Source of the DNA: an uncultured Bacteroidales bacterium
GTDB taxonomy: Bacteria; Bacteroidota; Bacteroidia; Bacteroidales; WCHB1-69
Reading direction: 5' to 3'
Length of the DNA stretch: 64,000 nucleotides
Assembly (NCBI GenBank): GCA_900315245.1
Contig: OMYJ01000006.1
Coordinates: forward strand, 199,572 to 263,571
Within the stretch, counting starts at the first letter, position 1. Every line of letters begins with the position of its first letter. The translations under genes and the position numbers were made by a program. The notes under the pieces were generated by a model, which was given only the letters and a program-made list of their open reading frames with translations, did no database searches and had not been told where the DNA came from. Below, one piece after another: positions 1 through 64,000 of this stretch.

Positions 1-404
1 CCCATCAACATTTTTTAGAAAGGAGGCGCATTTTGGATTTGACAATTGTACTATCAGAGAAAAGCCAACTGCCAAAGTAAAAAAAAGCCCGCCAGCATAC
101 GCTAACAGGCTTGTGTGATAACAGTCTTCTCTATGTTTTATTGCAAAGGTTGGTCCTCATTGCGGATAACAGCTAAGGCCTCCTCTCGGTAGCGGTCATT
201 GTTATCGGCGTTTTTGTAGTTTAGGTTGTACGGTTATGCGATGAGGCGCGAGACATCTTTCTCGCCACTTATCTCGCCGCGAGGCGAGATAATATATACC
301 ATAACACTCGTTACCGCCCTTTCTCGCCATATTTCCCGCCACTTGGCGAGAAAAATAGACTTCAAGTGCTCATCCCTATCTTTTCTCGCCATACCACGAA
401 TTTA

Positions 405-1910
405 TCATTTCGCAATTCGGTATGTGGTAGACCTACCAACGCCATCTCTTATCAGAAGTTTCAATTCAACCAAATGTTTCAATTCGCGTTCCGCTGTTCT
501 AGCAGAAATACCGAGTTTTTCAACCACCTCGCCTTTACTGTGGGACTGCCCATCATTCAACTTGAAGAAATCGAGTAATTTGATTTCACCCTCATCCAAA
601 TCCGCAAGAACATCGTCCACCTTCTTTACCGCTTCTGCATTTCTTGGCAGCGTAAATACCAAATAAGGCTCTTGATAGCTGACCAAAGGTAGCGGCAAAT
701 TGTATTTCTCCGTCAACTCCCTCACCGTCATAAATCCAAGGCCTCTTTGTTCTGCCAAATCCAATGCATCAAACACAAACATAATCTTTGGATTCCTACT
801 CAACGATGGCGCACTAAAATTCGATATCTGATCAAGTTTGATGGGTGGCACTGCATATCCAGGCGACTTGATGATAATGGCATCATCATTTATCTCCAGA
901 TATATTGGAGCACCCTCTATATCATAGTCCCTATGCAGGATGGCATTTTTAACCAGCTCGTTAATAACCTCTATCGGATAGTTATAAATATATTTTCTTC
1001 CGGGCTCCGATCTATCTATCTGCCTGCCCAACCGTTCTTCATACCAATTAAATATCTGCTTGGGCTGTTCAACAAGTGGCCCGCCAACCGTTTCTATGTC
1101 TTCTTTCCTGCCAGCGGACTTATAAGTGGCTCTGATAAAGGAATTAGGATATACCAACTGGGGCCTCTTACCAAACAGAAGAAGACCCAATCCTGTTGGA
1201 ACATATACCGACTCTCCTTTTTCGTTTTGTTTTATATCCAGCAAGCCAAGTTGTGAGAGAACTCTGAGCCCTTCTGACGTATGGAAATCTCCCAACTGAG
1301 CCTTTTCCATGAAACCAGCGACTAATTCTTCCGACAAGTCATCCAGTATAGTATTTGCAACCACATTTTCCGTTTTTGAAAGAATCACCACCTTAGGTTT
1401 ATCCTCCTCCGCCAACTTCGCACGTTCTATAGCAGCACTCAGGAAATCCTTGTTGCACTCCTCTATCTCAGCCTGCAAGTCGCGGGGATACATTTCCACT
1501 TCCACGTCATTATCAATAAGCCACTGGATACCCTTTCTGCATACTGTCGGGTCAGGATCTTCGATACCAATATACACTTTGGCTATTCTAGCATTTACAA
1601 TACGCTCAGCACATCCCAATTTCGGAAAATGGCGAGCACCGGGTGCGCATGGCTCAAGAGTGGCAAAGAGAACATTCCCCTCCACCTTCTCCGAACGGCA
1701 CTTCCTTTCCAGCAAAGTAAATTCCGCATGGTCACCCTCTCGTAGTTCTCCACGATACGCTGTTTCGTAAGTCAAATCTTGCCTGACCATCACAGCCCCA
1801 ACAAAAGGACTTGGCTTTTCGTCCGGTCGTTTCTCTTGGATAGAACTTTTCATCACATTAATCGAAAGCTCCATAAATTCCCTTATCTGTTTCTGTGTCA
1901 ACACTACCAT
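405..1910 (-). CDS. RibD/dCMP-type zinc deaminase domain fused to a RecG-like HATPase_c_4 'putative DNA-binding' module and a C-terminal winged HTH
   Basis: 501-aa ORF. The N-terminus 'GDHAEFTLLE...TLEPCAPGARHFPKLGCAERI' matches the HAE / PC-x(n)-C zinc-deaminase signature. The middle ('PTGLGLLLFGKRPQ', 'VKNAILHRDY') resembles AlbA_2/HATPase_c_4 regulators. The C-terminus 'ISARTAERELKHLVELKLLIRDGVGRSTTYRI' looks like a wHTH. Confidence 0.7.
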   Translation of the reverse strand: MVVLTQKQIREFMELSINVMKSSIQEKRPDEKPSPFVGAVMVRQDLTYETAYRGELREGDHAEFTLLERKCRSEKVEGNVLFATLEPCAPGARHFPKLGCAERIVNARIAKVYIGIEDPDPTVCRKGIQWLIDNDVEVEMYPRDLQAEIEECNKDFLSAAIERAKLAEEDKPKVVILSKTENVVANTILDDLSEELVAGFMEKAQLGDFHTSEGLRVLSQLGLLDIKQNEKGESVYVPTGLGLLLFGKRPQLVYPNSFIRATYKSAGRKEDIETVGGPLVEQPKQIFNWYEERLGRQIDRSEPGRKYIYNYPIEVINELVKNAILHRDYDIEGAPIYLEINDDAIIIKSPGYAVPPIKLDQISNFSAPSLSRNPKIMFVFDALDLAEQRGLGFMTVRELTEKYNLPLPLVSYQEPYLVFTLPRNAEAVKKVDDVLADLDEGEIKLLDFFKLNDGQSHSKGEVVEKLGISARTAERELKHLVELKLLIRDGVGRSTTYRIAK

Positions 1911-1993
1911 ATTTATAAAAAGTTATAATCGTTAATCATTCGTTATCGTTTTGGGGATTCATCCCCGCTCCAAACAAAAATGAATTACAGCCA

Positions 1994-3535
1994 TTAGTGT
2001 CTTTTGCTCCGCACGTGGGTCGGCTCCTTTTTTGTCCCCCGTCTGCCATCCTCCCACAGCACCTCTGGCTCATGGCAGAAGCAATTCAAGTGAGAAAACT
2101 TAGCATTGGTATATTCCTTAACCGCTTTCGTAGAGTGGTTAAGGAATTTAACACACTCGTCAGGCTGTGAATGAGACTCTACACCTCCACCTACCGCGTC
2201 AAAGCATATTGCACGATAGCATCGTATATCAGCAGAGAGTCCCAAGGTTTGAATTAGTGAATATAACTGATACATATCCATCTCATTTGCAAGATTAGTC
2301 ACCAACTCCTCTAACGACGCCATTAACCTAGCAGGGGCGGCATGAGCCAGTAGTTGCTCTATCAATTCGGGATGCTCGGTTCCAATATGCTTTAAGAGCA
2401 CAGATGTTACCACCTGCTGCACCCTCTCTCTCGCCCAATGAAGTGCTTGCTGGAAATCGTATGTCTGTAATGGGTATTTTCTTATGTATTCCTGCACAAA
2501 TCTTACCTTGTCCTGATATGAATCACCAGTGCACTGGCTCATATCTATCTTGTAATCCTGAATTACTATCATAAGATCCTTGGGACGGTAATGTGAAACA
2601 TCAGGCTTTTCATATATTCTGGGAATAAGCCTTTGCGCATACATCTTGTTAATCTCCGGTCCCCTATAATCTTTGCTAAGAATTACGTAATACTGGAATG
2701 TACTGAACAAATCCACATAGCCATACAGAAACCTATGCCCATCACTATACTCTGTCGAAAAAACCTTCACAGAATGAGAAGGATAGCCATCCTCAAAAAA
2801 GTACCGGCCATTCTCAAACAGAATATCAAACACTGAAATAGGCACAAAAGGAAACATTTCCGTCTTTGAACAATCAAAGGTAGCGGTGCCATCAGGGTTG
2901 ATATGTATCACATCCTTCAATTCTTCCCTTTCCACACCACAGTCCAGGGCATATTCGGCGGCTATCTTTACTACCCCGTTTTTAAAGTCAGCATTAAAAG
3001 TGTCTTTTCCTTTTGAAAAGTAGTATGCCAGATATCCCTGGTCATGGATGTCTGTCACCTTTTCAATAGTGTAAGCATTGATGTCATAACCATTTTTCTG
3101 CAATTCCCTGGCCAACACATTGATGTATTGTTTTATACGATTCTTCTCTGCATAAACAGTAATCTTATTCCCTTCAATTTTATGATACGGTTCTATGGGC
3201 GTAACTACACCGTCCTTATATTGTATGGGACGATTGGACGCTTCTGCATCATCTGTTGGAGTATCATAAAGGCAACCTAGTATGACTTTCGGATTACCTT
3301 TTCCGTGGTCAGCGGGAATCAGACGGTCGCTTAGTGCCGCGATGAACGCGTCAAATATCTTGCAAAAAGAAGAGTCTTCTTTGCTGTATTTCGAACCACA
3401 CTCCTCGCAAAGAATTGTTTTAGAAATCAGTTTTCCACGGATACCATTGTGTATGATATGCTCCCCATGTGCCTTACATTGCGTGGCGTCCGTAGGATTG
3501 TCTGAAAGCTCTCTATTGCAGATATAGCAACGCAT
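1994..3535 (-). CDS. HNH-motif (N-terminal) protein with a large uncharacterised C-terminal region
   Basis: 513-aa ORF. The N-terminus 'CYICNRE...HGEHIIHNGIRG...ILCEECGSKY' has a CxxC...H..H.N...CxxC layout typical of HNH/zinc-ribbon nucleases. It starts 3 nt after the upstream gene's stop. Confidence 0.5.
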   Translation of the reverse strand: MRCYICNRELSDNPTDATQCKAHGEHIIHNGIRGKLISKTILCEECGSKYSKEDSSFCKIFDAFIAALSDRLIPADHGKGNPKVILGCLYDTPTDDAEASNRPIQYKDGVVTPIEPYHKIEGNKITVYAEKNRIKQYINVLARELQKNGYDINAYTIEKVTDIHDQGYLAYYFSKGKDTFNADFKNGVVKIAAEYALDCGVEREELKDVIHINPDGTATFDCSKTEMFPFVPISVFDILFENGRYFFEDGYPSHSVKVFSTEYSDGHRFLYGYVDLFSTFQYYVILSKDYRGPEINKMYAQRLIPRIYEKPDVSHYRPKDLMIVIQDYKIDMSQCTGDSYQDKVRFVQEYIRKYPLQTYDFQQALHWARERVQQVVTSVLLKHIGTEHPELIEQLLAHAAPARLMASLEELVTNLANEMDMYQLYSLIQTLGLSADIRCYRAICFDAVGGGVESHSQPDECVKFLNHSTKAVKEYTNAKFSHLNCFCHEPEVLWEDGRRGTKKEPTHVRSKRH

Positions 3536-3538
3536 ATT

Positions 3539-4168
3539 CTACTCGTAAAACGCATCCGTATCTATCTCCAGCTCATCACAGTACTTCACACTGTATTTCT
3601 TGCCATCATAGCTGATAGAGCCCTTAAATTTAAATGGGAAAGACATGCCCATAGGCTCGTCACCCTCTTCCTGATTCAAGTCCGAGCCATATTGCAGTGT
3701 TACTTCCACCATACCGCTACAAGTAATATGTAAGTTTCCATTCTCTATTGTTATCTCGCTAATACTCACATCATGCACTTCGTCTATTAATGTATGGGTA
3801 GATAGCGCATCTAATTCTGACGGAAATTCCAAAGTAAAGTATTCCGTCAAAACAGGTTCAATATCATCAAACTCAATTGTCTTGAACTCAGGAACACGCG
3901 AAACCACAACAATGAATTTGGCATTGGGGACTGTCTTAAAATAGTCCGCCATAGCTTTAATTCTCCGCTTGGCCTCTGGATTTTCGCTATGCGTTTTGAT
4001 TTCAACATAAACAGTTTCATCACCCTTGGTCGCTACAAAGTCAACACGATAGGGGCCAGCCTTAGCGTCCGTTTTTATGGTATAACCCTTTTCTCGGTAA
4101 TCGTCTGCAATCTGTTCAAGGGTAGCATGTTCAAAGCTCTTGATAAGATAATTCCTCAATGGTTTCAT
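3539..4168 (-). CDS. PD-(D/E)xK (Hjc/YraN-like) nuclease-fold N-terminal domain protein
   Basis: 209-aa ORF. 'GYTIKTDAKAGPYRVDFVATKGDETVYVEIKT' matches the D...E-x-K restriction-endonuclease-like core. It overlaps the upstream gene's stop by 4 nt. Confidence 0.5.
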   Translation of the reverse strand: MKPLRNYLIKSFEHATLEQIADDYREKGYTIKTDAKAGPYRVDFVATKGDETVYVEIKTHSENPEAKRRIKAMADYFKTVPNAKFIVVVSRVPEFKTIEFDDIEPVLTEYFTLEFPSELDALSTHTLIDEVHDVSISEITIENGNLHITCSGMVEVTLQYGSDLNQEEGDEPMGMSFPFKFKGSISYDGKKYSVKYCDELEIDTDAFYE

Positions 4169-4614
4169 ATACTTGCCTCCCCTATTTTAATTCTTGATTC
4201 TTTAAACTTGCAACATTCAATATATAGGCATTTTACATCAGTATCAGCCAAGCCTTGCATTAAGTCAGCAGCAACAGCACCGTCAATGGATGAAGCGTCT
4301 ATAAACTGGTATGGATGAATGTTAACATCCACCACTGCTGCGGTACGCATCACAATCTTTCGGTCATCAACATATAGAAGATTGTTCACAGCATCCCATA
4401 TCGGTTTGCTTATGTTGTCACAATCCACATTAACCCCACTACTGGTGAAAAAGTACACTCTTGCATACAACTCCTCGTTAGGAGGAAACTTTGGCACATC
4501 ACCTTTGAATTTCCGTAAAAACGCAGAGCGTATCTTTTTAGAATACGCTTCTTTATTTTTGGGACTTCTTGAATTGTATGATAATGGTACTAACCCTCGT
4601 ATCACTAACTCCAT
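4165..4614 (-). CDS. RusA-family endodeoxyribonuclease-like protein
   Basis: 149-aa ORF. 'VDCDNISKPIWDAVNNLLYVDDRKIV' matches the RusA D-x-D-N-x2-K-x3-D-A...DD catalytic pattern as I recall it. Confidence 0.6.
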   Translation of the reverse strand: MELVIRGLVPLSYNSRSPKNKEAYSKKIRSAFLRKFKGDVPKFPPNEELYARVYFFTSSGVNVDCDNISKPIWDAVNNLLYVDDRKIVMRTAAVVDVNIHPYQFIDASSIDGAVAADLMQGLADTDVKCLYIECCKFKESRIKIGEASI

Positions 4615-4906
4615 ATATTATCCAATCATTCAACGTTTCAGCACAGTTTACTTTCGCCAACAGAGCCTCCAGTTCCTCACGCATATGGTGTAGCCGCAGA
4701 GCAGTATCTCCGCCTTTCTTTCCTTCCCACTCATTCGTATTGATTCTTGTGTTTATCCCCCCCAACCCTAACAGCTTCTTGAACACCTCCACACGTTCCA
4801 ATTTTAGTTCTCTGGCAATAAGGAGTTTCTGCTGGCGTTCCCACCAGTTACTGAGACCACGTTCAGAGTCCTTGAACTTCGATGGTCTTCTTTGTTCGCT
4901 TTCCAT
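4553..4906 (-). CDS. hypothetical helical protein (uncertain)
   Basis: 117-aa ORF co-directional with the operon. Its 3' end overlaps the RusA-like ORF by 62 nt, so one of the two boundaries may be wrong. Confidence 0.3.
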   Translation of the reverse strand: MESEQRRPSKFKDSERGLSNWWERQQKLLIARELKLERVEVFKKLLGLGGINTRINTNEWEGKKGGDTALRLHHMREELEALLAKVNCAETLNDWIIYGVSDTRVSTIIIQFKKSQK

Positions 4907-4960
4907 GAAGTTAATTTCTGCCTGCCATTGGGATGTCCAACACTCACATGGAGTTATAAT

Positions 4961-5992
4961 CTACTCTGCGTCTTCTGTTTCAATCTCTTGTGAGATTAGC
5001 TTGTACTTAGCCCTTATATTCTCACGTTGGTAGAAATCAAGTAAGTCCGCCTTATTCAGATAGCCGTCTTCAAGGTACTTCGCCAGATATTGCTGATTAA
5101 ACTCAATTGACAACAGGCTCTTCTCTATGTTTTTGAGTATCTGCTGGTTATTTTTGATATTTGTCTTCACCAACATCCCTATGTTCTGCACATCGCGAAT
5201 GTCTTTCAAAAGACGTTGAATGAGCATATTTACAAATTCCACTTCTACGTTCTTTCCATCCTTGCGCAGTGCCAACCCACGGGCCAGATTATAGGCTATG
5301 GCCAGATTGTGGTAGTCAGAGGCTTCGTAATCAATAATGCATATAAACCCGATATTATCAACATAAGCCACCCCATCCAAAGCACGTTGAATGGAAGCGT
5401 TTGCCAACGATTTGTCAAATACAATGATACTTGTATTGGCATCACGGTTAACTGTTGCTTCTAACAATTGGCTCCAAGCCGTATCGTACTTATTGGAAGC
5501 TATGTCAGGTGAATCTATATCACCAAACTTTATGCTTTTGTCAAACTTGCATTCTATGGCTATTTTTCTGTCATTCTCGCCACCTACATAAGCAATGATA
5601 TCACCTGTTTTATTGTTCTTTATAGTTCCTTTTATTGTTCTGGTCAACGCCACAACATCACTCAAATGATACCCTTCGATGTATCTTTCCAAGAACTCCA
5701 GAATATCATTTTCAGCAGCTACACCTTTGATAGCCGTCTTGTGGAAAACCTCCTGCTTCATATCATAAAGCAGTTTCAGGTTCTCCAACTGCACACCCAG
5801 ATCATCTGTGGTTTTTGACAAGAAAGCAGAAAATCTATCTTCCATCATTGCGAGCACACCAATACGGATGGCACGCAACAATGCAGATTCTCTTTCTGCC
5901 TCAGGCAGAGAGTCAAAATAGTTATAAACCAGCTCGTCCGATATTTCAAAGCTGTCAACCTGAACACGTTGTAGTTTGTGGTCAATACGCAT
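4961..5992 (-). CDS. hypothetical protein with a possible PD-(D/E)xK core
   Basis: 343-aa ORF. 'TGDIIAYVGGENDRKIAIECKFDK' gives a D...E-x-K arrangement, flanked by helical N- and C-terminal regions. Confidence 0.45.
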   Translation of the reverse strand: MRIDHKLQRVQVDSFEISDELVYNYFDSLPEAERESALLRAIRIGVLAMMEDRFSAFLSKTTDDLGVQLENLKLLYDMKQEVFHKTAIKGVAAENDILEFLERYIEGYHLSDVVALTRTIKGTIKNNKTGDIIAYVGGENDRKIAIECKFDKSIKFGDIDSPDIASNKYDTAWSQLLEATVNRDANTSIIVFDKSLANASIQRALDGVAYVDNIGFICIIDYEASDYHNLAIAYNLARGLALRKDGKNVEVEFVNMLIQRLLKDIRDVQNIGMLVKTNIKNNQQILKNIEKSLLSIEFNQQYLAKYLEDGYLNKADLLDFYQRENIRAKYKLISQEIETEDAE

Positions 5993-5995
5993 TGC

Positions 5996-6208
5996 TTATA
6001 CTCTAGAATAGCTGTAACCGCCTTTTTTGATGTACTCGTTAAGATATTTGCCGTGTGAATCAGCAGACATCAGTCCATCATACAGGGTTTCCGGAACATC
6101 ATAATACTGGTAAATGGCTCCGTTTAAGAACTCAACCTCTAAAATCTGGCTTATCGAATCATAGCCTATAGAGGCAATATTCGATGATGACACATACTTT
6201 CTATCCAT
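5996..6208 (-). CDS. KTSC domain-containing protein
   Basis: 70 aa. 'SSNIASIGYDSISQILEVEFLNGAIYQYYDVPETLYDGLMSADSHGKYLNEYIK' matches the KTSC domain pattern as I recall it. Confidence 0.7.
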   Translation of the reverse strand: MDRKYVSSSNIASIGYDSISQILEVEFLNGAIYQYYDVPETLYDGLMSADSHGKYLNEYIKKGGYSYSRV

Positions 6209-6211
6209 ATT

Positions 6212-8077
6212 TTATTCTATTTTTGTTTTTTGCATTCTCCACGTTTTAGTAATATTGGCATAATCATTCTCACTAATAGACAGATCTTTATTCCACCCTT
6301 GCCTGGGTTTAACTTCCTTTGACACCTTCGGATCCTGACTGTCAGGCCTCAATGCCTCTGGCGGGAAAAAGATGTTAGTCCTCATGGGCATCCTGACGGC
6401 TTCGCCCACGATAATTGATTCTCCAGTTTTCAGTATGGGCAACATATTCACCAGTCCTGACAGATTATCAGACACTGTACCGGCCACTATCCCTTTATCA
6501 TTTGAATTGGTAAGTCTTAATGAAATGGTCGTGCCACATTGTGACAGTATGGTGGGGTCTATTTCTGATGGTCTCTGGCTCACTATCATTGCTCCCATTC
6601 CATATTTACGGCCTTCCTTAACAATACGTTTAACAATAGAAGATGCTCGATTGTTGTTGTTAGTGCCCAAATAATTATGAGCCTCTTCCATCACTATCAG
6701 CAAAGGGCGCTCCCTTGCGCCTTGTGGTAATCTCCTGCCCCAAAAAAGAGAATCATACATCAAACGAAGCATAATGCCAACTATGTCAATCAAGATACTG
6801 CTTGGCACTCCAGAAACATCAAAAACCGACAACTGCTTTTCTCCATACCACTTTTTTAACAATGCATCCAAATCATTCTCCACCGCCCCCTTTTCATTTG
6901 GCACATATCCATCGGGATAGAAGATGAAATCATATCTAGGGTCAGCCATTCGGGCAAGCAATTGTAAAAGCTGCCGTTTGAGGCTTAATGAGATCTTCGC
7001 AAGATAAATCTGCCTATCAACAATCGCCTTATAAACGGGCAATGAGAACGGTTCAATTCCCCCAGCCTGTTTGTTCCCGTCCTTTTCTTCAAACGCTTCG
7101 GTTGTTTTTGTCAAGTCAAAGTCTTCATCTATCTCACAATAGCACTGTCCAGTCTGGGGTTTGCTGTGAGTTGAGAACACCAAACGGTACAGATATAATA
7201 CAAGCCTTTTTAAACTGAATGGAACTGGCGTGTCTGCAGAGATAAGGTCAGCATTTAGACAGGCGTACTGTTCTGCATTTTCTCGGATAGTCAGTTTTTT
7301 CAGTCGTAACACATATTCTGCTATCTGAGCCCTGTCGCTATCGTTGATATCCCCGAAGGTAAAATCCACAAACTCATCAAAACTCATTGCCCAATATGGG
7401 ACAACCAGTTTCAACCCAGGCTCAAGTTCCGGGTAGATACGGAACACATTTGCGCTATCCTTAAATGTTTTCCCATATTCTCCATGAATATCTATCAGCA
7501 CGATACGGGATGAAGGGAACTTGTTTTTGGCAATCAATGTGCTTATCAGTCCCGCAACAGTAGTGGATTTGCCCGTACCGGTAGAACCCACTACCGAGCA
7601 ATGACGGCTAATCAGCTTGTTTATGTCAACCAATGCAGGTATATTGTCTGCTCCAGAAATATTGCCTACAGATACATATTCCGCTCCTTGTTCTTGTCCA
7701 TATATGCTGTGCAAATCTTCTTCGGTAACAATATACACCTCATCATCTATCATTGGGTACTGGGATATACCACGTTCAAAAGGTTGCCCTTGCGCGCCCT
7801 CTCCAACCAATTGCACTGTCATCCAGCGATAACCTAAGTTTTCACCTTCCCTTAGGCTTTCAGGAATCGCATCTGCTCCAACTTGAACTATGGTCCCATA
7901 CAGATTCAGATAGCCTTGCGGTATCTTTACAAAACCTCCAACTTGCCCAATCTTATATCCGTTACCATTGATGTAGGTAATACTCGAATTCAAAGAAGTG
8001 TACAGTTGCACAGAGACATTAGTGCCCGATATGCTACGCACAACACCTATCACCGCTGGATTGTTATTTGTCTGCAT
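6212..8077 (-). CDS. herA: HerA-like (DUF87) ATPase, partner of the SIR2 protein
   Basis: 621 aa. It has an N-terminal barrel-like 'VIGVVRSISGTNVSVQL', a Walker A 'VVGSTGTGKST' and a Walker B 'LLIVMEEAHNYL'. It overlaps the SIR2 gene by 14 nt. Confidence 0.85.
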   Translation of the reverse strand: MQTNNNPAVIGVVRSISGTNVSVQLYTSLNSSITYINGNGYKIGQVGGFVKIPQGYLNLYGTIVQVGADAIPESLREGENLGYRWMTVQLVGEGAQGQPFERGISQYPMIDDEVYIVTEEDLHSIYGQEQGAEYVSVGNISGADNIPALVDINKLISRHCSVVGSTGTGKSTTVAGLISTLIAKNKFPSSRIVLIDIHGEYGKTFKDSANVFRIYPELEPGLKLVVPYWAMSFDEFVDFTFGDINDSDRAQIAEYVLRLKKLTIRENAEQYACLNADLISADTPVPFSLKRLVLYLYRLVFSTHSKPQTGQCYCEIDEDFDLTKTTEAFEEKDGNKQAGGIEPFSLPVYKAIVDRQIYLAKISLSLKRQLLQLLARMADPRYDFIFYPDGYVPNEKGAVENDLDALLKKWYGEKQLSVFDVSGVPSSILIDIVGIMLRLMYDSLFWGRRLPQGARERPLLIVMEEAHNYLGTNNNNRASSIVKRIVKEGRKYGMGAMIVSQRPSEIDPTILSQCGTTISLRLTNSNDKGIVAGTVSDNLSGLVNMLPILKTGESIIVGEAVRMPMRTNIFFPPEALRPDSQDPKVSKEVKPRQGWNKDLSISENDYANITKTWRMQKTKIE

Positions 8078-9227
8078 CCGAATGGTCTCCTATCAGCTGT
8101 TTAAGGAATGAGGTAAACGCATCAAAATCTCCAAGTGAGACTCGTTTGTCAACAATATTCAGGTCAAATCCGGCAAAGTCTTTATTGTCTGTTTCATATT
8201 CTGCCCATTCATATTCTTGGGTTCCCATGATGGCTTTGTCATCGTACCACACACTCAAGTTAGGCCTCTCCTTCGCTCTGTTCACAGCTTCCGGGGAATA
8301 TGGATTCCCTGCCGCATCAGCCATCTTTCCAAACATCAATGCGATGACATTTGCGCTTTTATTCACTTTCAGCGCATTGATCATAGTGTCGTTGATGTGT
8401 TCATCGCTAAAAGAATAACCGCAAATCAACAAGACTGCATGAGGTTTCAACAAAAAAGCCGTCAACCTATCGGACATGGCCAAGAATGGCATCTTCCGGC
8501 TTTGGTCATATTTCAATTTGGATGGGTAAATAAGTTCGGGAGAACCAGCCACATCTTTGGTTACTCTCGACACATTCTTTCCAAGCACTTTCCAGTTCAC
8601 TGAACCATGAAGTTTCCACAATCGTGCCCAATATGGTGGCAAATCGTTACGTTCCACGGAATGAATGTCAAAGAAAGGATAGCGCGAGCCAGAAAAGCCG
8701 TCAAAACACGGAACATATTGCTCTTCAAAGGCTTGCTCCAACAGTAAGTCATAATTGGTGGTGAATACCTCCACGGGAACTGCACGGTCAATAGCACTCA
8801 CCCATTTCGCAAAACGGCGATATGAGTTTTCACCATCCGGCAAGTCTTTCTTTACGGACTCTGCTATTTTATCGCAAATATCTATTTCCAGAGCCTTTAG
8901 TTCTGCTTCTGAAAATCCACGCACACTACCACCTGCTGCCACTTCTTTCATGGAGCGAATAAAGGTAAGTACATCCTCTACATTCTCAGTATCTTTGGCC
9001 GCTATCCCCATTTCTTTCATTAGGCGCTTATATGGAGAGTCAGCGGCATCAGTCTCGTGAGCATCAGAGATTATCTGCGTCAGTCCCCTCATGTCGGGAA
9101 GGATTGGGTTACCTCCATCTTTCACTGAACGTGGGCAACCAGCCGCAAGGAAGAAACCCAACGGTGATTTATCTTGTGAAAGAAGTAGCCTTAAACTGCG
9201 AAGGTGTCTTAGTTGATCGTGTTTCAT
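8064..9227 (-). CDS. SIR2-like (SIR2_2) NAD-utilising domain protein
   Basis: 387 aa. 'FFLAAGCPRS', 'VFTTNYDLLLEQAF' and 'LWKLHGSVNW' are SIR2_2-type motifs. It sits immediately upstream of HerA, the arrangement of SIR2-HerA anti-phage systems. Confidence 0.8.
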   Translation of the reverse strand: MKHDQLRHLRSLRLLLSQDKSPLGFFLAAGCPRSVKDGGNPILPDMRGLTQIISDAHETDAADSPYKRLMKEMGIAAKDTENVEDVLTFIRSMKEVAAGGSVRGFSEAELKALEIDICDKIAESVKKDLPDGENSYRRFAKWVSAIDRAVPVEVFTTNYDLLLEQAFEEQYVPCFDGFSGSRYPFFDIHSVERNDLPPYWARLWKLHGSVNWKVLGKNVSRVTKDVAGSPELIYPSKLKYDQSRKMPFLAMSDRLTAFLLKPHAVLLICGYSFSDEHINDTMINALKVNKSANVIALMFGKMADAAGNPYSPEAVNRAKERPNLSVWYDDKAIMGTQEYEWAEYETDNKDFAGFDLNIVDKRVSLGDFDAFTSFLKQLIGDHSDADK

Positions 9228-9840
9228 TATAATTTGTTACTTTCACTTATTTTTAATGTATAGCTACCTGTTAATAATACACATTTCTCTCTGTAGATCT
9301 TACATTGTCATACACAATTCCTTCCCTTCCCAATCTACCCAATAGTTAGACGCAGCATCTCCCGTTCCCTTAATCATTTGAAGGAAGGTATCCTTCTTGA
9401 ATATGTACAACAACTGGCAACGTTCCTCTATGCTATTGTTTCGATGTTTTCAGGGATAAAACCAACTATTCCTCCACGTTTCGAACATGGAGGCGAATGA
9501 GGGATGGCGTTTTACAAACGCTTGAAATCCAACGTCTTCCGAACCCGGAGGGCTGTTTTGGGATTTCCCCTTGTTTTGCCGACATTTATCGCTGCAAAGC
9601 TACAGAAAATTTTAATTTCTTTCTGCCAAAAAAATCTTAAAATGTTTTGGCATTGGCTTCCACCCAATCGAGTATGAGATGAACACTACTCGGAGGTGGC
9701 CACCTCTTTTCGGTTCGCCCAACATGGAGAAAATTTTGCAATAATCATCTCCATTTCCTCTTTCATCCGATGTTCAATATTAGGCAGATTTTGACAAGTC
9801 CAAAAACACAGCACCAAACAGCTGCCGCTTTGCAAGAGAC

Positions 9841-11034
9841 CTATTCTTTAGATGACGGTTCTGCGTTTTTTTCTTCGTTTAGCTTCTTCTTGGCCGACTT
9901 TTCCTTTGTGACCTTTTCTTCGGTAATATTCCCCTCATTTTGAGCGGGTTCGACTGCATTTCCTCCTTGTGGGATGTTGACCAAATGGTAGCCGCCGTTC
10001 TTCCTACTGCCAGTAAATTCGATTAGTCCCTGCTTTTTGAGTACGGCGATGCAACGTTCGACGGTACTCAACGGAATCTTTGTCTCATCAACAATTTTCC
10101 TTGTATTGCAGTTCGAGTGATTTTCTATATACGAAAGCACCGCTTTGAGTTTCTTGTCAGGAGGTGTTACAGGCTTCCGTTTGATTTTTGGACGAGCCGG
10201 TCTCACAGGGATGTTTTTACCGCTCGCTTTAGCTCTGTACCGCAGAAGACCTTCCACTACCTTTTCGGAAATCTCCTCTTGGTTTTTGGGTTCCAACTTA
10301 AATGCGGTTGGTTGCGCTTCCCAAGGCATTTTCTTCATAATCACGGTATTGTCTTTGCACGTTTTAATGTATCGGAATGGCACCAATTCAGTAGGCGTTA
10401 TGCGAACAAAATCGTCCCCAAACAGCTGCTCAAGATGCTTCATTGAACCAAGACGTGAGTAATTCTTATTTTGTACCAAAATGATATCAGTGAAGTTTCG
10501 TTGTTGATGACAATAGAAAATGTCATCAATATTGACCAAATGTAAGTTGCATTTTTTGTCTGTAACATCAAGCATCCTAATATCTTGATATACAACTTTC
10601 ACCTCTTTTTCCCAAGCTTGCTGGAAATGCTGTCGTTCCCTTATCAGGAATGGAAAGACAATCAGTGCAAGATTGCGCCAAACGGTAATAAGTAGAATCT
10701 TTGAGAAGAAATTAAAGGATCCCACATACTCGACAATTTGAGCATTACACGACATTATTCCATGATAAGCAATGGCTAAATCAATGATACCCGTTAGCAT
10801 AGCAATAAGTACCAACGTCAACCAGTAAGTTTTCGGATGATTTTGATAGACCTTTGGATAAAGCAGAAAGTAATTGACATACAATGATCCTAATAAGACA
10901 ACACCAGAGATGGTCTCTTTGAGAAAACTGCCCGAGAATGGGCGAAGAAATGAATTACGGACAAAGAACCAAAGCGTTACTGCGCAAAACAGGATGTTCA
11001 GCAAAACAATTACAACTGTGTTTAGATGTTTCAT
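9841..11034 (-). CDS. membrane-anchored LytTR-domain regulator with a C-terminal winged HTH
   Basis: The start is taken at the internal 'MKHLNTVVIVLL'. About 5 hydrophobic helices are followed by a LytTR-like 'LHLVNIDDIFYCHQQRNFTDIILVQNKNYSRLGSMKHLEQ...FVRITPTELVPFRYI' and then 'STVERCIAVLKKQGLIEF'. Confidence 0.65.
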   Translation of the reverse strand: MKHLNTVVIVLLNILFCAVTLWFFVRNSFLRPFSGSFLKETISGVVLLGSLYVNYFLLYPKVYQNHPKTYWLTLVLIAMLTGIIDLAIAYHGIMSCNAQIVEYVGSFNFFSKILLITVWRNLALIVFPFLIRERQHFQQAWEKEVKVVYQDIRMLDVTDKKCNLHLVNIDDIFYCHQQRNFTDIILVQNKNYSRLGSMKHLEQLFGDDFVRITPTELVPFRYIKTCKDNTVIMKKMPWEAQPTAFKLEPKNQEEISEKVVEGLLRYRAKASGKNIPVRPARPKIKRKPVTPPDKKLKAVLSYIENHSNCNTRKIVDETKIPLSTVERCIAVLKKQGLIEFTGSRKNGGYHLVNIPQGGNAVEPAQNEGNITEEKVTKEKSAKKKLNEEKNAEPSSKE

Positions 11035-11336
11035 GTTGATATTATTTTGAATACGGCCGCAAAGATATGCAATTATCTGACACAAAACTTCGAAAATCAA
11101 CCAAACCTTCGCGCATATAACATTTCCACCCTCGCACAATTAAAAAAATGTGAGGTTTTATCAACAAATTGATTATCAATACTATACCCACCCTGAGGGT
11201 ATTGAATTTAATATATGGTTCACATTTAAAGAATGAGGGTTCACATTTACGTAGTGAAGGCTTAAATGTTGTTTGTGGAGGTTGTATTTTTGCCATCGAA
11301 AATTAACAGAATTACATGTTTCTAAATCAAAGTAAA

Positions 11337-11837
11337 ATGAAAAAAGTATTGACACTGACACTGCTCGCATTCTTGTTGCTTGGCGCATGCGAGAAAGAGG
11401 AAAACCGAACAGCAACACATTATCAAACACGCAACCGTGTGATAGCACTGCCCAATGATGGAAAAACGGGGAACTCAACATACCTGTTTGCACTGGCTGT
11501 TGGGCATAGCGGTAAAGACTGCAAAGGGTGCATGACAATAGACGGCAAACTTGTCCATATTAATTGTATGGGCTCAGGTGACGATTGTCTGAATACGGCA
11601 TCAGTTCAACTTCAGCAGGTCGGCACCGACGTTACCGCTACCACAACCGATACATTCGATTTGACCTCGGAGGACTTCTTCCTCATGCCGGACCGCTCGC
11701 TGAACTACACGGACGAGAAAGGAAACCGCATCTTCCTGAACATTCCAGGTCAGATGGCCTATCGTGACACCGCCACCCTGCAGTTCACATTCACAGGACT
11801 ATTCTTCAGCGAAACAGCGGCATACAGTAACAATTAG
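11337..11837 (+). CDS. small lipoprotein
   Basis: 'MKKVLTLTLLAFLLLGAC' is a lipoprotein signal with a Cys lipobox. It is the first gene of the plus-strand toxin cluster. Confidence 0.55.
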   Translation: MKKVLTLTLLAFLLLGACEKEENRTATHYQTRNRVIALPNDGKTGNSTYLFALAVGHSGKDCKGCMTIDGKLVHINCMGSGDDCLNTASVQLQQVGTDVTATTTDTFDLTSEDFFLMPDRSLNYTDEKGNRIFLNIPGQMAYRDTATLQFTFTGLFFSETAAYSNN

Positions 11838-11873
11838 ACAACATAGTGCAAATTTAATAAACACAATTACAAT

Positions 11874-13430
11874 ATGAAACGGAAGAACTATTTGATAATC
11901 GGTATGATCATCGGGATTGCTGCAACAGTGCAAGCCCAAATCCAGCATTCCACCGCGTGGCTGCGTGCCGACAGTGTAGTGCTGAATGCATCATCGTGGG
12001 TTGATGTGTCCGGCAACGGATACAATGCCACACCGTCTTCGGGAACAATGCCCGCCGCATTCTCCCGAATGAACTTCAACAAGTGCTTCGAGGTGGGCGG
12101 GGCGGAGACTTTCACCCTTCCGTTGGGAATCAACGACTCCCGGCAGTCGGACATGATTGTGGTCTATGAAACCTACGACACCGCCAACGAGAACGCCTTG
12201 TGGCAGGTGCAGCTCGACACGGCCAAGCGCATCGGGCAGACCACGCAGCGCATCCTCAACGACAACGGGCAGATCACCTACGATACGGCCAACCGTCTGA
12301 AGCCCGTCGTCAACTACCTCGCGCAGTCGTGGCGGACACCCGAGGTGTGCGCCCCCACGCTCTCCCTCTGCACAGCGGACTCGCTGCCGCTGTACGGGCG
12401 TGTCGCCGAGGCCATATACTTCGACCATCGGATCAGCGACACCGCCGTCATCCAGTGGATCAGCTACTTGGCGGTGAAATACGGCGTGACTCTCGCGCAG
12501 ACCGACTATTTGGACAGCCGCCGCAACGTGATATGGGACTACACCGATTATCCCGACTACAGCACCTCCATTGCGGGTCTTGGCAGGGACGACTCGGTGG
12601 GGCTGAATCAAAAACAGACATATTATGCTGACGGTCAAATAATCTGCGGTGTCAACCAATTGGCAAGCACCAACGAGGACAACGCCGCTGCCCTTACAGA
12701 CGGCGACTTCATTGTCTTTGGCATGGAAGGTGTTTTGCCTGCCGTTTCCGAAATCTACACACAGAGCGGCGAGACCTACGAGGTCATCGGGCGCAGCATG
12801 GTGCAGGTGACGGGCAATGCCCACATCTACAACACTTTCATCCTTTTGGACACCGCCGCCATGCAGGACAGCATCGCGCCTGTCCTCCTGATTGACCGCA
12901 GCGGCACGGGAGAGTTTCCCGCAGGGGAGCTGGAGCAGATTCTGTCTGCAGGGACGGACAGCACAGGACATTACATTTATAACAATATACACTGGGACAC
13001 CGACCAAAGCGGGCGCGATTTCTTCTGCTTTGACGTGACGATGCCGGACACCATGGACACACCTAAAGCGGCGGCAATGAACGACACCCAAAGCGGCGGC
13101 ACGGGACAAACCAGCACCGGGCAAAGCGCGGATGCGAGCCAGCAGCAGGCACTGAAGTCCGTACAACTGCGGAGCGGGGAATCCTCTGCTCCGCAGTACC
13201 GCCTGCTGCCCAACCCCAACCATGGGAACTTCACCGTGGAAATTGCATATCCCGAAGCGCAGGATGTCATAGTTACGGTGTACGATGCGGACGGAAAACG
13301 GTTGTTCTGCATGGACGGCAAGGGACAGTGCAACTATCGTTTTGAGGGCACTGTGCCGACAGCAGGACACTACCTCATCGATATTGTCACCCTTTTGGAG
13401 CACAAGACCCTAAAAATGATTGTAAACTAA
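11874..13430 (+). CDS. secreted protein with a T9SS C-terminal sorting domain
   Basis: It has the signal 'IIGMIIGIAATVQAQ'. The C-terminus 'YRLLPNPNHGNFTVEI...VTVYDADGKRL...GHYLIDIV...KTLKMIVN' is a typical Por/T9SS tail. Confidence 0.7.
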   Translation: MKRKNYLIIGMIIGIAATVQAQIQHSTAWLRADSVVLNASSWVDVSGNGYNATPSSGTMPAAFSRMNFNKCFEVGGAETFTLPLGINDSRQSDMIVVYETYDTANENALWQVQLDTAKRIGQTTQRILNDNGQITYDTANRLKPVVNYLAQSWRTPEVCAPTLSLCTADSLPLYGRVAEAIYFDHRISDTAVIQWISYLAVKYGVTLAQTDYLDSRRNVIWDYTDYPDYSTSIAGLGRDDSVGLNQKQTYYADGQIICGVNQLASTNEDNAAALTDGDFIVFGMEGVLPAVSEIYTQSGETYEVIGRSMVQVTGNAHIYNTFILLDTAAMQDSIAPVLLIDRSGTGEFPAGELEQILSAGTDSTGHYIYNNIHWDTDQSGRDFFCFDVTMPDTMDTPKAAAMNDTQSGGTGQTSTGQSADASQQQALKSVQLRSGESSAPQYRLLPNPNHGNFTVEIAYPEAQDVIVTVYDADGKRLFCMDGKGQCNYRFEGTVPTAGHYLIDIVTLLEHKTLKMIVN

Positions 13431-13470
13431 ATACATAGAATACAAACACAAACAAAAAAAACACGGAAAA

Positions 13471-16400
13471 ATGAGACAATACTTACTCGCCGTAATAGCG
13501 GTGCTGGCCGCCATCATCCTTGCCCTGTTTTCCATTGACACGGCAAGCAACCAGCAATCTGCCCGTTCATACAGGGCATATAACTTTAAGTCGGGATTGG
13601 AATCCAGAGCAGGCGACCAAGGTTCAGCTTTGTGGAATGACAATGCTGAAAACGTCAATATTCCTTCGATAACTGAAACAGTCACGGACAATGGATTTTC
13701 CCCATTAACGATAGCAAGTTCCCCACTGAGCACGCCGCCCGCCATGCTGGCAACGAGCGCGATGACGGAGCTCACCCCTGTGCAACTGCCGCCGCTTGAC
13801 GCAGGCATGGTGAACGTGACAGGCGGGTTTGACGGAAACAGCCAGACGGCAGGCTACAGGGTGAATCCCCGCCCTGGAGAGTTCGCCATTGCCGTGCCTT
13901 ACGACCCGTCATTGTTGCCGCAGGGCTTCACCGAGGACGACATACAGACCTACGTTTATGACAGGCAGTACCACCGTTGGGTGGCCATCCAACGCGACTC
14001 CGTGAACGAGGCGGAGCTGCTGGTCTGCTCGCGGTTCAGACCGTGGGAAAAAGGGCTTCCCCACACGCAGAATGATTTGTCCAACCCGCAGGACGCGCTT
14101 TCGCAGGTGCAGGACATGATGTCGTTCGCCTCGCAGGGCGAGGGCGGCGGTGATTCCCCGCTCGATTTCATCAACGCGGTGCTGAAGACACCGGAAATGC
14201 CGGAGACCTCGGCCTACACGCCCACGAGCATCAAGGAGCTGAAGGCCGCCGACCCGTTGGAGGGCCTGACGCTGATGCAGCCACCCACAGCCAACAACAG
14301 CGGCACGGCCAACCTGAGCTACCCCATTGAGATTCCCGCCGGCCGGCAGGGCATGCAACCCAGCCTCGCACTGACCTACAGCAGCGGCGGCGGCAACGGC
14401 TGGCTCGGCGTGGGCTGGGACATCTCCATCCCCTCCATCACTGTGGAAACGCGGTGGGGTGTGCCGAGATACGACCAGAGCAAGGAGAGCGAGGTGTATG
14501 TCTATGAGGGGGAGCAGCTGGTTACCAAAGACGGCAACGGCAACTTCAGGGAGATGCCGCACCGCACCAACCAGTGGACAAGCAGAAGCACCCTCGGTAA
14601 CGAGGAACAATTCTTTCCCCGCAAAAACGAGGCATTCGACAGTATTGTCCGCCATGGAACAGGCCCCGGCAACTATTGGTGGACAGTAACTCACAAAAAT
14701 GGCGTGACAGACTATTACGGGAAATACGCTTCCGACAATGGCGTGAACAACAGCTGCGTGTTGCGTGCCGGAGCCAGTAATTTCACGGGCGCGATTGCTC
14801 AGTGGGCATTGGCAGAAAGTGTTGATCCGTTTGGGAACAGCGTGAGATACCACTATGACATAGAATATCATCGAGGAACAACAGGCAGCTCCAATGACGG
14901 CAAACAGATTTATGTTGACACAATATATTATACAACGAAGGGGAACGACCTTGGCAAGTACAAAGTGGTCTTTACCAGAGAACCGAAAGAGGATGTCATT
15001 GTTTCAGCAAACAGAGGGTTCAAGGAAGTGACCGCCTCAAACCTTTGTAACATTGCGGTCTGCTTCAACAACAGGGCAATCCGCTACTACTTGTTCCTGA
15101 CAGAAAACAATAGGGCGAGTAATTTCAAAACCAGGTTGACAGATGTTGTCCAACTATATAAGACATCCGCTGGGATACTCCCATGCAGTTACTTGAAGGA
15201 ACTCGGTGTCACAGACACCCTTGTCTCTACACACTTCGACTACTACAACTACCCTGAAACGAACCAGTTGTTTGGCGACACCGTATCATTGTCACTTAAT
15301 GACGATGACATCAAATCAACATTCATCACTAGCGGCAGTGCATTAGCCAAAGCCACTGCTTTGGGCGGAACAAGAGGGAAAAGCTGGAATATCGGAGGGA
15401 CCATGACTGTTGGCATAGGCCCCGTGGTACCCTTAACGACAGCCAGTGTTGGTGGCAACTTCAACTATAGCCGTTCCAAGAGCGAGGGTGCGCTCACCCT
15501 CATTGACCTCGATGGGGACGGACTGGCCGACAAGGTCTATAAGAAAGGACATAAACTCTACTTCCGAAAGCATATTGCAGACTCGGAATACCATTTCCAT
15601 TATGATGCCTACGAGCAGGAACTTATGGATTACTCCGACATCCAGAACCCACGGAATCTCTCTGACTTCCTGTCTGAAGTGAGCAGCACCACCACATGGG
15701 GACTACAACTGTCCCTTGGACTGGCATATAGCGGCAGCTGGCCGACCACAAAGTCCACCACATCAGTCTATTTCGCAGATGTGAACGCGGACGGACTTCC
15801 CGACCTTATCACTGACGGCGGCGTGTTGTTCAACGTCACCGAGCAGGATGGCGAAGTGAAATTCCGCAACTACTACACCATTGCTGCTGAAAATATTGGT
15901 ACAGACAACGACAGTGCATTTGTGCATACGACCACGGACACATGTGGAGGGATAATCTTCAGCGGGGCAGTGAGCGATAGCATCGTATGCCAATATGACT
16001 GGTTGTTGGATACAACGCTTTGGCTCAAACCTGTTTACACTCTCTATGACACGGCAGACTTTCTGCAGGTTATTCGCTATGCGGATTCTCTGGAGAACAC
16101 AGGAGAATACAAGTGCGAGTATTATTACTATCGGAACCAGCCCGGACAAATTGAAAGGATAGACATTTATCGGAAAGTGTTGGTATCCTGTTCGGCATTT
16201 CCGACATCGACTTCTGCATCCGACATTCTGGAACGAGACCCCGATCTAGAGGCGGTGAAAGTGTGGGTCTCCCCCGGCTACGGCCAAATAGACATCATTT
16301 CTGACATTCGGCAACGGCAGGACAGTACAACCAGTTTTTTGCAGTCCAAAACACGTGACGGCATGTCTTACGCCATCCAGTTAAACAGGAATGTGTTGGC

Positions 16401-19400
16401 TGCCCCTAACCATAGGCTGTTGCCATCAGCATCCGCCAATATTTCCATACTCGCAAACGGCCAAATAGGCAAAGATGACATTTCCGTACATCACGACAGC
16501 GTCAGAGTGTCTGTGTCACCTGGAGATCTAATCTTTTTCCGGTTCATATCTGGGGATAATCACGACTACGACAATGTCAACTGGAACCAGAGCATACGTT
16601 TTAACAGTGGCCTCGCCAAACCAGTAGTCTATAATTCCGCAGCTGACTACGTGCTTTCCGGGAACAAGAATTTTGGTGCGGGTGCAGCAGGTAGTACTAA
16701 CAAGATAGATATGTCGCTGAAAATCACCACCGGGAATATCGGTTCCACGCCAAACGCGGTACTCTTAGCAATGGTGGTGGACACCAGTGACAGTGTGCTA
16801 ACAAACTGTCTTTGGTCATGTCCTCTACAAAGCGGATGGACGAATCATGAGTGGAATCCCCTTGGGACATCTACAACCACAATGCAGATAGCACAAGGAC
16901 ATCAGGTTAAATTCATGGTCTCCAGTTCCAACCCCTCTTTCCAATGGGAAAAGGTGCGTGTGACACCGCATATCAACTACTATGTTTGGAACAGCAACCA
17001 TTACGATACCGTGGAATGCTATCCGCAGGTGGATATGCTTATCAACAACTACGACGGGACCGTCAGGGATTCTGTCTATCACCGCCTTTTCGGGCCACTG
17101 TACAAAGGCTGGGGACAGTTTGCCTACAACAACAACGACACCGTGAACGGCCATGTCGTACATGACAGCTATATCCACATTGAGAAATTAGTGACAGATT
17201 GGGGTGGGGATATTCAGAACAAGAAAGAAGCCAGAAAAACAAGAAGACGGATGCAGAGGTTCGACATGCCCGACAAGGACAGCACTCATGTGCGGGAAAG
17301 TTCGGACATGGTGGGACTCTACGATGCAGACACGCTTTACAACCCGCTGTCACTGAAGACGAGCTGGGTGGAGATGCAGCCTGACTTCCACCACTACGCA
17401 TGGGTCGGGTATGGAAATGTCAACTACATCACAGACAGCATTATGTGCAACACCCGCATACCAGACTACCATACTGACGAAAACACTTCGGACATAGAGG
17501 ATTACGATCACCCGGTCCCCGTAGTTGCGCAGGGACTGGATGTAAAGACCGTGCGCAAGCAGAACTACTCAAAAATGAAGAACCACTCTCTGAGCCTTTC
17601 CGCTCCAGGCGTTCCCTTCTCCGTGGGAGGTTCCGTGTCGTTGGGTTACAACCAGATTATAACTGATTACATGGATTTGAACGGAGACCGTTATCCTGAC
17701 ATATTGGGATCCTCACAGGTGCAGTATTCCCAGCCTTGGGGCGGAATCGGGGATGTGAAAACAATGGCCATTTTCAGCAATGGGGTCTCCCGGTCGGAGA
17801 CAGCATCAGGCGGCATGAACTTTGGCGGCAGCTTCGAAATGCCCTCAAGGGGTGCTTCCAACAACCCGAAGAACTCCAAAATCAGCTTTGACGGGGCAGG
17901 CAGCATAGGAGCGTCTCATGGTGGCGGAAGCGACACCACTTCCATGACTTGGATGGACATGAACGGGGACGGTCTGCCGGACAAAGTGGTCCGCAAGAAC
18001 GACAAACTTGAGGTTCAAATGAATACGGGATATGGATTCCTGAACATAGACACTTTCGACATCAACAACATCAGAGACGGCAGCAGTGCGAACACAGGGT
18101 TGAACGTTGGCGGAAACTTCAATATCGGACAGGCCAGTATCGGAGGTGGCATAGGAGTCAATTTCTCCAAGAATGAGACAAAGAAAATGCTGATGGATTT
18201 CAACGGTGACGGATTGCAGGACATTGTGGAAGATTTTGGCAATTCAATGAAAGTCAGCTACAATTTGGGGAACGGGCATTGGAGTGCTCCCGAATATGTC
18301 TATGCTGTTCCGGAAATCAGTTTTGGCCGCTCGTTCAGCGAGTCCGCCGATGTCTCCGTCACGGTGGGCTTCACGTTCATGTCCATTGTGAAACTGTGCG
18401 TGGGCATCTCCGGCTCACCCTACAGCCGCACGTTCAGCAAGGACTCCGTCCAGCTGACCGATGTGAACGGGGATGGTTACGTCGATTATGTGACCTCACG
18501 GAATGAAGGCTCCATGACGGTCCATTACAACCAGTCCGGCAAGACCAATTTGTTGCGCAAAGTCACCAATTTCACGGGCAGCACCATCGAACTGGGCTAT
18601 GACATGCCGCTTGCCTGTTTTAACAAGCCCCAACGCAGTTGGAACCTCGCCCGTGTGGAGACCCGCAACAACGACACCCTCTGTCCTGTCGGCGGAAACC
18701 GTACTTTGACTAAATTCCAATATGCTTCTCCTCGTTACAACCGCCATGAACGCATGGACTACGGCTATGGCAAAGTCACAACCTACCAATACGACACGGA
18801 TGGGGGTGACACTCTCTACCGCTTCACCGTGGAGGAGTTCAACAACCGTGAGTTCAACAAGCGAGGTCGCAAGCTGCGCGATTGCGTGTACAACTCCGAC
18901 AGTCTCCCCTACGTGGAACACATCTATGGAGACACTCTCTACGACTATGCCGGGAGCCTTGTGACAGACGGAGGCTGTGCCCGCACGGATGTGTATGTGA
19001 AAAAGGAGGTTGACATCACCAACTGGTACGAAGGGCAACCCTCCCCGCAAATCACTTCCATGACACAGCGCGAATATGACCGCTACCGCAATGTGGAGCG
19101 ATATACCCACTATGGTGACATCACCCATACTGACGAATATTTCAGGGCGGAAATCGAGTATGCGCAGAATATGCCGCACAACATGGTCTCGCTGCCTGTA
19201 CGGATTGAGGTATATGACATCAACGACACGCTGTTGCAGCTACGTTCGGCGGATTACAACCCGTACACCGGCAGAATGACGACACTCCGCCTGCACAACT
19301 TTTCCGATACCGCAAACTATGATTTTGGTTACGATTCATACGGGAATATGAGCGGTGCGGCCATGCCTGCCAATGCCAGAGGACAACGTCTGACGATGAA

Positions 19401-22400
19401 ATACCAGTATGACAATACGGTGCATACATACCCTGTGTGGGTCTTAAATTCCGATTTAGGCTACTATTCCACTGCGGAATACGATTTCCGTTTCGGCAAG
19501 CCGACGAAGACCACGGACATCAACGGAAATGAGATGTGGTACGAGTATGACAGCCTTGGCAGGACGGTGACCGTCACTGCGCCATACGAGCAGGGTGTAG
19601 CACCATACACCATCCGTATGGAATATTTCCCGCATAACTTCAAAAAACTGGATGTGTGGACCAATTGTTCCAATCCCTACTCCTATGCCTGTACTTACCA
19701 CTATGACAAACAACATCCGGGCAACCCCATCCGCACCACTCTCATCACAGACGGTTTGGGCAGGCTGCTGCAGACCAAAAAAGATGCAGAAATCGGTGGG
19801 CAGGAGGTCAGCCTTGTGACTGGAAAAGTGGTTTACGACTGTTTCGGCAGAACGGTGGAACAATATCACCCCTTCACCGAACCCTTGGGAACAGAAACCG
19901 TGTACAACAACACTGTCACAACAGGGACGGGAACTCTGACCGAGTATGACATGATGGACAGACAGACGAGGGTGAAACAACAGCCTTACGGGTATGAGAC
20001 TGTCATGGACTACGGTTTCGACTGGTGGAACGGTAAGACACTTTTCAGAACGGAGACTACGGATGCCAACGGAAACGTCTTCACCGAAATGAAAGGCACA
20101 CTGGGGCAACAGCTTGTCCAGATGCCTTCGACCACCAATGCCACGGAACTCTATTACGACGCTTTGGGACGTCTTACTGAAAGCATGGATGCCGAAGGTA
20201 TCTCCACCTACTATGAATACGACAGGTTGGGACGTATGACGCACCGAACCCATCCTGATGCAGGGGAGGACTGGTACAGCTTTGACCCCGCAGGCAATAC
20301 AGTTTACCACGTGAACGGCAACGGGGACACTGTTCGTTACAAATATTATTTCAATCTTCTCACTGCCATATCTTACCCGAATAATCCCGCCAACAATGTC
20401 CGTTATGTCTATGGTTCACCCACTGCACCCGATAATACAGCGGGCAAGATAGTCCTCCAGGAGGACGCCTCCGGCTGGCAGACATTCAAATATGGGAAAC
20501 TTGGCGAGGTGATTGAAAATATTCGTACTTTTGCGCTTCCTAACGAACCCCGTCCATATACGTTTAAAATGATATTCCGTTACGACAGCTGGAACCGCAT
20601 CGACAGTATGACCTACCCCGACGGGGAGGTGGTGAGCTATGGTTACAACAAGGGCGGAATGCTTGAAAACATACGGGGAAACAAGAACGGGGATTTGAGA
20701 ACGTATGTGGAGAGTATCCGCTATAACAAGTTTGAACTTAAAGAATCTGAGATATACGGCAATGCCACGTGGATGAGTTACGAGTACGATTCCCTGCTGC
20801 GCCTGTCGCACCTTTACAGCTGGGATTCACATGGGGACACCATGCAGAGCATCGGCTACACCTACGACTATGTGGGCAACATCACGGACATCGCCAACTC
20901 CGCCGTTACCTTGCCTAATGGTTTGGGCGGCCGCTACTACAGCCATTACGACTACGACCCGCTGTACCGGCTGACAGGTGCATACGGGGACTGGAACAAC
21001 AACCAGCTGTCGTATAACTTGGGGATGCAGTATTATGGGAACGGGAAAATATGGAGCAAGCAGCTGTACGCGGATGTGCTTGAACAAGGCAACGTCACCG
21101 TCAGGAATTACAACAACCGCTACTACTATGGCTCGTCAACATCGAATACTGTTGCGAGCGTATATGACCAGACTGGCCATGTGTGGCAGAGTTTCAGTTG
21201 GGACATGGCGGGCAACATGGTATATCACCAGGATGCCAACGGTTGCGGACGGACGCTCTGCTGGGACGAAGAGAACTGGCTGATGTCCTTTGCCGACTGC
21301 GAGAACGCGGGATTCTACCAATATGATGCCGGAGGGGAGCGCACCTACAAGCTCACCAGCGACTATGTGTCGCAGAACATCGGTGGCCATTGGCACACCT
21401 ACCAGGTGTTGGACAACCCCACGCTCTACACCTCACCTTATATGGTGGCCACTCCTAAAGGCTACACCAAGCACTACTATGCTGAAAGCGTGCGCGTGGC
21501 CAGCCGCATCGGCGGAGGCCTCGACTCTGTTGACATGTTCATCCGTAATATCGAAGAATTTATAGACAAGCCCATGGTGGAGATTTCCCCGTTATGGACA
21601 GACGATTACCACGAGGAATTTTTTGATGAAAAACGCGACCATAATCTGGACCACCTTTATCATGCGATGGAATGCACAGGAAATGTTCCCTCCGTTGTCT
21701 ATGAATGTCTGATTATTCTCCACAAATATAGCGACTACCCTCACCACGAGTATGAGCCCGATTGCTACTGGTACCACCCCGACCATCTTGGCAGTTCCTC
21801 CTGGATAACCTTCTCTGACGGTAAGGCCGTCCAGCATTTGCATTACCTCCCGTGGGGCGAGGATTTTGTGGACCAACGGACGAGCTCTTTCAGCTCAATG
21901 TACACATTTTCCGCAAAGGAGAAAGATACAGAAACTGGCTATTCCTACTTTGGCTCACGCTACTACAATTCAGACTTAAGCATTTGGTTGAGCGTGGATC
22001 CGATGGCAGCGAAATATCCTTCGTTGAGCCCGTATGTGTATTGCGCGGATAACCCTGTGAAGTTGGTGGACCCGAATGGGGAGGAAGTAAACCCTATTTT
22101 CAGTACTTGTGGTGAATTGTTAGGTACAGATAGCAAAGGGTGGAAAGGAACAGCTATAGTGATGGAAAAAAGAGATTTTAAAAATGGAATGAAACATGAG
22201 GATGCAATGGAAAAAGGGACTGAATTAGATAAATATGGGAAAGGCATTAATATTTCAGATTCTGACTGGGAAAAAGTTAAAGCAAATGGTGGAGAAAGGA
22301 TGTCGCCAACAGTGGAAAATCATAGCAACGAAGATGTTTACTTTAAACCAGAAACCGATATTGGAGACTGGAATAGTAATGATGCATATAAAATAGAAGC

Positions 22401-22668
22401 CGGAAAAGATTTGTATATGCCAGTTGATGGTGTCGCCACTTCAAAATATAATGATAATGTAGGTAAGATACCTACGGGCGCCACTGTTAAAATCACAAAG
22501 GAAGGAGGTCTCAATATAGATTTCCATGGATTTGGTGGGTTAATCAGATTACATCCAGATTATGGATGGGTTAATAAAAAATGGCAAAGAAAACAACAAA
22601 AAGCCGGAGACAGTTCTTGGGACAAATTGTTTAAAATGGCAGGTCAAATAGGAAGGAGGCCATATTAA
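13471..22668 (+). CDS. SpvB/TcB-like beta-propeller plus RHS-repeat (TcC-like) polymorphic toxin with a variable C-terminal toxin domain
   Basis: 3065 aa. The SpvB-type N-terminus is 'LSYPIEIPAGRQGMQPSLALTYSSGGGNGWLGVGWDISIPSITVETRWGVPRY'. FG-GAP-like 'D[LVMF]NGDGLxD' motifs recur. Many YD repeats are present ('YEYDSLGRTVTV', 'YYDALGRLTES', 'YEYDRLGRMTHRT'). The RHS core end is 'YYNSDLSIWLSVDPMAAKYPSLSPYVYCADNPVKLVDPNGEE', followed by about 195 aa of unrelated sequence. Confidence 0.9.
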   Translation: MRQYLLAVIAVLAAIILALFSIDTASNQQSARSYRAYNFKSGLESRAGDQGSALWNDNAENVNIPSITETVTDNGFSPLTIASSPLSTPPAMLATSAMTELTPVQLPPLDAGMVNVTGGFDGNSQTAGYRVNPRPGEFAIAVPYDPSLLPQGFTEDDIQTYVYDRQYHRWVAIQRDSVNEAELLVCSRFRPWEKGLPHTQNDLSNPQDALSQVQDMMSFASQGEGGGDSPLDFINAVLKTPEMPETSAYTPTSIKELKAADPLEGLTLMQPPTANNSGTANLSYPIEIPAGRQGMQPSLALTYSSGGGNGWLGVGWDISIPSITVETRWGVPRYDQSKESEVYVYEGEQLVTKDGNGNFREMPHRTNQWTSRSTLGNEEQFFPRKNEAFDSIVRHGTGPGNYWWTVTHKNGVTDYYGKYASDNGVNNSCVLRAGASNFTGAIAQWALAESVDPFGNSVRYHYDIEYHRGTTGSSNDGKQIYVDTIYYTTKGNDLGKYKVVFTREPKEDVIVSANRGFKEVTASNLCNIAVCFNNRAIRYYLFLTENNRASNFKTRLTDVVQLYKTSAGILPCSYLKELGVTDTLVSTHFDYYNYPETNQLFGDTVSLSLNDDDIKSTFITSGSALAKATALGGTRGKSWNIGGTMTVGIGPVVPLTTASVGGNFNYSRSKSEGALTLIDLDGDGLADKVYKKGHKLYFRKHIADSEYHFHYDAYEQELMDYSDIQNPRNLSDFLSEVSSTTTWGLQLSLGLAYSGSWPTTKSTTSVYFADVNADGLPDLITDGGVLFNVTEQDGEVKFRNYYTIAAENIGTDNDSAFVHTTTDTCGGIIFSGAVSDSIVCQYDWLLDTTLWLKPVYTLYDTADFLQVIRYADSLENTGEYKCEYYYYRNQPGQIERIDIYRKVLVSCSAFPTSTSASDILERDPDLEAVKVWVSPGYGQIDIISDIRQRQDSTTSFLQSKTRDGMSYAIQLNRNVLAAPNHRLLPSASANISILANGQIGKDDISVHHDSVRVSVSPGDLIFFRFISGDNHDYDNVNWNQSIRFNSGLAKPVVYNSAADYVLSGNKNFGAGAAGSTNKIDMSLKITTGNIGSTPNAVLLAMVVDTSDSVLTNCLWSCPLQSGWTNHEWNPLGTSTTTMQIAQGHQVKFMVSSSNPSFQWEKVRVTPHINYYVWNSNHYDTVECYPQVDMLINNYDGTVRDSVYHRLFGPLYKGWGQFAYNNNDTVNGHVVHDSYIHIEKLVTDWGGDIQNKKEARKTRRRMQRFDMPDKDSTHVRESSDMVGLYDADTLYNPLSLKTSWVEMQPDFHHYAWVGYGNVNYITDSIMCNTRIPDYHTDENTSDIEDYDHPVPVVAQGLDVKTVRKQNYSKMKNHSLSLSAPGVPFSVGGSVSLGYNQIITDYMDLNGDRYPDILGSSQVQYSQPWGGIGDVKTMAIFSNGVSRSETASGGMNFGGSFEMPSRGASNNPKNSKISFDGAGSIGASHGGGSDTTSMTWMDMNGDGLPDKVVRKNDKLEVQMNTGYGFLNIDTFDINNIRDGSSANTGLNVGGNFNIGQASIGGGIGVNFSKNETKKMLMDFNGDGLQDIVEDFGNSMKVSYNLGNGHWSAPEYVYAVPEISFGRSFSESADVSVTVGFTFMSIVKLCVGISGSPYSRTFSKDSVQLTDVNGDGYVDYVTSRNEGSMTVHYNQSGKTNLLRKVTNFTGSTIELGYDMPLACFNKPQRSWNLARVETRNNDTLCPVGGNRTLTKFQYASPRYNRHERMDYGYGKVTTYQYDTDGGDTLYRFTVEEFNNREFNKRGRKLRDCVYNSDSLPYVEHIYGDTLYDYAGSLVTDGGCARTDVYVKKEVDITNWYEGQPSPQITSMTQREYDRYRNVERYTHYGDITHTDEYFRAEIEYAQNMPHNMVSLPVRIEVYDINDTLLQLRSADYNPYTGRMTTLRLHNFSDTANYDFGYDSYGNMSGAAMPANARGQRLTMKYQYDNTVHTYPVWVLNSDLGYYSTAEYDFRFGKPTKTTDINGNEMWYEYDSLGRTVTVTAPYEQGVAPYTIRMEYFPHNFKKLDVWTNCSNPYSYACTYHYDKQHPGNPIRTTLITDGLGRLLQTKKDAEIGGQEVSLVTGKVVYDCFGRTVEQYHPFTEPLGTETVYNNTVTTGTGTLTEYDMMDRQTRVKQQPYGYETVMDYGFDWWNGKTLFRTETTDANGNVFTEMKGTLGQQLVQMPSTTNATELYYDALGRLTESMDAEGISTYYEYDRLGRMTHRTHPDAGEDWYSFDPAGNTVYHVNGNGDTVRYKYYFNLLTAISYPNNPANNVRYVYGSPTAPDNTAGKIVLQEDASGWQTFKYGKLGEVIENIRTFALPNEPRPYTFKMIFRYDSWNRIDSMTYPDGEVVSYGYNKGGMLENIRGNKNGDLRTYVESIRYNKFELKESEIYGNATWMSYEYDSLLRLSHLYSWDSHGDTMQSIGYTYDYVGNITDIANSAVTLPNGLGGRYYSHYDYDPLYRLTGAYGDWNNNQLSYNLGMQYYGNGKIWSKQLYADVLEQGNVTVRNYNNRYYYGSSTSNTVASVYDQTGHVWQSFSWDMAGNMVYHQDANGCGRTLCWDEENWLMSFADCENAGFYQYDAGGERTYKLTSDYVSQNIGGHWHTYQVLDNPTLYTSPYMVATPKGYTKHYYAESVRVASRIGGGLDSVDMFIRNIEEFIDKPMVEISPLWTDDYHEEFFDEKRDHNLDHLYHAMECTGNVPSVVYECLIILHKYSDYPHHEYEPDCYWYHPDHLGSSSWITFSDGKAVQHLHYLPWGEDFVDQRTSSFSSMYTFSAKEKDTETGYSYFGSRYYNSDLSIWLSVDPMAAKYPSLSPYVYCADNPVKLVDPNGEEVNPIFSTCGELLGTDSKGWKGTAIVMEKRDFKNGMKHEDAMEKGTELDKYGKGINISDSDWEKVKANGGERMSPTVENHSNEDVYFKPETDIGDWNSNDAYKIEAGKDLYMPVDGVATSKYNDNVGKIPTGATVKITKEGGLNIDFHGFGGLIRLHPDYGWVNKKWQRKQQKAGDSSWDKLFKMAGQIGRRPY

Positions 22669-22997
22669 TGAATAAGGCTAATCTAAAAAAAATGACGAGA
22701 TGTTTTTTTTCAATATTTACTTTAGCTTATAGTCTCGTTTCAAGTGTTTTTCTTATGGTATTAGTTGTTACTAAAATATCTAACAATGAATTTCTTGTTC
22801 CAATAGTGTTTAAGGTAATATTGCCCTATTGTTTGTTTGGTTGTTTCTTGTTAAGTATTGTTTATTTCGTGATAGCATTCACAAAGAACGAATACTATAA
22901 AACGAAACTGTTACTTATTTTATGTGTAAATGATTTGTTGTTATTGTTGGTCTGGCTTTGGGACCCTTTCTCATTGTTATCTTTTTTCCTTGGATGA
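22668..22997 (+). CDS. putative immunity protein (multi-pass membrane)
   Basis: 109 aa with three hydrophobic helices. Its start overlaps the toxin stop (TAATG). It has the same low G+C as the toxin tip. Confidence 0.5.
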   Translation: MNKANLKKMTRCFFSIFTLAYSLVSSVFLMVLVVTKISNNEFLVPIVFKVILPYCLFGCFLLSIVYFVIAFTKNEYYKTKLLLILCVNDLLLLLVWLWDPFSLLSFFLG

Positions 22998-23269
22998 ATG
23001 TTATGAGGATTAGATAACTATATATGAGGAAATAATCACTCTTTTGACGTGCAAATCATCCTTAGAGAACACCTGTTAAGACAGTAACTTTATCTATTGC
23101 AAAGACCAGCAACCTCAGGATATGCATCTACATCAACGGCAAGAAGGTGAAGGTGTTGTCCGAAACTCTTACGCCTATGGGTACAATCCAACTTCTAAAA
23201 CATGAAAAATTGTAACAATCTAAATTATTTGTTAAGCCAAATTTTATTCATCATCAAAAACTAAAAAAA

Positions 23270-23671
23270 ATGAAAAAAGTATTTTTTATCCTGGCGATGG
23301 CATTCGCCGCAGTAACAGCAATGACCTCTTGTTCAGACAAGAAGGTGACAAAAGAAACATTTATCGGAAAATGGGAACTCAAAAGTTTCCAGCACCAAGC
23401 GGTAAACAGCACCGAGTGGGTGGAGGAGCTGTCGGAAAGCGACCCTGTGCAAACCTACATTTTCTCCGCCGACGGCACCTATCAGGATATATGCGAAGGT
23501 GTTACGGAGACCCTCAATTGGAATTATGACGAATCCACAGGTCTTCTGACCTTCGACCATCAGGTTTGGACGGTAGAGTCATACAAGAACAAGGAACTCG
23601 TCTTATATTCCGACACTTGGGCGCAAACTTTCGGCCAGAAGCACCGCGCCACATTGAAAAAGGTCAAATAA
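23270..23671 (+). CDS. lipocalin-like lipoprotein
   Basis: 'MKKVFFILAMAFAAVTAMTSC' is a lipoprotein signal. 'GKWELKS...TYIFSADGTY...' has a lipocalin-like beta pattern. Confidence 0.6.
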   Translation: MKKVFFILAMAFAAVTAMTSCSDKKVTKETFIGKWELKSFQHQAVNSTEWVEELSESDPVQTYIFSADGTYQDICEGVTETLNWNYDESTGLLTFDHQVWTVESYKNKELVLYSDTWAQTFGQKHRATLKKVK

Positions 23672-23763
23672 ACTCTTTTGGGCGACCGGGCACGCTATCC
23701 ATTCAAACTTCGCGGCAGGCCGCTCGTAACCATTCCTATCGTTGTCGCGGACACCAAGGAAAC

Positions 23764-23800
23764 AAAACCGCAGTCAACCAGCACGACTGCGGTTTTCTTA
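23764..23800 (+). terminator. rho-independent-type hairpin
   Basis: 'aaaccgcagtc-aaccagcac-gactgcggttt' forms an 11-bp stem followed by a T-rich 'tctta', about 95 nt after the 23270-23671 stop. Confidence 0.5.
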
Positions 23801-24230
23801 TGCCGTCCCATCCTGTGACGGACGTTTAGGCCATCTTTGCCAAAACATCAGTCTATGGCAAAGAGCAGCACCCAAGAGGTAACCATCTACTACAACAACG
23901 GCAAAAAGATGGAATGAATTAGTTCACCTCAATATCATCAAAAACAACAGGTATCAATTTCTGAAACTCTTTCAGAAGCGGAATGGACACTTCACGCATC
24001 TGGGGGTGTGCTGCTGAAGAGGTTCTCAAAGAGAAGAAATGTCCCTTATTTGAGCACTAAAAGATAGTGCTCAATATCTTATGTGCATTGTTACAAATAA
24101 TTTCACTAAACATATTGTCATTCAAAATGTTTTATATGTTTTTGCATCGTTTCAATGAGTATGAAAATGATGCAAAAATGAAGAAAACAATCGTTATCGC
24201 AGTGTGAAAATGTCGAAATCGTAACCGCTA

Positions 24231-24743
24231 TTACGTCGCCGACTCGCCGGCAACCGGAACGTATCCCATATTCCTTACTCTCATCTGCAATTCTGCCATC
24301 CGATTCATCAGCATGTCAAAATCCAGCGACTGACCGTAAATGAAGAAACGTCTCATGTTCGCGTAGTCAGCCTGCCATTCCTCTCTGTGCTGTTCCGGAA
24401 TCATAAAGTTGATGGTGGAGGGGGACAATAGAGCATAGTTGACATACTTCAAAGCATAATACGTCCTGCGATGCTCCACTATGGCATCGTAGAGCGTGCG
24501 GTTCGCCAAAGCGTCATGACCATATTGGGTGTCCATCAATTTCTCCAAATCATACAGGTGACGCGACACACGCACGCTTCTTGGCCTCTCCTTTTGGAAT
24601 TCTTCCGCCAGAAGGAACATCTTTTCCAAAAATGTGTGAGTTGGCAAAACTGTTTTCACCCTGCTCTCGGCATCGGTGTTTTCGGCAGGGATGTTGTCGC
24701 CAATCAGCGAGTGAGCATCGGTTTCACAATACGTTTCATCCAT
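24231..24743 (-). pseudogene. 5'-truncated AbiEii/AbiGii-family nucleotidyltransferase toxin remnant
   Basis: Only 170 aa. It keeps the C-terminal-type region ('FLEKMFLLAEEF', 'RHLYDLEKL') but has no N-terminal NTase motif. It overlaps the AbiEi gene by 40 nt. Confidence 0.5.
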
Positions 24744-25315
24744 GCAGGCATCATATCCACGTCCTTTGCCAGAGCATCCTTGTCGGGTTCCTTGGTGATG
24801 AGTTCACGAATCACCCGCAATTCATTATCCCCAACATTTTCTTGTTTTAATGTCTTAAAAGCCTGTACCATCAGACCGATAAGACGTGTCTCATAGCAGA
24901 AGTTCTTGGGAACACCTCTTTTTAGCTTGATTTGGCAATTGGCGAGTTTGATGGTGCGCTCACTGCCGGTGGTTAGATAGGAGTAATCCATTGGAACTTG
25001 GGTTGAAAGTCCTAGCACATTCAATGCCGTCATGCCTGAAGGCAGAACCTTTGCATTATCTCTATAAGCAATAGCTTGCACTATTTTATTAACCGACGGG
25101 AGCACAGTCCCGAATCTACTTTTTGCTGGCTTCGCATAGATGCCCTGGGCTAATTTCACCAGTACACCCTCATGTGTAAGTTCTGCCAAAGTCTCTCCAA
25201 CAAATTCGGGATGAAACTCTGGGAAATCGGAACGGAACAGCACGCTGTCATTTGGCAGGGCCTCAATACGTTCTCGAAGCGAAACTCCCTCATTGACAGA
25301 ATGTATCTTATTCAT
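24704..25315 (-). CDS. AbiEi-family (DUF6088-like) type IV antitoxin
   Basis: 203 aa. The overall pattern ('LAELTHEGVLVKLAQGIYAKP', 'LPSGMTALNVLGLSTQVP') resembles AbiEi antitoxins, and the gene is adjacent to the AbiEii remnant. Confidence 0.65.
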   Translation of the reverse strand: MNKIHSVNEGVSLRERIEALPNDSVLFRSDFPEFHPEFVGETLAELTHEGVLVKLAQGIYAKPAKSRFGTVLPSVNKIVQAIAYRDNAKVLPSGMTALNVLGLSTQVPMDYSYLTTGSERTIKLANCQIKLKRGVPKNFCYETRLIGLMVQAFKTLKQENVGDNELRVIRELITKEPDKDALAKDVDMMPAWMKRIVKPMLTR

Positions 25316-25587
25316 ACACCTTTGAAATTTTGATAATTTTTCAAGTGCAAAAATAATAAAAATATTGAGAACTCGGTTTTTTAAGCGTATAAATATTTCA
25401 CTCTTTTGTCATGGTTAACGTTTCGAAAAGATAGAATTTATTTCAATATGGGGTACAAAAAAGGTACAAAAATAAGCAAAAAAAGGTTGTCCAAAAGCAA
25501 GCAAGGAAGAATTGTATTGCACGTAAAATATTGATATATAATTGTTTTAGTTGTTTTTGTTTGTCGTTGTTTGTAGTATGACATTAG

Positions 25588-25640
25588 TGTGGGGTTATTT
25601 GCGCTTCGCGCGTCTTGCCCCTCCGGGGCTGCTCAAGGAA
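25588..25640 (+). repeat. REP-like intergenic element, copy 1
   Basis: 'tgtggggttatttgcgcttcgcgcgtcttgcccctccggggctgctcaaggaa'. The reverse complement recurs at 42309-42362, and the core recurs twice at 60106-60231. Confidence 0.7.
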
Positions 25641-25676
25641 TTATGTTTTAAATATGTGTACATTTTCGGTATAAAC

Positions 25677-25713
25677 TGCTAACTGCTAACTACTAATTGC
25701 TAACTGCTAACTA
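25677..25713. repeat. heptamer tandem array (CTGCTAA-like)
   Basis: 'ctgctaactgctaactactaattgctaactgctaacta' abuts or overlaps the thiL stop codon. Confidence 0.7.
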
Positions 25714-26741
25714 TGTTGAAAGCCTTGCGCTTGCAGGGGTACCTGGACGTTGTCGCCGGTGATGAGGTGATAACCGGCGGCCTCCTCTTTTATATAACCA
25801 ATGATGGAAACATTTTCCACTTTCTTGATCTTCTCGAAATCGGCTTGTTTGATGGTGAACATCAGCTCGTAGTCGTCGCCGCCGTTGAGTGCAGCAACGG
25901 TATGCACAATATCCAAATCCTTCAGGGTCACGAAGGTGAGTTCCGTCATTGGCAATTTTTCCTCAAACAGCACACAGCCCTTGTGAGATGCTTTACAAAT
26001 ATGTATCACGGAAGTGGCGAGACCGTCTGTGACGTTGGTCATGGCAGTGGGCATAATCTCCTCGCGGCGCAAGTTCTCAATGATGTCAATGCGCGGTTCG
26101 GGCTTGAGCTGGCGGCGCAGGAGGTAGTCTTTGCCGGAGAAGTCGGGTTGAGCACCAGGGTTTTTCTCAAAGACCTTCTTTTCGCGCTCAAGTAGCAGCA
26201 ATCCCGTGTATGCCGCCGCGAAATCTCCTGACACGCAGATGAGTTCGTTTTCCGCCGCCCCCTTGCGGGTACACAGCTGCGCAGGTGCACACTCGCCTAT
26301 CGCGGTCATCGAGACCACCAGTTCGCGAGGTGAAGTGGTGAGGTCAAGTCCGACAAGGTCTGCATGAACGGTTTCGCAACATGCCGCCACCCCGCTCAGA
26401 ATCTCGTTAACCATCTTCAAGTCAAAGCGGTCAGAAACGGCGATGTTGACCATCAGCTGTGACGGCACAGCGTTCATGGCCAAGACATCGGAGAAAACAA
26501 TCGTGGAAAGCTTGTATCCGAGGTGCTGCAGCGGGAAATAGGTAAGATCGAAATGGACGTTCTCAACGAAAACTTTCGCGGACGTAACCATCTGATTTGC
26601 ATCTGGCTCAATCACAGACGCATCGTCTCCCACAGCCACTATGGTGGAACTGTTCTCCTGTGGAAAATATTTCGACAATTCCTTAATCAGCTCATATTTG
26701 CCGGGCATTTTCACCGGCTCGGAAGTGGCGTTTTCAGACAT
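25707..26741 (-). CDS. thiL: thiamine-monophosphate kinase
   Basis: AIR-synthase-related fold motifs are present: 'VAVGDDASVIEP', 'VENVHFDLTYFP', 'GGDDYELMFT'. The start is taken at 'MSENATSEP'. Confidence 0.8.
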   Translation of the reverse strand: MSENATSEPVKMPGKYELIKELSKYFPQENSSTIVAVGDDASVIEPDANQMVTSAKVFVENVHFDLTYFPLQHLGYKLSTIVFSDVLAMNAVPSQLMVNIAVSDRFDLKMVNEILSGVAACCETVHADLVGLDLTTSPRELVVSMTAIGECAPAQLCTRKGAAENELICVSGDFAAAYTGLLLLEREKKVFEKNPGAQPDFSGKDYLLRRQLKPEPRIDIIENLRREEIMPTAMTNVTDGLATSVIHICKASHKGCVLFEEKLPMTELTFVTLKDLDIVHTVAALNGGDDYELMFTIKQADFEKIKKVENVSIIGYIKEEAAGYHLITGDNVQVPLQAQGFQHS

Positions 26742-26824
26742 ATTCAAAAATTTGCGGCAAAGGTACACAAATTACGAATACAGACAAGCAACTGAAATCA
26801 CTATATATATAATGAAGGGGCGGC

Positions 26825-26858
26825 ATAAAAAAAAAACGGCCATTTCTGACCGTTTTTC
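26825..26858 (-). terminator. original tRNA-Lys terminator, displaced by the island insertion
   Basis: On the minus strand, the hairpin 'aaaaacgg-tcagaaatgg-ccgttttt' and a T-run directly follow the distal copy of the tRNA 3' end. Confidence 0.6.
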
Positions 26859-26859
26859 A

Positions 26860-26874
26860 GTGTCCCCTCAGGGA
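26860..26874. repeat. att direct repeat (distal copy)
   Basis: 'gtgtcccctcaggga' is identical to 39922-39936, which lies inside the tRNA-Lys 3' end. Confidence 0.85.
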
Positions 26875-26996
26875 TAGTAACCGTTTTTCTAACCATATAA
26901 CTATCAATCTTATACTAAACATCTGCGAATATCATGCGCTTTTTATGGGCAATGTTGATATTATTTCCGGGATTTCGACTTTATTAACCATCGGTT

Positions 26997-27296
26997 TCAT
27001 CCCACCACCTTTCCCCGTCCACTTTGCCTTTTATCCGCTTCACTTTGTCCTGTTATTCTTATTCTGGCCACTGCCGCCCGTCCACTTTGCCTTTTCCCGA
27101 CTTGCCTTGTTTTGGCTTTCCGGGTCAAGCCACTGCCGCCCGTCCACTTTGCCTTTCCCTGTCTCGCCTTGTTTGACGTTCCTGGTCCGGCCACTGCCGC
27201 CCGTCCACTTTGCCTTTCCCTGACTCGCCTTGTTTGACGTTCCTGGTCCGGCCACTGCCGCCCGTCCACTTTGCCTTTCCCCGCTATCTAAAATAG
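26997..27296. repeat. 61-62-nt tandem array (about 4 good copies plus a degenerate one), each with a CCACTTTGCC box
   Basis: Unit starts at 27067, 27129, 27190 and 27251 give periods of 62, 61 and 61. Boxes lie at 27019, 27082, 27144, 27205 and 27266. The period is not a multiple of 3. Confidence 0.85.
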
Positions 27297-27297
27297 A

Positions 27298-27320
27298 AAT
27301 GCGGCTTAAAGCCGCATTTC
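27298..27320. terminator. bidirectional-type hairpin
   Basis: 'aaatgcggc-ttaaa-gccgcattt' is flanked by A and T runs. Confidence 0.5.
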
Positions 27321-27509
27321 TAGCAAACCCACTAAAAAAAACAAGATGATTCACTCATCACGATTACGTTGCCTCTGTTTGGATCTCTAATCGTTCTGAT
27401 TTATTTTAATTTATTATGTTTTAATCCACTCTATCTTTCTTAAAGCCTAAGGTGGTTTTAGGATACGTTTCTGTTTTTCGTATCCTTTTTTCTTTCTTTT
27501 TACCATGTC

Positions 27510-27848
27510 TTATTTGAAAATTTCAGGGTATTCTTCTTCATACCCCTCGTACGTTTTTCTGTAATGCTCTGCCCAGTCATAGGGAGCTATTTCGTTACTC
27601 GGTTTGATTTCTTCCAATATTTTTGGGTCGTATCCTCGCATAATGTCCGAAAGGTTTCTTACCTTCTCATCGCGATACATGGCCACCAATGCGTCAGTAG
27701 GTGTTGCCGCGCGTATTTCATTGGTATCGAACCCCATCTTCCTACAGCGTCTTTCCCATTCCGCCCATGTTTCCTTGTTGCTCTTCGTTGGGAATTCCTT
27801 AAATGGGAATCCCATTTCTTTTTTCTCTTTTTCGGTTAATTCTGCCAT
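27510..27848 (-). CDS. hypothetical island protein
   Basis: 112-aa ORF with a coding-like composition. No motif was recognised. Confidence 0.45.
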   Translation of the reverse strand: MAELTEKEKKEMGFPFKEFPTKSNKETWAEWERRCRKMGFDTNEIRAATPTDALVAMYRDEKVRNLSDIMRGYDPKILEEIKPSNEIAPYDWAEHYRKTYEGYEEEYPEIFK

Positions 27849-27914
27849 TTTTTTTAGTTTTTGATTTTTATTCTATTGTTTTCTGTACTTTTATCTCTTC
27901 TTCGTGTTGAATTC

Positions 27915-28319
27915 TTATTTTTTGCTCTTCATTATCGAAACGGGTGTGTCTATTTTTTTCATTATCTCGTAGGCCTCTTTCGTTCGCACTTTCCAACAGC
28001 CGTTAATCTTCACGAATCTTGTTCTTACTCCATGATTGGTCGCCAGCTGGTAAAAATTATGATTCGTTTTGCCCATCATGGCAGCGCAATACGATATGTC
28101 GGTGTATTCAGGTGTTCTTACATGTTTTTTGTGCGGATCTATTTTCTTCAACCCATTTATGATCAAATACACGTCATTCACATTGTAATATATATTCCTT
28201 CCAATTTTCACCTCTTCACATCCCCAGTTCTTGGCGTTTTTCCTCACCCTCTCGTTTTGTTGTTTTGTCAGCCCGTAAATCTTTACAATTTCGGTTAATG
28301 ATATATAGCCCTGTTTCAT
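27915..28319 (-). CDS. excisionase/MerR-type HTH protein (two HTH-like halves)
   Basis: 'YISLTEIVKIYGLTKQQNERVRKNAK...' and 'ISYCAAMMGKTNHNFYQLATNHGVRT' both look HTH-like. A TATTTTTG box lies on the minus strand at 28358-28365, upstream of the start. Confidence 0.5.
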   Translation of the reverse strand: MKQGYISLTEIVKIYGLTKQQNERVRKNAKNWGCEEVKIGRNIYYNVNDVYLIINGLKKIDPHKKHVRTPEYTDISYCAAMMGKTNHNFYQLATNHGVRTRFVKINGCWKVRTKEAYEIMKKIDTPVSIMKSKK

Positions 28320-28888
28320 ATTCCTTTTTTGTTTGTCTTACACATTAAAGACTTCGGCAAAAATAGCAATTACCTTTCTCGAGGTTTGGGAAGTCTATTT
28401 TTTTCTTCCAAACGTTCATCTCTGCTTTGCTCATTTCCTTTTCATTCCCTCTCTTTTATTTTCCTTCATCTTTATTCAATTTTTTCTTCATTGTTATTTT
28501 ATCGTCTCATAACTTGATGTATATCACTTTTTAAGCTCGGCGCGCATAACGCGCCGATACTTCTTGTATGAAGTCACCCGCCTCACGCCCTACCCCGTCG
28601 GGCGCGCGCCCTTACTCTTTTAGACGCAAATATGAGAGCCGCCACGGTGACAGACAGGAGCCACCACGGAGACTGTGAACACGGCGTGTCCGCTCGATAG
28701 CGGTTGCCAGGTGGCTGCCTGGTGTCGGCGGCCACTGTCCCCATCATCGTAGCCGGTGGCGGTGCAGGTGGTGACAGGTGCGCGGTTCTGACCTGTGGAC
28801 TGGGTGGCCGTGGATGCGGCCGCCATCGGTGCGCTGCTCGATATCGGTTGCCAGGTGGCTGCCTGGTGTCAGCGGCCACCATCGTAGC

Positions 28889-29010
28889 CAAATGACGGCG
28901 TAGGTGGTTAATAGTGCAGTAGGAAAGATAAAAAATCCAAATCTCAACTATCAAAAAGACTGAAAAAGTCATTTTGGGCTAAATTGTCAATCGTTTATTG
29001 TGTTTTTTTG
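28889..29010 (-). repeat. AT-rich conserved inter-cassette spacer/leader, copy 1
   Basis: About 122 nt, near-identical to 29568-29690. The minus strand carries 'TTTG...TATCTTTC', a promoter-like sequence with an imperfect -7 box. Confidence 0.8.
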
Positions 29011-29567
29011 TAGCCGGTGACAGGTGCGCGGTTCTGACCTGTGGACTGGGTGGCCGTGGATGCGGCCGCCATCGGTGCGCTGCTCGATAGCGGTTGCCGG
29101 GGGGTCGCCCGGTGTCGGCGGCCACTGTCCCCACCATCGTAGCCGGTGACGGTGCAGGTGGTGACAGGTGCGCGGCTCTGTTCCGTGGACTGGGTGGCCG
29201 TGGGTGTGGCCGCCATCGGTGCGCTGCTCGATAGCGGTTGCCAGGTGGCTGCCTGGTGTCGGCGGCCACTGTCCCCATCATCGTAGCCGGTGGCGGTGCA
29301 GGTGGTGACAGTGTGCGCGGCTCTGTTCCGTGGACTGGGTGGCCGTGGATGCGGCCGCCATCGGTGCGCTGATCGATAGCGGTTGCCGGGGTGTCGCCTG
29401 GTGTCGGCGGCCACTGTCCCCACCACTGTAGCCGGTGGCGGTGCAGGTGGTGACGGGTGCGCGGCTCTGTTCCGTGGACTGGGTGGCCGTGGATGCGGCC
29501 GCCATCGGTGCGCTGATCGATAGCGGTTGCCAGGTGGCTGCCTGGTGTCAGCGGCCACCATCGTAGC

Positions 29568-29690
29568 CAAATGACGGCGTAGGTGGTTAATAGTGCAGTA
29601 GGAAAGATAAAAAAAACCAAATCTCAACTATCAAAAAGACTGAAAAAGTCATTTTGGGCTAAATTGTCAATAGTTCATCGTGTTTTTTTG
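29568..29690 (-). repeat. AT-rich conserved inter-cassette spacer/leader, copy 2
   Basis: See copy 1. The two copies differ by a few substitutions and a different-length A/T run. Confidence 0.8.
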
Positions 29691-30184
29691 TAGCCGGTGA
29701 CAGGTGCGCGGTTCTGATCCGTGGACTGGGTGGCCGTAGGTGTGGCCGCCATCGGTGCGCTGCTCGATAGCGGTTGCCAGGGTGTCGCCCGGTGTCGGCG
29801 GCCACCGTCCACACCATCGTAGCCGGTGACGGTGCAGGTGGTGACAGGTGCGCCGCTCTGATCCGGGAACTGGGTGGCCGTGGATGTGGCCGCCTTGGGT
29901 GCGCTGCTCGATAGTGTTTGACTGGCTGCAGCTCGGTGCCAGTGGCCACCATCGTAGCCGGTGACAGGGTGCGCGGTTCTGATCCGTGGACTGGGTGGCC
30001 GTGGGTGTGGCCGCCTTGGGTGCGCTGCTCGATAGTGGCTACCTGGTTGCCGTCCGGTGTCTTCGGCCACCGCCACCCTTCCACTTTGCCTTACAGACAT
30101 CATCCATATTAGTTAAATTTCAACATTGATTCTGGTTTTATTTTTGCGCTGTGAAGTTCCGAAAAAAAACTTTTTGACTTTTTT

Positions 30185-30455
30185 CTGTTACTCTGTTACC
30201 CTGTTACTTTTGCATTCGTTCAACATTGATTCACAGAACGATAACAAGGTAACAGAGCGGTAACAGTTTAAACGATCTTTCTGTTACCTGTCCGTTACTG
30301 CTCTGTTACCCATTCATCTACACTTCCAAATAGGTAACAGAAACTGTTTCTGTTACCCTTCTGTTACCTCTCTGTTACCTTATCTGTTACTTTATTATAT
30401 TTCATTATATCAAACACTTACACAAATAACATCTTATTTGGTAACAGAGTAACAG
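30185..30455. repeat. iteron cluster (CTGTTAC heptamers), putative origin of replication
   Basis: My hand count gives at least 14 perfect copies, 9 forward and 5 inverted, within about 270 nt. The cluster lies immediately 3' of the primase-helicase gene. Confidence 0.7.
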
Positions 30456-30548
30456 AGATTTTATAAAACTAAAGTTTTTTAGAATAAACATTTTTGATTG
30501 TTAACCCTTTCCCGAACGAACATATAGCACTTTTAATAATATCATTAC

Positions 30549-30577
30549 AAAAAAAGACGGCTTATTATAGCCGCCTT
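30549..30577 (-). terminator. terminator of the primase-helicase gene
   Basis: On the minus strand, 'aggcggct-ataata-agccgtct' is followed by TTTTTTT, about 25 nt after the stop. Confidence 0.6.
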
Positions 30578-30599
30578 TCTATATCAACAAGATCTTGTT

Positions 30600-33428
30600 T
30601 CAATATGTTATTTGTTCCCTTTCGTAATCCTTAACTTCCGCGCCTTTGCTTTGTATATACACCATTTCTTTAACTTCTTTATTTACTTTGATTTGAATAC
30701 TACGCCGATATTCTCTATACCCCGTACATTCTCGCGGGTTTATTTTCTCTATATATTCTTTTGATTGGCAAAAATATCGTAATTTTTCCATAAATCCTCT
30801 TGTATCTATCTTTTTTGCAGCCTGTTTGTTGTACTCATCCAACAAATCTTCTCTTATCAGATAGGTATTTAAATTATCGCTCTCTTTTGCGAATTTAGCT
30901 TCTGCCCACATCATGAAATTATCTCCTGCAACCTGTATAGCTATTCTTTCTTTTATTCTTTCCATTGGCGGCTGAATCACCACACCCTCTTTTTCCGCCT
31001 TCAGATAGAACGAAACGCAATCCATCAAAAAATTAAGATCTTCGTTCCAATACTCATCTGTATATCTTTTATCATTCTCATCACATATTCTATACCCGAA
31101 ATCATGATTTATCTTTCTTTCCTCGTTATATTCGCTTGTTCCAGCATGATAATAATCACTGAATATGCAAAACAACAACCTCCTTAAAGTGCTTCCTTCT
31201 GTTGTTCTTGGTGGAAAATTTGATGTCACAACGATTTTTGGTGATTGCTCAAATGGTATTGTGTATGGGGCTTTATATAGAGGCCGCGCCATCCAGTCTC
31301 CTGTCGTTTTTTCAAACAAAGGTCTTATCGGATAGCCTCTGTTAGCATCTGCAATCACAAAAGTAGTCGTCCTCGTTGTTACATTTGATCCAAAATGTTT
31401 CCCGCTTGGGTTTCCCGCCTCACAACTTCCATCCGCCTGCTCTTTATTGATCAATGGTTTTAATAGGAAATCCACTAAAAAGGATTTGCCAGACCCTCCA
31501 CTACTCTCGCTCTCGTCTGTAAGTTTATTTTCCATCAACCATGTAATATACCCATTTGTTGGAGATTTGTAAGAGTGCAACAAATATCCGATAACATACA
31601 ACCTATTTATCAGAGTCTGTTTTTGCTCCTCCTGTTCTGCTGTTCCAAGTCTCGTCCCTGCTATATCCCATTTATGTTTTTCTTTATAATCTTCATCAAC
31701 AAATCCACCATCCGCCGGTTCTTTCTCCCCGCCTTCCAGTTCCTTTCTCCAATGGATTCTACTTGAATTTATGTTAGCTCTAAATCCATGGCTTTTGATG
31801 TTCTTAATCTCTATATCAAACTTTTTTCTTTCAGAATCATATTTTGTTTCAAACGCTGGTTCTATTCTTGTGAAACGGTGGTGACATACTTTGTCTTTCC
31901 AAATATAACCGGCTTCCTCCTTGGCCATAGTCTTCACGTTGTCGGCCGATACTTTAACGGAACAATTTTCAAACGTGAATATTTGTTCCGTTTCGGTGCC
32001 ATTTTTGAAAGGTACCTTTATTTCATTCAGTTTATCCAACAAGTCTGATTGAATCTTTTTACAGTCCAGGATCGCGTTTCTTATCTCGCTTTCTAACCCT
32101 CTTTCCATCGCCCACCTGTGTAAATTGTCCGCCACCTCCTTTTCTGAAACCTCTTCAACCTCATTATTGGTAACTTTCACGTATAAATACGATATTGCTC
32201 CGGGTTTTGTCTGTAGTTTTATTTTCCCATAACCCATATAGTTGAGTATATGCAACAAATAAGACGTGTTTATTTTGTCTTGTTTGCTCCTTTTCAGATC
32301 CCAAAACTTACAAGGCATTGCAACGTTAACCAATCTGTTGAAATCCTTTGCCGAATTATATTCCAAATAATCCCGCAAGTCTTTACATGGATTGCCGCGC
32401 CGGTCGTGTTGCCTTCTTAGTTCGTCAGGTAGTTCTACAGTGTAGATGTCCAGGTACTTTAAAGCCAGCTTACGCCCCTGCCTTATCCCGGTTTCGTCTA
32501 TATCCGGGATATTGTACAAGCGTTCCACACACTTCATGATTTCGGCGTATTGTTCGCCTGTCAGCTTTGCCGATTCTGAATTAAGCCATATTGGATTGTA
32601 GCCCATCGCGGCCACACATAGCGCGTCACGCTCCCCGCTGCACAAAAAAGCCGCTTCCAGTTTTCGTGGCGGGCGGTTCTGCTGGTTGCTACCTTCTGCG
32701 TGATCCTCCTGTTCCGCCGCTTCGCTTCCGCTTTGTGATAGTGCTTTAAAGGCGGCTTTGAGTTCCGCCAGGCCGTTCACGTAGTCTTTCGTCTTCTTAT
32801 CTCTTGGACGGTATTGGAAACGGTTGTTTTTGTCTTTGCTATAAGGCTCGTATATCTTGTAAAAATCCCCGCAATCATGCATGAAGATTGGGTAATTATC
32901 CGTACTGCTTTTCTTCATGCGCTTTTTCTCGCCAGTTTCCTTGTCCGTATAGATGAACGAATACGATTTCAACGACTTGTAGGAATACCGCTCGCAAACT
33001 TCCTCCGTCAGCCCCGGTGCCAACAAGTTAAGTTCCGAATTGGTGAAACTTTCTTTTGCCTCAAACTCGAAACCGTCACCAGCTGTATCCTCTTGAACGG
33101 TTGACACCTCAATATTCGGTTTCCTGTCAAGACTTTCTTTCCCGTTGATATGAAAATGAGCCTCCAATTCTTCAAGGGCTTGCGTGTATTCCACATTATT
33201 CTTTTCTATATACAGTTTAATCGGCTCGCCCCCGCCCCCTCCGAAATCGTTTGCGTACCAAATGCCTTTTTCATTCTGCTTGCATCCTGTCGATGGTGTA
33301 CGCTCATCCCTTATTTTGAATTTGTGGTTGGGATTGTTTTTGCATTCCGCCGCCTCCGGGTATAGCATTGTTATTATATCAAAACCATTGTCGGTGGCAT
33401 CATAAATGGCTTGTTCTCTTTCGTTCAT
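30600..33428 (-). CDS. Toprim-domain DNA primase fused to a P-loop (SF3/D5-like) helicase
   Basis: 942 aa. The Toprim-like region is 'AFLCSGERDALCVAAMGYNPIWLNS...YNIPDIDETGIRQG'. The Walker A is 'SSGGSGKSFLVDFLL' and the Walker B-like segment is 'FVIADAN'. Confidence 0.8.
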   Translation of the reverse strand: MNEREQAIYDATDNGFDIITMLYPEAAECKNNPNHKFKIRDERTPSTGCKQNEKGIWYANDFGGGGGEPIKLYIEKNNVEYTQALEELEAHFHINGKESLDRKPNIEVSTVQEDTAGDGFEFEAKESFTNSELNLLAPGLTEEVCERYSYKSLKSYSFIYTDKETGEKKRMKKSSTDNYPIFMHDCGDFYKIYEPYSKDKNNRFQYRPRDKKTKDYVNGLAELKAAFKALSQSGSEAAEQEDHAEGSNQQNRPPRKLEAAFLCSGERDALCVAAMGYNPIWLNSESAKLTGEQYAEIMKCVERLYNIPDIDETGIRQGRKLALKYLDIYTVELPDELRRQHDRRGNPCKDLRDYLEYNSAKDFNRLVNVAMPCKFWDLKRSKQDKINTSYLLHILNYMGYGKIKLQTKPGAISYLYVKVTNNEVEEVSEKEVADNLHRWAMERGLESEIRNAILDCKKIQSDLLDKLNEIKVPFKNGTETEQIFTFENCSVKVSADNVKTMAKEEAGYIWKDKVCHHRFTRIEPAFETKYDSERKKFDIEIKNIKSHGFRANINSSRIHWRKELEGGEKEPADGGFVDEDYKEKHKWDIAGTRLGTAEQEEQKQTLINRLYVIGYLLHSYKSPTNGYITWLMENKLTDESESSGGSGKSFLVDFLLKPLINKEQADGSCEAGNPSGKHFGSNVTTRTTTFVIADANRGYPIRPLFEKTTGDWMARPLYKAPYTIPFEQSPKIVVTSNFPPRTTEGSTLRRLLFCIFSDYYHAGTSEYNEERKINHDFGYRICDENDKRYTDEYWNEDLNFLMDCVSFYLKAEKEGVVIQPPMERIKERIAIQVAGDNFMMWAEAKFAKESDNLNTYLIREDLLDEYNKQAAKKIDTRGFMEKLRYFCQSKEYIEKINPRECTGYREYRRSIQIKVNKEVKEMVYIQSKGAEVKDYEREQITY

Positions 33429-33476
33429 CGTTTTTTCAATTTCAGTTTTGGTTTCGGTTTTCGGCTGCTCTTTCCT

Positions 33477-33965
33477 TTACGCCTCGATTGTTCTGTCTTC
33501 GATATACTTGTACAAATCGCGTTTCCTGATCCGCGTTCCGTATGTTTTGGTTTCGGAATCAAGTCGGCTGTCCGGGTCTTCGTTTTTGATAATATCGTAG
33601 ATCAATGAGGGTGATACGTCCAGGATTCCCGCCGCGCTCATCACGGAAATCTTTTCGGGTACATGCTGCATCCATACGTCTTTCAAGTTTTCGCGCTCCG
33701 TTTCTGATATATTCATCATGGCCAGCACCTCCGAAAACTTGTATCTCACAACGGTTGGGTTTTCCCTCGTTCCTGCCAGCTGCACACGTGAAAGTTTATA
33801 AGCCCCGGATTTCATACGGTCATATACTGTCCGGCGGCCAACTTCCAAAAGCTGTGCCACTGTATCGATTTTCACTAACCGCTCATCATGTTCACGGCCA
33901 AGGTTTACCGTTCTGCTGATTTCATCCGCTTTCAGCGGTCTGATCTTGTTGTTTGCTTTTCTCAT
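33477..33965 (-). CDS. excisionase-type double-HTH DNA-binding protein (candidate Xis/regulator)
   Basis: The start is taken at 'MRKANNKIRP'. The two HTH-like halves are 'KIDTVAQLLEVGRRTVYDRMKSG' and 'SVMSAAGILDVSPSLIYDIIKN'. Confidence 0.55.
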   Translation of the reverse strand: MRKANNKIRPLKADEISRTVNLGREHDERLVKIDTVAQLLEVGRRTVYDRMKSGAYKLSRVQLAGTRENPTVVRYKFSEVLAMMNISETERENLKDVWMQHVPEKISVMSAAGILDVSPSLIYDIIKNEDPDSRLDSETKTYGTRIRKRDLYKYIEDRTIEA

Positions 33966-34078
33966 TGCTTTACTTTTTTTGGTTTTTAATTCTTTTATGG
34001 GTGCAAAAATACCGCTGCCTTTTCTTATTCGTTGGGACAACGGTTTTTCTTACCCTTTAACTTGTTGATTTACACCGT

Positions 34079-34360
34079 CTATTGGTTCCTGTCGGATATA
34101 AAGACTATGTATTTCAACCATAACAAGTTTGGTTTGCGAATTTTGAACAAGTCTGTTTTGACTTCTATAACATCATTCGCTATCATTTCGTTTTGCTTCG
34201 GCCTCCATGTACCAATATAACTGTCATTCAGGTAAAGCAAAAAACAATCCGTTGCTTTTTGGAACTGATACACCCTGTCTTCCAAATCACTGAATATGGT
34301 GAACGGATCGCCCTCTTGCAAGCGGGTGTAGATTCTTTCTTTTTCTTCAATAGTCATCAT
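34079..34360 (-). CDS. hypothetical protein sharing a domain with the C-terminus of 34702-35346
   Basis: 'FLLYLNDSYIGTWRPKQNE...LLWLKYIVF' parallels 'FDLFLNETKVGRWKPNKFEE...LLWLKDVEF'. Confidence 0.45.
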   Translation of the reverse strand: MMTIEEKERIYTRLQEGDPFTIFSDLEDRVYQFQKATDCFLLYLNDSYIGTWRPKQNEMIANDVIEVKTDLFKIRKPNLLWLKYIVFISDRNQ

Positions 34361-34427
34361 TTTTCCGGTTTTTTAGGGGTTCATTTGAAAATTTCCGGCA
34401 AAACTATTCTATTTATTTTTATGTTTC

Positions 34428-34503
34428 GGCAATTGTCGCCCCATTATGGGGTGACATTTGAATTATGGGGTGATTATTGCCCCATAATGGGGTAACAATT
34501 GGG
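34428..34503 (+). promoter_or_regulatory. 76-nt palindrome module (GCCCCATAATGGGGT x2 plus a half-site), copy 1
   Basis: It lies just upstream, in the minus sense, of a TAGTTTTG -7 box (34399-34406) and of the 34360 start. Copy 2 is at 39619-39694. Confidence 0.6.
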
Positions 34504-34701
34504 TTGATGTCGGTTGTGGAAAAAGGGCGTGGGCAATCTCTTTTTGAAAGTTGGCCGATTGCGGTGGCCTCCGCTCCGTGCGCTGGTCTTGAATATAAAA
34601 TTGTGCCATTCATTTGCCCTTTTGTGTTTTGGTTTGTACTCCGTTAATTACGCGCCACACCCTTTGATCCGTAACCGATACTGTTTCTATTACCTTTCTG
34701 T

Positions 34702-35346
34702 TTATAAATCAGTTTTCACTCTCCCCTTTTTATGTTTTTTAAGATCTCGCTTTTCTGAATCTTTCACAAACTCGACATCTTTCAGCCATAATAGTTCTGA
34801 GCTTTCGTATTGTCCAAGAGTGGCAATGTTTACCAGTATGAAATTTTGGCCTTCTTCAAATTTATTGGGTTTCCATCTGCCTACTTTTGTTTCATTCAGG
34901 AATAGGTCAAAATCTGCCTCACCCTTTTTGTAACCGATACGCCATACTTGCCCTGCGTTTTTCCCTTTCACTTTGAACTCTTCTCCATCACGCAGCCTCT
35001 CAAGTATCTTGTCTCTTTTTTCTTTTCTAATTGCTTTTGGGGAATGGTAATTTTTTAATTCAGCCTTTAAATCCGGTTTTGGGTAGTGGTTTCTTATTAA
35101 TTCAGCCTTGTTATCCCGCAATTCCTTGAATACGCTTTTATACCAATCCAGCGCATCAAACATTGTCATAATAGCTGAATCTTTCAAGTAAGATGTATCT
35201 TCCATTACTTTGGCCTTGGTGATACTTAAAATAGCTATTTCTAACCTTTCAATCATCACACCGCCCCAATTGTCATATTCGGCGTTTTCCCCTTTTCCTG
35301 GTTCGAATGTTTCAACAAGTGTCTTACTCTTTTTAAAATCAATCAT
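34702..35346 (-). CDS. paralog 3 of an island-specific small-protein family, with a C-terminal extension
   Basis: The start is at 'MIDFKKSKTLVETFEPGKGENAEYDNWGG'. It overlaps the previous stop by 8 nt. Confidence 0.5.
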   Translation of the reverse strand: MIDFKKSKTLVETFEPGKGENAEYDNWGGVMIERLEIAILSITKAKVMEDTSYLKDSAIMTMFDALDWYKSVFKELRDNKAELIRNHYPKPDLKAELKNYHSPKAIRKEKRDKILERLRDGEEFKVKGKNAGQVWRIGYKKGEADFDLFLNETKVGRWKPNKFEEGQNFILVNIATLGQYESSELLWLKDVEFVKDSEKRDLKKHKKGRVKTDL

Positions 35347-35608
35347 TGTCGGCCTCCTTTCCTTTTTCCTGTTCTTCATCCAGTTCTTTGAATACTGTTT
35401 CAAACCAATCCACCACATCACATAAACTTGTAACATCATTGTGTTTTATATACACGGTGTCTTTCAGGTATATAGCTTTGGTGATGTCAACCAATACGTC
35501 TTTCAGTCCGTTGAACATTATACCACCCCAGTTATCCCGGTTGGGTTCCACGCCACTGCCTTTTGTGAACGTTTCTTCCAGTGTCTTGCTTTCGCTAAAT
35601 TTACGCAT
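35339..35608 (-). CDS. paralog 2 of the island-specific small acidic protein family
   Basis: 'MRKFSESKTLEETFTKGSGVEPNRDNWGG...'. There are 8-nt start/stop overlaps on both sides. Confidence 0.5.
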   Translation of the reverse strand: MRKFSESKTLEETFTKGSGVEPNRDNWGGIMFNGLKDVLVDITKAIYLKDTVYIKHNDVTSLCDVVDWFETVFKELDEEQEKGKEADND

Positions 35609-35870
35609 TGCGCACCTCCTTTCCTTCTTCCTGTTCTTCTTCCAATTCGTTGAACACGGCTTCAAACCATTCCATCACGTCGCATAAACTTATTACATCT
35701 TCGTTTTTTATAAACACGGTATCTTTCAGGTATATAGCTTTGGTGATGTCAACCAATACGCCATTCAGTCTTTTGAGCATATCACCGCCCCAGTTGTCCC
35801 GGTTGGGTTCTTTGCCAACGCCTTTTGTGAAAGTTTCTTCCAGTGTCTTGCTTTCGCTAAATTTACGCAT
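35601..35870 (-). CDS. paralog 1 of the island-specific small acidic protein family
   Basis: 'MRKFSESKTLEETFTKGVGKEPNRDNWGG...ELEEEQEEGKE'. Confidence 0.5.
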   Translation of the reverse strand: MRKFSESKTLEETFTKGVGKEPNRDNWGGDMLKRLNGVLVDITKAIYLKDTVFIKNEDVISLCDVMEWFEAVFNELEEEQEEGKEVRNA

Positions 35871-36048
35871 TGCGCACCTCCTTTCCGTATGCACAATGTA
35901 GCGCGTTCTTGCTCACCCTGCTTTTCAATCCAGGGTTGAAAGGGTTTTGATTTTGGAATTGTGTGTGGTCTGCTCCGGGTGTGCCGCTCATCGCGCCGCC
36001 CTGGTTGCCGGTGTTGTTCCGGCTTTCATCGTTTTTGTAGGGAAACAT
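35863..36048 (-). CDS. small hypothetical protein (uncertain)
   Basis: A 61-aa reading from 'MFPYKNDESRNNTGNQGG'. Its stop overlaps the start of paralog 1. Confidence 0.25.
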   Translation of the reverse strand: MFPYKNDESRNNTGNQGGAMSGTPGADHTQFQNQNPFNPGLKSRVSKNALHCAYGKEVRNA

Positions 36049-36063
36049 GTTGATTACCTCCAC

Positions 36064-36141
36064 GGAAAAAACGCGGGTCTGTCTCGGTCTTATAACAGTA
36101 CCGGCAACCGCCTTCCGACGGCTGCAACCCGCGTTTTTTCC
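36064..36141 (-). other. long-range 14-bp stem enclosing about 50 nt, a possible structured 5' leader
   Basis: 'ggaaaaaacgcggg' (36064-36077) pairs with 'cccgcgttttttcc' (36128-36141). A TATTTTTG box lies on the minus strand near 36190. Confidence 0.4.
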
Positions 36142-36250
36142 TGTATGGTATTTCAATATACATTGAAGTTATAAGTTAAAGACGCGGCAAAAATACAATT
36201 TTGCACACGTACGTATGTGTCACGTATAAGAAATTTACCAACAGTTTGAT

Positions 36251-36280
36251 GTTGAAACCGCCCCGGGGTGTCCGGGGCGG
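36251..36280 (-). terminator. terminator of 36309-37379
   Basis: A 9-bp GC stem CCGCCCCGG/CCGGGGCGG with a 5-nt loop is followed on the minus strand by TTTC. Confidence 0.55.
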
Positions 36281-36308
36281 CTGCTTATTCGTCTTGTTTC
36301 TGCGTGCC

Positions 36309-37379
36309 TTACAAAAAATCTTTTATTGTTTTGAAAAATTCTCCATATGGATTCTTTGCCTTATTATACCTGTTTTTCGCTTCTCTCAATCTTTGTTCTT
36401 TCAACTCTTTGACCACCCCCTTTTTATCCTGGCACCAGCATTTCACCACCCAATTCCACACCCCCTTCTGTACCATTGGGTATTCTTCTTTATTATCTTG
36501 CGGGTACATTAAAGCAATCATCCACGCCAGTTGTTCTATACTTCTTTTCCATTTTATCTTTTTGAACTCTTCCCCCTGCTGCTCATGTCCGTTTGCCTGC
36601 ATCCAGTCTTCAATCCTCGTTTCTTTACTTATATATTCATTATCTCTTAGATATTCAAATAGTTTCTTAAGTTTCTCCGTATCGATAGTATAAGCTGGGA
36701 AATTTGCATTAAGACTTTTTGTTTTGCCGCCCACCTTTACCACCCGTGGTTTCTGATCCTCTTGGGGTTCTTGCATTGGGTCTATAGTTATACCGTAAAG
36801 TCTTAAGGCTCTGAAAAAATCTCTTTTCAGTTTTCCGGTTTTATCGTCTCTGTAGTCAAACGCAAACCAATAAGCCGCCCCCGCCTCACTTTCTTCTGGA
36901 TTCGCATTTATCAGCGGCAAAACGGCTTTAGCTAACAATTCGTCCCCTGTCTCTATAACGTATAACAACACCTTTTGCAGTTCGCTTTTATACTTCTCTC
37001 TAATATTATGGAAACCATTAAAAAGCATTGTTTCAGGTGTATTATATTTGAATTTGTTTCGCGGTTCTGAAAAGAATGTCGGATAAAATTCGTTATCCGA
37101 TGTTTCACAGTCTGCTGTCTCCTCGTCAATATAGCCTTTCACATTTTCAGCTATTATCCAGTCCGTTTCCGGGTCTCCTTTTTCGTCCAAGCATCCGGTT
37201 TCCACATAATACTTTCTGTTTGGGAAAAGCAAGTCACCAGGTACAATCCGCCCCCTAAACTCCCTTTCTTTGGTTTTCAACCAGTTTTGGTATTCGTCAT
37301 GGGTTTCTATAATCCTACTGACTGATTCCTCCACCATCCGCAAAGCTCCTATGGCCTCCGTGCGTGATACTGATTCCAT
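36309..37379 (-). CDS. hypothetical island protein
   Basis: The start is taken at 'MESVSRTEAIG', 24 nt downstream of a TATCTTTG box. No motif was recognised. Confidence 0.5.
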   Translation of the reverse strand: MESVSRTEAIGALRMVEESVSRIIETHDEYQNWLKTKEREFRGRIVPGDLLFPNRKYYVETGCLDEKGDPETDWIIAENVKGYIDEETADCETSDNEFYPTFFSEPRNKFKYNTPETMLFNGFHNIREKYKSELQKVLLYVIETGDELLAKAVLPLINANPEESEAGAAYWFAFDYRDDKTGKLKRDFFRALRLYGITIDPMQEPQEDQKPRVVKVGGKTKSLNANFPAYTIDTEKLKKLFEYLRDNEYISKETRIEDWMQANGHEQQGEEFKKIKWKRSIEQLAWMIALMYPQDNKEEYPMVQKGVWNWVVKCWCQDKKGVVKELKEQRLREAKNRYNKAKNPYGEFFKTIKDFL

Positions 37380-37402
37380 ATTAAACAAATTTGATCCGGC
37401 GG

Positions 37403-37410
37403 CAAAGATA
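37403..37410 (-). promoter_or_regulatory. Bacteroidetes-type -7 box TATCTTTG
   Basis: It is part of the reused cassette 'TATCTTTGCCGCCGGATCAAATTTG'. Confidence 0.55.
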
Positions 37411-37480
37411 GTAATTTTGCACACATACGGAAATCAGAAAAGCAACCGCCCAGCGGTGTTGCCGGGCGGTGTGTGGTTTT

Positions 37481-37756
37481 TCAAAACAGGTCGGAATGGG
37501 TGCCGGTTCTTACAAGGGTTACAAGTTTTATCTGCTTGTCCTTACTGTATATCAATAACCAGTCGGAATGCACGTGGCATTCCCTGCACCCTTTGTAATT
37601 CCCTTTCAACGGATGGTCTTTGAGTTCGGGCGGCAATTCCTTTCCTTCTGCCAGCATACCCACAACGCCCAAAAGTTCTTCAACGTCCAGGCCTCGTGCT
37701 TTGGCCTTTGCCACGTCTTTCATATACTTCTTTGTGGCCTCAATCCTATAACTCAT
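37481..37756 (-). CDS. YafQ/RelE-family type II toxin (mRNA interferase)
   Basis: 91 aa. 'KKYMKDVAKAKARGLD...LKDHPLKGNYKGCRECHVHSDWLLIY...VRTGTHSDLF' matches the YafQ pattern as I recall it. Confidence 0.75.
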   Translation of the reverse strand: MSYRIEATKKYMKDVAKAKARGLDVEELLGVVGMLAEGKELPPELKDHPLKGNYKGCRECHVHSDWLLIYSKDKQIKLVTLVRTGTHSDLF

Positions 37757-37973
37757 ACATTGCTTTTTTGAAGTCGTCGAAAGAATTGAATTTCACCGTG
37801 TCGCCGCGCCTCATTTCCTCAATGGCCTGCGCGGTCTCCATGGCCGCCGCCGTGGGTTTGTCCGTGGTGTCGGTCGCGCTGTCCTGGAACTTCACTCCCA
37901 GCTCCCGCAATGCCTGAACCAAAAGACTTATTGCAGCGTTGTTCTGATCGTAGCTTAATGTTACTGTTGTCAT
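37746..37973 (-). CDS. putative antitoxin
   Basis: The start is at 'MTTVTLSYDQ'. It overlaps the toxin start by 11 nt, and a TATCTTTG box lies at 37999-38006. Confidence 0.5.
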   Translation of the reverse strand: MTTVTLSYDQNNAAISLLVQALRELGVKFQDSATDTTDKPTAAAMETAQAIEEMRRGDTVKFNSFDDFKKAMYEL

Positions 37974-37998
37974 ACTTTTCTCAAATTTGATCCGGCTG

Positions 37999-38006
37999 CA
38001 AAGATA
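37999..38006 (-). promoter_or_regulatory. -7 box TATCTTTG (TA operon)
   Basis: It belongs to the same roughly 85-nt promoter/terminator cassette seen at 37385-37470. Confidence 0.5.
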
Positions 38007-38292
38007 CGATTTTTGCACACATACGGAAATCAAAAAGCAACCGCCCGGCTGTGATGGTCGGGCGGTAGAGCTTTCGGGATCAAATTCGTTGGTATCATTG
38101 AGACTTGCAATGAATTACGCGGCAAAGATAGCATTTTTTTCATCACTAAATTACTGAAACATGCCGCCCGCATTCTGTGAAATGCGGGCGGCAAACCAAA
38201 ATCATTATGAAAATCGAATGAACGTGCAAAGATATAAAAATATCTGATTAACAAATATATATAGATTTTATTTAAATTAAGACTTTAAATAA

Positions 38293-39534
38293 TTATTCCA
38301 GATCGTATTTTGCTGCGTTCACTTCAAGCTCTGAAAGCTTCTCCACATAGTTCTCTATTATGATATGATAGTCGTTGCCTGTAAAGTCGGCAATCTTCCA
38401 CGGGTCCCACTTCTCGCCCAAATAGCCGTAATAGTGGCCGTTTACAAAAGTGCGTTTCGGGGTCTTGCCGTCAACAAACTGGTAAAGGTGGCCTTTGGTC
38501 ACTTTGAACTCTCCCGCCCTGGTGCGCCCTATCTGCTCCATCCTGTCAAGGCCTGCCAGCTGGCAAATCTCTTTGAATCTCCGTGCCACTACATTTTCAT
38601 TTGTCTTTGGTAGCTGATAGTTCCGGCGTTCCAATATTCTTTGGAGCTCGATAGGAATGGGGATGTGTACTTTCTCATGTGTCTTTCTCGTATGGAAAAC
38701 GATGGCGGGTTCTCCCTTTGCTGCCTCTGTAATATCCTCATTCGTGAACCCGGTGAAATCGGACGGCCTCGCGCCGGTGAATATTCCGAATAGCATTACT
38801 ATTTGATAGTCTTCCAAATTCGGCCTATCCGACAGATCAAGCCCGATCAGCTTCTGAACCTCGCTTTTGTAGAAAACGGGGTGATTGACCTTTATATATG
38901 GTATTGAATACTTTTTATAAGCCGGTTTGATACTGTAGCCTCTTTCCTCTGCATACTTCAACACGGCTTTCAAAGGTTTGATGAACTTATCCCTGATCGT
39001 ATTCGGTGCATAACGGTTTGTCAGCCACTCGCGGAAACTCTCCATCATATTCTTATCAATGTCTATCAAATAAACGGTTCTGTTCTTATCGTTCTGATAT
39101 TCAACGATACGGGCGTGAAGATAGCCGTATTTTCTTTTGGTGCTTTCTGTCACCGGGATTCCGTGATCATTAAGACGGCTGTTTTCGTATTCCATATATT
39201 GTTTGATCAATTCATCCAGCCGATCAACACGCCTCACACGCCCTGTGTGTTCATCCACGAAATTCTTTAACGCCTCCTGGGTGAAGTCACATTCCCCGTA
39301 ATCAAGTGCCAGGGCGTAATCTTCAACCGCTCTCCTTATCTTATTGATTGTCGAAATCTTCGCGTTAAGGTTCAATTTGTTTCCTGTAAAGGCCTGTTTT
39401 TTCACGTCCCATTCTTCGGGGCTTACCGTCACCGGGGTGGCGTATCTCAGGCGTTCGCCCTTGTGTGTGAACTCTGCATAAAGTTTGCCGTCTCCATTCC
39501 TTTTCTTTTGGTGTACTCTGAATTTGATACCCAT
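38293..39534 (-). CDS. tyrosine-type site-specific integrase (Bacteroidetes type)
   Basis: 413 aa. The N-terminal arm-binding-like region is 'KFRVHQKKRNGDGKLYAEF'. The C-terminal catalytic-type region contains 'TGARPSD' and 'HTRKTHEKV'. It is adjacent to the tRNA att site. Confidence 0.85.
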   Translation of the reverse strand: MGIKFRVHQKKRNGDGKLYAEFTHKGERLRYATPVTVSPEEWDVKKQAFTGNKLNLNAKISTINKIRRAVEDYALALDYGECDFTQEALKNFVDEHTGRVRRVDRLDELIKQYMEYENSRLNDHGIPVTESTKRKYGYLHARIVEYQNDKNRTVYLIDIDKNMMESFREWLTNRYAPNTIRDKFIKPLKAVLKYAEERGYSIKPAYKKYSIPYIKVNHPVFYKSEVQKLIGLDLSDRPNLEDYQIVMLFGIFTGARPSDFTGFTNEDITEAAKGEPAIVFHTRKTHEKVHIPIPIELQRILERRNYQLPKTNENVVARRFKEICQLAGLDRMEQIGRTRAGEFKVTKGHLYQFVDGKTPKRTFVNGHYYGYLGEKWDPWKIADFTGNDYHIIIENYVEKLSELEVNAAKYDLE

Positions 39535-39589
39535 TTTCCTTTTGTTTTGTTGAACAATATAACTTAGGATTTCCGATTTGATCCGGCGG

Positions 39590-39597
39590 CAAAGATA
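39590..39597 (-). promoter_or_regulatory. -7 box TATCTTTG (integrase)
   Basis: 'TATCTTTGCCGCCGGATCAAATCGG' lies 56 nt upstream of the int start. Confidence 0.5.
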
Positions 39598-39618
39598 CTA
39601 TCCATACGAACAAGCCTC

Positions 39619-39694
39619 AGCAATTATCGCCCCATAATGGGGTAAGATTTGAATTATGGGGTAATTGTTGCCCCATAATGGGGTGATAATTGGA
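39619..39694 (+). promoter_or_regulatory. 76-nt palindrome module, copy 2
   Basis: 'gcaattatcGCCCCATAATGGGGTaagatttgaattATGGGGTaattgttGCCCCATAATGGGGTgataattgg' lies just upstream of the int promoter. Confidence 0.6.
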
Positions 39695-39893
39695 ATGTCA
39701 TATTTGTATATCTTTGCCGCCCTTCACCCTCGGAAATTGCCCATAAAAATGCAAAGATATGTTTCTCTGTGCATAATCATGGGCAAAAATACAAACAATC
39801 GGTATGGCAGCCGCATTCATGCAGATGTTTGATAAGTATTATAACGGATTGTTTTTCAGTTGTGTATGCTGCAAAGCCCTGTTTATATGGGCA

Positions 39894-39920
39894 CAAAAAA
39901 AGGCGGCTGATTTGCCGCCT
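39894..39920 (-). terminator. island-borne terminator behind the reconstituted tRNA-Lys
   Basis: On the minus strand, 'aggcggc-aaatca-gccgcct' is followed by TTTTTTT, starting 2 nt after the tRNA 3' end. Confidence 0.6.
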
Positions 39921-39921
39921 C

Positions 39922-39936
39922 GTGTCCCCTCAGGGA
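39922..39936. repeat. att direct repeat (tRNA-proximal copy)
   Basis: 'gtgtcccctcaggga' is identical to 26860-26874. Confidence 0.85.
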
Positions 39937-39995
39937 CTCGAACCCTGGACCCATTGATTAAGAGTCAATTGCTCTACCAACTGAGCTAAGGAGAC
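39923..39995 (-). tRNA. tRNA-Lys (anticodon CTT)
   Basis: The minus-strand sequence 'gtctccttagctcagttggtagagcaattgactCTTaatcaatgggtccagggttcgagtccctgaggggaca' folds by hand into a cloverleaf. It has a 7-bp acceptor stem with one G-U, a D arm gctc/gagc, an anticodon stem attga/tcaat and a T arm caggg/ccctg. No CCA is encoded. Confidence 0.9.
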
Positions 39996-40036
39996 TTTCG
40001 CCTTTGTTTTGCGGGTGCAAAAATACATTTTTTTTC

Positions 40037-40044
40037 TATTTTTG
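40037..40044 (+). promoter_or_regulatory. -7 box TATTTTTG
   Basis: It lies 14 nt upstream of the 40058 start. A mirror-image box on the minus strand (40018-40025) could serve the tRNA. Confidence 0.45.
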
Positions 40045-40057
40045 CAAAAAAAAAGCG

Positions 40058-40597
40058 ATGAAAATTTATACACGTACAGGAGACAATGGAACAACCTCAT
40101 TATCAGACGGTTCACGTATTTCAAAAGACAGTATTCTACTACATGCGTATGGTACTGTTGATGAGTTGAACAGCTTCATAGGGGTCGTGATTTCGCAAAA
40201 TCCGAACGATTTTCTGACAAAAGTGCAAAACGAGCTCTTCGTGGTTGGAGGCATGTTGGCCACCCCGGTCAATAATTGGGAGAAGTATTGGAAAGTGGAA
40301 CGGCTGGAGGAATTCACCAAGGAACTGGAGCATGAAATCGACCATCTGAGTGCGGAACTGGAACCGATGCGGGGCTTCATCCTGCCGCAGGGGAACCGTC
40401 TGATAGCCGACACCCACGTTTGCCGCACCGTATGCCGCCGGGCGGAACGTTATGTGGTGGCATTGATGGAGGAGGACAAAGCCTATCAAAAAGTGCAGGT
40501 TTTGCTGAACCGATTGTCCGATTTCTTCTTTATTCTGGCCCGATTTTTTCACAAAAAAGAAAAAATTTTTGAAACGCTCTATAAATCAGAGAAATAA
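40058..40597 (+). CDS. PduO-type ATP:cob(I)alamin adenosyltransferase
   Basis: 'MKIYTRTGDNGTTSL..G.R.SKDS....AYGTVDELNS' is the classic PduO-type N-terminus. Confidence 0.85.
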   Translation: MKIYTRTGDNGTTSLSDGSRISKDSILLHAYGTVDELNSFIGVVISQNPNDFLTKVQNELFVVGGMLATPVNNWEKYWKVERLEEFTKELEHEIDHLSAELEPMRGFILPQGNRLIADTHVCRTVCRRAERYVVALMEEDKAYQKVQVLLNRLSDFFFILARFFHKKEKIFETLYKSEK

Positions 40598-40681
40598 AAT
40601 TTTAAAAAAAAGTTGACTTTTTCAGTTTAATATTATACTTTTGCGCCCTCAAAAACAAACCATTTAATAAACGTAAAAACT

Positions 40682-40903
40682 ATGTATTGGACATTAGAAT
40701 TAGCCACCCGATTAGAAGACGCCCCATGGCCGGCAACCCGCGACGAATTGTTGGATTATGCCATCCGATCCGGTGCCCCGATGGAAGTCATTGAAAATCT
40801 TCAGGAGATTGACGACGAAGGCGATATCTACGACTCTATCGAAGACATCTGGCCTGATTACCCTTCCAAAGAAGATTTCTTCTTCAACGAAGACGAGTAC
40901 TAA
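40682..40903 (+). CDS. DUF2795 domain protein
   Basis: 'WPATRDELLDYAIRSGAPMEVIENLQEI' matches the DUF2795 pattern. Confidence 0.65.
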   Translation: MYWTLELATRLEDAPWPATRDELLDYAIRSGAPMEVIENLQEIDDEGDIYDSIEDIWPDYPSKEDFFFNEDEY

Positions 40904-40988
40904 GCACTTCCAAACGACAAAATGTTTATTAATTGACTGAAAATCACCAAACAAAGCGCGCTAATATGGCGCGTTTTTTTTTTATTCC

Positions 40989-41486
40989 TTATTCAATCCC
41001 GAGAATCTCCATCCCCACCTCCCCAGCAGGCGTCTTGAACGTGACCGTATCCCCCACTTTCTTGTTCATCAACACCTTGCTGAGCGGCGACAGAAACGAG
41101 ATTTTGCCCTGCATGATATTGGCCTCATCCACACCAACTATCTGATAAGAAGCTATTTGATTTGTTCTCAAGTTCTTGTATTTGATTGTCGCTCCGAAAG
41201 CGACATCATTCTGCCGCTGCGGGTCGTAGTCCAAAACACGGGCCGAGTGGATTCGTTCCTCCAACAGACGAAGCTTTCCCGTCAGATAGTTGTTATTTAC
41301 CCGGGCATCATTATTATCGACCCCCTCATACTGCTTGCGCTCACGTAAAATATCCTCGCGCTCGGCCTTCAGTGCTTCGAGTCCTGCGCTGGTGACAAAA
41401 TTCTCAACCCCTGCAGGCAGATATGCGCGCGGCGTAAGCATCGGCACTTCCTCCTGGTCTCCCTCTTTGACAAATCCTCTACTCAT
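40989..41486 (-). CDS. GreA/GreB-family transcription elongation factor-like protein
   Basis: The start is at 'MSRGFVKEGDQE'. The C-terminus 'GATIKYKNLRTNQIASYQIVGVDEANIMQGKISFLSPLSKVLMNKKVGDTV' is GreA-C-like. A TATCTTTG box lies at 41507-41514. Confidence 0.7.
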   Translation of the reverse strand: MSRGFVKEGDQEEVPMLTPRAYLPAGVENFVTSAGLEALKAEREDILRERKQYEGVDNNDARVNNNYLTGKLRLLEERIHSARVLDYDPQRQNDVAFGATIKYKNLRTNQIASYQIVGVDEANIMQGKISFLSPLSKVLMNKKVGDTVTFKTPAGEVGMEILGIE

Positions 41487-41595
41487 ATTCGTAGTTTTTG
41501 AAAGGGCAAAGATACAAAAAATAATATGTGTTGTCAAACACGCAAATTATAAAAAAAATGTATTTTTGCACCCTGAAACTAAAAACGTGCAAAAA

Positions 41596-42225
41596 ATGAA
41601 CAAACCGACGACGGGCGAGGTGATACAGCAGGTCGCAAGCGGACTTTTCCGGAAGTTCGGCTTCGAGAAGACCTCCATGGACGACATTGCCCAGAAAGCG
41701 CACAAGGCCAAACGTTCCATCTACAACTATTTCAGCAACAAGGAGGAACTCTTCTGCACCACGGTCATCTCGGAAATCGACCATATCCAGCAACGGCTGG
41801 CAGAAACTATGGCCGGCGACGGGCAACCCGTGCTGCCCCGCCTCCGCCAATACCTCCTCGCACGCGTGGAACTCCTCGCCGAAGCCGGCACACTCCAAGT
41901 GGCCATGAAAGACAAACACCTGGAGGGCAACGACTTCCGTTTCGACAACTTACGGAATCGGATGGCCGAGTTTTCAGACTGGGAACACCAGCTGTTCAAG
42001 AAGGTCTGGTACGCCAAACCGACGGACGACCCGCCCGCAACCGTCGAGCAGCAGGCCGTCGCCTTCGCCGACATGCTCAGCGTGACCCTCAACGGCCTGA
42101 GCCACACCTTCTTCGTGGAAGACAAATACGAACAGTACAAACCCTCCTACGAAATGCTCATCGATTTGATTGTCAACAGTGTGTTTGTGCAGTTTGTTGG
42201 ACACGATGAGGCGATGAGACGATGA
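41596..42225 (+). CDS. TetR/AcrR-family regulator
   Basis: 'FRKFGFEKTSMDDIAQKAHKAKRSIYNYFSNKEELF' is a TetR-type HTH. A TATTTTTG box lies at 41561-41568. The gene sits upstream of the RND operon. Confidence 0.8.
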   Translation: MNKPTTGEVIQQVASGLFRKFGFEKTSMDDIAQKAHKAKRSIYNYFSNKEELFCTTVISEIDHIQQRLAETMAGDGQPVLPRLRQYLLARVELLAEAGTLQVAMKDKHLEGNDFRFDNLRNRMAEFSDWEHQLFKKVWYAKPTDDPPATVEQQAVAFADMLSVTLNGLSHTFFVEDKYEQYKPSYEMLIDLIVNSVFVQFVGHDEAMRR

Positions 42226-42265
42226 GACGATGAAACGATGAGGCGATGAGGCGATGAAACGATGA
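42204..42265 (+). repeat. octamer tandem array GATGARRC (about 7 units)
   Basis: 'gatgaggc gatgagac gatgagac gatgaaac gatgaggc gatgaggc gatgaaac'. The tetR stop codon lies inside the array. Confidence 0.85.
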
Positions 42266-42308
42266 TTTAATGAGGAATTAACGAAAAACCCCAATATATA
42301 TGAAAACT

Positions 42309-42362
42309 TTCCTTGAGCAGCCCCGAAGGGGCAAGACGCGCGAAGCGCTAATAACCCCACAT
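42309..42362 (-). repeat. REP-like intergenic element, copy 2 (inverted)
   Basis: It is the reverse complement of 25588-25640 with a few mismatches. Confidence 0.7.
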
Positions 42363-42440
42363 AAGCGCAGCGCAGTGTGGGGATTGAAACACGAGACTGG
42401 TTCGGACTGCGGAGTCAACGATAAAGACAAACGCAGCGCA

Positions 42441-42983
42441 GTGTGGGGCAAGGCACGTACAGCTATAGCCGTTCTATGCTGTATCATCGTCATGGCGGTG
42501 CTGTGTACGGCCTGCGATCGCGACAGACAAGCACTCACCGGCGACTACAGCTACAAGCTCTCGGGCGAGGTGGCGTTGACCGACGCAGACGGGGCGGTGA
42601 CCTACCGACTCATCCACCGGAACGGACAGATGAATATCCTGCGGGACAAATCGGACAAGGACCGCTACATCATCACGATGAACGAGATGACCGGCGGATG
42701 CTACACGATGAACGCCGCGTTGCACGGCGACTCACTGCTGATCGACTCACACTCTTTCAACACGAACATCCTCTCCACCAGCAGCATCCCAGATCTCAAC
42801 ATCGACCTGGACCTCAACCAAGATGAGGAGGCCACCATCGTCTATCGCATCTCGGCGGCAGGCAGCGGAACTGTCAACGGGAACATCCTGATACTCAGAG
42901 AGGTTTGGGATGGAACGCAAAGCGGAAACAGCTCCGTCACCATTAGCGGACCGGAAATGACCATCATCGCAGAAAAGAACTGA
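42441..42983 (+). CDS. lipoprotein of unknown function (GTG start proposed)
   Basis: An in-frame GTG at 42441 gives '(M)WGKARTAIAVLCCIIVMAVLCTAC', a lipoprotein signal. The ATG at 42300 would add 47 aa that are encoded by the REP-like repeat. Confidence 0.5.
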   Translation: MWGKARTAIAVLCCIIVMAVLCTACDRDRQALTGDYSYKLSGEVALTDADGAVTYRLIHRNGQMNILRDKSDKDRYIITMNEMTGGCYTMNAALHGDSLLIDSHSFNTNILSTSSIPDLNIDLDLNQDEEATIVYRISAAGSGTVNGNILILREVWDGTQSGNSSVTISGPEMTIIAEKN

Positions 42984-42984
42984 T

Positions 42985-44010
42985 ATGAAACGAACAACAT
43001 CCTTGATATTTGCCGTGGCGGCACTCTGCATCGTGGTAATCGGCTGCAAGCACGAGACACCGAAACAAGAGCGTCCACCCATAGACGTGGAAGTGCTGGT
43101 GGTCGATACGGTGGCCGGCGGCATGACCCGCACATACGTGGGCACCGTGGAGGAGAACCTGTCGGTGGCGGTGAGCTTCCCCATGGGCGGGCGCGTGGAG
43201 CGCGTCTATGTGCATGAGGGCGACCGCGTGCGCGAGGGGCAGATCCTCGTCACCGCCAACAGCGCCACCGCGCAGAACGCCTACAACTCCGCCAAAGCCG
43301 CGCTGGAGCAGGCCGAGGACGCCTACAAACGGCTGAAGAAAGTGTATGACCAGGGCAGTCTGGCCGAGGTGAAGTGGGTGGAGATGCAGACCACCTTAGA
43401 GCAGGCCCGCTCAATGGAACAGATTGCCAAGAAGCAGCTGGATGACTGCACGTTACGGGCGCCCGTATCGGGAGTGATCGGCAGTTGCAACGCCAAAGCG
43501 GGCGGTTCGCTGCTGCCCGGCGAACCCGCCGTCACGATTCTCGACCTCGGCAAGGTGTGCGTGACCTTCTCGGTACCCGAAAGCGAAATCAACTCCGTGA
43601 AACTCGGGGAAGACGCCTACGTCTATGTCCCCGCCTTGGACAACCGCATGATGACAGGCCGCATCACCGACCGGAGCGTGACCTCCTCGCGTGTGTCGCA
43701 CAGCTACCAGGTGAAGATCGCCTTCCCCAACGCCGACCGCTCGCTCCTGCCGGGAATGGTCTGCAAGGTGATGCTCGAACAACCTGACGACCAGGGCTTT
43801 GTGATTCCCGCCAAATGCGTGCAAACCCGTCCCGAAGGCCTCTCCGTCTGGGTAATGGAGAACGGCCGCGCGCAACACCGCATCATCACCTCCTCGGAAT
43901 TCGTCGCCAACGGCGTGCTCGTCTCCTCCGGCCTCCACCCCGGCGACACCGTCATCACCGCCGGCATGGAGAAACTTTATCTTAATGCAGAATTGATAAT
44001 TGATAATTGA
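42985..44010 (+). CDS. RND efflux periplasmic adaptor (MFP/HlyD-like) lipoprotein
   Basis: It has the signal 'LIFAVAALCIVVIGC'. The motif 'LRAPVSGVIG' and the position before the RND pump support the call. Confidence 0.85.
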   Translation: MKRTTSLIFAVAALCIVVIGCKHETPKQERPPIDVEVLVVDTVAGGMTRTYVGTVEENLSVAVSFPMGGRVERVYVHEGDRVREGQILVTANSATAQNAYNSAKAALEQAEDAYKRLKKVYDQGSLAEVKWVEMQTTLEQARSMEQIAKKQLDDCTLRAPVSGVIGSCNAKAGGSLLPGEPAVTILDLGKVCVTFSVPESEINSVKLGEDAYVYVPALDNRMMTGRITDRSVTSSRVSHSYQVKIAFPNADRSLLPGMVCKVMLEQPDDQGFVIPAKCVQTRPEGLSVWVMENGRAQHRIITSSEFVANGVLVSSGLHPGDTVITAGMEKLYLNAELIIDN

Positions 44011-44097
44011 TAATTAACCTCCAAAGTAGTTTCTAATCACAATTCACTAATCACTATTCACCAGCTTCAATAACCCATAACCAATAACCCATAACCA

Positions 44098-47000
44098 TTG
44101 AATAAACGTCACCATATCCTCTCCGCGATGCGCGGCCACAAGATCATCTTCTTCATTGTGGCTTGCTTGGTTGTATTCGGCATTTTCGCACTGACAAAGC
44201 TAAACAAGGACGAGTTCCCGCAGTTCACGATCCGGCAGGGCGTGGTGGCGGCGGTCTATCCCGGCGCGACGGCGCAGGAGGTCGAGGAGCAGGTCACCAA
44301 GCCGTTAGAGCGGTTCCTCTTCACCTATGCCGAAATCGACAAGGAGAAGACCTACTCGGTGACGGAGAACGGCATCGTCTATGTGTATGCGGAACTGCGC
44401 GTGTCGGTGAAGGACAAGGACGGCGCCTGGTCGAAGATACGTCACGGGCTGCAGCTGTTCAAGAAGACCTCGCTGCCCGCGGGCGTACTGGAGATTGTGG
44501 TGGTCGATGACTTCGGCAACACATCCTCCATGCTGCTGACCGTGGAGTCACCCGAGCGGACCCCACGCGAGCTGGAGCACTACGCCGAACAGCTCTGCGA
44601 CCGACTGCGGAGCATCCCCGAGATGGGCAACATCAAGATCCTCGGACAGCAGAACGAGGAAATCGCCGTCTTGGTGGATCAGGAGAAATTGGCCTCCTAC
44701 GGCATCAGCCAGCGGGCGTTATTGGTGGAACTGGCCACGCAAGGAATACGCACCATGGGCGGCAACGTGGAGAACGAAGCCGGCGATGCGCAAGTGCATG
44801 TCTCTATCCCCTATCAATCTGAATATGAGATTGGTGAACAGATTATTTTCACCGATCCTTTAGGTCATCAAGTACGGCTTCGCGACATTGCTGACATTCA
44901 GCGCCGTTACGCCGAAGCCAAAAGTCATATCAAATACAACGGGGCATCCACCATCCTGATTTCCATGGAGATGGCACCCGGCAACAACATCGTGGCTTTC
45001 GGCAAGAAGGTGGAAAGCGAGATTGCCAAATGCAAGCAGACGCTGCCTCCTGATGTCGATATGCACAAGATCACCAACCAGCCCTACGTGGTCAACAAGT
45101 CGGTGATGTCATTCCTGCGCGACCTGCTCTTCTCCATCCTCGTGGTCATCGCGGTGATGCTGCTACTCTTCCCGCTGCGCACGGCTTTGGTGTCCGGCTC
45201 CAGCGTGCCCGTCTGCACCGCCATCACCATGGGGCTGATGTACATCTTCGGCATCGAGCTGAACACGGTCACCCTCGCCGCCCTCATTGTGGTGCTGGGC
45301 ATGATCGTGGATGACTCGGTCATCGTCATCGACGGCTATACCGACACGCTACAGAAGGGCTATTCCCGATGGTACTCAGCGTTTAACAGCACCAAGACGC
45401 TATTCGTCCCGATGTCGTTGGCCACGCTGGCCATCTCGGGTATGTTCTTCCCGATGACCCGTATCATCACCGGACCGTTGGGCGACTTCGTGCAGCTGTT
45501 CCCCTGGACGGTCTTGTTCGCGTTAGTCTGCTCCATCTTCTATGCCGTATGGATAATCCCTTATCTGTCAACGGTTTTCATCAAGCGGAACAAAGACGGT
45601 ATCGCGCCAAACCGGTTCGAGGCGGCGCAGGACCGATTCTTTGTCCTTCTGCAGAACCTCTACGACAAGGTGCTGGCGCACTGTTTTCATCACCCTGCTA
45701 TCGTCATCTGTTTGGCTGTCAGCGCCATTTCTCTCGGCGTGTTCCTGTTCACGCGCCTGCAGATTCAGATGCTGCCGAAGGCCGACCGCAACTGCTTCGC
45801 AGTGGAGATGCACATCGCGGAGGGAAGCACGCTTGAGCAGACGGAGTCCATTGCCGACAGCATGGAACACGTACTTCGCTCCGACCCGCGGGTGACCTCC
45901 GTGACCTCCTTCATCGGCTGCTCCTCGCCGCGCTTCCACGCCACCTACGCCCCGCAGATGGCGCACAAGAACTACGCCCAGTTCATCGTCAACACCACCT
46001 CCGAAAAGAACACCCTGAAACTCATCCGCGAGTACGGACCGAAATACGAATACCATTTCCCGAACGCCTATATCCGCTTTAAACAGATTGACTACCAACC
46101 TGTTAACAATCCCGTGGAGGTGCGTTTCGCCGGCAACGACTTCGATGCGATGAAGTCGGCCGCCGACTCCCTGAAGAATTTCTTGAACACCATGCCGGAA
46201 CTGACTTGGGTGCACTCCGACATGGACATGACCTCGCAGGACATCGGGATCACGCTGAAGAGCGACGAAGCCACGCGTCTCGGGGTCACGCAGAGCATGT
46301 TGTCGCTGTATCTCTCCTCGGCACTCGGCGGGCAGAACCTCACCAACGTGTGGGAGGGCGACTACAAGGTGCCGGTGATGCTCTACACCCGTAAAAGTGG
46401 CGACACCCTCGCCTATCAGGATCTCGAAGACTTCCTGATTCCCACCTCTATTCCCGGCACGTGGGTGCCGTTGCGGCAGGTGGCGGAGGTGGGTCCCGAG
46501 TGGCACGACGCGGTCATCAACCGACGCAACAGCATCCGCACGGTGACCGTGGGCGCGGACCTCAACTACGGCTGCAGCCAACCCAAGGTGATGGAAAAAA
46601 TCGACAAGTACGTCAACGAGGAGCTGAAGCCGGCGATGGCCGACGGCGTGGAGATCACCTACGGCGGACTCACCGGCGCCAACAACATGGTGATCCCGCA
46701 GATTGCCCTCAGCTTCATCGCGGCGGTGCTGGTGCTGTTCATCTTCCTGCTCTACCATTTCGGGCGGTTGGACATCGTGTTCTTGACCCTGTCTGCCAGT
46801 CTAATCTGCGTGTTCGGGGCGTGTTTAGGTCTCTGGCTTTTCCGTCTCGACTTCAGCATCACGGCGGTGTTGGGTGTGGTCAGCTTGATCGGCATCATCG
46901 TGCGCAACGCCATCATCATGTTCGAGTATGCGGAGAGTCTGCGGAAGCGCCAGTACAGTGCCCGGGAGGCCGCCTTCGAAGCGGGTCGCCGCCGTATGCG

Positions 47001-47169
47001 CCCCATCTTCCTCACCTCCGCGACCACGGCCTTGGGTGTGATGCCGATGATCGTGGCGCACACCGCCCTCTGGATGCCCATGGGCGTGGTCATCTGCTTC
47101 GGCACCATCTTCTCGCTGCCGCTGGTGGTGACGGTGCTGCCCGTGATGTACTGGCAAATCTTCAAGTGA
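44098..47169 (+). CDS. RND efflux permease (AcrB/HAE1 family)
   Basis: 1023 aa with 12-TM-type architecture ('AALIVVLGMIVDDSVIVID', 'GIIVRNAIIMFEY'). The ORF-track start is a TTG. An ATG alternative at 44128 gives 'MRGHKIIFF'. Confidence 0.9.
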   Translation: MNKRHHILSAMRGHKIIFFIVACLVVFGIFALTKLNKDEFPQFTIRQGVVAAVYPGATAQEVEEQVTKPLERFLFTYAEIDKEKTYSVTENGIVYVYAELRVSVKDKDGAWSKIRHGLQLFKKTSLPAGVLEIVVVDDFGNTSSMLLTVESPERTPRELEHYAEQLCDRLRSIPEMGNIKILGQQNEEIAVLVDQEKLASYGISQRALLVELATQGIRTMGGNVENEAGDAQVHVSIPYQSEYEIGEQIIFTDPLGHQVRLRDIADIQRRYAEAKSHIKYNGASTILISMEMAPGNNIVAFGKKVESEIAKCKQTLPPDVDMHKITNQPYVVNKSVMSFLRDLLFSILVVIAVMLLLFPLRTALVSGSSVPVCTAITMGLMYIFGIELNTVTLAALIVVLGMIVDDSVIVIDGYTDTLQKGYSRWYSAFNSTKTLFVPMSLATLAISGMFFPMTRIITGPLGDFVQLFPWTVLFALVCSIFYAVWIIPYLSTVFIKRNKDGIAPNRFEAAQDRFFVLLQNLYDKVLAHCFHHPAIVICLAVSAISLGVFLFTRLQIQMLPKADRNCFAVEMHIAEGSTLEQTESIADSMEHVLRSDPRVTSVTSFIGCSSPRFHATYAPQMAHKNYAQFIVNTTSEKNTLKLIREYGPKYEYHFPNAYIRFKQIDYQPVNNPVEVRFAGNDFDAMKSAADSLKNFLNTMPELTWVHSDMDMTSQDIGITLKSDEATRLGVTQSMLSLYLSSALGGQNLTNVWEGDYKVPVMLYTRKSGDTLAYQDLEDFLIPTSIPGTWVPLRQVAEVGPEWHDAVINRRNSIRTVTVGADLNYGCSQPKVMEKIDKYVNEELKPAMADGVEITYGGLTGANNMVIPQIALSFIAAVLVLFIFLLYHFGRLDIVFLTLSASLICVFGACLGLWLFRLDFSITAVLGVVSLIGIIVRNAIIMFEYAESLRKRQYSAREAAFEAGRRRMRPIFLTSATTALGVMPMIVAHTALWMPMGVVICFGTIFSLPLVVTVLPVMYWQIFK

Positions 47170-47200
47170 CGATGAGGCGATGAGGCGATGAGACGATGAA
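47167..47200 (+). repeat. octamer array GATGARRC (3-4 units)
   Basis: 'tga c gatgaggc gatgaggc gatgagac gatgaatg' starts at the pump's stop codon. Confidence 0.8.
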
Positions 47201-47281
47201 TGTAGAATATAATACGGTCGAAGGGCCATTCCCCCCTAAAGGGGGGATGCCCGCAGGGCAGGGGGGTATCATACGGAACGG

Positions 47282-48640
47282 ATGAACGACAAAAAAACGA
47301 TTATGAAAAGGATAATAGCAATACTACTGACAATATTCGGATGGGCGACCATAACCGCGCAGCATCTCTCCTTGGACACCTGCAAGGCGATGGCGTTGCG
47401 GAACAACGCGGCGGTGAAGAATGCCGTGCTGGACGTGAAGGCGGCGCAGGAGGTGAAGATGCAGGCCCGCACGAAATACTTCCCACAGATCAGCGCCACG
47501 GGCATCGGCTATGTTCCCGCGAAACCGTTGATCGAGTACGGTATTGACGACATCGGGAGCGCCGCGGCACGGCAGCAGCTACATAATCTCTACTACGAGT
47601 ACGGCGCGGCGATGGGACTCTCCGACAAGATCTCGCTCTGCGACGGCGGTCTGGGCGTCGGGGTGACGGCCGTGCAGCCGGTCTTCATGGGCGGGCAGAT
47701 TGTGGGCGGCAATGCGCTGGCAGACGTAGGGGTCGCCGCCTCGCACTACCAAAGCCAGCTGACCCGCGACCAAGTCTTGCAGCAGGTGGAAGAGACCTAC
47801 TGGCAGACCGTCTCGCTCCTCGAAAAACGGATAACGCTGATGCAAGCGATAACCTTCCTGGACACGCTGCACCGCGATGTGACCGTCGCAGCGGAAGCCG
47901 GTCTGGTGACCCGAAATGATGTCCTGAAAGTCGAGCTCAAGCAGAACGAGATGCAGTCTAACCTCCTCAAAGTAAACAATGGCATCACCCTCTCCGCCAT
48001 GCTTCTCTGCCAGATGATCGGCATGGAATACAGTGAAAATCTGGTGCTTACAGATTTAATCGGTCAAGATTTGAGTAGCGAAGCCCCGACGGATGCGGAC
48101 ATTCGGAACGCGGTGTATCGCAGGACGGAGAAACAGCTGTTGGATTGTCAGGTCAGGGCTGAGAAGCTGAAGAAAGAGATTGCCATCGGGGAGAGCGTAC
48201 CGCATTTGATAATCGGGGCTAACGCCTCGTATGGCAGTCTCATTTTCGACCGTTACGACTACAACGCACTGGCGTTCATGACATTGCAGGTCCCCTTGAC
48301 AGGCTGGTGGGAGACGGCGCACAAGATCCGTCAGCAGAATTACCTCATCCAGAAGGCCGAGAACGAGCGTACCGACTATGTGGAGAAGATGGCGTTGGAG
48401 ACCCGTCAGGCGTGGTGCAACATCGAGGAGGCCAACAGTCAGGTGAGGCTTGCCGAATCCTCCGTGCGCAGTGCTGAAGCCAACCTCCACGACACGAAAG
48501 CCAACTTCGACGCAGGCATGGTGGCCGTTTCCGAGCTGCTGGAGGCCCAGACCTTGCTTCTTCAAGCCCAAAACCAGCGCACTGACGCCCTCATCGACCT
48601 TAAAATCAAGACAGAACGTTATAAAATGTTGATACGATGA
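47282..48640 (+). CDS. TolC-family outer membrane efflux protein
   Basis: It has the signal 'MKRIIAILLTIFGWATITAQ', two-repeat coiled-coil-rich TolC-like sequence, and is the last gene of the RND operon. Confidence 0.85.
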   Translation: MNDKKTIMKRIIAILLTIFGWATITAQHLSLDTCKAMALRNNAAVKNAVLDVKAAQEVKMQARTKYFPQISATGIGYVPAKPLIEYGIDDIGSAAARQQLHNLYYEYGAAMGLSDKISLCDGGLGVGVTAVQPVFMGGQIVGGNALADVGVAASHYQSQLTRDQVLQQVEETYWQTVSLLEKRITLMQAITFLDTLHRDVTVAAEAGLVTRNDVLKVELKQNEMQSNLLKVNNGITLSAMLLCQMIGMEYSENLVLTDLIGQDLSSEAPTDADIRNAVYRRTEKQLLDCQVRAEKLKKEIAIGESVPHLIIGANASYGSLIFDRYDYNALAFMTLQVPLTGWWETAHKIRQQNYLIQKAENERTDYVEKMALETRQAWCNIEEANSQVRLAESSVRSAEANLHDTKANFDAGMVAVSELLEAQTLLLQAQNQRTDALIDLKIKTERYKMLIR

Positions 48641-48729
48641 AGCGATGAATGGACGATAAAAAAGGCGTAGGGTGATTGAAACATCTTACGCCTTTTATAT
48701 TCAGCATTCAGCATTCTACATTCAGCATT

Positions 48730-49659
48730 TTACATTACCCAAAAGTCCATCACGACCATCGCGGCCATGGCCTCCACCACTGGCAAAACACGGGGCGCCA
48801 CACAGAGGTCGTTGCGATCGGAGCCTTTCATCATAACCGGATTCCCTTCAAAGTCAATGGTTTCGCGGTCATAGCGCACCGAAGGGATTGGTTTGAACGC
48901 CACGCGGAAGTAAATATCCTCGCCATTGGTGATGCCCCCTTGGATACCACCGTCATGATTAGTACGGAACGAAAAATCGGGATTCTGGATGTCATGATAT
49001 TCGCTGCCGGACATTTCAGCCGCCTTAAATCCCAAACCATACTCGAAACCCTTCGCCGCGTTGATGCTGAGCATGGCGTATGCCAGCCGCGCTGAGAACT
49101 TGTCATAGACAGGCTCGCCCAAGCCTGCAGGAAGCCCTTGTATGCGGCCTTCCACGAGCGCGCCGACAGAGTCGCCTTCCCTGGCGGGTTGTGCAATGCC
49201 AAGCACCTTCGAGGTAATCCGCACTCCCCTATCCTTCAGCCACAGCTTGGCGATGGCGCCAGCCACCACCCGGCACACCGTCTGCCGCGCCGATGCCCGT
49301 CCGCACAATTCATTGTCGGTAATTCCGTACTTGCGCATGTAGGTATAAGATGCGTGTGAGGGCTTTATCACGTGACGGTTAGCCTCCGAAACCTTCACAT
49401 CCACATTCGGGACGCGGAAACGGATGGGTTCGCCGGTGGTCACGCTATCGGAAATGCCGGAGAGGAACTCCACATGGTCGGACTCCTGCCGCTTCGTGGA
49501 AAGCTCAGCTCGACTCGGAGCACGACGGTTCAGCTCGGCGGTCACGAAGTCCATATCCACACGCAACCCCGCTGGACAGCCTTCTATCAGGCCCTCCAGC
49601 GCTTCGCCGTGCGTGTCGCCCCAGTCCGTTAGACGGTAGTATCTGCCGAATGTATCCAT
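48730..49659 (-). CDS. aroC: chorismate synthase homologue, short and divergent
   Basis: 'FGRYYRLTDWGDTHGEALEGLIEGCPAGL', 'GRASARQTVCRVVAGAIA', 'GGIQGGITNGEDIYFRVAFKP' and 'APRVLPVVEAMAAMVVMDF' align with AroC. The ORF is only 309 aa and has substitutions in signature positions (see findings). Confidence 0.7.
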   Translation of the reverse strand: MDTFGRYYRLTDWGDTHGEALEGLIEGCPAGLRVDMDFVTAELNRRAPSRAELSTKRQESDHVEFLSGISDSVTTGEPIRFRVPNVDVKVSEANRHVIKPSHASYTYMRKYGITDNELCGRASARQTVCRVVAGAIAKLWLKDRGVRITSKVLGIAQPAREGDSVGALVEGRIQGLPAGLGEPVYDKFSARLAYAMLSINAAKGFEYGLGFKAAEMSGSEYHDIQNPDFSFRTNHDGGIQGGITNGEDIYFRVAFKPIPSVRYDRETIDFEGNPVMMKGSDRNDLCVAPRVLPVVEAMAAMVVMDFWVM

Positions 49660-49716
49660 GCTTTTAATCGATAATTACGTGGCGGTCGAAAATAACTATG
49701 TAAAGGTTCTCGCCAA

Positions 49717-49783
49717 TCATCTAATCATCGTTTCATCGCTTCATCGTTTCATCGTTTCATCGTTTCATCGTCTTTTCATCGCC
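49717..49783 (-). repeat. octamer array GATGARRC (reverse orientation, about 8 units)
   Basis: 'tcatcgtt tcatcgct tcatcgtt ...' on the plus strand. The array contains the thioesterase stop codon. Confidence 0.85.
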
Positions 49784-50555
49784 TCCTCGCAACATCCGAC
49801 ACATCGACTTGCGAGACCAGCGGTTCCCATACGGAGAAAATCTCCGCGGCGGTTTCACCATCCGCTCTCGTGATCAGATGCACGTATGTCTTCTCTGCAA
49901 CTTGGCGCAATGTGCAGGTCAGGGTTTCGCCAAGATAGGTTTCGTGCAACCAGTGGATGACGAAACGGTTCGTGCGATGGGTTGTCATAAACTCGTCAGG
50001 CACGGTTAGCATGGCAATACTAATGTAGCTGCGGTTATTGACGTGTCCGTTGAAGTCGAGGTCAAGTTGGTTCACCTTATGCGTCACCTGCTTAAGTGCC
50101 TCGCCTTCCTTGGGGAACCGCACCTTCTTGTGGCTTTCCGTCATCATTTCCGGCAGCACTGTGATTCCCGGTGCCACACAGTCCGTGGATTCCAGCTTAC
50201 GGGTGTCGGCATTCATCAGGTTCCAACAGCTGGTACCTTTGGCGATCAACACACCCGTGTCGGCATTCGTCACTCGGTAGTCGGCATAGACTCGCAGCGG
50301 CGTGATCTCGCTGACCCAAATCGTCACACTGATATCATCGCCCCAAAACGTATCGACCGGCAGCATCTCGGCACTCATCTCCGTGATAATCCACATCTTC
50401 CTCTCCTTGACCAGGTCAAACGCGGCCAGGTGCAGACAACCCATGTAACGGGCGAAGCTCTCCTGAAAATAAAGTAGCACTGCCGCCGGACTCAACCTGT
50501 AGTCCTTGTTCATGTCATGACACGTGACAGTGTAAGTATGGGTGTAGGTGTTCAT
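49776..50555 (-). CDS. acyl-ACP thioesterase family protein
   Basis: 259 aa with a double hot-dog layout. 'YTVTCHDMNKDYRLSPAAVLLYFQESF' and 'LDLDFNGHVNNRSYI' resemble acyl-ACP thioesterases. Confidence 0.7.
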   Translation of the reverse strand: MNTYTHTYTVTCHDMNKDYRLSPAAVLLYFQESFARYMGCLHLAAFDLVKERKMWIITEMSAEMLPVDTFWGDDISVTIWVSEITPLRVYADYRVTNADTGVLIAKGTSCWNLMNADTRKLESTDCVAPGITVLPEMMTESHKKVRFPKEGEALKQVTHKVNQLDLDFNGHVNNRSYISIAMLTVPDEFMTTHRTNRFVIHWLHETYLGETLTCTLRQVAEKTYVHLITRADGETAAEIFSVWEPLVSQVDVSDVARRR

Positions 50556-50625
50556 TGCGATTTGCGATTTGCGGTTTATGGTTTATGAATAAATTGTTAA
50601 TGTCACACTAATAGCCAACAGCCAG

Positions 50626-53600
50626 TTACTTCTGTTTCTTCGATTGCAATTTGATCTCCTTGAATTCCTTAGTAAGTTTCGCGATTTCAGCGGCATTAGC
50701 ATCTTTGTCTTTTTCAAGCTCTTCCAACAACATAGAAATAGCGGCGAAGTAATATGTCGGCACTTGCTCGGAAAGTTCGGCCTTCCTGCCATATTCCACC
50801 GCATTCCGAAGATTGGCCAATGCCTTATCCGTATTGTTCGCATCCTTGTATATCACCCCTTTGAAGAAATAATTCTGGATGATATCCCCTTCCACATCAG
50901 CTTTATACTCACTATTGTAAAGCATTTGCAACAACTCGTTGGACTTGTCAAGGTAATCCTGGGCGGAAGGCACCATATCCAAATGATAGAACACCACAGC
51001 GTTTTGGCGATACTGCACTGCAGTCTTGTAGGTTTTGTTCACATCGCCATCGTTGTTGATTTCCTTCATAAGACTGATGAGCGTGTCGCGGACGTCCACA
51101 GCGCGATAGTACCAAAGTTCCGAATGTGCGGTGTCAATTACCTCGGCCATCTGCTCATAACAGCCGGCCAATTTGGCATATACCTCCACCAAATTGCCTT
51201 TGTGGGTTGCCGGAGCCGTGTCCGCATAGAGAATCTCACTGGCGTTGATGCATTCCCGATACAGATCAATGGCCTGTGGCACAGAGTCATTGACAGAATA
51301 TACATGCGCCATATTGAACACAGCACGCAAATAGGCGAGTTTCACATCGCGCCCTTGATCATCGAGATACATCACAGCGTCAAGGATATCCTGGGAATAC
51401 TGAATGGCCTCTTCATTGCTGACCTTGCCACTGTTCAGCATCATTTCGGCATGTTGCAGCAGTTTGAACGGATACTCATTGTCATAATCCACAAATTTAC
51501 GGTAAAAGTCCGTCAAATCCGCCACTGTGCGATAGTAATTCTGTCCATCATTCGCCTCCTTGTAGAAGTCAATCATGACGGACTTGGCACGTTCATACGT
51601 TTGGTAAGGCCGTTCCATCGGATTTTTTTCATAATAGGCTACCGACTGTTCCACCATTTGGCGGCATTTTTTCATATCCTTGTTCTGGGCCGCCATCACC
51701 GCCTTGCCCCAGCTCATCTCACCCAGCAACCAATAGGCATCATTATCTCCAAGAGAAATGGCTTTTTTGAAGTATTTTTCCGCTGTTTTGTATTCTTTTT
51801 CCGCACGGGCGGTCTCACCCATGTTCTTATACACATCCCCGACATAATAATGGGAACTGCCCTTCATTGTCGTGTATTTCGGCATAAAAGAAGCGGGAAT
51901 CTTTGGTTCAAAATCCAAAATCTTCTGATAGGTCATCATAGCCCTGTCAAACTGGTTCAGATTAAGATGCGCATCGCCCATTTGCAGATAATTGTTCAGA
52001 TATGGAGCCCACAACTGCGCGTCCTGCGGTATAGTTTTCTCATACAACTCATTGGCTTGCAGATAATACACAACAGACTCCTCATACATTTCATTCTGAT
52101 ACAGAACCTCGGCCAAGTGATTGGCAAACTCAGCCTTCTTCACCAAGATCTTCTGAGGGTCGTTTTTCGCTTCTATGCTGATCAAACGATCTGTAAATGC
52201 GGACAGTTCAGACGAAAGGGCGAATTGCTGGTATGCAACCAGAAATGTTTCCAAGGTGGAATTATAATTCAAATAAATCTCATTGAATGCGTTAGGGAAG
52301 GCAGCGTTCACCACGTCATAACTCTTTTCGTACTGGCGGAAAGCAGCTTGCAGCTCTTCATTGGAAGACTGCGTAACCAAACAGGTACCCAACAGCTGTG
52401 AGGCGACCTGCACATTCTGCACGGCATAAAACTCCGGGAACGACTCGGAGAGCTTGAATTCCAGATGCGCAAGTTGTTCAAGAACAGCCTTCTGTTTGAG
52501 AGATCTTCCCTCCACATCAGGCACATTCTGGAGCCACTGCACAGCATTCTCGGCCAATTGAAGCTGCAAGAAAAGATTGGAGGTGTCTGTCCTGTAATTC
52601 TCCAAAGAAGCGTTATAGATACCCTCATAGAGTAAATAAACTATAGAATCTGAGATATAAGCCGGATTGTATTCCAGCACCGCCAAAATATTCTGGTAAT
52701 TATCAATCAGTTGCTGGTTTTTCCCATAATCGTCAATCTCATACAGAAGAATCTTCTGAACGGTAGCGAGTGCACTGTCGATAGTGCGGGCAGCCGAGAC
52801 ACTGTCCTGAAGGAAGGCGTATGCATAGTAGAGGTTCTTCTGCGTCCAGAACAGATCTCCCAAGGTAGTGAAAAACGGGTACTGTTCATATATATTGCTA
52901 ATCTTTTCAAGCTGTTGTTCGGCAGCTGTTTTGAGTTTCGCCCGGTCAGAGCTGAAAATATATTGAATAAAGATAGGGTCAAATGCCGGCGCATATCTGG
53001 GGTTATTGTTGTTCGGCTTCTCTTTTCGTCCGATTTCGTTCGCCTGTTCATACAAAGAATTACGACCCAGATCATTGATATAATCCACAACGGAATAGGG
53101 CTCGTAATGGTTTCTATAGAGAAGTTCCGAGTATTTGCTGAGCGTGTCCTCGTCTTCATCGCTCGACTCCAACAGACGCAGGAAACGGTAGAAGTCAACC
53201 CATTCGAGGTTTCCGAAACTGTTGTCATCCAATCGGACATGATCCTTGGCCGTGGCGACAGCCTCGTTAACCTCGCCCTTCCGCGCAAGTGCCAACACCT
53301 CAGCAAACTGCGGCTTGTCAAACATATAGGCCTCGTATTTTTGAAGATCCGACGCATCAGAAGCGCATGTTTTCACAACGGTGTTGATGCGGAATGTGGA
53401 TTCAACGATTGCGTTGGCCGTGGCGGTGACGGATGCCGCACCCGCCTTGATGGAATCCCGAAAATCTTGTGCCACAGGCATCACAGTTTCTGCATAATAA
53501 TGACGGTAAAACCGCTCGAAAACACTTTGGGCCGCCTTCCGATACTGTTGCTTTTCAGTCATGTAGAATTTCAAGGTATCGTTGGTCTGGAAAAGGCCGA

Positions 53601-53883
53601 AAAGGGATTCGGGAGCGCGCCCGACATAGACAAGCCCCTCCTTCATCCATTGCTCCAACGGCAAGAAGGCGCCTTTCTTGTCTGCAGGGAGATTGGCCAC
53701 CGCAACACCTTGTGCATTAGTCGTCAGTGTCTGCCCATACAACGTGGTGGTTGCACCCGCCACCGGCAGTTTAGTGTCGAAATCCACGACCTTCATCACC
53801 TGTTTCACCTGCGAAAACGCAATAAAAGGCACCGAAATAATCGCTACCGCCATCAATATCCATACAACACTCCTATTTTTCAT
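50626..53883 (-). CDS. large secreted TPR-repeat protein
   Basis: It has the signal 'VWILMAVAIISVPFIAFSQ'. TPR-like helices recur ('YYLQANELYEK', 'AEKYFKKAISLGDNDAYWLLG'). Confidence 0.7.
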   Translation of the reverse strand: MKNRSVVWILMAVAIISVPFIAFSQVKQVMKVVDFDTKLPVAGATTTLYGQTLTTNAQGVAVANLPADKKGAFLPLEQWMKEGLVYVGRAPESLFGLFQTNDTLKFYMTEKQQYRKAAQSVFERFYRHYYAETVMPVAQDFRDSIKAGAASVTATANAIVESTFRINTVVKTCASDASDLQKYEAYMFDKPQFAEVLALARKGEVNEAVATAKDHVRLDDNSFGNLEWVDFYRFLRLLESSDEDEDTLSKYSELLYRNHYEPYSVVDYINDLGRNSLYEQANEIGRKEKPNNNNPRYAPAFDPIFIQYIFSSDRAKLKTAAEQQLEKISNIYEQYPFFTTLGDLFWTQKNLYYAYAFLQDSVSAARTIDSALATVQKILLYEIDDYGKNQQLIDNYQNILAVLEYNPAYISDSIVYLLYEGIYNASLENYRTDTSNLFLQLQLAENAVQWLQNVPDVEGRSLKQKAVLEQLAHLEFKLSESFPEFYAVQNVQVASQLLGTCLVTQSSNEELQAAFRQYEKSYDVVNAAFPNAFNEIYLNYNSTLETFLVAYQQFALSSELSAFTDRLISIEAKNDPQKILVKKAEFANHLAEVLYQNEMYEESVVYYLQANELYEKTIPQDAQLWAPYLNNYLQMGDAHLNLNQFDRAMMTYQKILDFEPKIPASFMPKYTTMKGSSHYYVGDVYKNMGETARAEKEYKTAEKYFKKAISLGDNDAYWLLGEMSWGKAVMAAQNKDMKKCRQMVEQSVAYYEKNPMERPYQTYERAKSVMIDFYKEANDGQNYYRTVADLTDFYRKFVDYDNEYPFKLLQHAEMMLNSGKVSNEEAIQYSQDILDAVMYLDDQGRDVKLAYLRAVFNMAHVYSVNDSVPQAIDLYRECINASEILYADTAPATHKGNLVEVYAKLAGCYEQMAEVIDTAHSELWYYRAVDVRDTLISLMKEINNDGDVNKTYKTAVQYRQNAVVFYHLDMVPSAQDYLDKSNELLQMLYNSEYKADVEGDIIQNYFFKGVIYKDANNTDKALANLRNAVEYGRKAELSEQVPTYYFAAISMLLEELEKDKDANAAEIAKLTKEFKEIKLQSKKQK

Positions 53884-53887
53884 ATTC

Positions 53888-53947
53888 TCATCATTTATTC
53901 ATCGTTTTTTCATCGTCTCATCGCCTCATCGTCCTTATCGTCTCAGC
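53888..53947 (-). repeat. octamer array GATGARRC (reverse orientation, degenerate)
   Basis: 'tcatcgttttt tcatcgtc tcatcgcc tcatcgtcc ttatcgtc' fills the gap between the lptB stop and the TPR gene start. Confidence 0.75.
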
Positions 53948-54666
53948 TCGAAATTCGTTCCCAAGTACACTTTTTTCACGAGTGGATCCGCGGCGAGTTC
54001 TTCGGCGGTACCGGCTTTAAGAACGCTGCCCTCGAACAGGAGGTAGGCACGGTCGGTGATGGAAAGGGTCTCGTGGACGTTATGGTCGGTGATGACGATA
54101 CCGATGTTCCATTCTTTCAGTTTCTTGACGATGCCCTGGATATCCTCCACGGCAATGGGATCAACGCCCGCGAAAGGTTCGTCAAGTAGGATGAACTTCG
54201 GCGACGAGGCAAGGCAGCGGGCTATCTCCACACGGCGGCGCTCACCACCCGAGAGATTGTTACCCTTATTGTGGCGCACCTTCTCGATGTTGAAATCCGC
54301 GATCAAGTTCTCCAACATCTCCTTCTGCTCGGCTTTGCTCTTGCCACTGAACTCCAATATGGCCTTGATGTTGTCCTCCACCGTCAGATGCCGGAACACC
54401 GAGGCTTCCTGCGGCAAGTAGGCTATGCCCATCTGCGCGCGCTTGTACATAGGCTCTTCCGTTATATCTTTGTCATTCAGGAAGACATGTCCGGAAAACG
54501 GCTTGATCAACCCCACAATCATGTAGAACGAGGTGGTCTTGCCTGCACCGTTCGGTCCCAGCAGCCCTACAATCTCACCTTGCGTGAAGTTGATGGAGAC
54601 TTCATTGACCACTGTACGGTTTTTATATTTCTTGACTAACTTGTCAGTGCGAATCGTGTATTCCAT
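53935..54666 (-). CDS. lptB: LPS export ABC transporter ATP-binding protein
   Basis: '[24 protein letters not shown]', '[15 protein letters not shown]' and '[12 protein letters not shown]' are ABC ATPase motifs. The start is taken at '[14 protein letters not shown]'; the ORF-track start is 54681. Confidence 0.85.
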
Positions 54667-54667
54667 A

Positions 54668-55075
54668 TCAGCTGTTCTCAATGGCTTTCTTCAAATATTG
54701 CATGGCCGTGCCCATGAACTGGTTGACCACCCCCTTGACCATCCCTTGCAGGAGGAAAGGCACGTCCGCTTCAATCTTTGCCTGCAATGAGCTTTCAGAA
54801 CCTTTCGGGACAATGTCAAAAGCGGCCGTAGCTGTGACGTGGGGCGATTCCACCTCCGCATCATAGGCCACATGAGAGCATGGCAGCTGCTCCTTGAGCG
54901 AAAGCCTGCAGTTGACATGGTCATACACAGTAAAACGACATCCGTCAGGCAAGGACTCCCAATTCGACAGACCGGGGATGCCCTCTAACGGACGTTCAAA
55001 AAAACGGGTCAGTGCCTGATACACTTTTTCAGGACTGGCAGAAATGGTCTCTTCTGGACTGTTAATATGCAACAT
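54668..55075 (-). CDS. SRPBCC/START-like small protein (tentative)
   Basis: 135 aa. '[13 protein letters not shown]' and the C-terminal amphipathic helix resemble polyketide-cyclase/SRPBCC folds. A TATCTTTG box lies at 55096-55103. Confidence 0.4.
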
Positions 55076-55164
55076 ATTACTCTTGTTTGAATCGGCAAAG
55101 ATACAATTTTAATTGATAATCGAGAATCGAGAATTATAGGAATATGGCTGTTGGACGTTGGCCA

Positions 55165-57360
55165 TTAGCTTTTGGCTTTTATAAATTTCGACACAGCATG
55201 ATGGGCTGTACGTACAAAATAGACTCCTGTTGGCAAACACGAAGTATTAATAACGGCACTATTATCTTCAATATTACTGACAACAAGAATTATTCGTCCG
55301 TATAAATCGTAAATAGCAACTGATCCCAACGGTTGGTCACTTTCGAGATAGAGAATATGGTTGGCAGGGTTCGGATATACGCGCAACGGCACGCATTCGT
55401 GCTGTGCAACAGATGAATGCGCGGGAGGAGTCGCGCCTTCGAAATAGGCCGCGCCACCGGCATAATTACCCAAAACCATGTCCGGGCGGCCGTCCCCGTT
55501 AAGGTCGGCCACCGCAGCAGCCACTCTCCTGCCCTCGCGGAAAGGCTGTGCCATACCGTTGACGGTTTCCACCAAATTCGACTCCGCCATCTCGAAAATT
55601 CCGTCCAAATTGCCGTCAATCTGCTTGTAATAAGTCACTTCACCCGATTCACCCGCACAGAACAGAACCGTGCCTTGTTGCGCATCACGATAGAGACAAG
55701 GCACGCTGTATCCAAAATAGGACTGCGTATAATCCCGCATGTCAACCCCGCCTAACGTATCCGTAATCTTCTGAAATTCAGCGACATTAGCACCAACATT
55801 CCGATAATAAGACAACAGCCCGCGCCTATTGCCTATGATCAGATCCTTTCTTCCATCCCCGTCAAGGTCAAAACACTGGGGGGTACTACACTCCCCGACA
55901 TCAATATCGGCAAAGCGAGTGTTGAGCGTGCCGTCGCCAGTCACCAAGCGGGAATGAGGCACCAGCAGCAGAGTACCATCCTCCTGACCGCAAAGCATAT
56001 CCGCTCCTCCGTCCCCATCGAAATCGCCAAACGTAGGATGCAATGCATGGAATCCCAAGGATTTGAGATTCCCGAAATCGCGGGTCTGCAAGCTAAAAAC
56101 AGGCGAATCGGTTGTTCCCGTATTCCGATAATAAGACACTGACGATGAGAAAAAGGAAGTCAACCAACCATTGATAACCTGCGCACTATCGAACTGACCA
56201 TAGTTGCCGACAAACAAGTCCAACAAGCCATCGCCGTCAAAATCAAACAGCATAGGATGACAACCACTCCCGACATCCAGCATCTCGCCTTGCAAGAAAT
56301 CTGTTTGTAAAAGAGTATATTGCTGAATGTCAGTATTATAATCATACACCCATACACTGTTCAAGTCCTGCGATTTTGACAACGAAGGGTCTGATGGCGA
56401 CACCACCAACGAGGGAACATCCCGTCCGGGAAGGGTCACAAACGAGGCCGAAGGCATAGAATAAAGACATATCGGCATCGATGTCGGAAATGCTTTGTCC
56501 TGCATCGTCATGCGGGCATCGTCAAGGGTGCCGTGATTATATAATAATATATTGTATGGAGAATCCACATCGCCCAGCAACAAATCGGGAAGGCCATTAC
56601 CGTCGAAATCGTGCAACAGCATTGACGAGCCGGTGTGGCGTGTATGGTCATCACCGGATTTGCTTTCACAATCGGAGAACAACGTGACCGCATTATTGTC
56701 GGCGGCTTCCTCGAAATGTCCCCAGCATTCATTCTCCAAACGGAAATCGAAAGGATCTCCTACCTCCGCATAGTTGCGCAGTTGATGTACATACTTCCCC
56801 ATCACCCAGAAATTCAGGATGTCCAAATGACCATCTTGGTCAATGTCATCCACCACAAGATAATCATCGGGAGATGCGTATATGTTCGTATATCCATTGT
56901 AGTAAAAGGCCGTCAGCGGATCGGCGACAAGCCGGAACTGAAGCGTATCTTCGGAAATGTTCTCAAACACACGCACAGAAGCCAAACCGTAGGTGAAGAT
57001 GTCCGCCTTCCCGTCGTGGTTATAGTCGTAAAGAATCACCCAGTCGTGCAAATCCGGAAAACAACGGGCATATTGCGGTGCATATTGGAAAGCATTGCCG
57101 GTGCGCAGAAAGGGAAGCAGCCTGTGACCGTGCTTCTCGAAGCCCAGCAGATCTGGAACGCCGTCAAGATTGAGATCAACTTCAGAAAAATGGACAGAGT
57201 TCAGTCCACCAGCCCAAGGGATTGGCAAAGTGTGTCCGTTCTCAACAACCGAAACAGACTGTTGTCTTTCGAATCCGAAATCATAGTATGTGTTTTGCGC
57301 TTCCGCAAGCGAAAGCAGCACACAGAAAAGCAGCGTCAGGGAAAGAGACGGACGGTCCAT
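55165..57360 (-). CDS. FG-GAP/VCBS-repeat protein with a T9SS C-terminal sorting domain
   Basis: It has the signal 'LLFCVLLSLAEAQ' and at least 8 'D[FL]DGDGxxDL' motifs. The C-terminus 'VYPNPANHILYLES...VAIYDLYGRII...GVYFVRT' is a T9SS tail. Confidence 0.8.
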   Translation of the reverse strand: MDRPSLSLTLLFCVLLSLAEAQNTYYDFGFERQQSVSVVENGHTLPIPWAGGLNSVHFSEVDLNLDGVPDLLGFEKHGHRLLPFLRTGNAFQYAPQYARCFPDLHDWVILYDYNHDGKADIFTYGLASVRVFENISEDTLQFRLVADPLTAFYYNGYTNIYASPDDYLVVDDIDQDGHLDILNFWVMGKYVHQLRNYAEVGDPFDFRLENECWGHFEEAADNNAVTLFSDCESKSGDDHTRHTGSSMLLHDFDGNGLPDLLLGDVDSPYNILLYNHGTLDDARMTMQDKAFPTSMPICLYSMPSASFVTLPGRDVPSLVVSPSDPSLSKSQDLNSVWVYDYNTDIQQYTLLQTDFLQGEMLDVGSGCHPMLFDFDGDGLLDLFVGNYGQFDSAQVINGWLTSFFSSSVSYYRNTGTTDSPVFSLQTRDFGNLKSLGFHALHPTFGDFDGDGGADMLCGQEDGTLLLVPHSRLVTGDGTLNTRFADIDVGECSTPQCFDLDGDGRKDLIIGNRRGLLSYYRNVGANVAEFQKITDTLGGVDMRDYTQSYFGYSVPCLYRDAQQGTVLFCAGESGEVTYYKQIDGNLDGIFEMAESNLVETVNGMAQPFREGRRVAAAVADLNGDGRPDMVLGNYAGGAAYFEGATPPAHSSVAQHECVPLRVYPNPANHILYLESDQPLGSVAIYDLYGRIILVVSNIEDNSAVINTSCLPTGVYFVRTAHHAVSKFIKAKS

Positions 57361-57362
57361 GA

Positions 57363-58319
57363 CTACCGCACGCGCAGGCGCTGGCCCTCGCGGATAAAGT
57401 CACTACGCAAATGGTTGAGTTTCTTGATCTTTGAAACCGTTGTATGGTATTTGGCGGCAATTCTGCCCAAGTTATCACCTTTGCGCACCTTATAATATTG
57501 AGCGGAGGTCTGGGGCTTCGGCTTGGCCGGCTGCTCTACCTGCTGGGTAGGATTCGGCACCGAAACCGTGTAACCGGAGATGTACAGCGTGTCGAATTTG
57601 GTTTTGAAATTGTCGAAATCAATGAGGCGGCAGGGGTTGATGTCGTTGCCGAGATAACGGACCTCGAAATGGAGGTGGGAGCCGTAGGAACGTCCCGTGT
57701 TGCCTCCAAGTCCGATAATGTCGCCGGCTTTCACCATTTGCCCGGGATTCACCAGACGACGGGAGAGGTGACCGTAATAGGTCTCCAGCCCGTTGTCATG
57801 ACGGATGACCACAAGGTTACCGTAACCGCCCGTGTTGGCCGTACCCTTGGAGATACGAACGATGCCGTCCCATGCGGCTGCAACGGGAGTTCCCTCGGGA
57901 TAACCGAGATCAACCCCTCTGTGCATGCGGCGGTGGCGGTATCCGTAATTGGAAGTGATCCTGTAGTTGGCCGGGTGGTGATAACCCGTCAAATCGATGG
58001 TATCACGCGGCGCAGATCCCTGATGACGGTAATGGATGGTCACGATGTCAAAATTCTGATAAAGGTTATAACCCGGCATCCAGTTGAAATAGGTGAACAG
58101 CAGCCCATTACCATGATCGACATTGTCCAGGTTGGAGTCATACATCGAATTGATGAGGTTGCCTAATGAATCATCTTCAATTACAGCATCTATGCGGGCG
58201 GTGTCATTCACCACATTAAAACGGATGTGATTCTCCTGTGCCGAAAGTCTGCAGAAAAGAATCAACAATAAAAAGAGGTTTATATATTTGTATTTGAACC
58301 TTTTGCTCATAATTAGCAT
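57363..58319 (-). CDS. M23-family peptidase with a C-terminal LysM domain
   Basis: 'HRGVDLGYPEGTPV', 'YGHLS' and 'GSHLHFEV' are M23 motifs. The LysM domain is 'YYKVRKGDNLGRIAAKYHTTVSKIKKLNHL'. Confidence 0.85.
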   Translation of the reverse strand: MLIMSKRFKYKYINLFLLLILFCRLSAQENHIRFNVVNDTARIDAVIEDDSLGNLINSMYDSNLDNVDHGNGLLFTYFNWMPGYNLYQNFDIVTIHYRHQGSAPRDTIDLTGYHHPANYRITSNYGYRHRRMHRGVDLGYPEGTPVAAAWDGIVRISKGTANTGGYGNLVVIRHDNGLETYYGHLSRRLVNPGQMVKAGDIIGLGGNTGRSYGSHLHFEVRYLGNDINPCRLIDFDNFKTKFDTLYISGYTVSVPNPTQQVEQPAKPKPQTSAQYYKVRKGDNLGRIAAKYHTTVSKIKKLNHLRSDFIREGQRLRVR

Positions 58320-58651
58320 CTGTTTATTTTACGGTCAAGTTTATGAGTGCGGGCCTTGATTCTGTTCTTACTTTTTTGATGGGTCCTGTTCGCGTTGTGG
58401 CTCCGCTCTGTATTTTTGTTATAGTTCGAAATTGTATGTCCGTCATGACTTTTACGGGTAGAATTCTTCCTCAAATAGTAGGTGGTGTTTTGCGATGTTG
58501 TGGCATTCCACCTTGGTGTGTGACGCACACGGGTGGTCTGGTATTTTGAAGACCTATGTGTCTGATTGCCATTTGTTTGGCAACACACAGAGAACAACAT
58601 CCCCATGAAGCAAAACAGACAAAAAATATGTTTGAAGAGTTTATTTCTCAT
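58313..58651 (-). CDS. small basic secreted protein (hypothetical)
   Basis: The start is at 'MRNKLFKHIFCLFCFMGMLFSVCC'. A TATCTTTG box lies at 58677-58684. Confidence 0.4.
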   Translation of the reverse strand: MRNKLFKHIFCLFCFMGMLFSVCCQTNGNQTHRSSKYQTTRVRHTPRWNATTSQNTTYYLRKNSTRKSHDGHTISNYNKNTERSHNANRTHQKSKNRIKARTHKLDRKINRC

Positions 58652-58822
58652 ATTATTTTCCATATAAAACAAATTGCAAAGATACAATTTTTTGGGATTA
58701 GTTCGGCAACACCCGATTGTTTTTATGGTTATAACGCTTTCCGTCAGCTATTTATTGTCAGATATACGAAGTACAAAATTGCGGCAAAAAAAAATGTACC
58801 TTTGCCGCCGAAAGAAAGCATT

Positions 58823-60013
58823 ATGTCAGCGACTGAAAATGAGAGACTTTGGAACAGGGAATACATCAAGGTGATGACGGCGAATTTCTCGCTTTTCTTC
58901 GCCTTCTACATTCTCACGCCGCTGCTCCCCATTTACTTGAGTGAGCATTTCGGGGCGACGAAAGATGTCATCGGGCTGGTGCTGTCGGGCTATGCCGTAG
59001 CCGCACTGCTGTTCCGCCCGTTCAGCGGCTATATCGTTGATTCGTTCAACCGGAAGAAGGTGTTGGTTTTCTTTATGTTACTGAGTTTTATCTTCTACGG
59101 ATTCTACCTGTTGGCGGGCACGCTGGCGTTCTTCGCCGTGGTGCGCACCCTCCACGGCGGACCGTTCGGGGCGAGCACCGTCGCCAATTCCACCGTCGCC
59201 ATCGATGTGCTGCCCTCCTCGCGCCGCAACGAGGGCATCGGCTATTACGGGCTGAGCAACAACATCGCCACAGCCATTGCACCCTCGGTCGGCATCGCCC
59301 TCTACAAATACTTCGGCGACTTCAACGTCCTGTTCATCGTCGCGCTGCTTTTCGCCTTGATAAGCGTGGCGGTCTCCGCCTCGGTGAAGTTGCCTGAACG
59401 CGCTCCCGTGGCCGACAAGAAGAAGATTTCCCTTGACCGTTTCTTCCTCCTGAGAGGCTGGTTCATAGGCGTCAACATGGTCTGTTTCGCCCTGTGCTAC
59501 GGCGTGCTGAGCAACTATTTAGCCATTTACGGCAAAGAGGTTATGGGCATCACCAGCGGGTCCGGCACCTTCTTCCTGCTGCTCTCCCTCGGACTGATCA
59601 TGTCACGGCTGCAAGGCGGCAAGTCGTTGAGGGAAGGCAAGTTGACCCGTCACGCAGGCATCGGCATCCTGATTTCCACGGTCGGATACACGGTGTTCGT
59701 CATCTCCACGCATCCCGTCTGCTTTTACGCCACCGCCATACTCGTGGGACTTGGAAACGGACACATGTGGCCCGCCTTCCAGAACATGATCATCTCCGTC
59801 GCACACCACAACGAACGCGGCACCGCCAACTCCACCCTGCTGACCAGCTGGGACTTAGGCTTGGGATTAGGCATCGTCCTCGGAGGCGTCATCGCCGAGT
59901 ATTTCGGATACTCCGCCGCCTTCTGGACCGTGGTGGCCGTCCATGTCATCGGGGTTGTCATGTACTTCGCCTGCACAAGGAAAATGTTCATCCAGCGAAG
60001 GATAACAGAATGA
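58823..60013 (+). CDS. MFS transporter
   Basis: The start is at 'MSATENERLWNREYIKV', with 12 TM-like segments and 'FRPFSGYIVDSFNRKK'. A TACCTTTG box lies at 58797-58804. Confidence 0.8.
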   Translation: MSATENERLWNREYIKVMTANFSLFFAFYILTPLLPIYLSEHFGATKDVIGLVLSGYAVAALLFRPFSGYIVDSFNRKKVLVFFMLLSFIFYGFYLLAGTLAFFAVVRTLHGGPFGASTVANSTVAIDVLPSSRRNEGIGYYGLSNNIATAIAPSVGIALYKYFGDFNVLFIVALLFALISVAVSASVKLPERAPVADKKKISLDRFFLLRGWFIGVNMVCFALCYGVLSNYLAIYGKEVMGITSGSGTFFLLLSLGLIMSRLQGGKSLREGKLTRHAGIGILISTVGYTVFVISTHPVCFYATAILVGLGNGHMWPAFQNMIISVAHHNERGTANSTLLTSWDLGLGLGIVLGGVIAEYFGYSAAFWTVVAVHVIGVVMYFACTRKMFIQRRITE

Positions 60014-60105
60014 CAACTTCAAAACAAAAATGAACATATTTCAGAAAAAAAATGTACTTTTGCCACGATTTAATGAACCTGCTATCTCATTCGTTCTCTT
60101 CTGCT

Positions 60106-60231
60106 CTACCAAGCTCTTGCCCCTGTCGGGGCCGCTCAAGGAAAATGTTTTTTTGATTGAACCTTGAACTACCAAGCTCTTGCCCCTGTCGGGGCTGCTC
60201 TAGGAAAATGTTTTTTTGATTGAACTTTGAA
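60106..60231 (+). repeat. 63-nt tandem duplication containing the REP-like core hairpin
   Basis: 'ctaccaagctcttgcccctgtcggggc(c/t)gctc(a/t)aggaaaatgtttttttgattgaac' occurs twice, in the kbl leader. Confidence 0.8.
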
Positions 60232-60273
60232 CTTGAAACTTACATACAAACAATCCAACAAATAAACAAACAA

Positions 60274-61464
60274 ATGTACACCAATTTCCAACAACATCTT
60301 CAGAAAGAATTGGCCGACATCAAGGAAGCCGGCTTGTACAAGAACGAACGCATCATCGCTTCTCCGCAAAGCGGTGAGATCACACTGCAGGACGGCAGCA
60401 AGGTGCTGAATTTCTGCGCCAACAACTACCTGGGCCTCGCCAACGACGCGCGTCTGATTGCCGCCGCCAAGGAAGCCCTCGACACCCACGGCTACGGCAT
60501 GGCCTCCGTGCGTTTCATCTGCGGCTGCTCCGACCTGCACAAGGCCCTGGAGAAGAAAATCGCTGAATTCTTCGGCACAGAGGACACCATCCTCTACGCT
60601 GCTTGCTTCGATGCCAACGGTGGTGTCTTCGAGCCCCTGCTCACTGACCAGGACGCCATCATCTCCGACGCCCTCAACCACGCCTCCATCATCGACGGCG
60701 TGCGTCTCTGCAAGGCAGTCCGCTACCGTTACAAAAACGCCGACATGGCCGACCTTGAGGAGCAACTGAAAGCCGCTCAGGCACAGCGTTTCCGCATCAT
60801 CGTCACCGACGGCGTGTTCAGCATGGACGGCAACGTCTGCCCGCTGGATAAGATTTACGAACTGGCACAGAAATACGATGCCATGGTCATGGTTGACGAG
60901 TCTCACTCCGCCGGCGTGGTGGGCAACACCGGTCGCGGCGTGACCGAGCGCTACAACCTGCGCGGCAAGATCGAGATCCTTACTGGTACGCTGGGCAAGG
61001 CCTTCGGCGGCGCCATCGGCGGTTTCACCACCGGTAAGAAGGAGATCATCGACATGCTTCGTCAGCGCTCCCGTCCGTACCTGTTCTCCAACTCCATCCC
61101 TCCGATGGTGGCCGCTGCCGGCTGCAAGATGGTTGACATCATGTCGGAGACCAACGAGCTGCAGGACAAGCTGCACAGCAACACCGAATACTTCGTGGCC
61201 AAGATGAAAGCCGCCGGTTTCGACATCAAGCCGACCGAGTCCGCCATCTGCGCCGTGATGCTGTATGACGCCAAACTGTCACAAGTGATGGCCGCCAAAC
61301 TGCAGGAGGAAGGCATCTACGTCACCGGTTTCTACTATCCTGTGGTGCCGAAAGACCAAGCCCGTATCCGCGTGCAGATTTCCGCCGCCCACGAGCGCGA
61401 GCACCTCGACAAGTGCATCGCCGCCTTCACCAAGATCGGCAAGGAACTCGGCGTGCTGAAATAA
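60274..61464 (+). CDS. kbl: glycine C-acetyltransferase (2-amino-3-ketobutyrate CoA ligase)
   Basis: It is near-colinear with E. coli Kbl as I recall it: 'NFCANNYLGLAN', 'GMASVRFICG', 'DALNHASIIDGVRLCKA', 'TDGVFSMDG', 'SRPYLFSNS', 'YVTGFYYPVVPKDQARIRVQISAAH'. Confidence 0.85.
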   Translation: MYTNFQQHLQKELADIKEAGLYKNERIIASPQSGEITLQDGSKVLNFCANNYLGLANDARLIAAAKEALDTHGYGMASVRFICGCSDLHKALEKKIAEFFGTEDTILYAACFDANGGVFEPLLTDQDAIISDALNHASIIDGVRLCKAVRYRYKNADMADLEEQLKAAQAQRFRIIVTDGVFSMDGNVCPLDKIYELAQKYDAMVMVDESHSAGVVGNTGRGVTERYNLRGKIEILTGTLGKAFGGAIGGFTTGKKEIIDMLRQRSRPYLFSNSIPPMVAAAGCKMVDIMSETNELQDKLHSNTEYFVAKMKAAGFDIKPTESAICAVMLYDAKLSQVMAAKLQEEGIYVTGFYYPVVPKDQARIRVQISAAHEREHLDKCIAAFTKIGKELGVLK

Positions 61465-61564
61465 CTTGCAATTAGAAATTAGTAATTAGTAATTGGAGGA
61501 TGACGGAAGTTGTCCTCCTTTTTTTGCGGCCACACCCGCCGTACCGCCAACAGCTAACGGTTAA

Positions 61565-62500
61565 CTACTCGCCCCGCAGCACCGAATCGATGTCCCGCGC
61601 CACTTTCTGCGAGAAAAGGTCCGCGCCAATCTTGTTCAGGTGCATCGTGTTGTAGAAGTAGGCCGTGTCGTAGCTCAATGTGTCGTAGGTGTAGTCCAGA
61701 TACGGGATGTCGAAATCGGTGGCGATTTGCGCGAACATGGCATGCATGCCCGTGGAGTCCGCCATCTTTCGCGTTCCACCGATGTAAAACGGCGAGGTGA
61801 CCAGCACCACTTGGATGCTGTCGCGGCGGCACTCGGACAAGAAATCCCTGAACTGCCGGATAATCGTTGTGTCATGAGTATAGGAAACGCTAGCCTGCTG
61901 ATGAAGCCCCCTCCCACTCCACTTCCGGTCGTAGCTTCGGAAACCTTTATACAACGGAGAATCGTATTCGCTTTTCACTGTGGGAAAAAGTATTTTCCGT
62001 ATGAGAGCCTGCCGGCCCAGAAAACGCCAGCACGGCAGCACAAAATCCGCGAAGGAGAAATCCTCCTGCTTATGACAAAGCCGCCACAGATACGGATCGT
62101 GAAGGTAGGGCACAAACTGCTCCCGCTCGTAACCGTTGCTTTTCTGCATCGTGCCATGACTCACCTCATAGACAATGAGTTTTGGCTTGGGATTCCCCCG
62201 ATGACGGAATACCTTGTATTTCAAAATCTGAGAATCGGCGGCGCGACCATTCATGCCAAGATTGTAACTATTGGTATGGAGAACGCTATCGATGATGGCC
62301 GGATTGAACTGCACAAACGCTCTGGAACTGCCCATGATGAGGACTTGCGCATCAATATCCCGCTGATAAAGGTCGTTCCATGTGGCAAACGGTGATGTAC
62401 GCAATCGCAGTGCTTTTGTAGTCAGCAGCATATCGAACACTACCGCCATAACCAGCAGAACGAAAGCGAAAAGGAGTGTCTTCAGCAGGAACTTTTTCAT
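61565..62500 (-). CDS. DltD-like/SGNH-type accessory protein of the MBOAT O-acyltransferase
   Basis: The start is at 'MKKFLLKTLLFAFVLLVMAVV', a signal anchor, with 'VLIMGSSRA'. It lies 1 nt after the MBOAT stop. Confidence 0.5.
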   Translation of the reverse strand: MKKFLLKTLLFAFVLLVMAVVFDMLLTTKALRLRTSPFATWNDLYQRDIDAQVLIMGSSRAFVQFNPAIIDSVLHTNSYNLGMNGRAADSQILKYKVFRHRGNPKPKLIVYEVSHGTMQKSNGYEREQFVPYLHDPYLWRLCHKQEDFSFADFVLPCWRFLGRQALIRKILFPTVKSEYDSPLYKGFRSYDRKWSGRGLHQQASVSYTHDTTIIRQFRDFLSECRRDSIQVVLVTSPFYIGGTRKMADSTGMHAMFAQIATDFDIPYLDYTYDTLSYDTAYFYNTMHLNKIGADLFSQKVARDIDSVLRGE

Positions 62501-62501
62501 A

Positions 62502-63920
62502 TCAGAACTGGAAATAGATGAAGGTTTCTGAATTGGAATAGGCAAAGAACATAATGACAATCAGACTGTAATAGAGGAGGTAACGGATCGCGGCGGAACG
62601 GATGCGCAAGTCAAGACCATGGTTTCCCGCACGATGCACCCATTCCATGACGAGCATGATGAGCACATAGACGGAGCAGGCCGCAAGCCCTTCGGTGTAG
62701 AGCACTCCCCTACCCGGCAACAATGTAAGGTAATGCCACGCCTGCCCGATGGAGTCGGCACGAAAGAGTATCCATCCGATGGTTACTAACGCGAATGTCA
62801 GCAACATGCGGCCTGCCTCGGACCAAGTGGGTAAGGCGCGGCCTTCTGCGATGCCGCTGGTGTATTTGCGGTTGCGACCCGACAAGATGAGCGGCAGGAA
62901 GAGCAGCGCGTGGAAAGCGCCCCAGGCAAGGAAAGTCCAGTTGGCACCGTGCCAAAAACCGCTCAACAGGAAAATGACGAACGTGTTGCGCACGACCTTC
63001 GCTTTCGGGACGCGACTGCCGCCCAAAGGGATATAGACGTAGTCGCGGAACCACGTGGTAAGCGAAATGTGCCATCGCCGCCAGAACTCCGCAATGTCAC
63101 GACTGAAATAGGGATTGTTGAAGTTCCGCATCAGCTTGATACCGAATAGTTTGGACGTACCGATGGCGATATCGGAGTAGCCGGAGAAATCACCGTAGAT
63201 TTGGAAAGCGAACAGCACGGCGGCGATGGCCAAGGTGCTGCCGCTCTGCGACGCATACGATCCATAGACATAATCGACGTAGGCGGCGCAGTTGTCAGCC
63301 ACGGCGATCTTCTTGAAAAGTCCCCAAAGGATCTGCCTCATGCCATCAACGGCCTGCGCGTAGTCGAACGTGCGCGGCTTTGCGAACTGCGGCAGCAGAT
63401 TGGTCGCCCTCTCAATAGGACCGGCCACCAACTGTGGGAAAAAGCTCACGAACGCGAAAAACTGCACAATATCATGGGTGGGTTCCAGCTTTTCGCGATA
63501 AACGTCGATGCTGTAGCTCAACGCCTGAAAAGTGTAGAAGCTGATGCCTACAGGCAGTATGATGTTGAGCAGCAGACCGTCGGTGCGGCCGTTCAGAAAG
63601 AGGTTAGCAAAAGAGGTAACGAAAAAGTCGTAATATTTGAAGACTCCGAGAATCGCCAGGTTCAACACTATATTAGAAACATGCACGATTTTCGCGACCG
63701 GGCGGTTGCGATGGCGTTCGATGAGGAGGCCGCTGCCCCAGCTGCAGAGCGAGGTGAAGGCAATCAGAAAAAGAAAACGCCAGTCCCACCAACCATAAAA
63801 GAGGTAAGAGACCGCAACAACAAAAAGGTTCTGCGCCCGCACACTCCGCCGAAACACAAGCCAATAGAGCAGGAACACAGCTGGCAGAAACAAGGCGAAC
63901 TCTATCGAATTGAAAAGCAT
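62502..63920 (-). CDS. MBOAT-family O-acyltransferase (AlgI/DltB-like)
   Basis: 472-aa multi-pass protein. 'FYTFQALSYSIDVY', 'FWRRWHISLTTWFRDYVYIPLGG' and 'LLSGFWHGANW' include the conserved His. Confidence 0.85.
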   Translation of the reverse strand: MLFNSIEFALFLPAVFLLYWLVFRRSVRAQNLFVVAVSYLFYGWWDWRFLFLIAFTSLCSWGSGLLIERHRNRPVAKIVHVSNIVLNLAILGVFKYYDFFVTSFANLFLNGRTDGLLLNIILPVGISFYTFQALSYSIDVYREKLEPTHDIVQFFAFVSFFPQLVAGPIERATNLLPQFAKPRTFDYAQAVDGMRQILWGLFKKIAVADNCAAYVDYVYGSYASQSGSTLAIAAVLFAFQIYGDFSGYSDIAIGTSKLFGIKLMRNFNNPYFSRDIAEFWRRWHISLTTWFRDYVYIPLGGSRVPKAKVVRNTFVIFLLSGFWHGANWTFLAWGAFHALLFLPLILSGRNRKYTSGIAEGRALPTWSEAGRMLLTFALVTIGWILFRADSIGQAWHYLTLLPGRGVLYTEGLAACSVYVLIMLVMEWVHRAGNHGLDLRIRSAAIRYLLYYSLIVIMFFAYSNSETFIYFQF

Positions 63921-64000
63921 AATTGGAGTCGAATCAGGGCAGAAAAGTAGATTATTATGGTCACTTCAACGTGCGAATCTTGAACACAGGTTTCTCATCC

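Follow-up and report, generated by a model that had tools for sequence, protein, structure and literature searches.

Organization of the island and its repeat cassettes

The question raised by this locus is what three cassettes of very GC-rich tandem repeats may be doing in a small mobile island, right next to its origin of replication. The window (the whole analyzed stretch of 64,000 nucleotides, from an uncultured Bacteroidales bacterium) contains the following features.

26860–39936, all genes on the minus strand: integrated island of 13.1 kb, inserted in tRNA-Lys
39922–39995: tRNA-Lys
30600–33428, minus strand: primase-helicase-like replication protein, 942 aa (DUF5906 on homologues)
about 30160–30460, unstranded: iteron region of the origin, with CTGTTAC/GTAACAG repeats and A/T tracts
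30101–30159, minus strand: leader between the iterons and the first cassette, with A/T tracts, GCGCAAAAA and a GAATCAATGTTGA box
29691–30100, minus strand: cassette C, three units, 66.3% G+C
29568–29690, minus strand: AT-rich spacer 2, 123 nt, 33.3% G+C, leader-like
29011–29567, minus strand: cassette B, four units (129, 144, 145 and 135 nt), 69.7% G+C
28889–29010, minus strand: AT-rich spacer 1, 122 nt, 32.8% G+C, 96% identical to spacer 2
28690–28888, minus strand: cassette A, 1.5 units, 67.8% G+C
27915–28319, minus strand: 134-aa gene 3' of the module, predicted tandem winged-helix DNA-binding protein
27010–27290, minus strand: second array near attR, 5–6 copies of the motif AAGGCAAAGTGGACGGGCGGCAGTGGCC (M) with a spacing of about 61 nt

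The ends of the island are marked by a 15-bp direct repeat of the tRNA-Lys 3' end (39922–39936 and 26860–26874). Its gene set comprises an integrase, a RelE-like toxin, an excisionase-like HTH protein, the primase-helicase-like protein, whose motifs CSGERD and GGSGKS are invariant in the homologue alignment, and two small genes. The 134-aa gene comes after the repeat-containing module in every island relative. The AlphaFold model of its product has pLDDT values of 80–87 in the N-terminal domain, and the top fold match is TraN (4pm3; probability 0.97, with a low TM-score); the protein is thus modelled as a tandem winged-helix DNA-binding protein. Neither this protein nor a 112-aa neighbour of the module matched Pfam, PADLOC or NCBIfam. 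Domain searches recognized no virion genes among the island proteins, nor any partition (ParA/ParB-type) or Cas domains. The M motif also opens the first unit of cassette C (30065–30092), and it is unlikely to be an integrase arm site because no copy lies on the attL side.

We recomputed the layout, lengths and composition of the cassettes, and they agree with a previous reading made from the letters alone (here referred to as the sequence-only reading): three cassettes of 66–70% G+C are split by two AT-rich spacers, within flanks of 31.6% and 35.1% G+C. Tandem Repeats Finder detects the arrays as well. Measured from the GTAGCC anchors, the units are 135 nt in A, 129, 144, 145 and 135 nt in B, and 129 and 135 nt in C. 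The extra single bases described in units B3 and C3 do fall in one alignment column, and the array does stand beside an iteron origin, since CTGTTAC iterons adjoin the cassette side and the primase-helicase-like gene lies beyond them. The two spacers differ by four substitutions and one indel. Both carry the promoter-like motif that had been proposed, of the Bacteroidetes type (TTTG-N22-TATCTTTC, minus strand), and a motif of this kind (TTTG-N-TAnnTTTG) is present in the spacer of the island relative L087 too. Motifs of this type were found in the spacers only.

The concern that the array might be an assembly artefact can be set aside, since it was recovered, in part or as a complete variant, in independent assemblies (L087, L088, L089, L107 and L108). 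Each short-read contig of the island relatives examined either ends in the array or, in L087, holds a complete one. L107, a near-identical relative, has just 0.5 unit at cassette A. Between the window and L087 the arrays are 70–85% identical, whereas the neighbouring primase DNA is 95.6% identical.

The cassettes do not encode a repeat protein

The sequence-only reading had noticed that the minus-strand frames are largely open while the plus-strand frames are closed, and had considered a secreted hypervariable repeat protein with contingency frameshifts. The openness itself is real, with two stop triplets per cassette on the minus strand versus 17, 15 and 5 on the plus strand. However, composition explains it: each unit contains 0–1 stops, against 1.5–2.1 in dinucleotide shuffles (P = 0.07–0.5), and the minus-strand frames are open because the T content is just 9%. 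Other features look coding at first sight, namely minus-strand ORFs of 129–213 aa that cross the cassettes, indels among the window units that are mostly multiples of three, and ORFs starting in the spacers with hydrophobic N-termini. Against this, no frame is kept across relatives. The reading frame of unit 2 in the window differs from that in L087. In L005 and L006 every frame contains stops, and a 1-nt difference separates the two at the putative start. The array period is 145 nt in the window; L087 has unit periods of 120, 121 and 137 nt, and the viral contigs have 35, 47 and 49/50 nt. Among the periods in relatives, 35, 47, 49, 50, 121 and 137 nt are not divisible by three. Seven array ORFs gave no match in Pfam, and all three frames queried against 5.8 billion proteins gave none either, a result to which the HMMER composition filter may contribute. 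The protein proposal is therefore refuted, as the frames are not conserved, the periods are not multiples of three and the scarcity of stops is compositional.

The hydrophobic stretch with an Arg-rich tail at the end of cassette A, which could be taken for a C-terminal anchor, turned out to be the translation of a hairpin element that is conserved at the nucleotide level. In L087 a TGA interrupts the corresponding '...LIFA...GRA*' frame, which stops prematurely in L109 and L120. Moreover, none of the three codon positions varies in this 'anchor', a sign of constraint at the nucleotide level. A second frame through the region ('SYLR...GVGREAGDFIQ') contains a stop in the window and a frame shift in L120, and it would cross the terminator.

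Folding of the units and searches for known families

A small CCAGG-N6-CCTGG hairpin had been described in each unit. It is present in some units. However, 7 of the 14 units leave its central pair unpaired, and the hairpin shows no covariation; its single compensated case was equalled by 208 of 500 shuffles when a three-helix unit structure was tested. RNAalifold found no compensatory pairs in the units (covariation term −0.12). Single units fold with z-scores of −0.8 to −1.5 on either strand and whole arrays mostly with +0.35 to −2.3, the outlier being a 202-nt window segment in the cassette A region (plus strand, z = −3.6). A structured repeat RNA at the level of the unit is thus not borne out, with no covariation and z-scores near −1 apart from that one exception.

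The sequence-only reading could assign the repeats to no known repeat-protein family, non-coding RNA or DNA element, and our searches of Pfam, the 5.8 billion proteins, Rfam, phage and plasmid collections and the literature agree with it. The Rfam scan of the window returned tRNA-Lys only, and scans of the array and of L117 at E ≤ 10 gave chance-level matches; blastn against the phage and plasmid collections gave none, and no description of the module was found in the literature. Other candidate classes were compared as well. A CRISPR array does not fit, as the units are contiguous without unique inserts and the island proteins contain no Cas domain. The module combines an array with a terminator-like hairpin, its promoter-like motifs being confined to the spacers, but it does not fit a type III toxin-antitoxin system: there is no ToxN-like gene, the 134-aa neighbour is a predicted winged-helix protein and the viral neighbour is convergent. 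A centromere or incompatibility array, which had also been suggested, is a possible DNA role, although the arrays share composition but no motif and the island proteins contain no partition domains.

A conserved tail and 3' element follow the array

The sequence-only reading was right about the array and the adjacent origin. It missed a conserved 3' element and a leader, which recur around other arrays. On the minus strand the order is origin leader, array, tail, TCATATTTGCG and then hairpins P1 to P3 around a G-rich stretch, as listed here.

28636–28689, minus strand: conserved tail between array and 3' element, from alignments of relatives
28535–28635, minus strand: conserved 3' element, invariant across satellite and viral members
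28625–28635, minus strand: TCATATTTGCG, part of the 3' element
28600–28611, minus strand: hairpin P1, GGGCGCGCGCCC
28575–28599, minus strand: invariant G-rich stretch of the 3' element
28559–28574, minus strand: hairpin P2
28537–28557, minus strand: hairpin P3, terminator-like
28489–28504, minus strand: conserved box CGATAAAATAACAATG, 3' of P3

The box lies at an equal distance from P3 in the window, L087, L111 and L113, and L128 has the variant ATAAAATAACAAT. P1, P2 and P3 each show at least one compensatory change. In total, among about 10 distinct sequences, eight pairs of the 3' element are altered on both sides, a number that none of 500 shuffles reached, and shifted pairing registers score far below the true one. 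Fold z-scores of the element range from −2 to −5. The trusted changes are Watson-Crick and are therefore equally compatible with RNA and single-stranded DNA, and with either strand. In viral members P3 is followed by T4–T8, and in L120 and L137 another stem substitutes for the P3 stem. The island copies of P3, that of the window included, lack a sense-side T-run (GCTTAAAAA), and the terminator scan calls the opposite strand. P3 looks like a terminator. A search of the window for the complement of the G-rich stretch matched the element itself only, and an Rfam scan of the 3' element at E ≤ 10 gave chance-level matches.

The upstream side is kept as an arrangement. The module adjoins iterons and A/T tracts in the window, L087, L005, L006, L090 and all viral members, with other iterons at the equivalent position in relatives (GGTAACAG in L005 and AATCACAGAA in L090) and an analogous leader, GTCGCGCAAAATCG...GCAAAAA, in the viral contigs. 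In L137 a terminator-like hairpin lies directly 5' of the array and leaves no space for a promoter.

The module recurs around different arrays in viral contigs

A 29-nt motif, GGGTAGGGCGTGAGGCGGGYGACTTCATA, retrieves four viral-contig loci in two lineages. The 17-mer GGTAGGGCGTGAGGCGG retrieves 11 true member loci in five lineages (L111/112/117; L113/114; L128/129/141; L120; L137/145), after leaving out the majority of its matches, which belong to an unrelated phage gene. The distance from TCATATTT to the 17-mer is near-fixed across the member loci, L120 being 1 nt shorter. L146–L149 were rejected as chance matches, and single matches to array 17-mers and 18-mers in the viral collection were likewise judged chance.

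On its 5' side, every viral copy of the element has a distinct GC-rich tandem array and an iteron-like, AT-rich leader. Across the lineages the arrays are 65–75% G+C, the elements that carry them 40–52% and the neighbouring regions about 30%. Near-identical copies differ by exactly one unit: L111 and L112 have four and five units inside flanks that are 99.5–100% identical, and L128 and L141 have four and three. The skew of the array is C/A-rich and T-poor in the window, L087, L005, L120 and L137, and G/T-rich and A-poor in L111, L113 and L128, that is, flipped relative to the conserved flanks. Inverted homology between the two array classes is weak (z = 1.5–3.8). Eight k-mers are shared among the arrays versus 16 ± 4 in shuffles; this is no higher than expected, and a shared array motif, including the Chi-like GCTGGTGG, was rejected accordingly.

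M-type arrays with the core GCAAAGTGGACGGG also accompany the module in viral contigs, in the same relative order and strand as in the island. No island protein resembled the viral contigs in tblastn searches (E ≤ 1e-3). In L113 the module lies upstream of a long, co-oriented plus-strand gene block, and in L111 and L113 the gene next to it is convergent. Among 30 viral-contig ORFs scanned, one integrase was the only match to a family of known function, and no terminase, capsid or antiterminator gene is recognizable in any carrier. The contigs are fragments; none has terminal repeats, and the element is internal in all of them. The module does not follow the primase family, as distant relatives of the primase (80 metagenome loci, 35–42% identity) have iterons but neither the GC-rich array nor the 3' element.

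Overall, the arrays are the non-coding, fast-changing and copy-number-variable middle of an undescribed conserved module beside the origin of a small mobile island, and the ends of this module surround unrelated GC-rich repeats in at least five lineages of Bacteroidales virus-like contigs.

Possible functions of the module

We tentatively favour a conserved non-coding transcription unit directly beside the island origin, with the cassettes as its variable body and the 3' domain as its functional part. An origin element that acts at the level of DNA is almost as probable. That the module is transcribed, in which direction and to what function, we infer along the following lines. Transcription would begin on the minus strand in the A/T-tract leader beside the iterons, cross the GC-rich tandem repeats, be started again twice from the duplicated leader-like spacer with its promoter-like motif, and run into the tail and 3' domain, where TCATATTTGCG is followed by three hairpins round a G-rich single-stranded stretch. 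The last hairpin, P3, would act as the intrinsic terminator. The conserved 3' domain is the proposed working part and would be read by a factor common to all carriers, supplied by either the host or a helper phage. In the array, selection would act only on length, GC-richness, strand asymmetry and repetition, with the sequence itself free, and for that reason the array could turn over by slippage and unequal recombination. It may serve as a scaffold or spacer, possibly as a C-rich loading platform for Rho. The missing sense-side T-run of P3 in the island copies and the hairpin that leaves no space for a promoter in L137 speak against this reading.

The transcription unit has to be weighed first against an origin accessory that works as DNA, a possible explanation. 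In this case the GC-rich array would be a thermodynamic clamp or buffer beside the A/T unwinding region, and the hairpins, in single-stranded DNA, would be a priming or helicase-loading signal used by a host enzyme, by analogy with the ssi signals beside the RSF1010 iterons or a G4-type origin. An AT-rich iteron-like region always adjoins the module, whatever the iteron sequence or replication protein (window, L005, L090 and viral members), and the 3' element is common to elements with unrelated replication genes. The compensated hairpins flank an invariant unpaired stretch, and the array skew can take either orientation with respect to the flanks, which would suit a duplex property. Indeed, such a flip should be intolerable for an RNA with an important body, so here duplex DNA fits better. 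The iteron plasmids RK2 and RSF1010 are known to have a GC-rich segment beside an AT-rich region. However, the GC-rich segments of known origins span tens of base pairs without tandem repeats, the one-strand T-runs after P3 in viral members suggest transcription termination, and promoter-like motifs lie inside the AT-rich spacers of the array.

A wider and more doubtful proposal is that the module and the GCAAAGTGGACGGG arrays form a new class of origin-linked cis or RNA system of Bacteroidales temperate elements. They would be the sole sequence common to the satellite-like island and unrelated phages, and would give the island a handle for coupling to a helper in replication, gene expression or packaging; the array would be a fast-evolving determinant of specificity or dosage. 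In a separate and rather unlikely explanation, the module and M array would be cis handles common to helper phage and satellite, either a packaging site or a late-operon control region (leader and terminator read through on helper induction), with the island exploiting the helper machinery. The 3' element and M-type arrays are indeed both common to the island and viral contigs that share no protein similarity by tblastn, the island is without a recognized virion gene, and in L113 the module is 5' of its co-oriented gene block. Satellites that share cis elements alone with their helper are known. P4 and P2 have cos in common. Geminivirus satellites have nothing but the origin in common with their helper (PMC12193555). 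On the other side, none of the carriers has a recognized terminase, capsid or antiterminator gene, and no contig ends at the element or in terminal repeats. Furthermore, the arrays are wholly different between carriers, which means that they are not themselves the shared recognition site.

It seems improbable that slippage at a replication-proximal site produced the arrays as neutral or selfish minisatellites, leaving function to the flanking conserved elements alone. Exact one-unit differences between near-identical copies, the sharing of composition without a motif, the lack of a structure signal in the arrays and the complete turnover of their sequence between lineages would all agree with it. 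However, an array of 65–75% G+C sits at the same position in every lineage despite the AT-richer elements and surroundings, extreme A or T depletion recurs independently, and neutral DNA in such elements should drift AT-ward and disappear. Finally, a secreted Pro/Arg-, His- or Ser/Thr-rich hypervariable repeat protein with its frame switched at +1 contingency sites is hardly credible, given the unconserved frames, the unit periods, the 9% T content, the absence of any homologue or domain and the broken 'anchor' frame described above.

Comparison with known systems

Non-coding transcription units with some of these traits are known. ToxI arrays (ToxIN, CptIN and TenpIN) likewise occur on mobile elements as direct tandem repeats. 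They lie between a promoter and a hairpin terminator, as the array of the module would, and their repeat sequence also varies among family members. However, ToxI repeats are about 34–40 nt, A/U-rich and nearly exact, whereas the module has units of 35–145 nt with 65–75% G+C; ToxI is followed by a ToxN-family endoribonuclease gene, and the module has a conserved 3' domain and no ToxN-like gene. The lambda PR'-6S RNA-tR' region and the HK022 put RNA are likewise short non-coding units with conserved hairpins; such leaders have a terminator at the end and lie upstream of a long operon in temperate phages, as proposed for the module. They contain no tandem array, though, and no antiterminator gene was identified with the module, which showed no sequence or Rfam similarity to them.

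Among origins, RK2 oriV and RSF1010 oriV (ssiA/ssiB) have iterons, an A/T-rich region, a GC-rich segment and hairpins in the same order as the module. Their GC-rich segments are about 30–60 bp and unrepeated, in contrast to a long tandem array. The ssi signals are recognized by the plasmid's own primase, whereas the module element is common to replicons with unrelated replication genes, and its T-runs and promoter-like motifs suggest transcription.

Two kinds of repeats resemble the array itself. Bacterial VNTR or contingency repeats also show whole-unit differences and within-locus homogenization, but they are usually 1–10 nt and lie inside genes or promoters, while the units here are 35–145 nt, GC-rich and framed by a structured element. 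CRISPR arrays also have an AT-rich leader followed by an array that varies between relatives. They have unique spacers, cas genes and shorter repeats, in contrast to the head-to-tail and far longer units of the module, which has no cas genes.

Implications

Mobile elements of gut Bacteroidales are abundant and poorly annotated. For their annotation, this locus gives a caution: long ORFs in all frames of GC-rich repeats within AT-rich elements are compositional artefacts. The arrays could also explain why such islands break short-read assemblies. A non-coding module that is kept among elements without detectable protein similarity, and always next to the origin, suggests that its carriers share a dependency on host or helper, and this could help to link satellites to their helpers and to locate origins. 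If the module acts as RNA, it would be a new family in which a sequence-free repeat body is joined to an invariant 3' domain; if it acts as DNA, origin architecture would gain a new element.

Layout of the island and its GC-rich array

The GC-rich array sits within a 13.1-kb element bounded by a short repeat of a tRNA gene end, and all genes of this element are on the minus strand. They encode an integrase with an arm-binding domain, 371-aa and 245-aa proteins without annotation, an excisionase-like HTH protein, a 942-aa primase-helicase-like protein, small proteins of 134 and 112 aa, and a RelE/YafQ-type toxin whose overlapping small ORF is likely the antitoxin. The same toxin/small-ORF pair is present in the related island L087. 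No virion gene was recognised, and the element accordingly has the look of a small island that integrates and replicates by itself, possibly a phage satellite. The array is separated from the primase gene by CTGTTAC iterons and A/T tracts which, judged by sequence, form an origin. Related islands keep this arrangement of primase gene, iterons and GC-rich region, while the iteron words differ (AATCACAGAA at 3150-3450 in L090; GGTAACAG/CTGTTAC at 12960-13260 in L005 and also in the window), which is consistent with iterons and primase co-evolving. Outside the island, the window also holds a 3065-aa ORF (13471-22668, plus) in a stretch of 50-57% G+C, and a DUF6088/AbiEi-antitoxin-like protein (24704-25315, minus) near the attR flank, in the interval that separates the island from the host's thiL-like gene region.

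Features of the island in the window
39922-39936 and 26860-26874, 15-bp repeat of the tRNA-Lys(CTT) 3' end, element boundaries
37481-37756 and 37746-38033, minus, RelE/YafQ-type toxin and overlapping upstream small ORF
30119-30132 and 30219-30232, minus-strand reading, two copies of the 14-nt box GAATCAATGTTGA in the origin region
29691-30100, cassette C, GC-rich repeat block
29011-29567, cassette B, GC-rich repeat block
28690-28888, cassette A, GC-rich repeat block
about 28985-29000 and 29665-29680, similar boxes GAACTATTGACAA / AACGATTGACAA, one per AT-rich spacer
28489-28504, minus, box ATAAAATAACAATG (minus-strand reading CGATAAAATAACAATG), about 50 nt past the terminator-like hairpin P3
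27915-28319, minus, gene of the 134-aa protein
27010-27290, minus, M array, 140-420 bp from attR

The G+C content is 66-70% in the three cassettes, 33% in the two intervening spacers and 32-35% in the immediate flanks. Measured from GTAGCC anchors, the units are 135 nt in A, 129, 144, 145 and 135 nt in B, and 129 and 135 nt in C; an nhmmer profile, like Tandem Repeats Finder, recovered 8.5 units, and in B3 and C3 (the third units of B and C) the +1 base occupies one shared alignment column. The layout, unit lengths and homologous +1 sites described in the sequence-only reading are thus confirmed. The spacers (122 and 123 nt) differ from each other by four substitutions and one indel. Both resemble the origin leader, and their 14-nt-type boxes suggest that they may be diverged copies of it. 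The promoter-like motif reported earlier was seen in both window spacers and in the L087 spacer, and it is of the Bacteroidetes type. Since the spacers are leader-like and carry this motif, the three cassettes look like a leader plus array triplicated ahead of a single 3' element.

The array is not a protein gene, and folded RNA units are not supported

A secreted, hypervariable repeat protein had been proposed from the open minus-strand frames. In fact, their openness follows from base composition: the units contain 9% T on the minus strand, and the real sequences have 0-1 stop triplets per unit over the three frames, against 1.5-2.1 in dinucleotide shuffles (P = 0.07-0.5). In L087 the primase protein is identical, and as far as the first unit the DNA matches the window at 95.6%. 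The L087 array has two units, then an AT-rich spacer unlike the window's, then about four further units (periods 120, 121 and 137 nt), and the second unit is in a different reading frame from that in the window. L005 and L006 are more distant islands (primase 75% identical) and nearly identical to each other; a single base sets them apart at the putative start, and all their frames contain stops. Moreover, Pfam gave no match for seven array ORFs, and an array query covering all three frames gave none among 5.8 billion proteins. The repeat protein is therefore out. The hydrophobic stretch and Arg-rich tail at the end of cassette A fare likewise: GGGCGCGCGCCC translates as RARA and GGT AGG GCG TGA as GRA-stop, the frame meets TGA in L087 and an earlier stop in L109 (island) and L120 (viral contig), and the nucleotides are invariant at all codon positions. 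This "membrane anchor" is simply an element conserved as nucleotides, read in translation.

On either strand, the folding of single units is no better than that of shuffles (z = -0.8 to -1.5). Whole arrays mostly give z of +0.35 to -2.3; the one outlier, -3.6, comes from the plus strand of a window segment of 202 nt in the region of cassette A. Among fourteen units, drawn from the window and L087, RNAalifold found no compensatory pair. The three-helix structure tested combined the CCAGG/CCTGG hairpin, previously taken as compensated, with two further inverted repeats; the hairpin's central pair is unpaired in 7 of the 14 units, and the structure's one double change was equalled by 208 of 500 shuffles. 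Weak z values, lack of covariation and the broken hairpin speak against an array of folded RNA units.

A conserved 3' element shared with viral contigs

Short-read contigs of the island relatives all stop within the array, except L087, whose array is complete. The contigs L005, L006, L088, L089, L090, L107, L108 and L109 end within or at the edge of it, and assemblies of this island family systematically break there. Contigs starting just past the array revealed a strongly conserved stretch, which is unvarying among the relatives although the downstream 134-aa protein is just 66-70% identical.

Order of the conserved stretch, minus strand
tail
TCATATTTGCG
P1, GC palindrome
GGGTAGGGCGTGAGGCGGGYGACTTCATA, invariant stretch
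P2, small hairpin
P3, hairpin TCGGCGCG-N4-CGCGCCGA
box ATAAAATAACAATG, about 50 nt downstream

We scanned the IMG/VR collection for exact matches to parts of the invariant stretch. As a result, the 3' element was found in at least five viral-contig lineages (L111/L112/L117, L113/L114, L128/L129/L141, L120 and L137/L145). The box ATAAAATAACAATG is kept in the window, L087, L111, L113 and L128. Every true member has a GC-rich tandem array upstream of the element, and each viral array follows an AT-rich region that contains iteron-like repeats along with the conserved leader GTCGCGCAAAATCG...GCAAAAA. In tblastn searches the island proteins showed no similarity to the member contigs (E <= 1e-3). 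The 17-mer GGTAGGGCGTGAGGCGG also occurs within a well-conserved coding gene of unrelated viral contigs, in the context ...CTCGAGCGGCTCGCGGA-17mer-GTGCTGAAGTTGCC... (L115, L116, L118, L122-L127, L130, L131, L133, L134, L136, L138-L140, L142, L144); this unrelated phage gene was taken as coincidence, and the remaining 17-mer matches outside the true members are chance.

Among ten distinct sequences, P1, P2 and P3 each contain at least one compensatory change, and 8 pairs across them are altered on both sides, which none of 500 shuffles equalled. Pairing holds in 87% of cells, against just 36-54% with shifted registers, and the element folds with z of -2 to -5 relative to shuffles. In the viral members P3 precedes four to eight T, a run that the island copies have lost. 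L120 and L137 carry another stem in place of P3, again with a T-run, as would be expected if this is a terminator.

The arrays themselves vary in unit number. Units of 35 nt number four in L111 and five in L112, whose flanks are 99.5-100% identical; units of 47 nt number four in L128/L129 and three in L141; and cassette A has 1.5 units in the window and 0.5 in L107. The viral arrays, with periods of 35, 47, 49/50 and roughly 60 nt, are unlike the window's and unlike one another. Each array is homogenised within its locus and diverges faster than the flanking DNA, and k-mers common to different arrays do not exceed what composition gives. What recurs is high G+C with near-absence of T or of A on the sense strand, and this depletion flips among members with the same flanks: the arrays of the window, L087, L005, L120 and L137 are C/A-rich, those of L111, L113 and L128 G/T-rich.

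A second shared array and the 134-aa protein

The motif M (AAGGCAAAGTGGACGGGCGGCAGTGGCC; core GCAAAGTGGACGGG), composed of two direct half-sites, is repeated 5-7 times in a second array, which lies downstream of the module and on the same strand in the window, L107, L111, L113/L114, L129 and L141; the distance is 1.3-4.5 kb in the window and L107. Its spacing is about 61 nt in the island and 33 nt in the viral contigs (L111, L113/L114, L129, L141). The first unit of cassette C likewise opens with M, and an M-like stretch begins every unit.

M arrays in other contigs
L107, 1510-1850
L108, 2080-2190, at the 3' end of the contig
L111, 8710-8860, within an ORF
L113, 5724-5860, within an ORF
L129, 898-1070
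L141, 75-250

The 134-aa protein, encoded directly downstream of the module and between the two arrays, has no family match in Pfam, PHROGs, NCBIfam or PADLOC. It is predicted to be a DNA binder with two tandem winged-helix (excisionase/MerR-like) domains; AlphaFold pLDDT is 80-87 for the first domain and 64.6 overall, with a shallow alignment, and the top match in the PDB is TraN (4pm3), a T4SS protein that binds DNA, at low TM-scores. It is a candidate for binding the two half-sites of M.

Discussion

It is firmly supported that the module, running from origin leader through array and tail to the 3' element, is conserved, non-coding and origin-adjacent, with a variable-number GC-rich repeat in its middle. 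We favour a reading in which it would be transcribed into a non-coding RNA whose 3' domain is functional and whose repeat body is unconstrained in sequence; the terminator and the promoter-like motifs point this way, as does the one orientation that the conserved parts keep. Only slightly lower stands a role at the DNA level, with the module acting at the origin as a GC clamp and single-strand initiation signal; the free skew orientation of the array, the weak terminator of the island copies and the presence of a terminator ahead of the L137 array speak for it. The module and the M array, the second non-coding feature common to island and viral contigs, could also be handles common to a satellite and its helper phage. 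Judged as a ToxI-type array, a CRISPR, a repeat protein or a partition site, the module fails the tests that define each.

Searches of literature and databases turned up no Rfam family, database homologue or paper describing the module, in line with the initial view that it belongs to no known repeat-protein family, ncRNA or DNA element. With origin accessories it shares only its position, and we place it with the non-coding modules that lie near the origins of mobile elements. If the transcribed RNA or the helper-satellite relation is confirmed, the module would merit being called new in kind.
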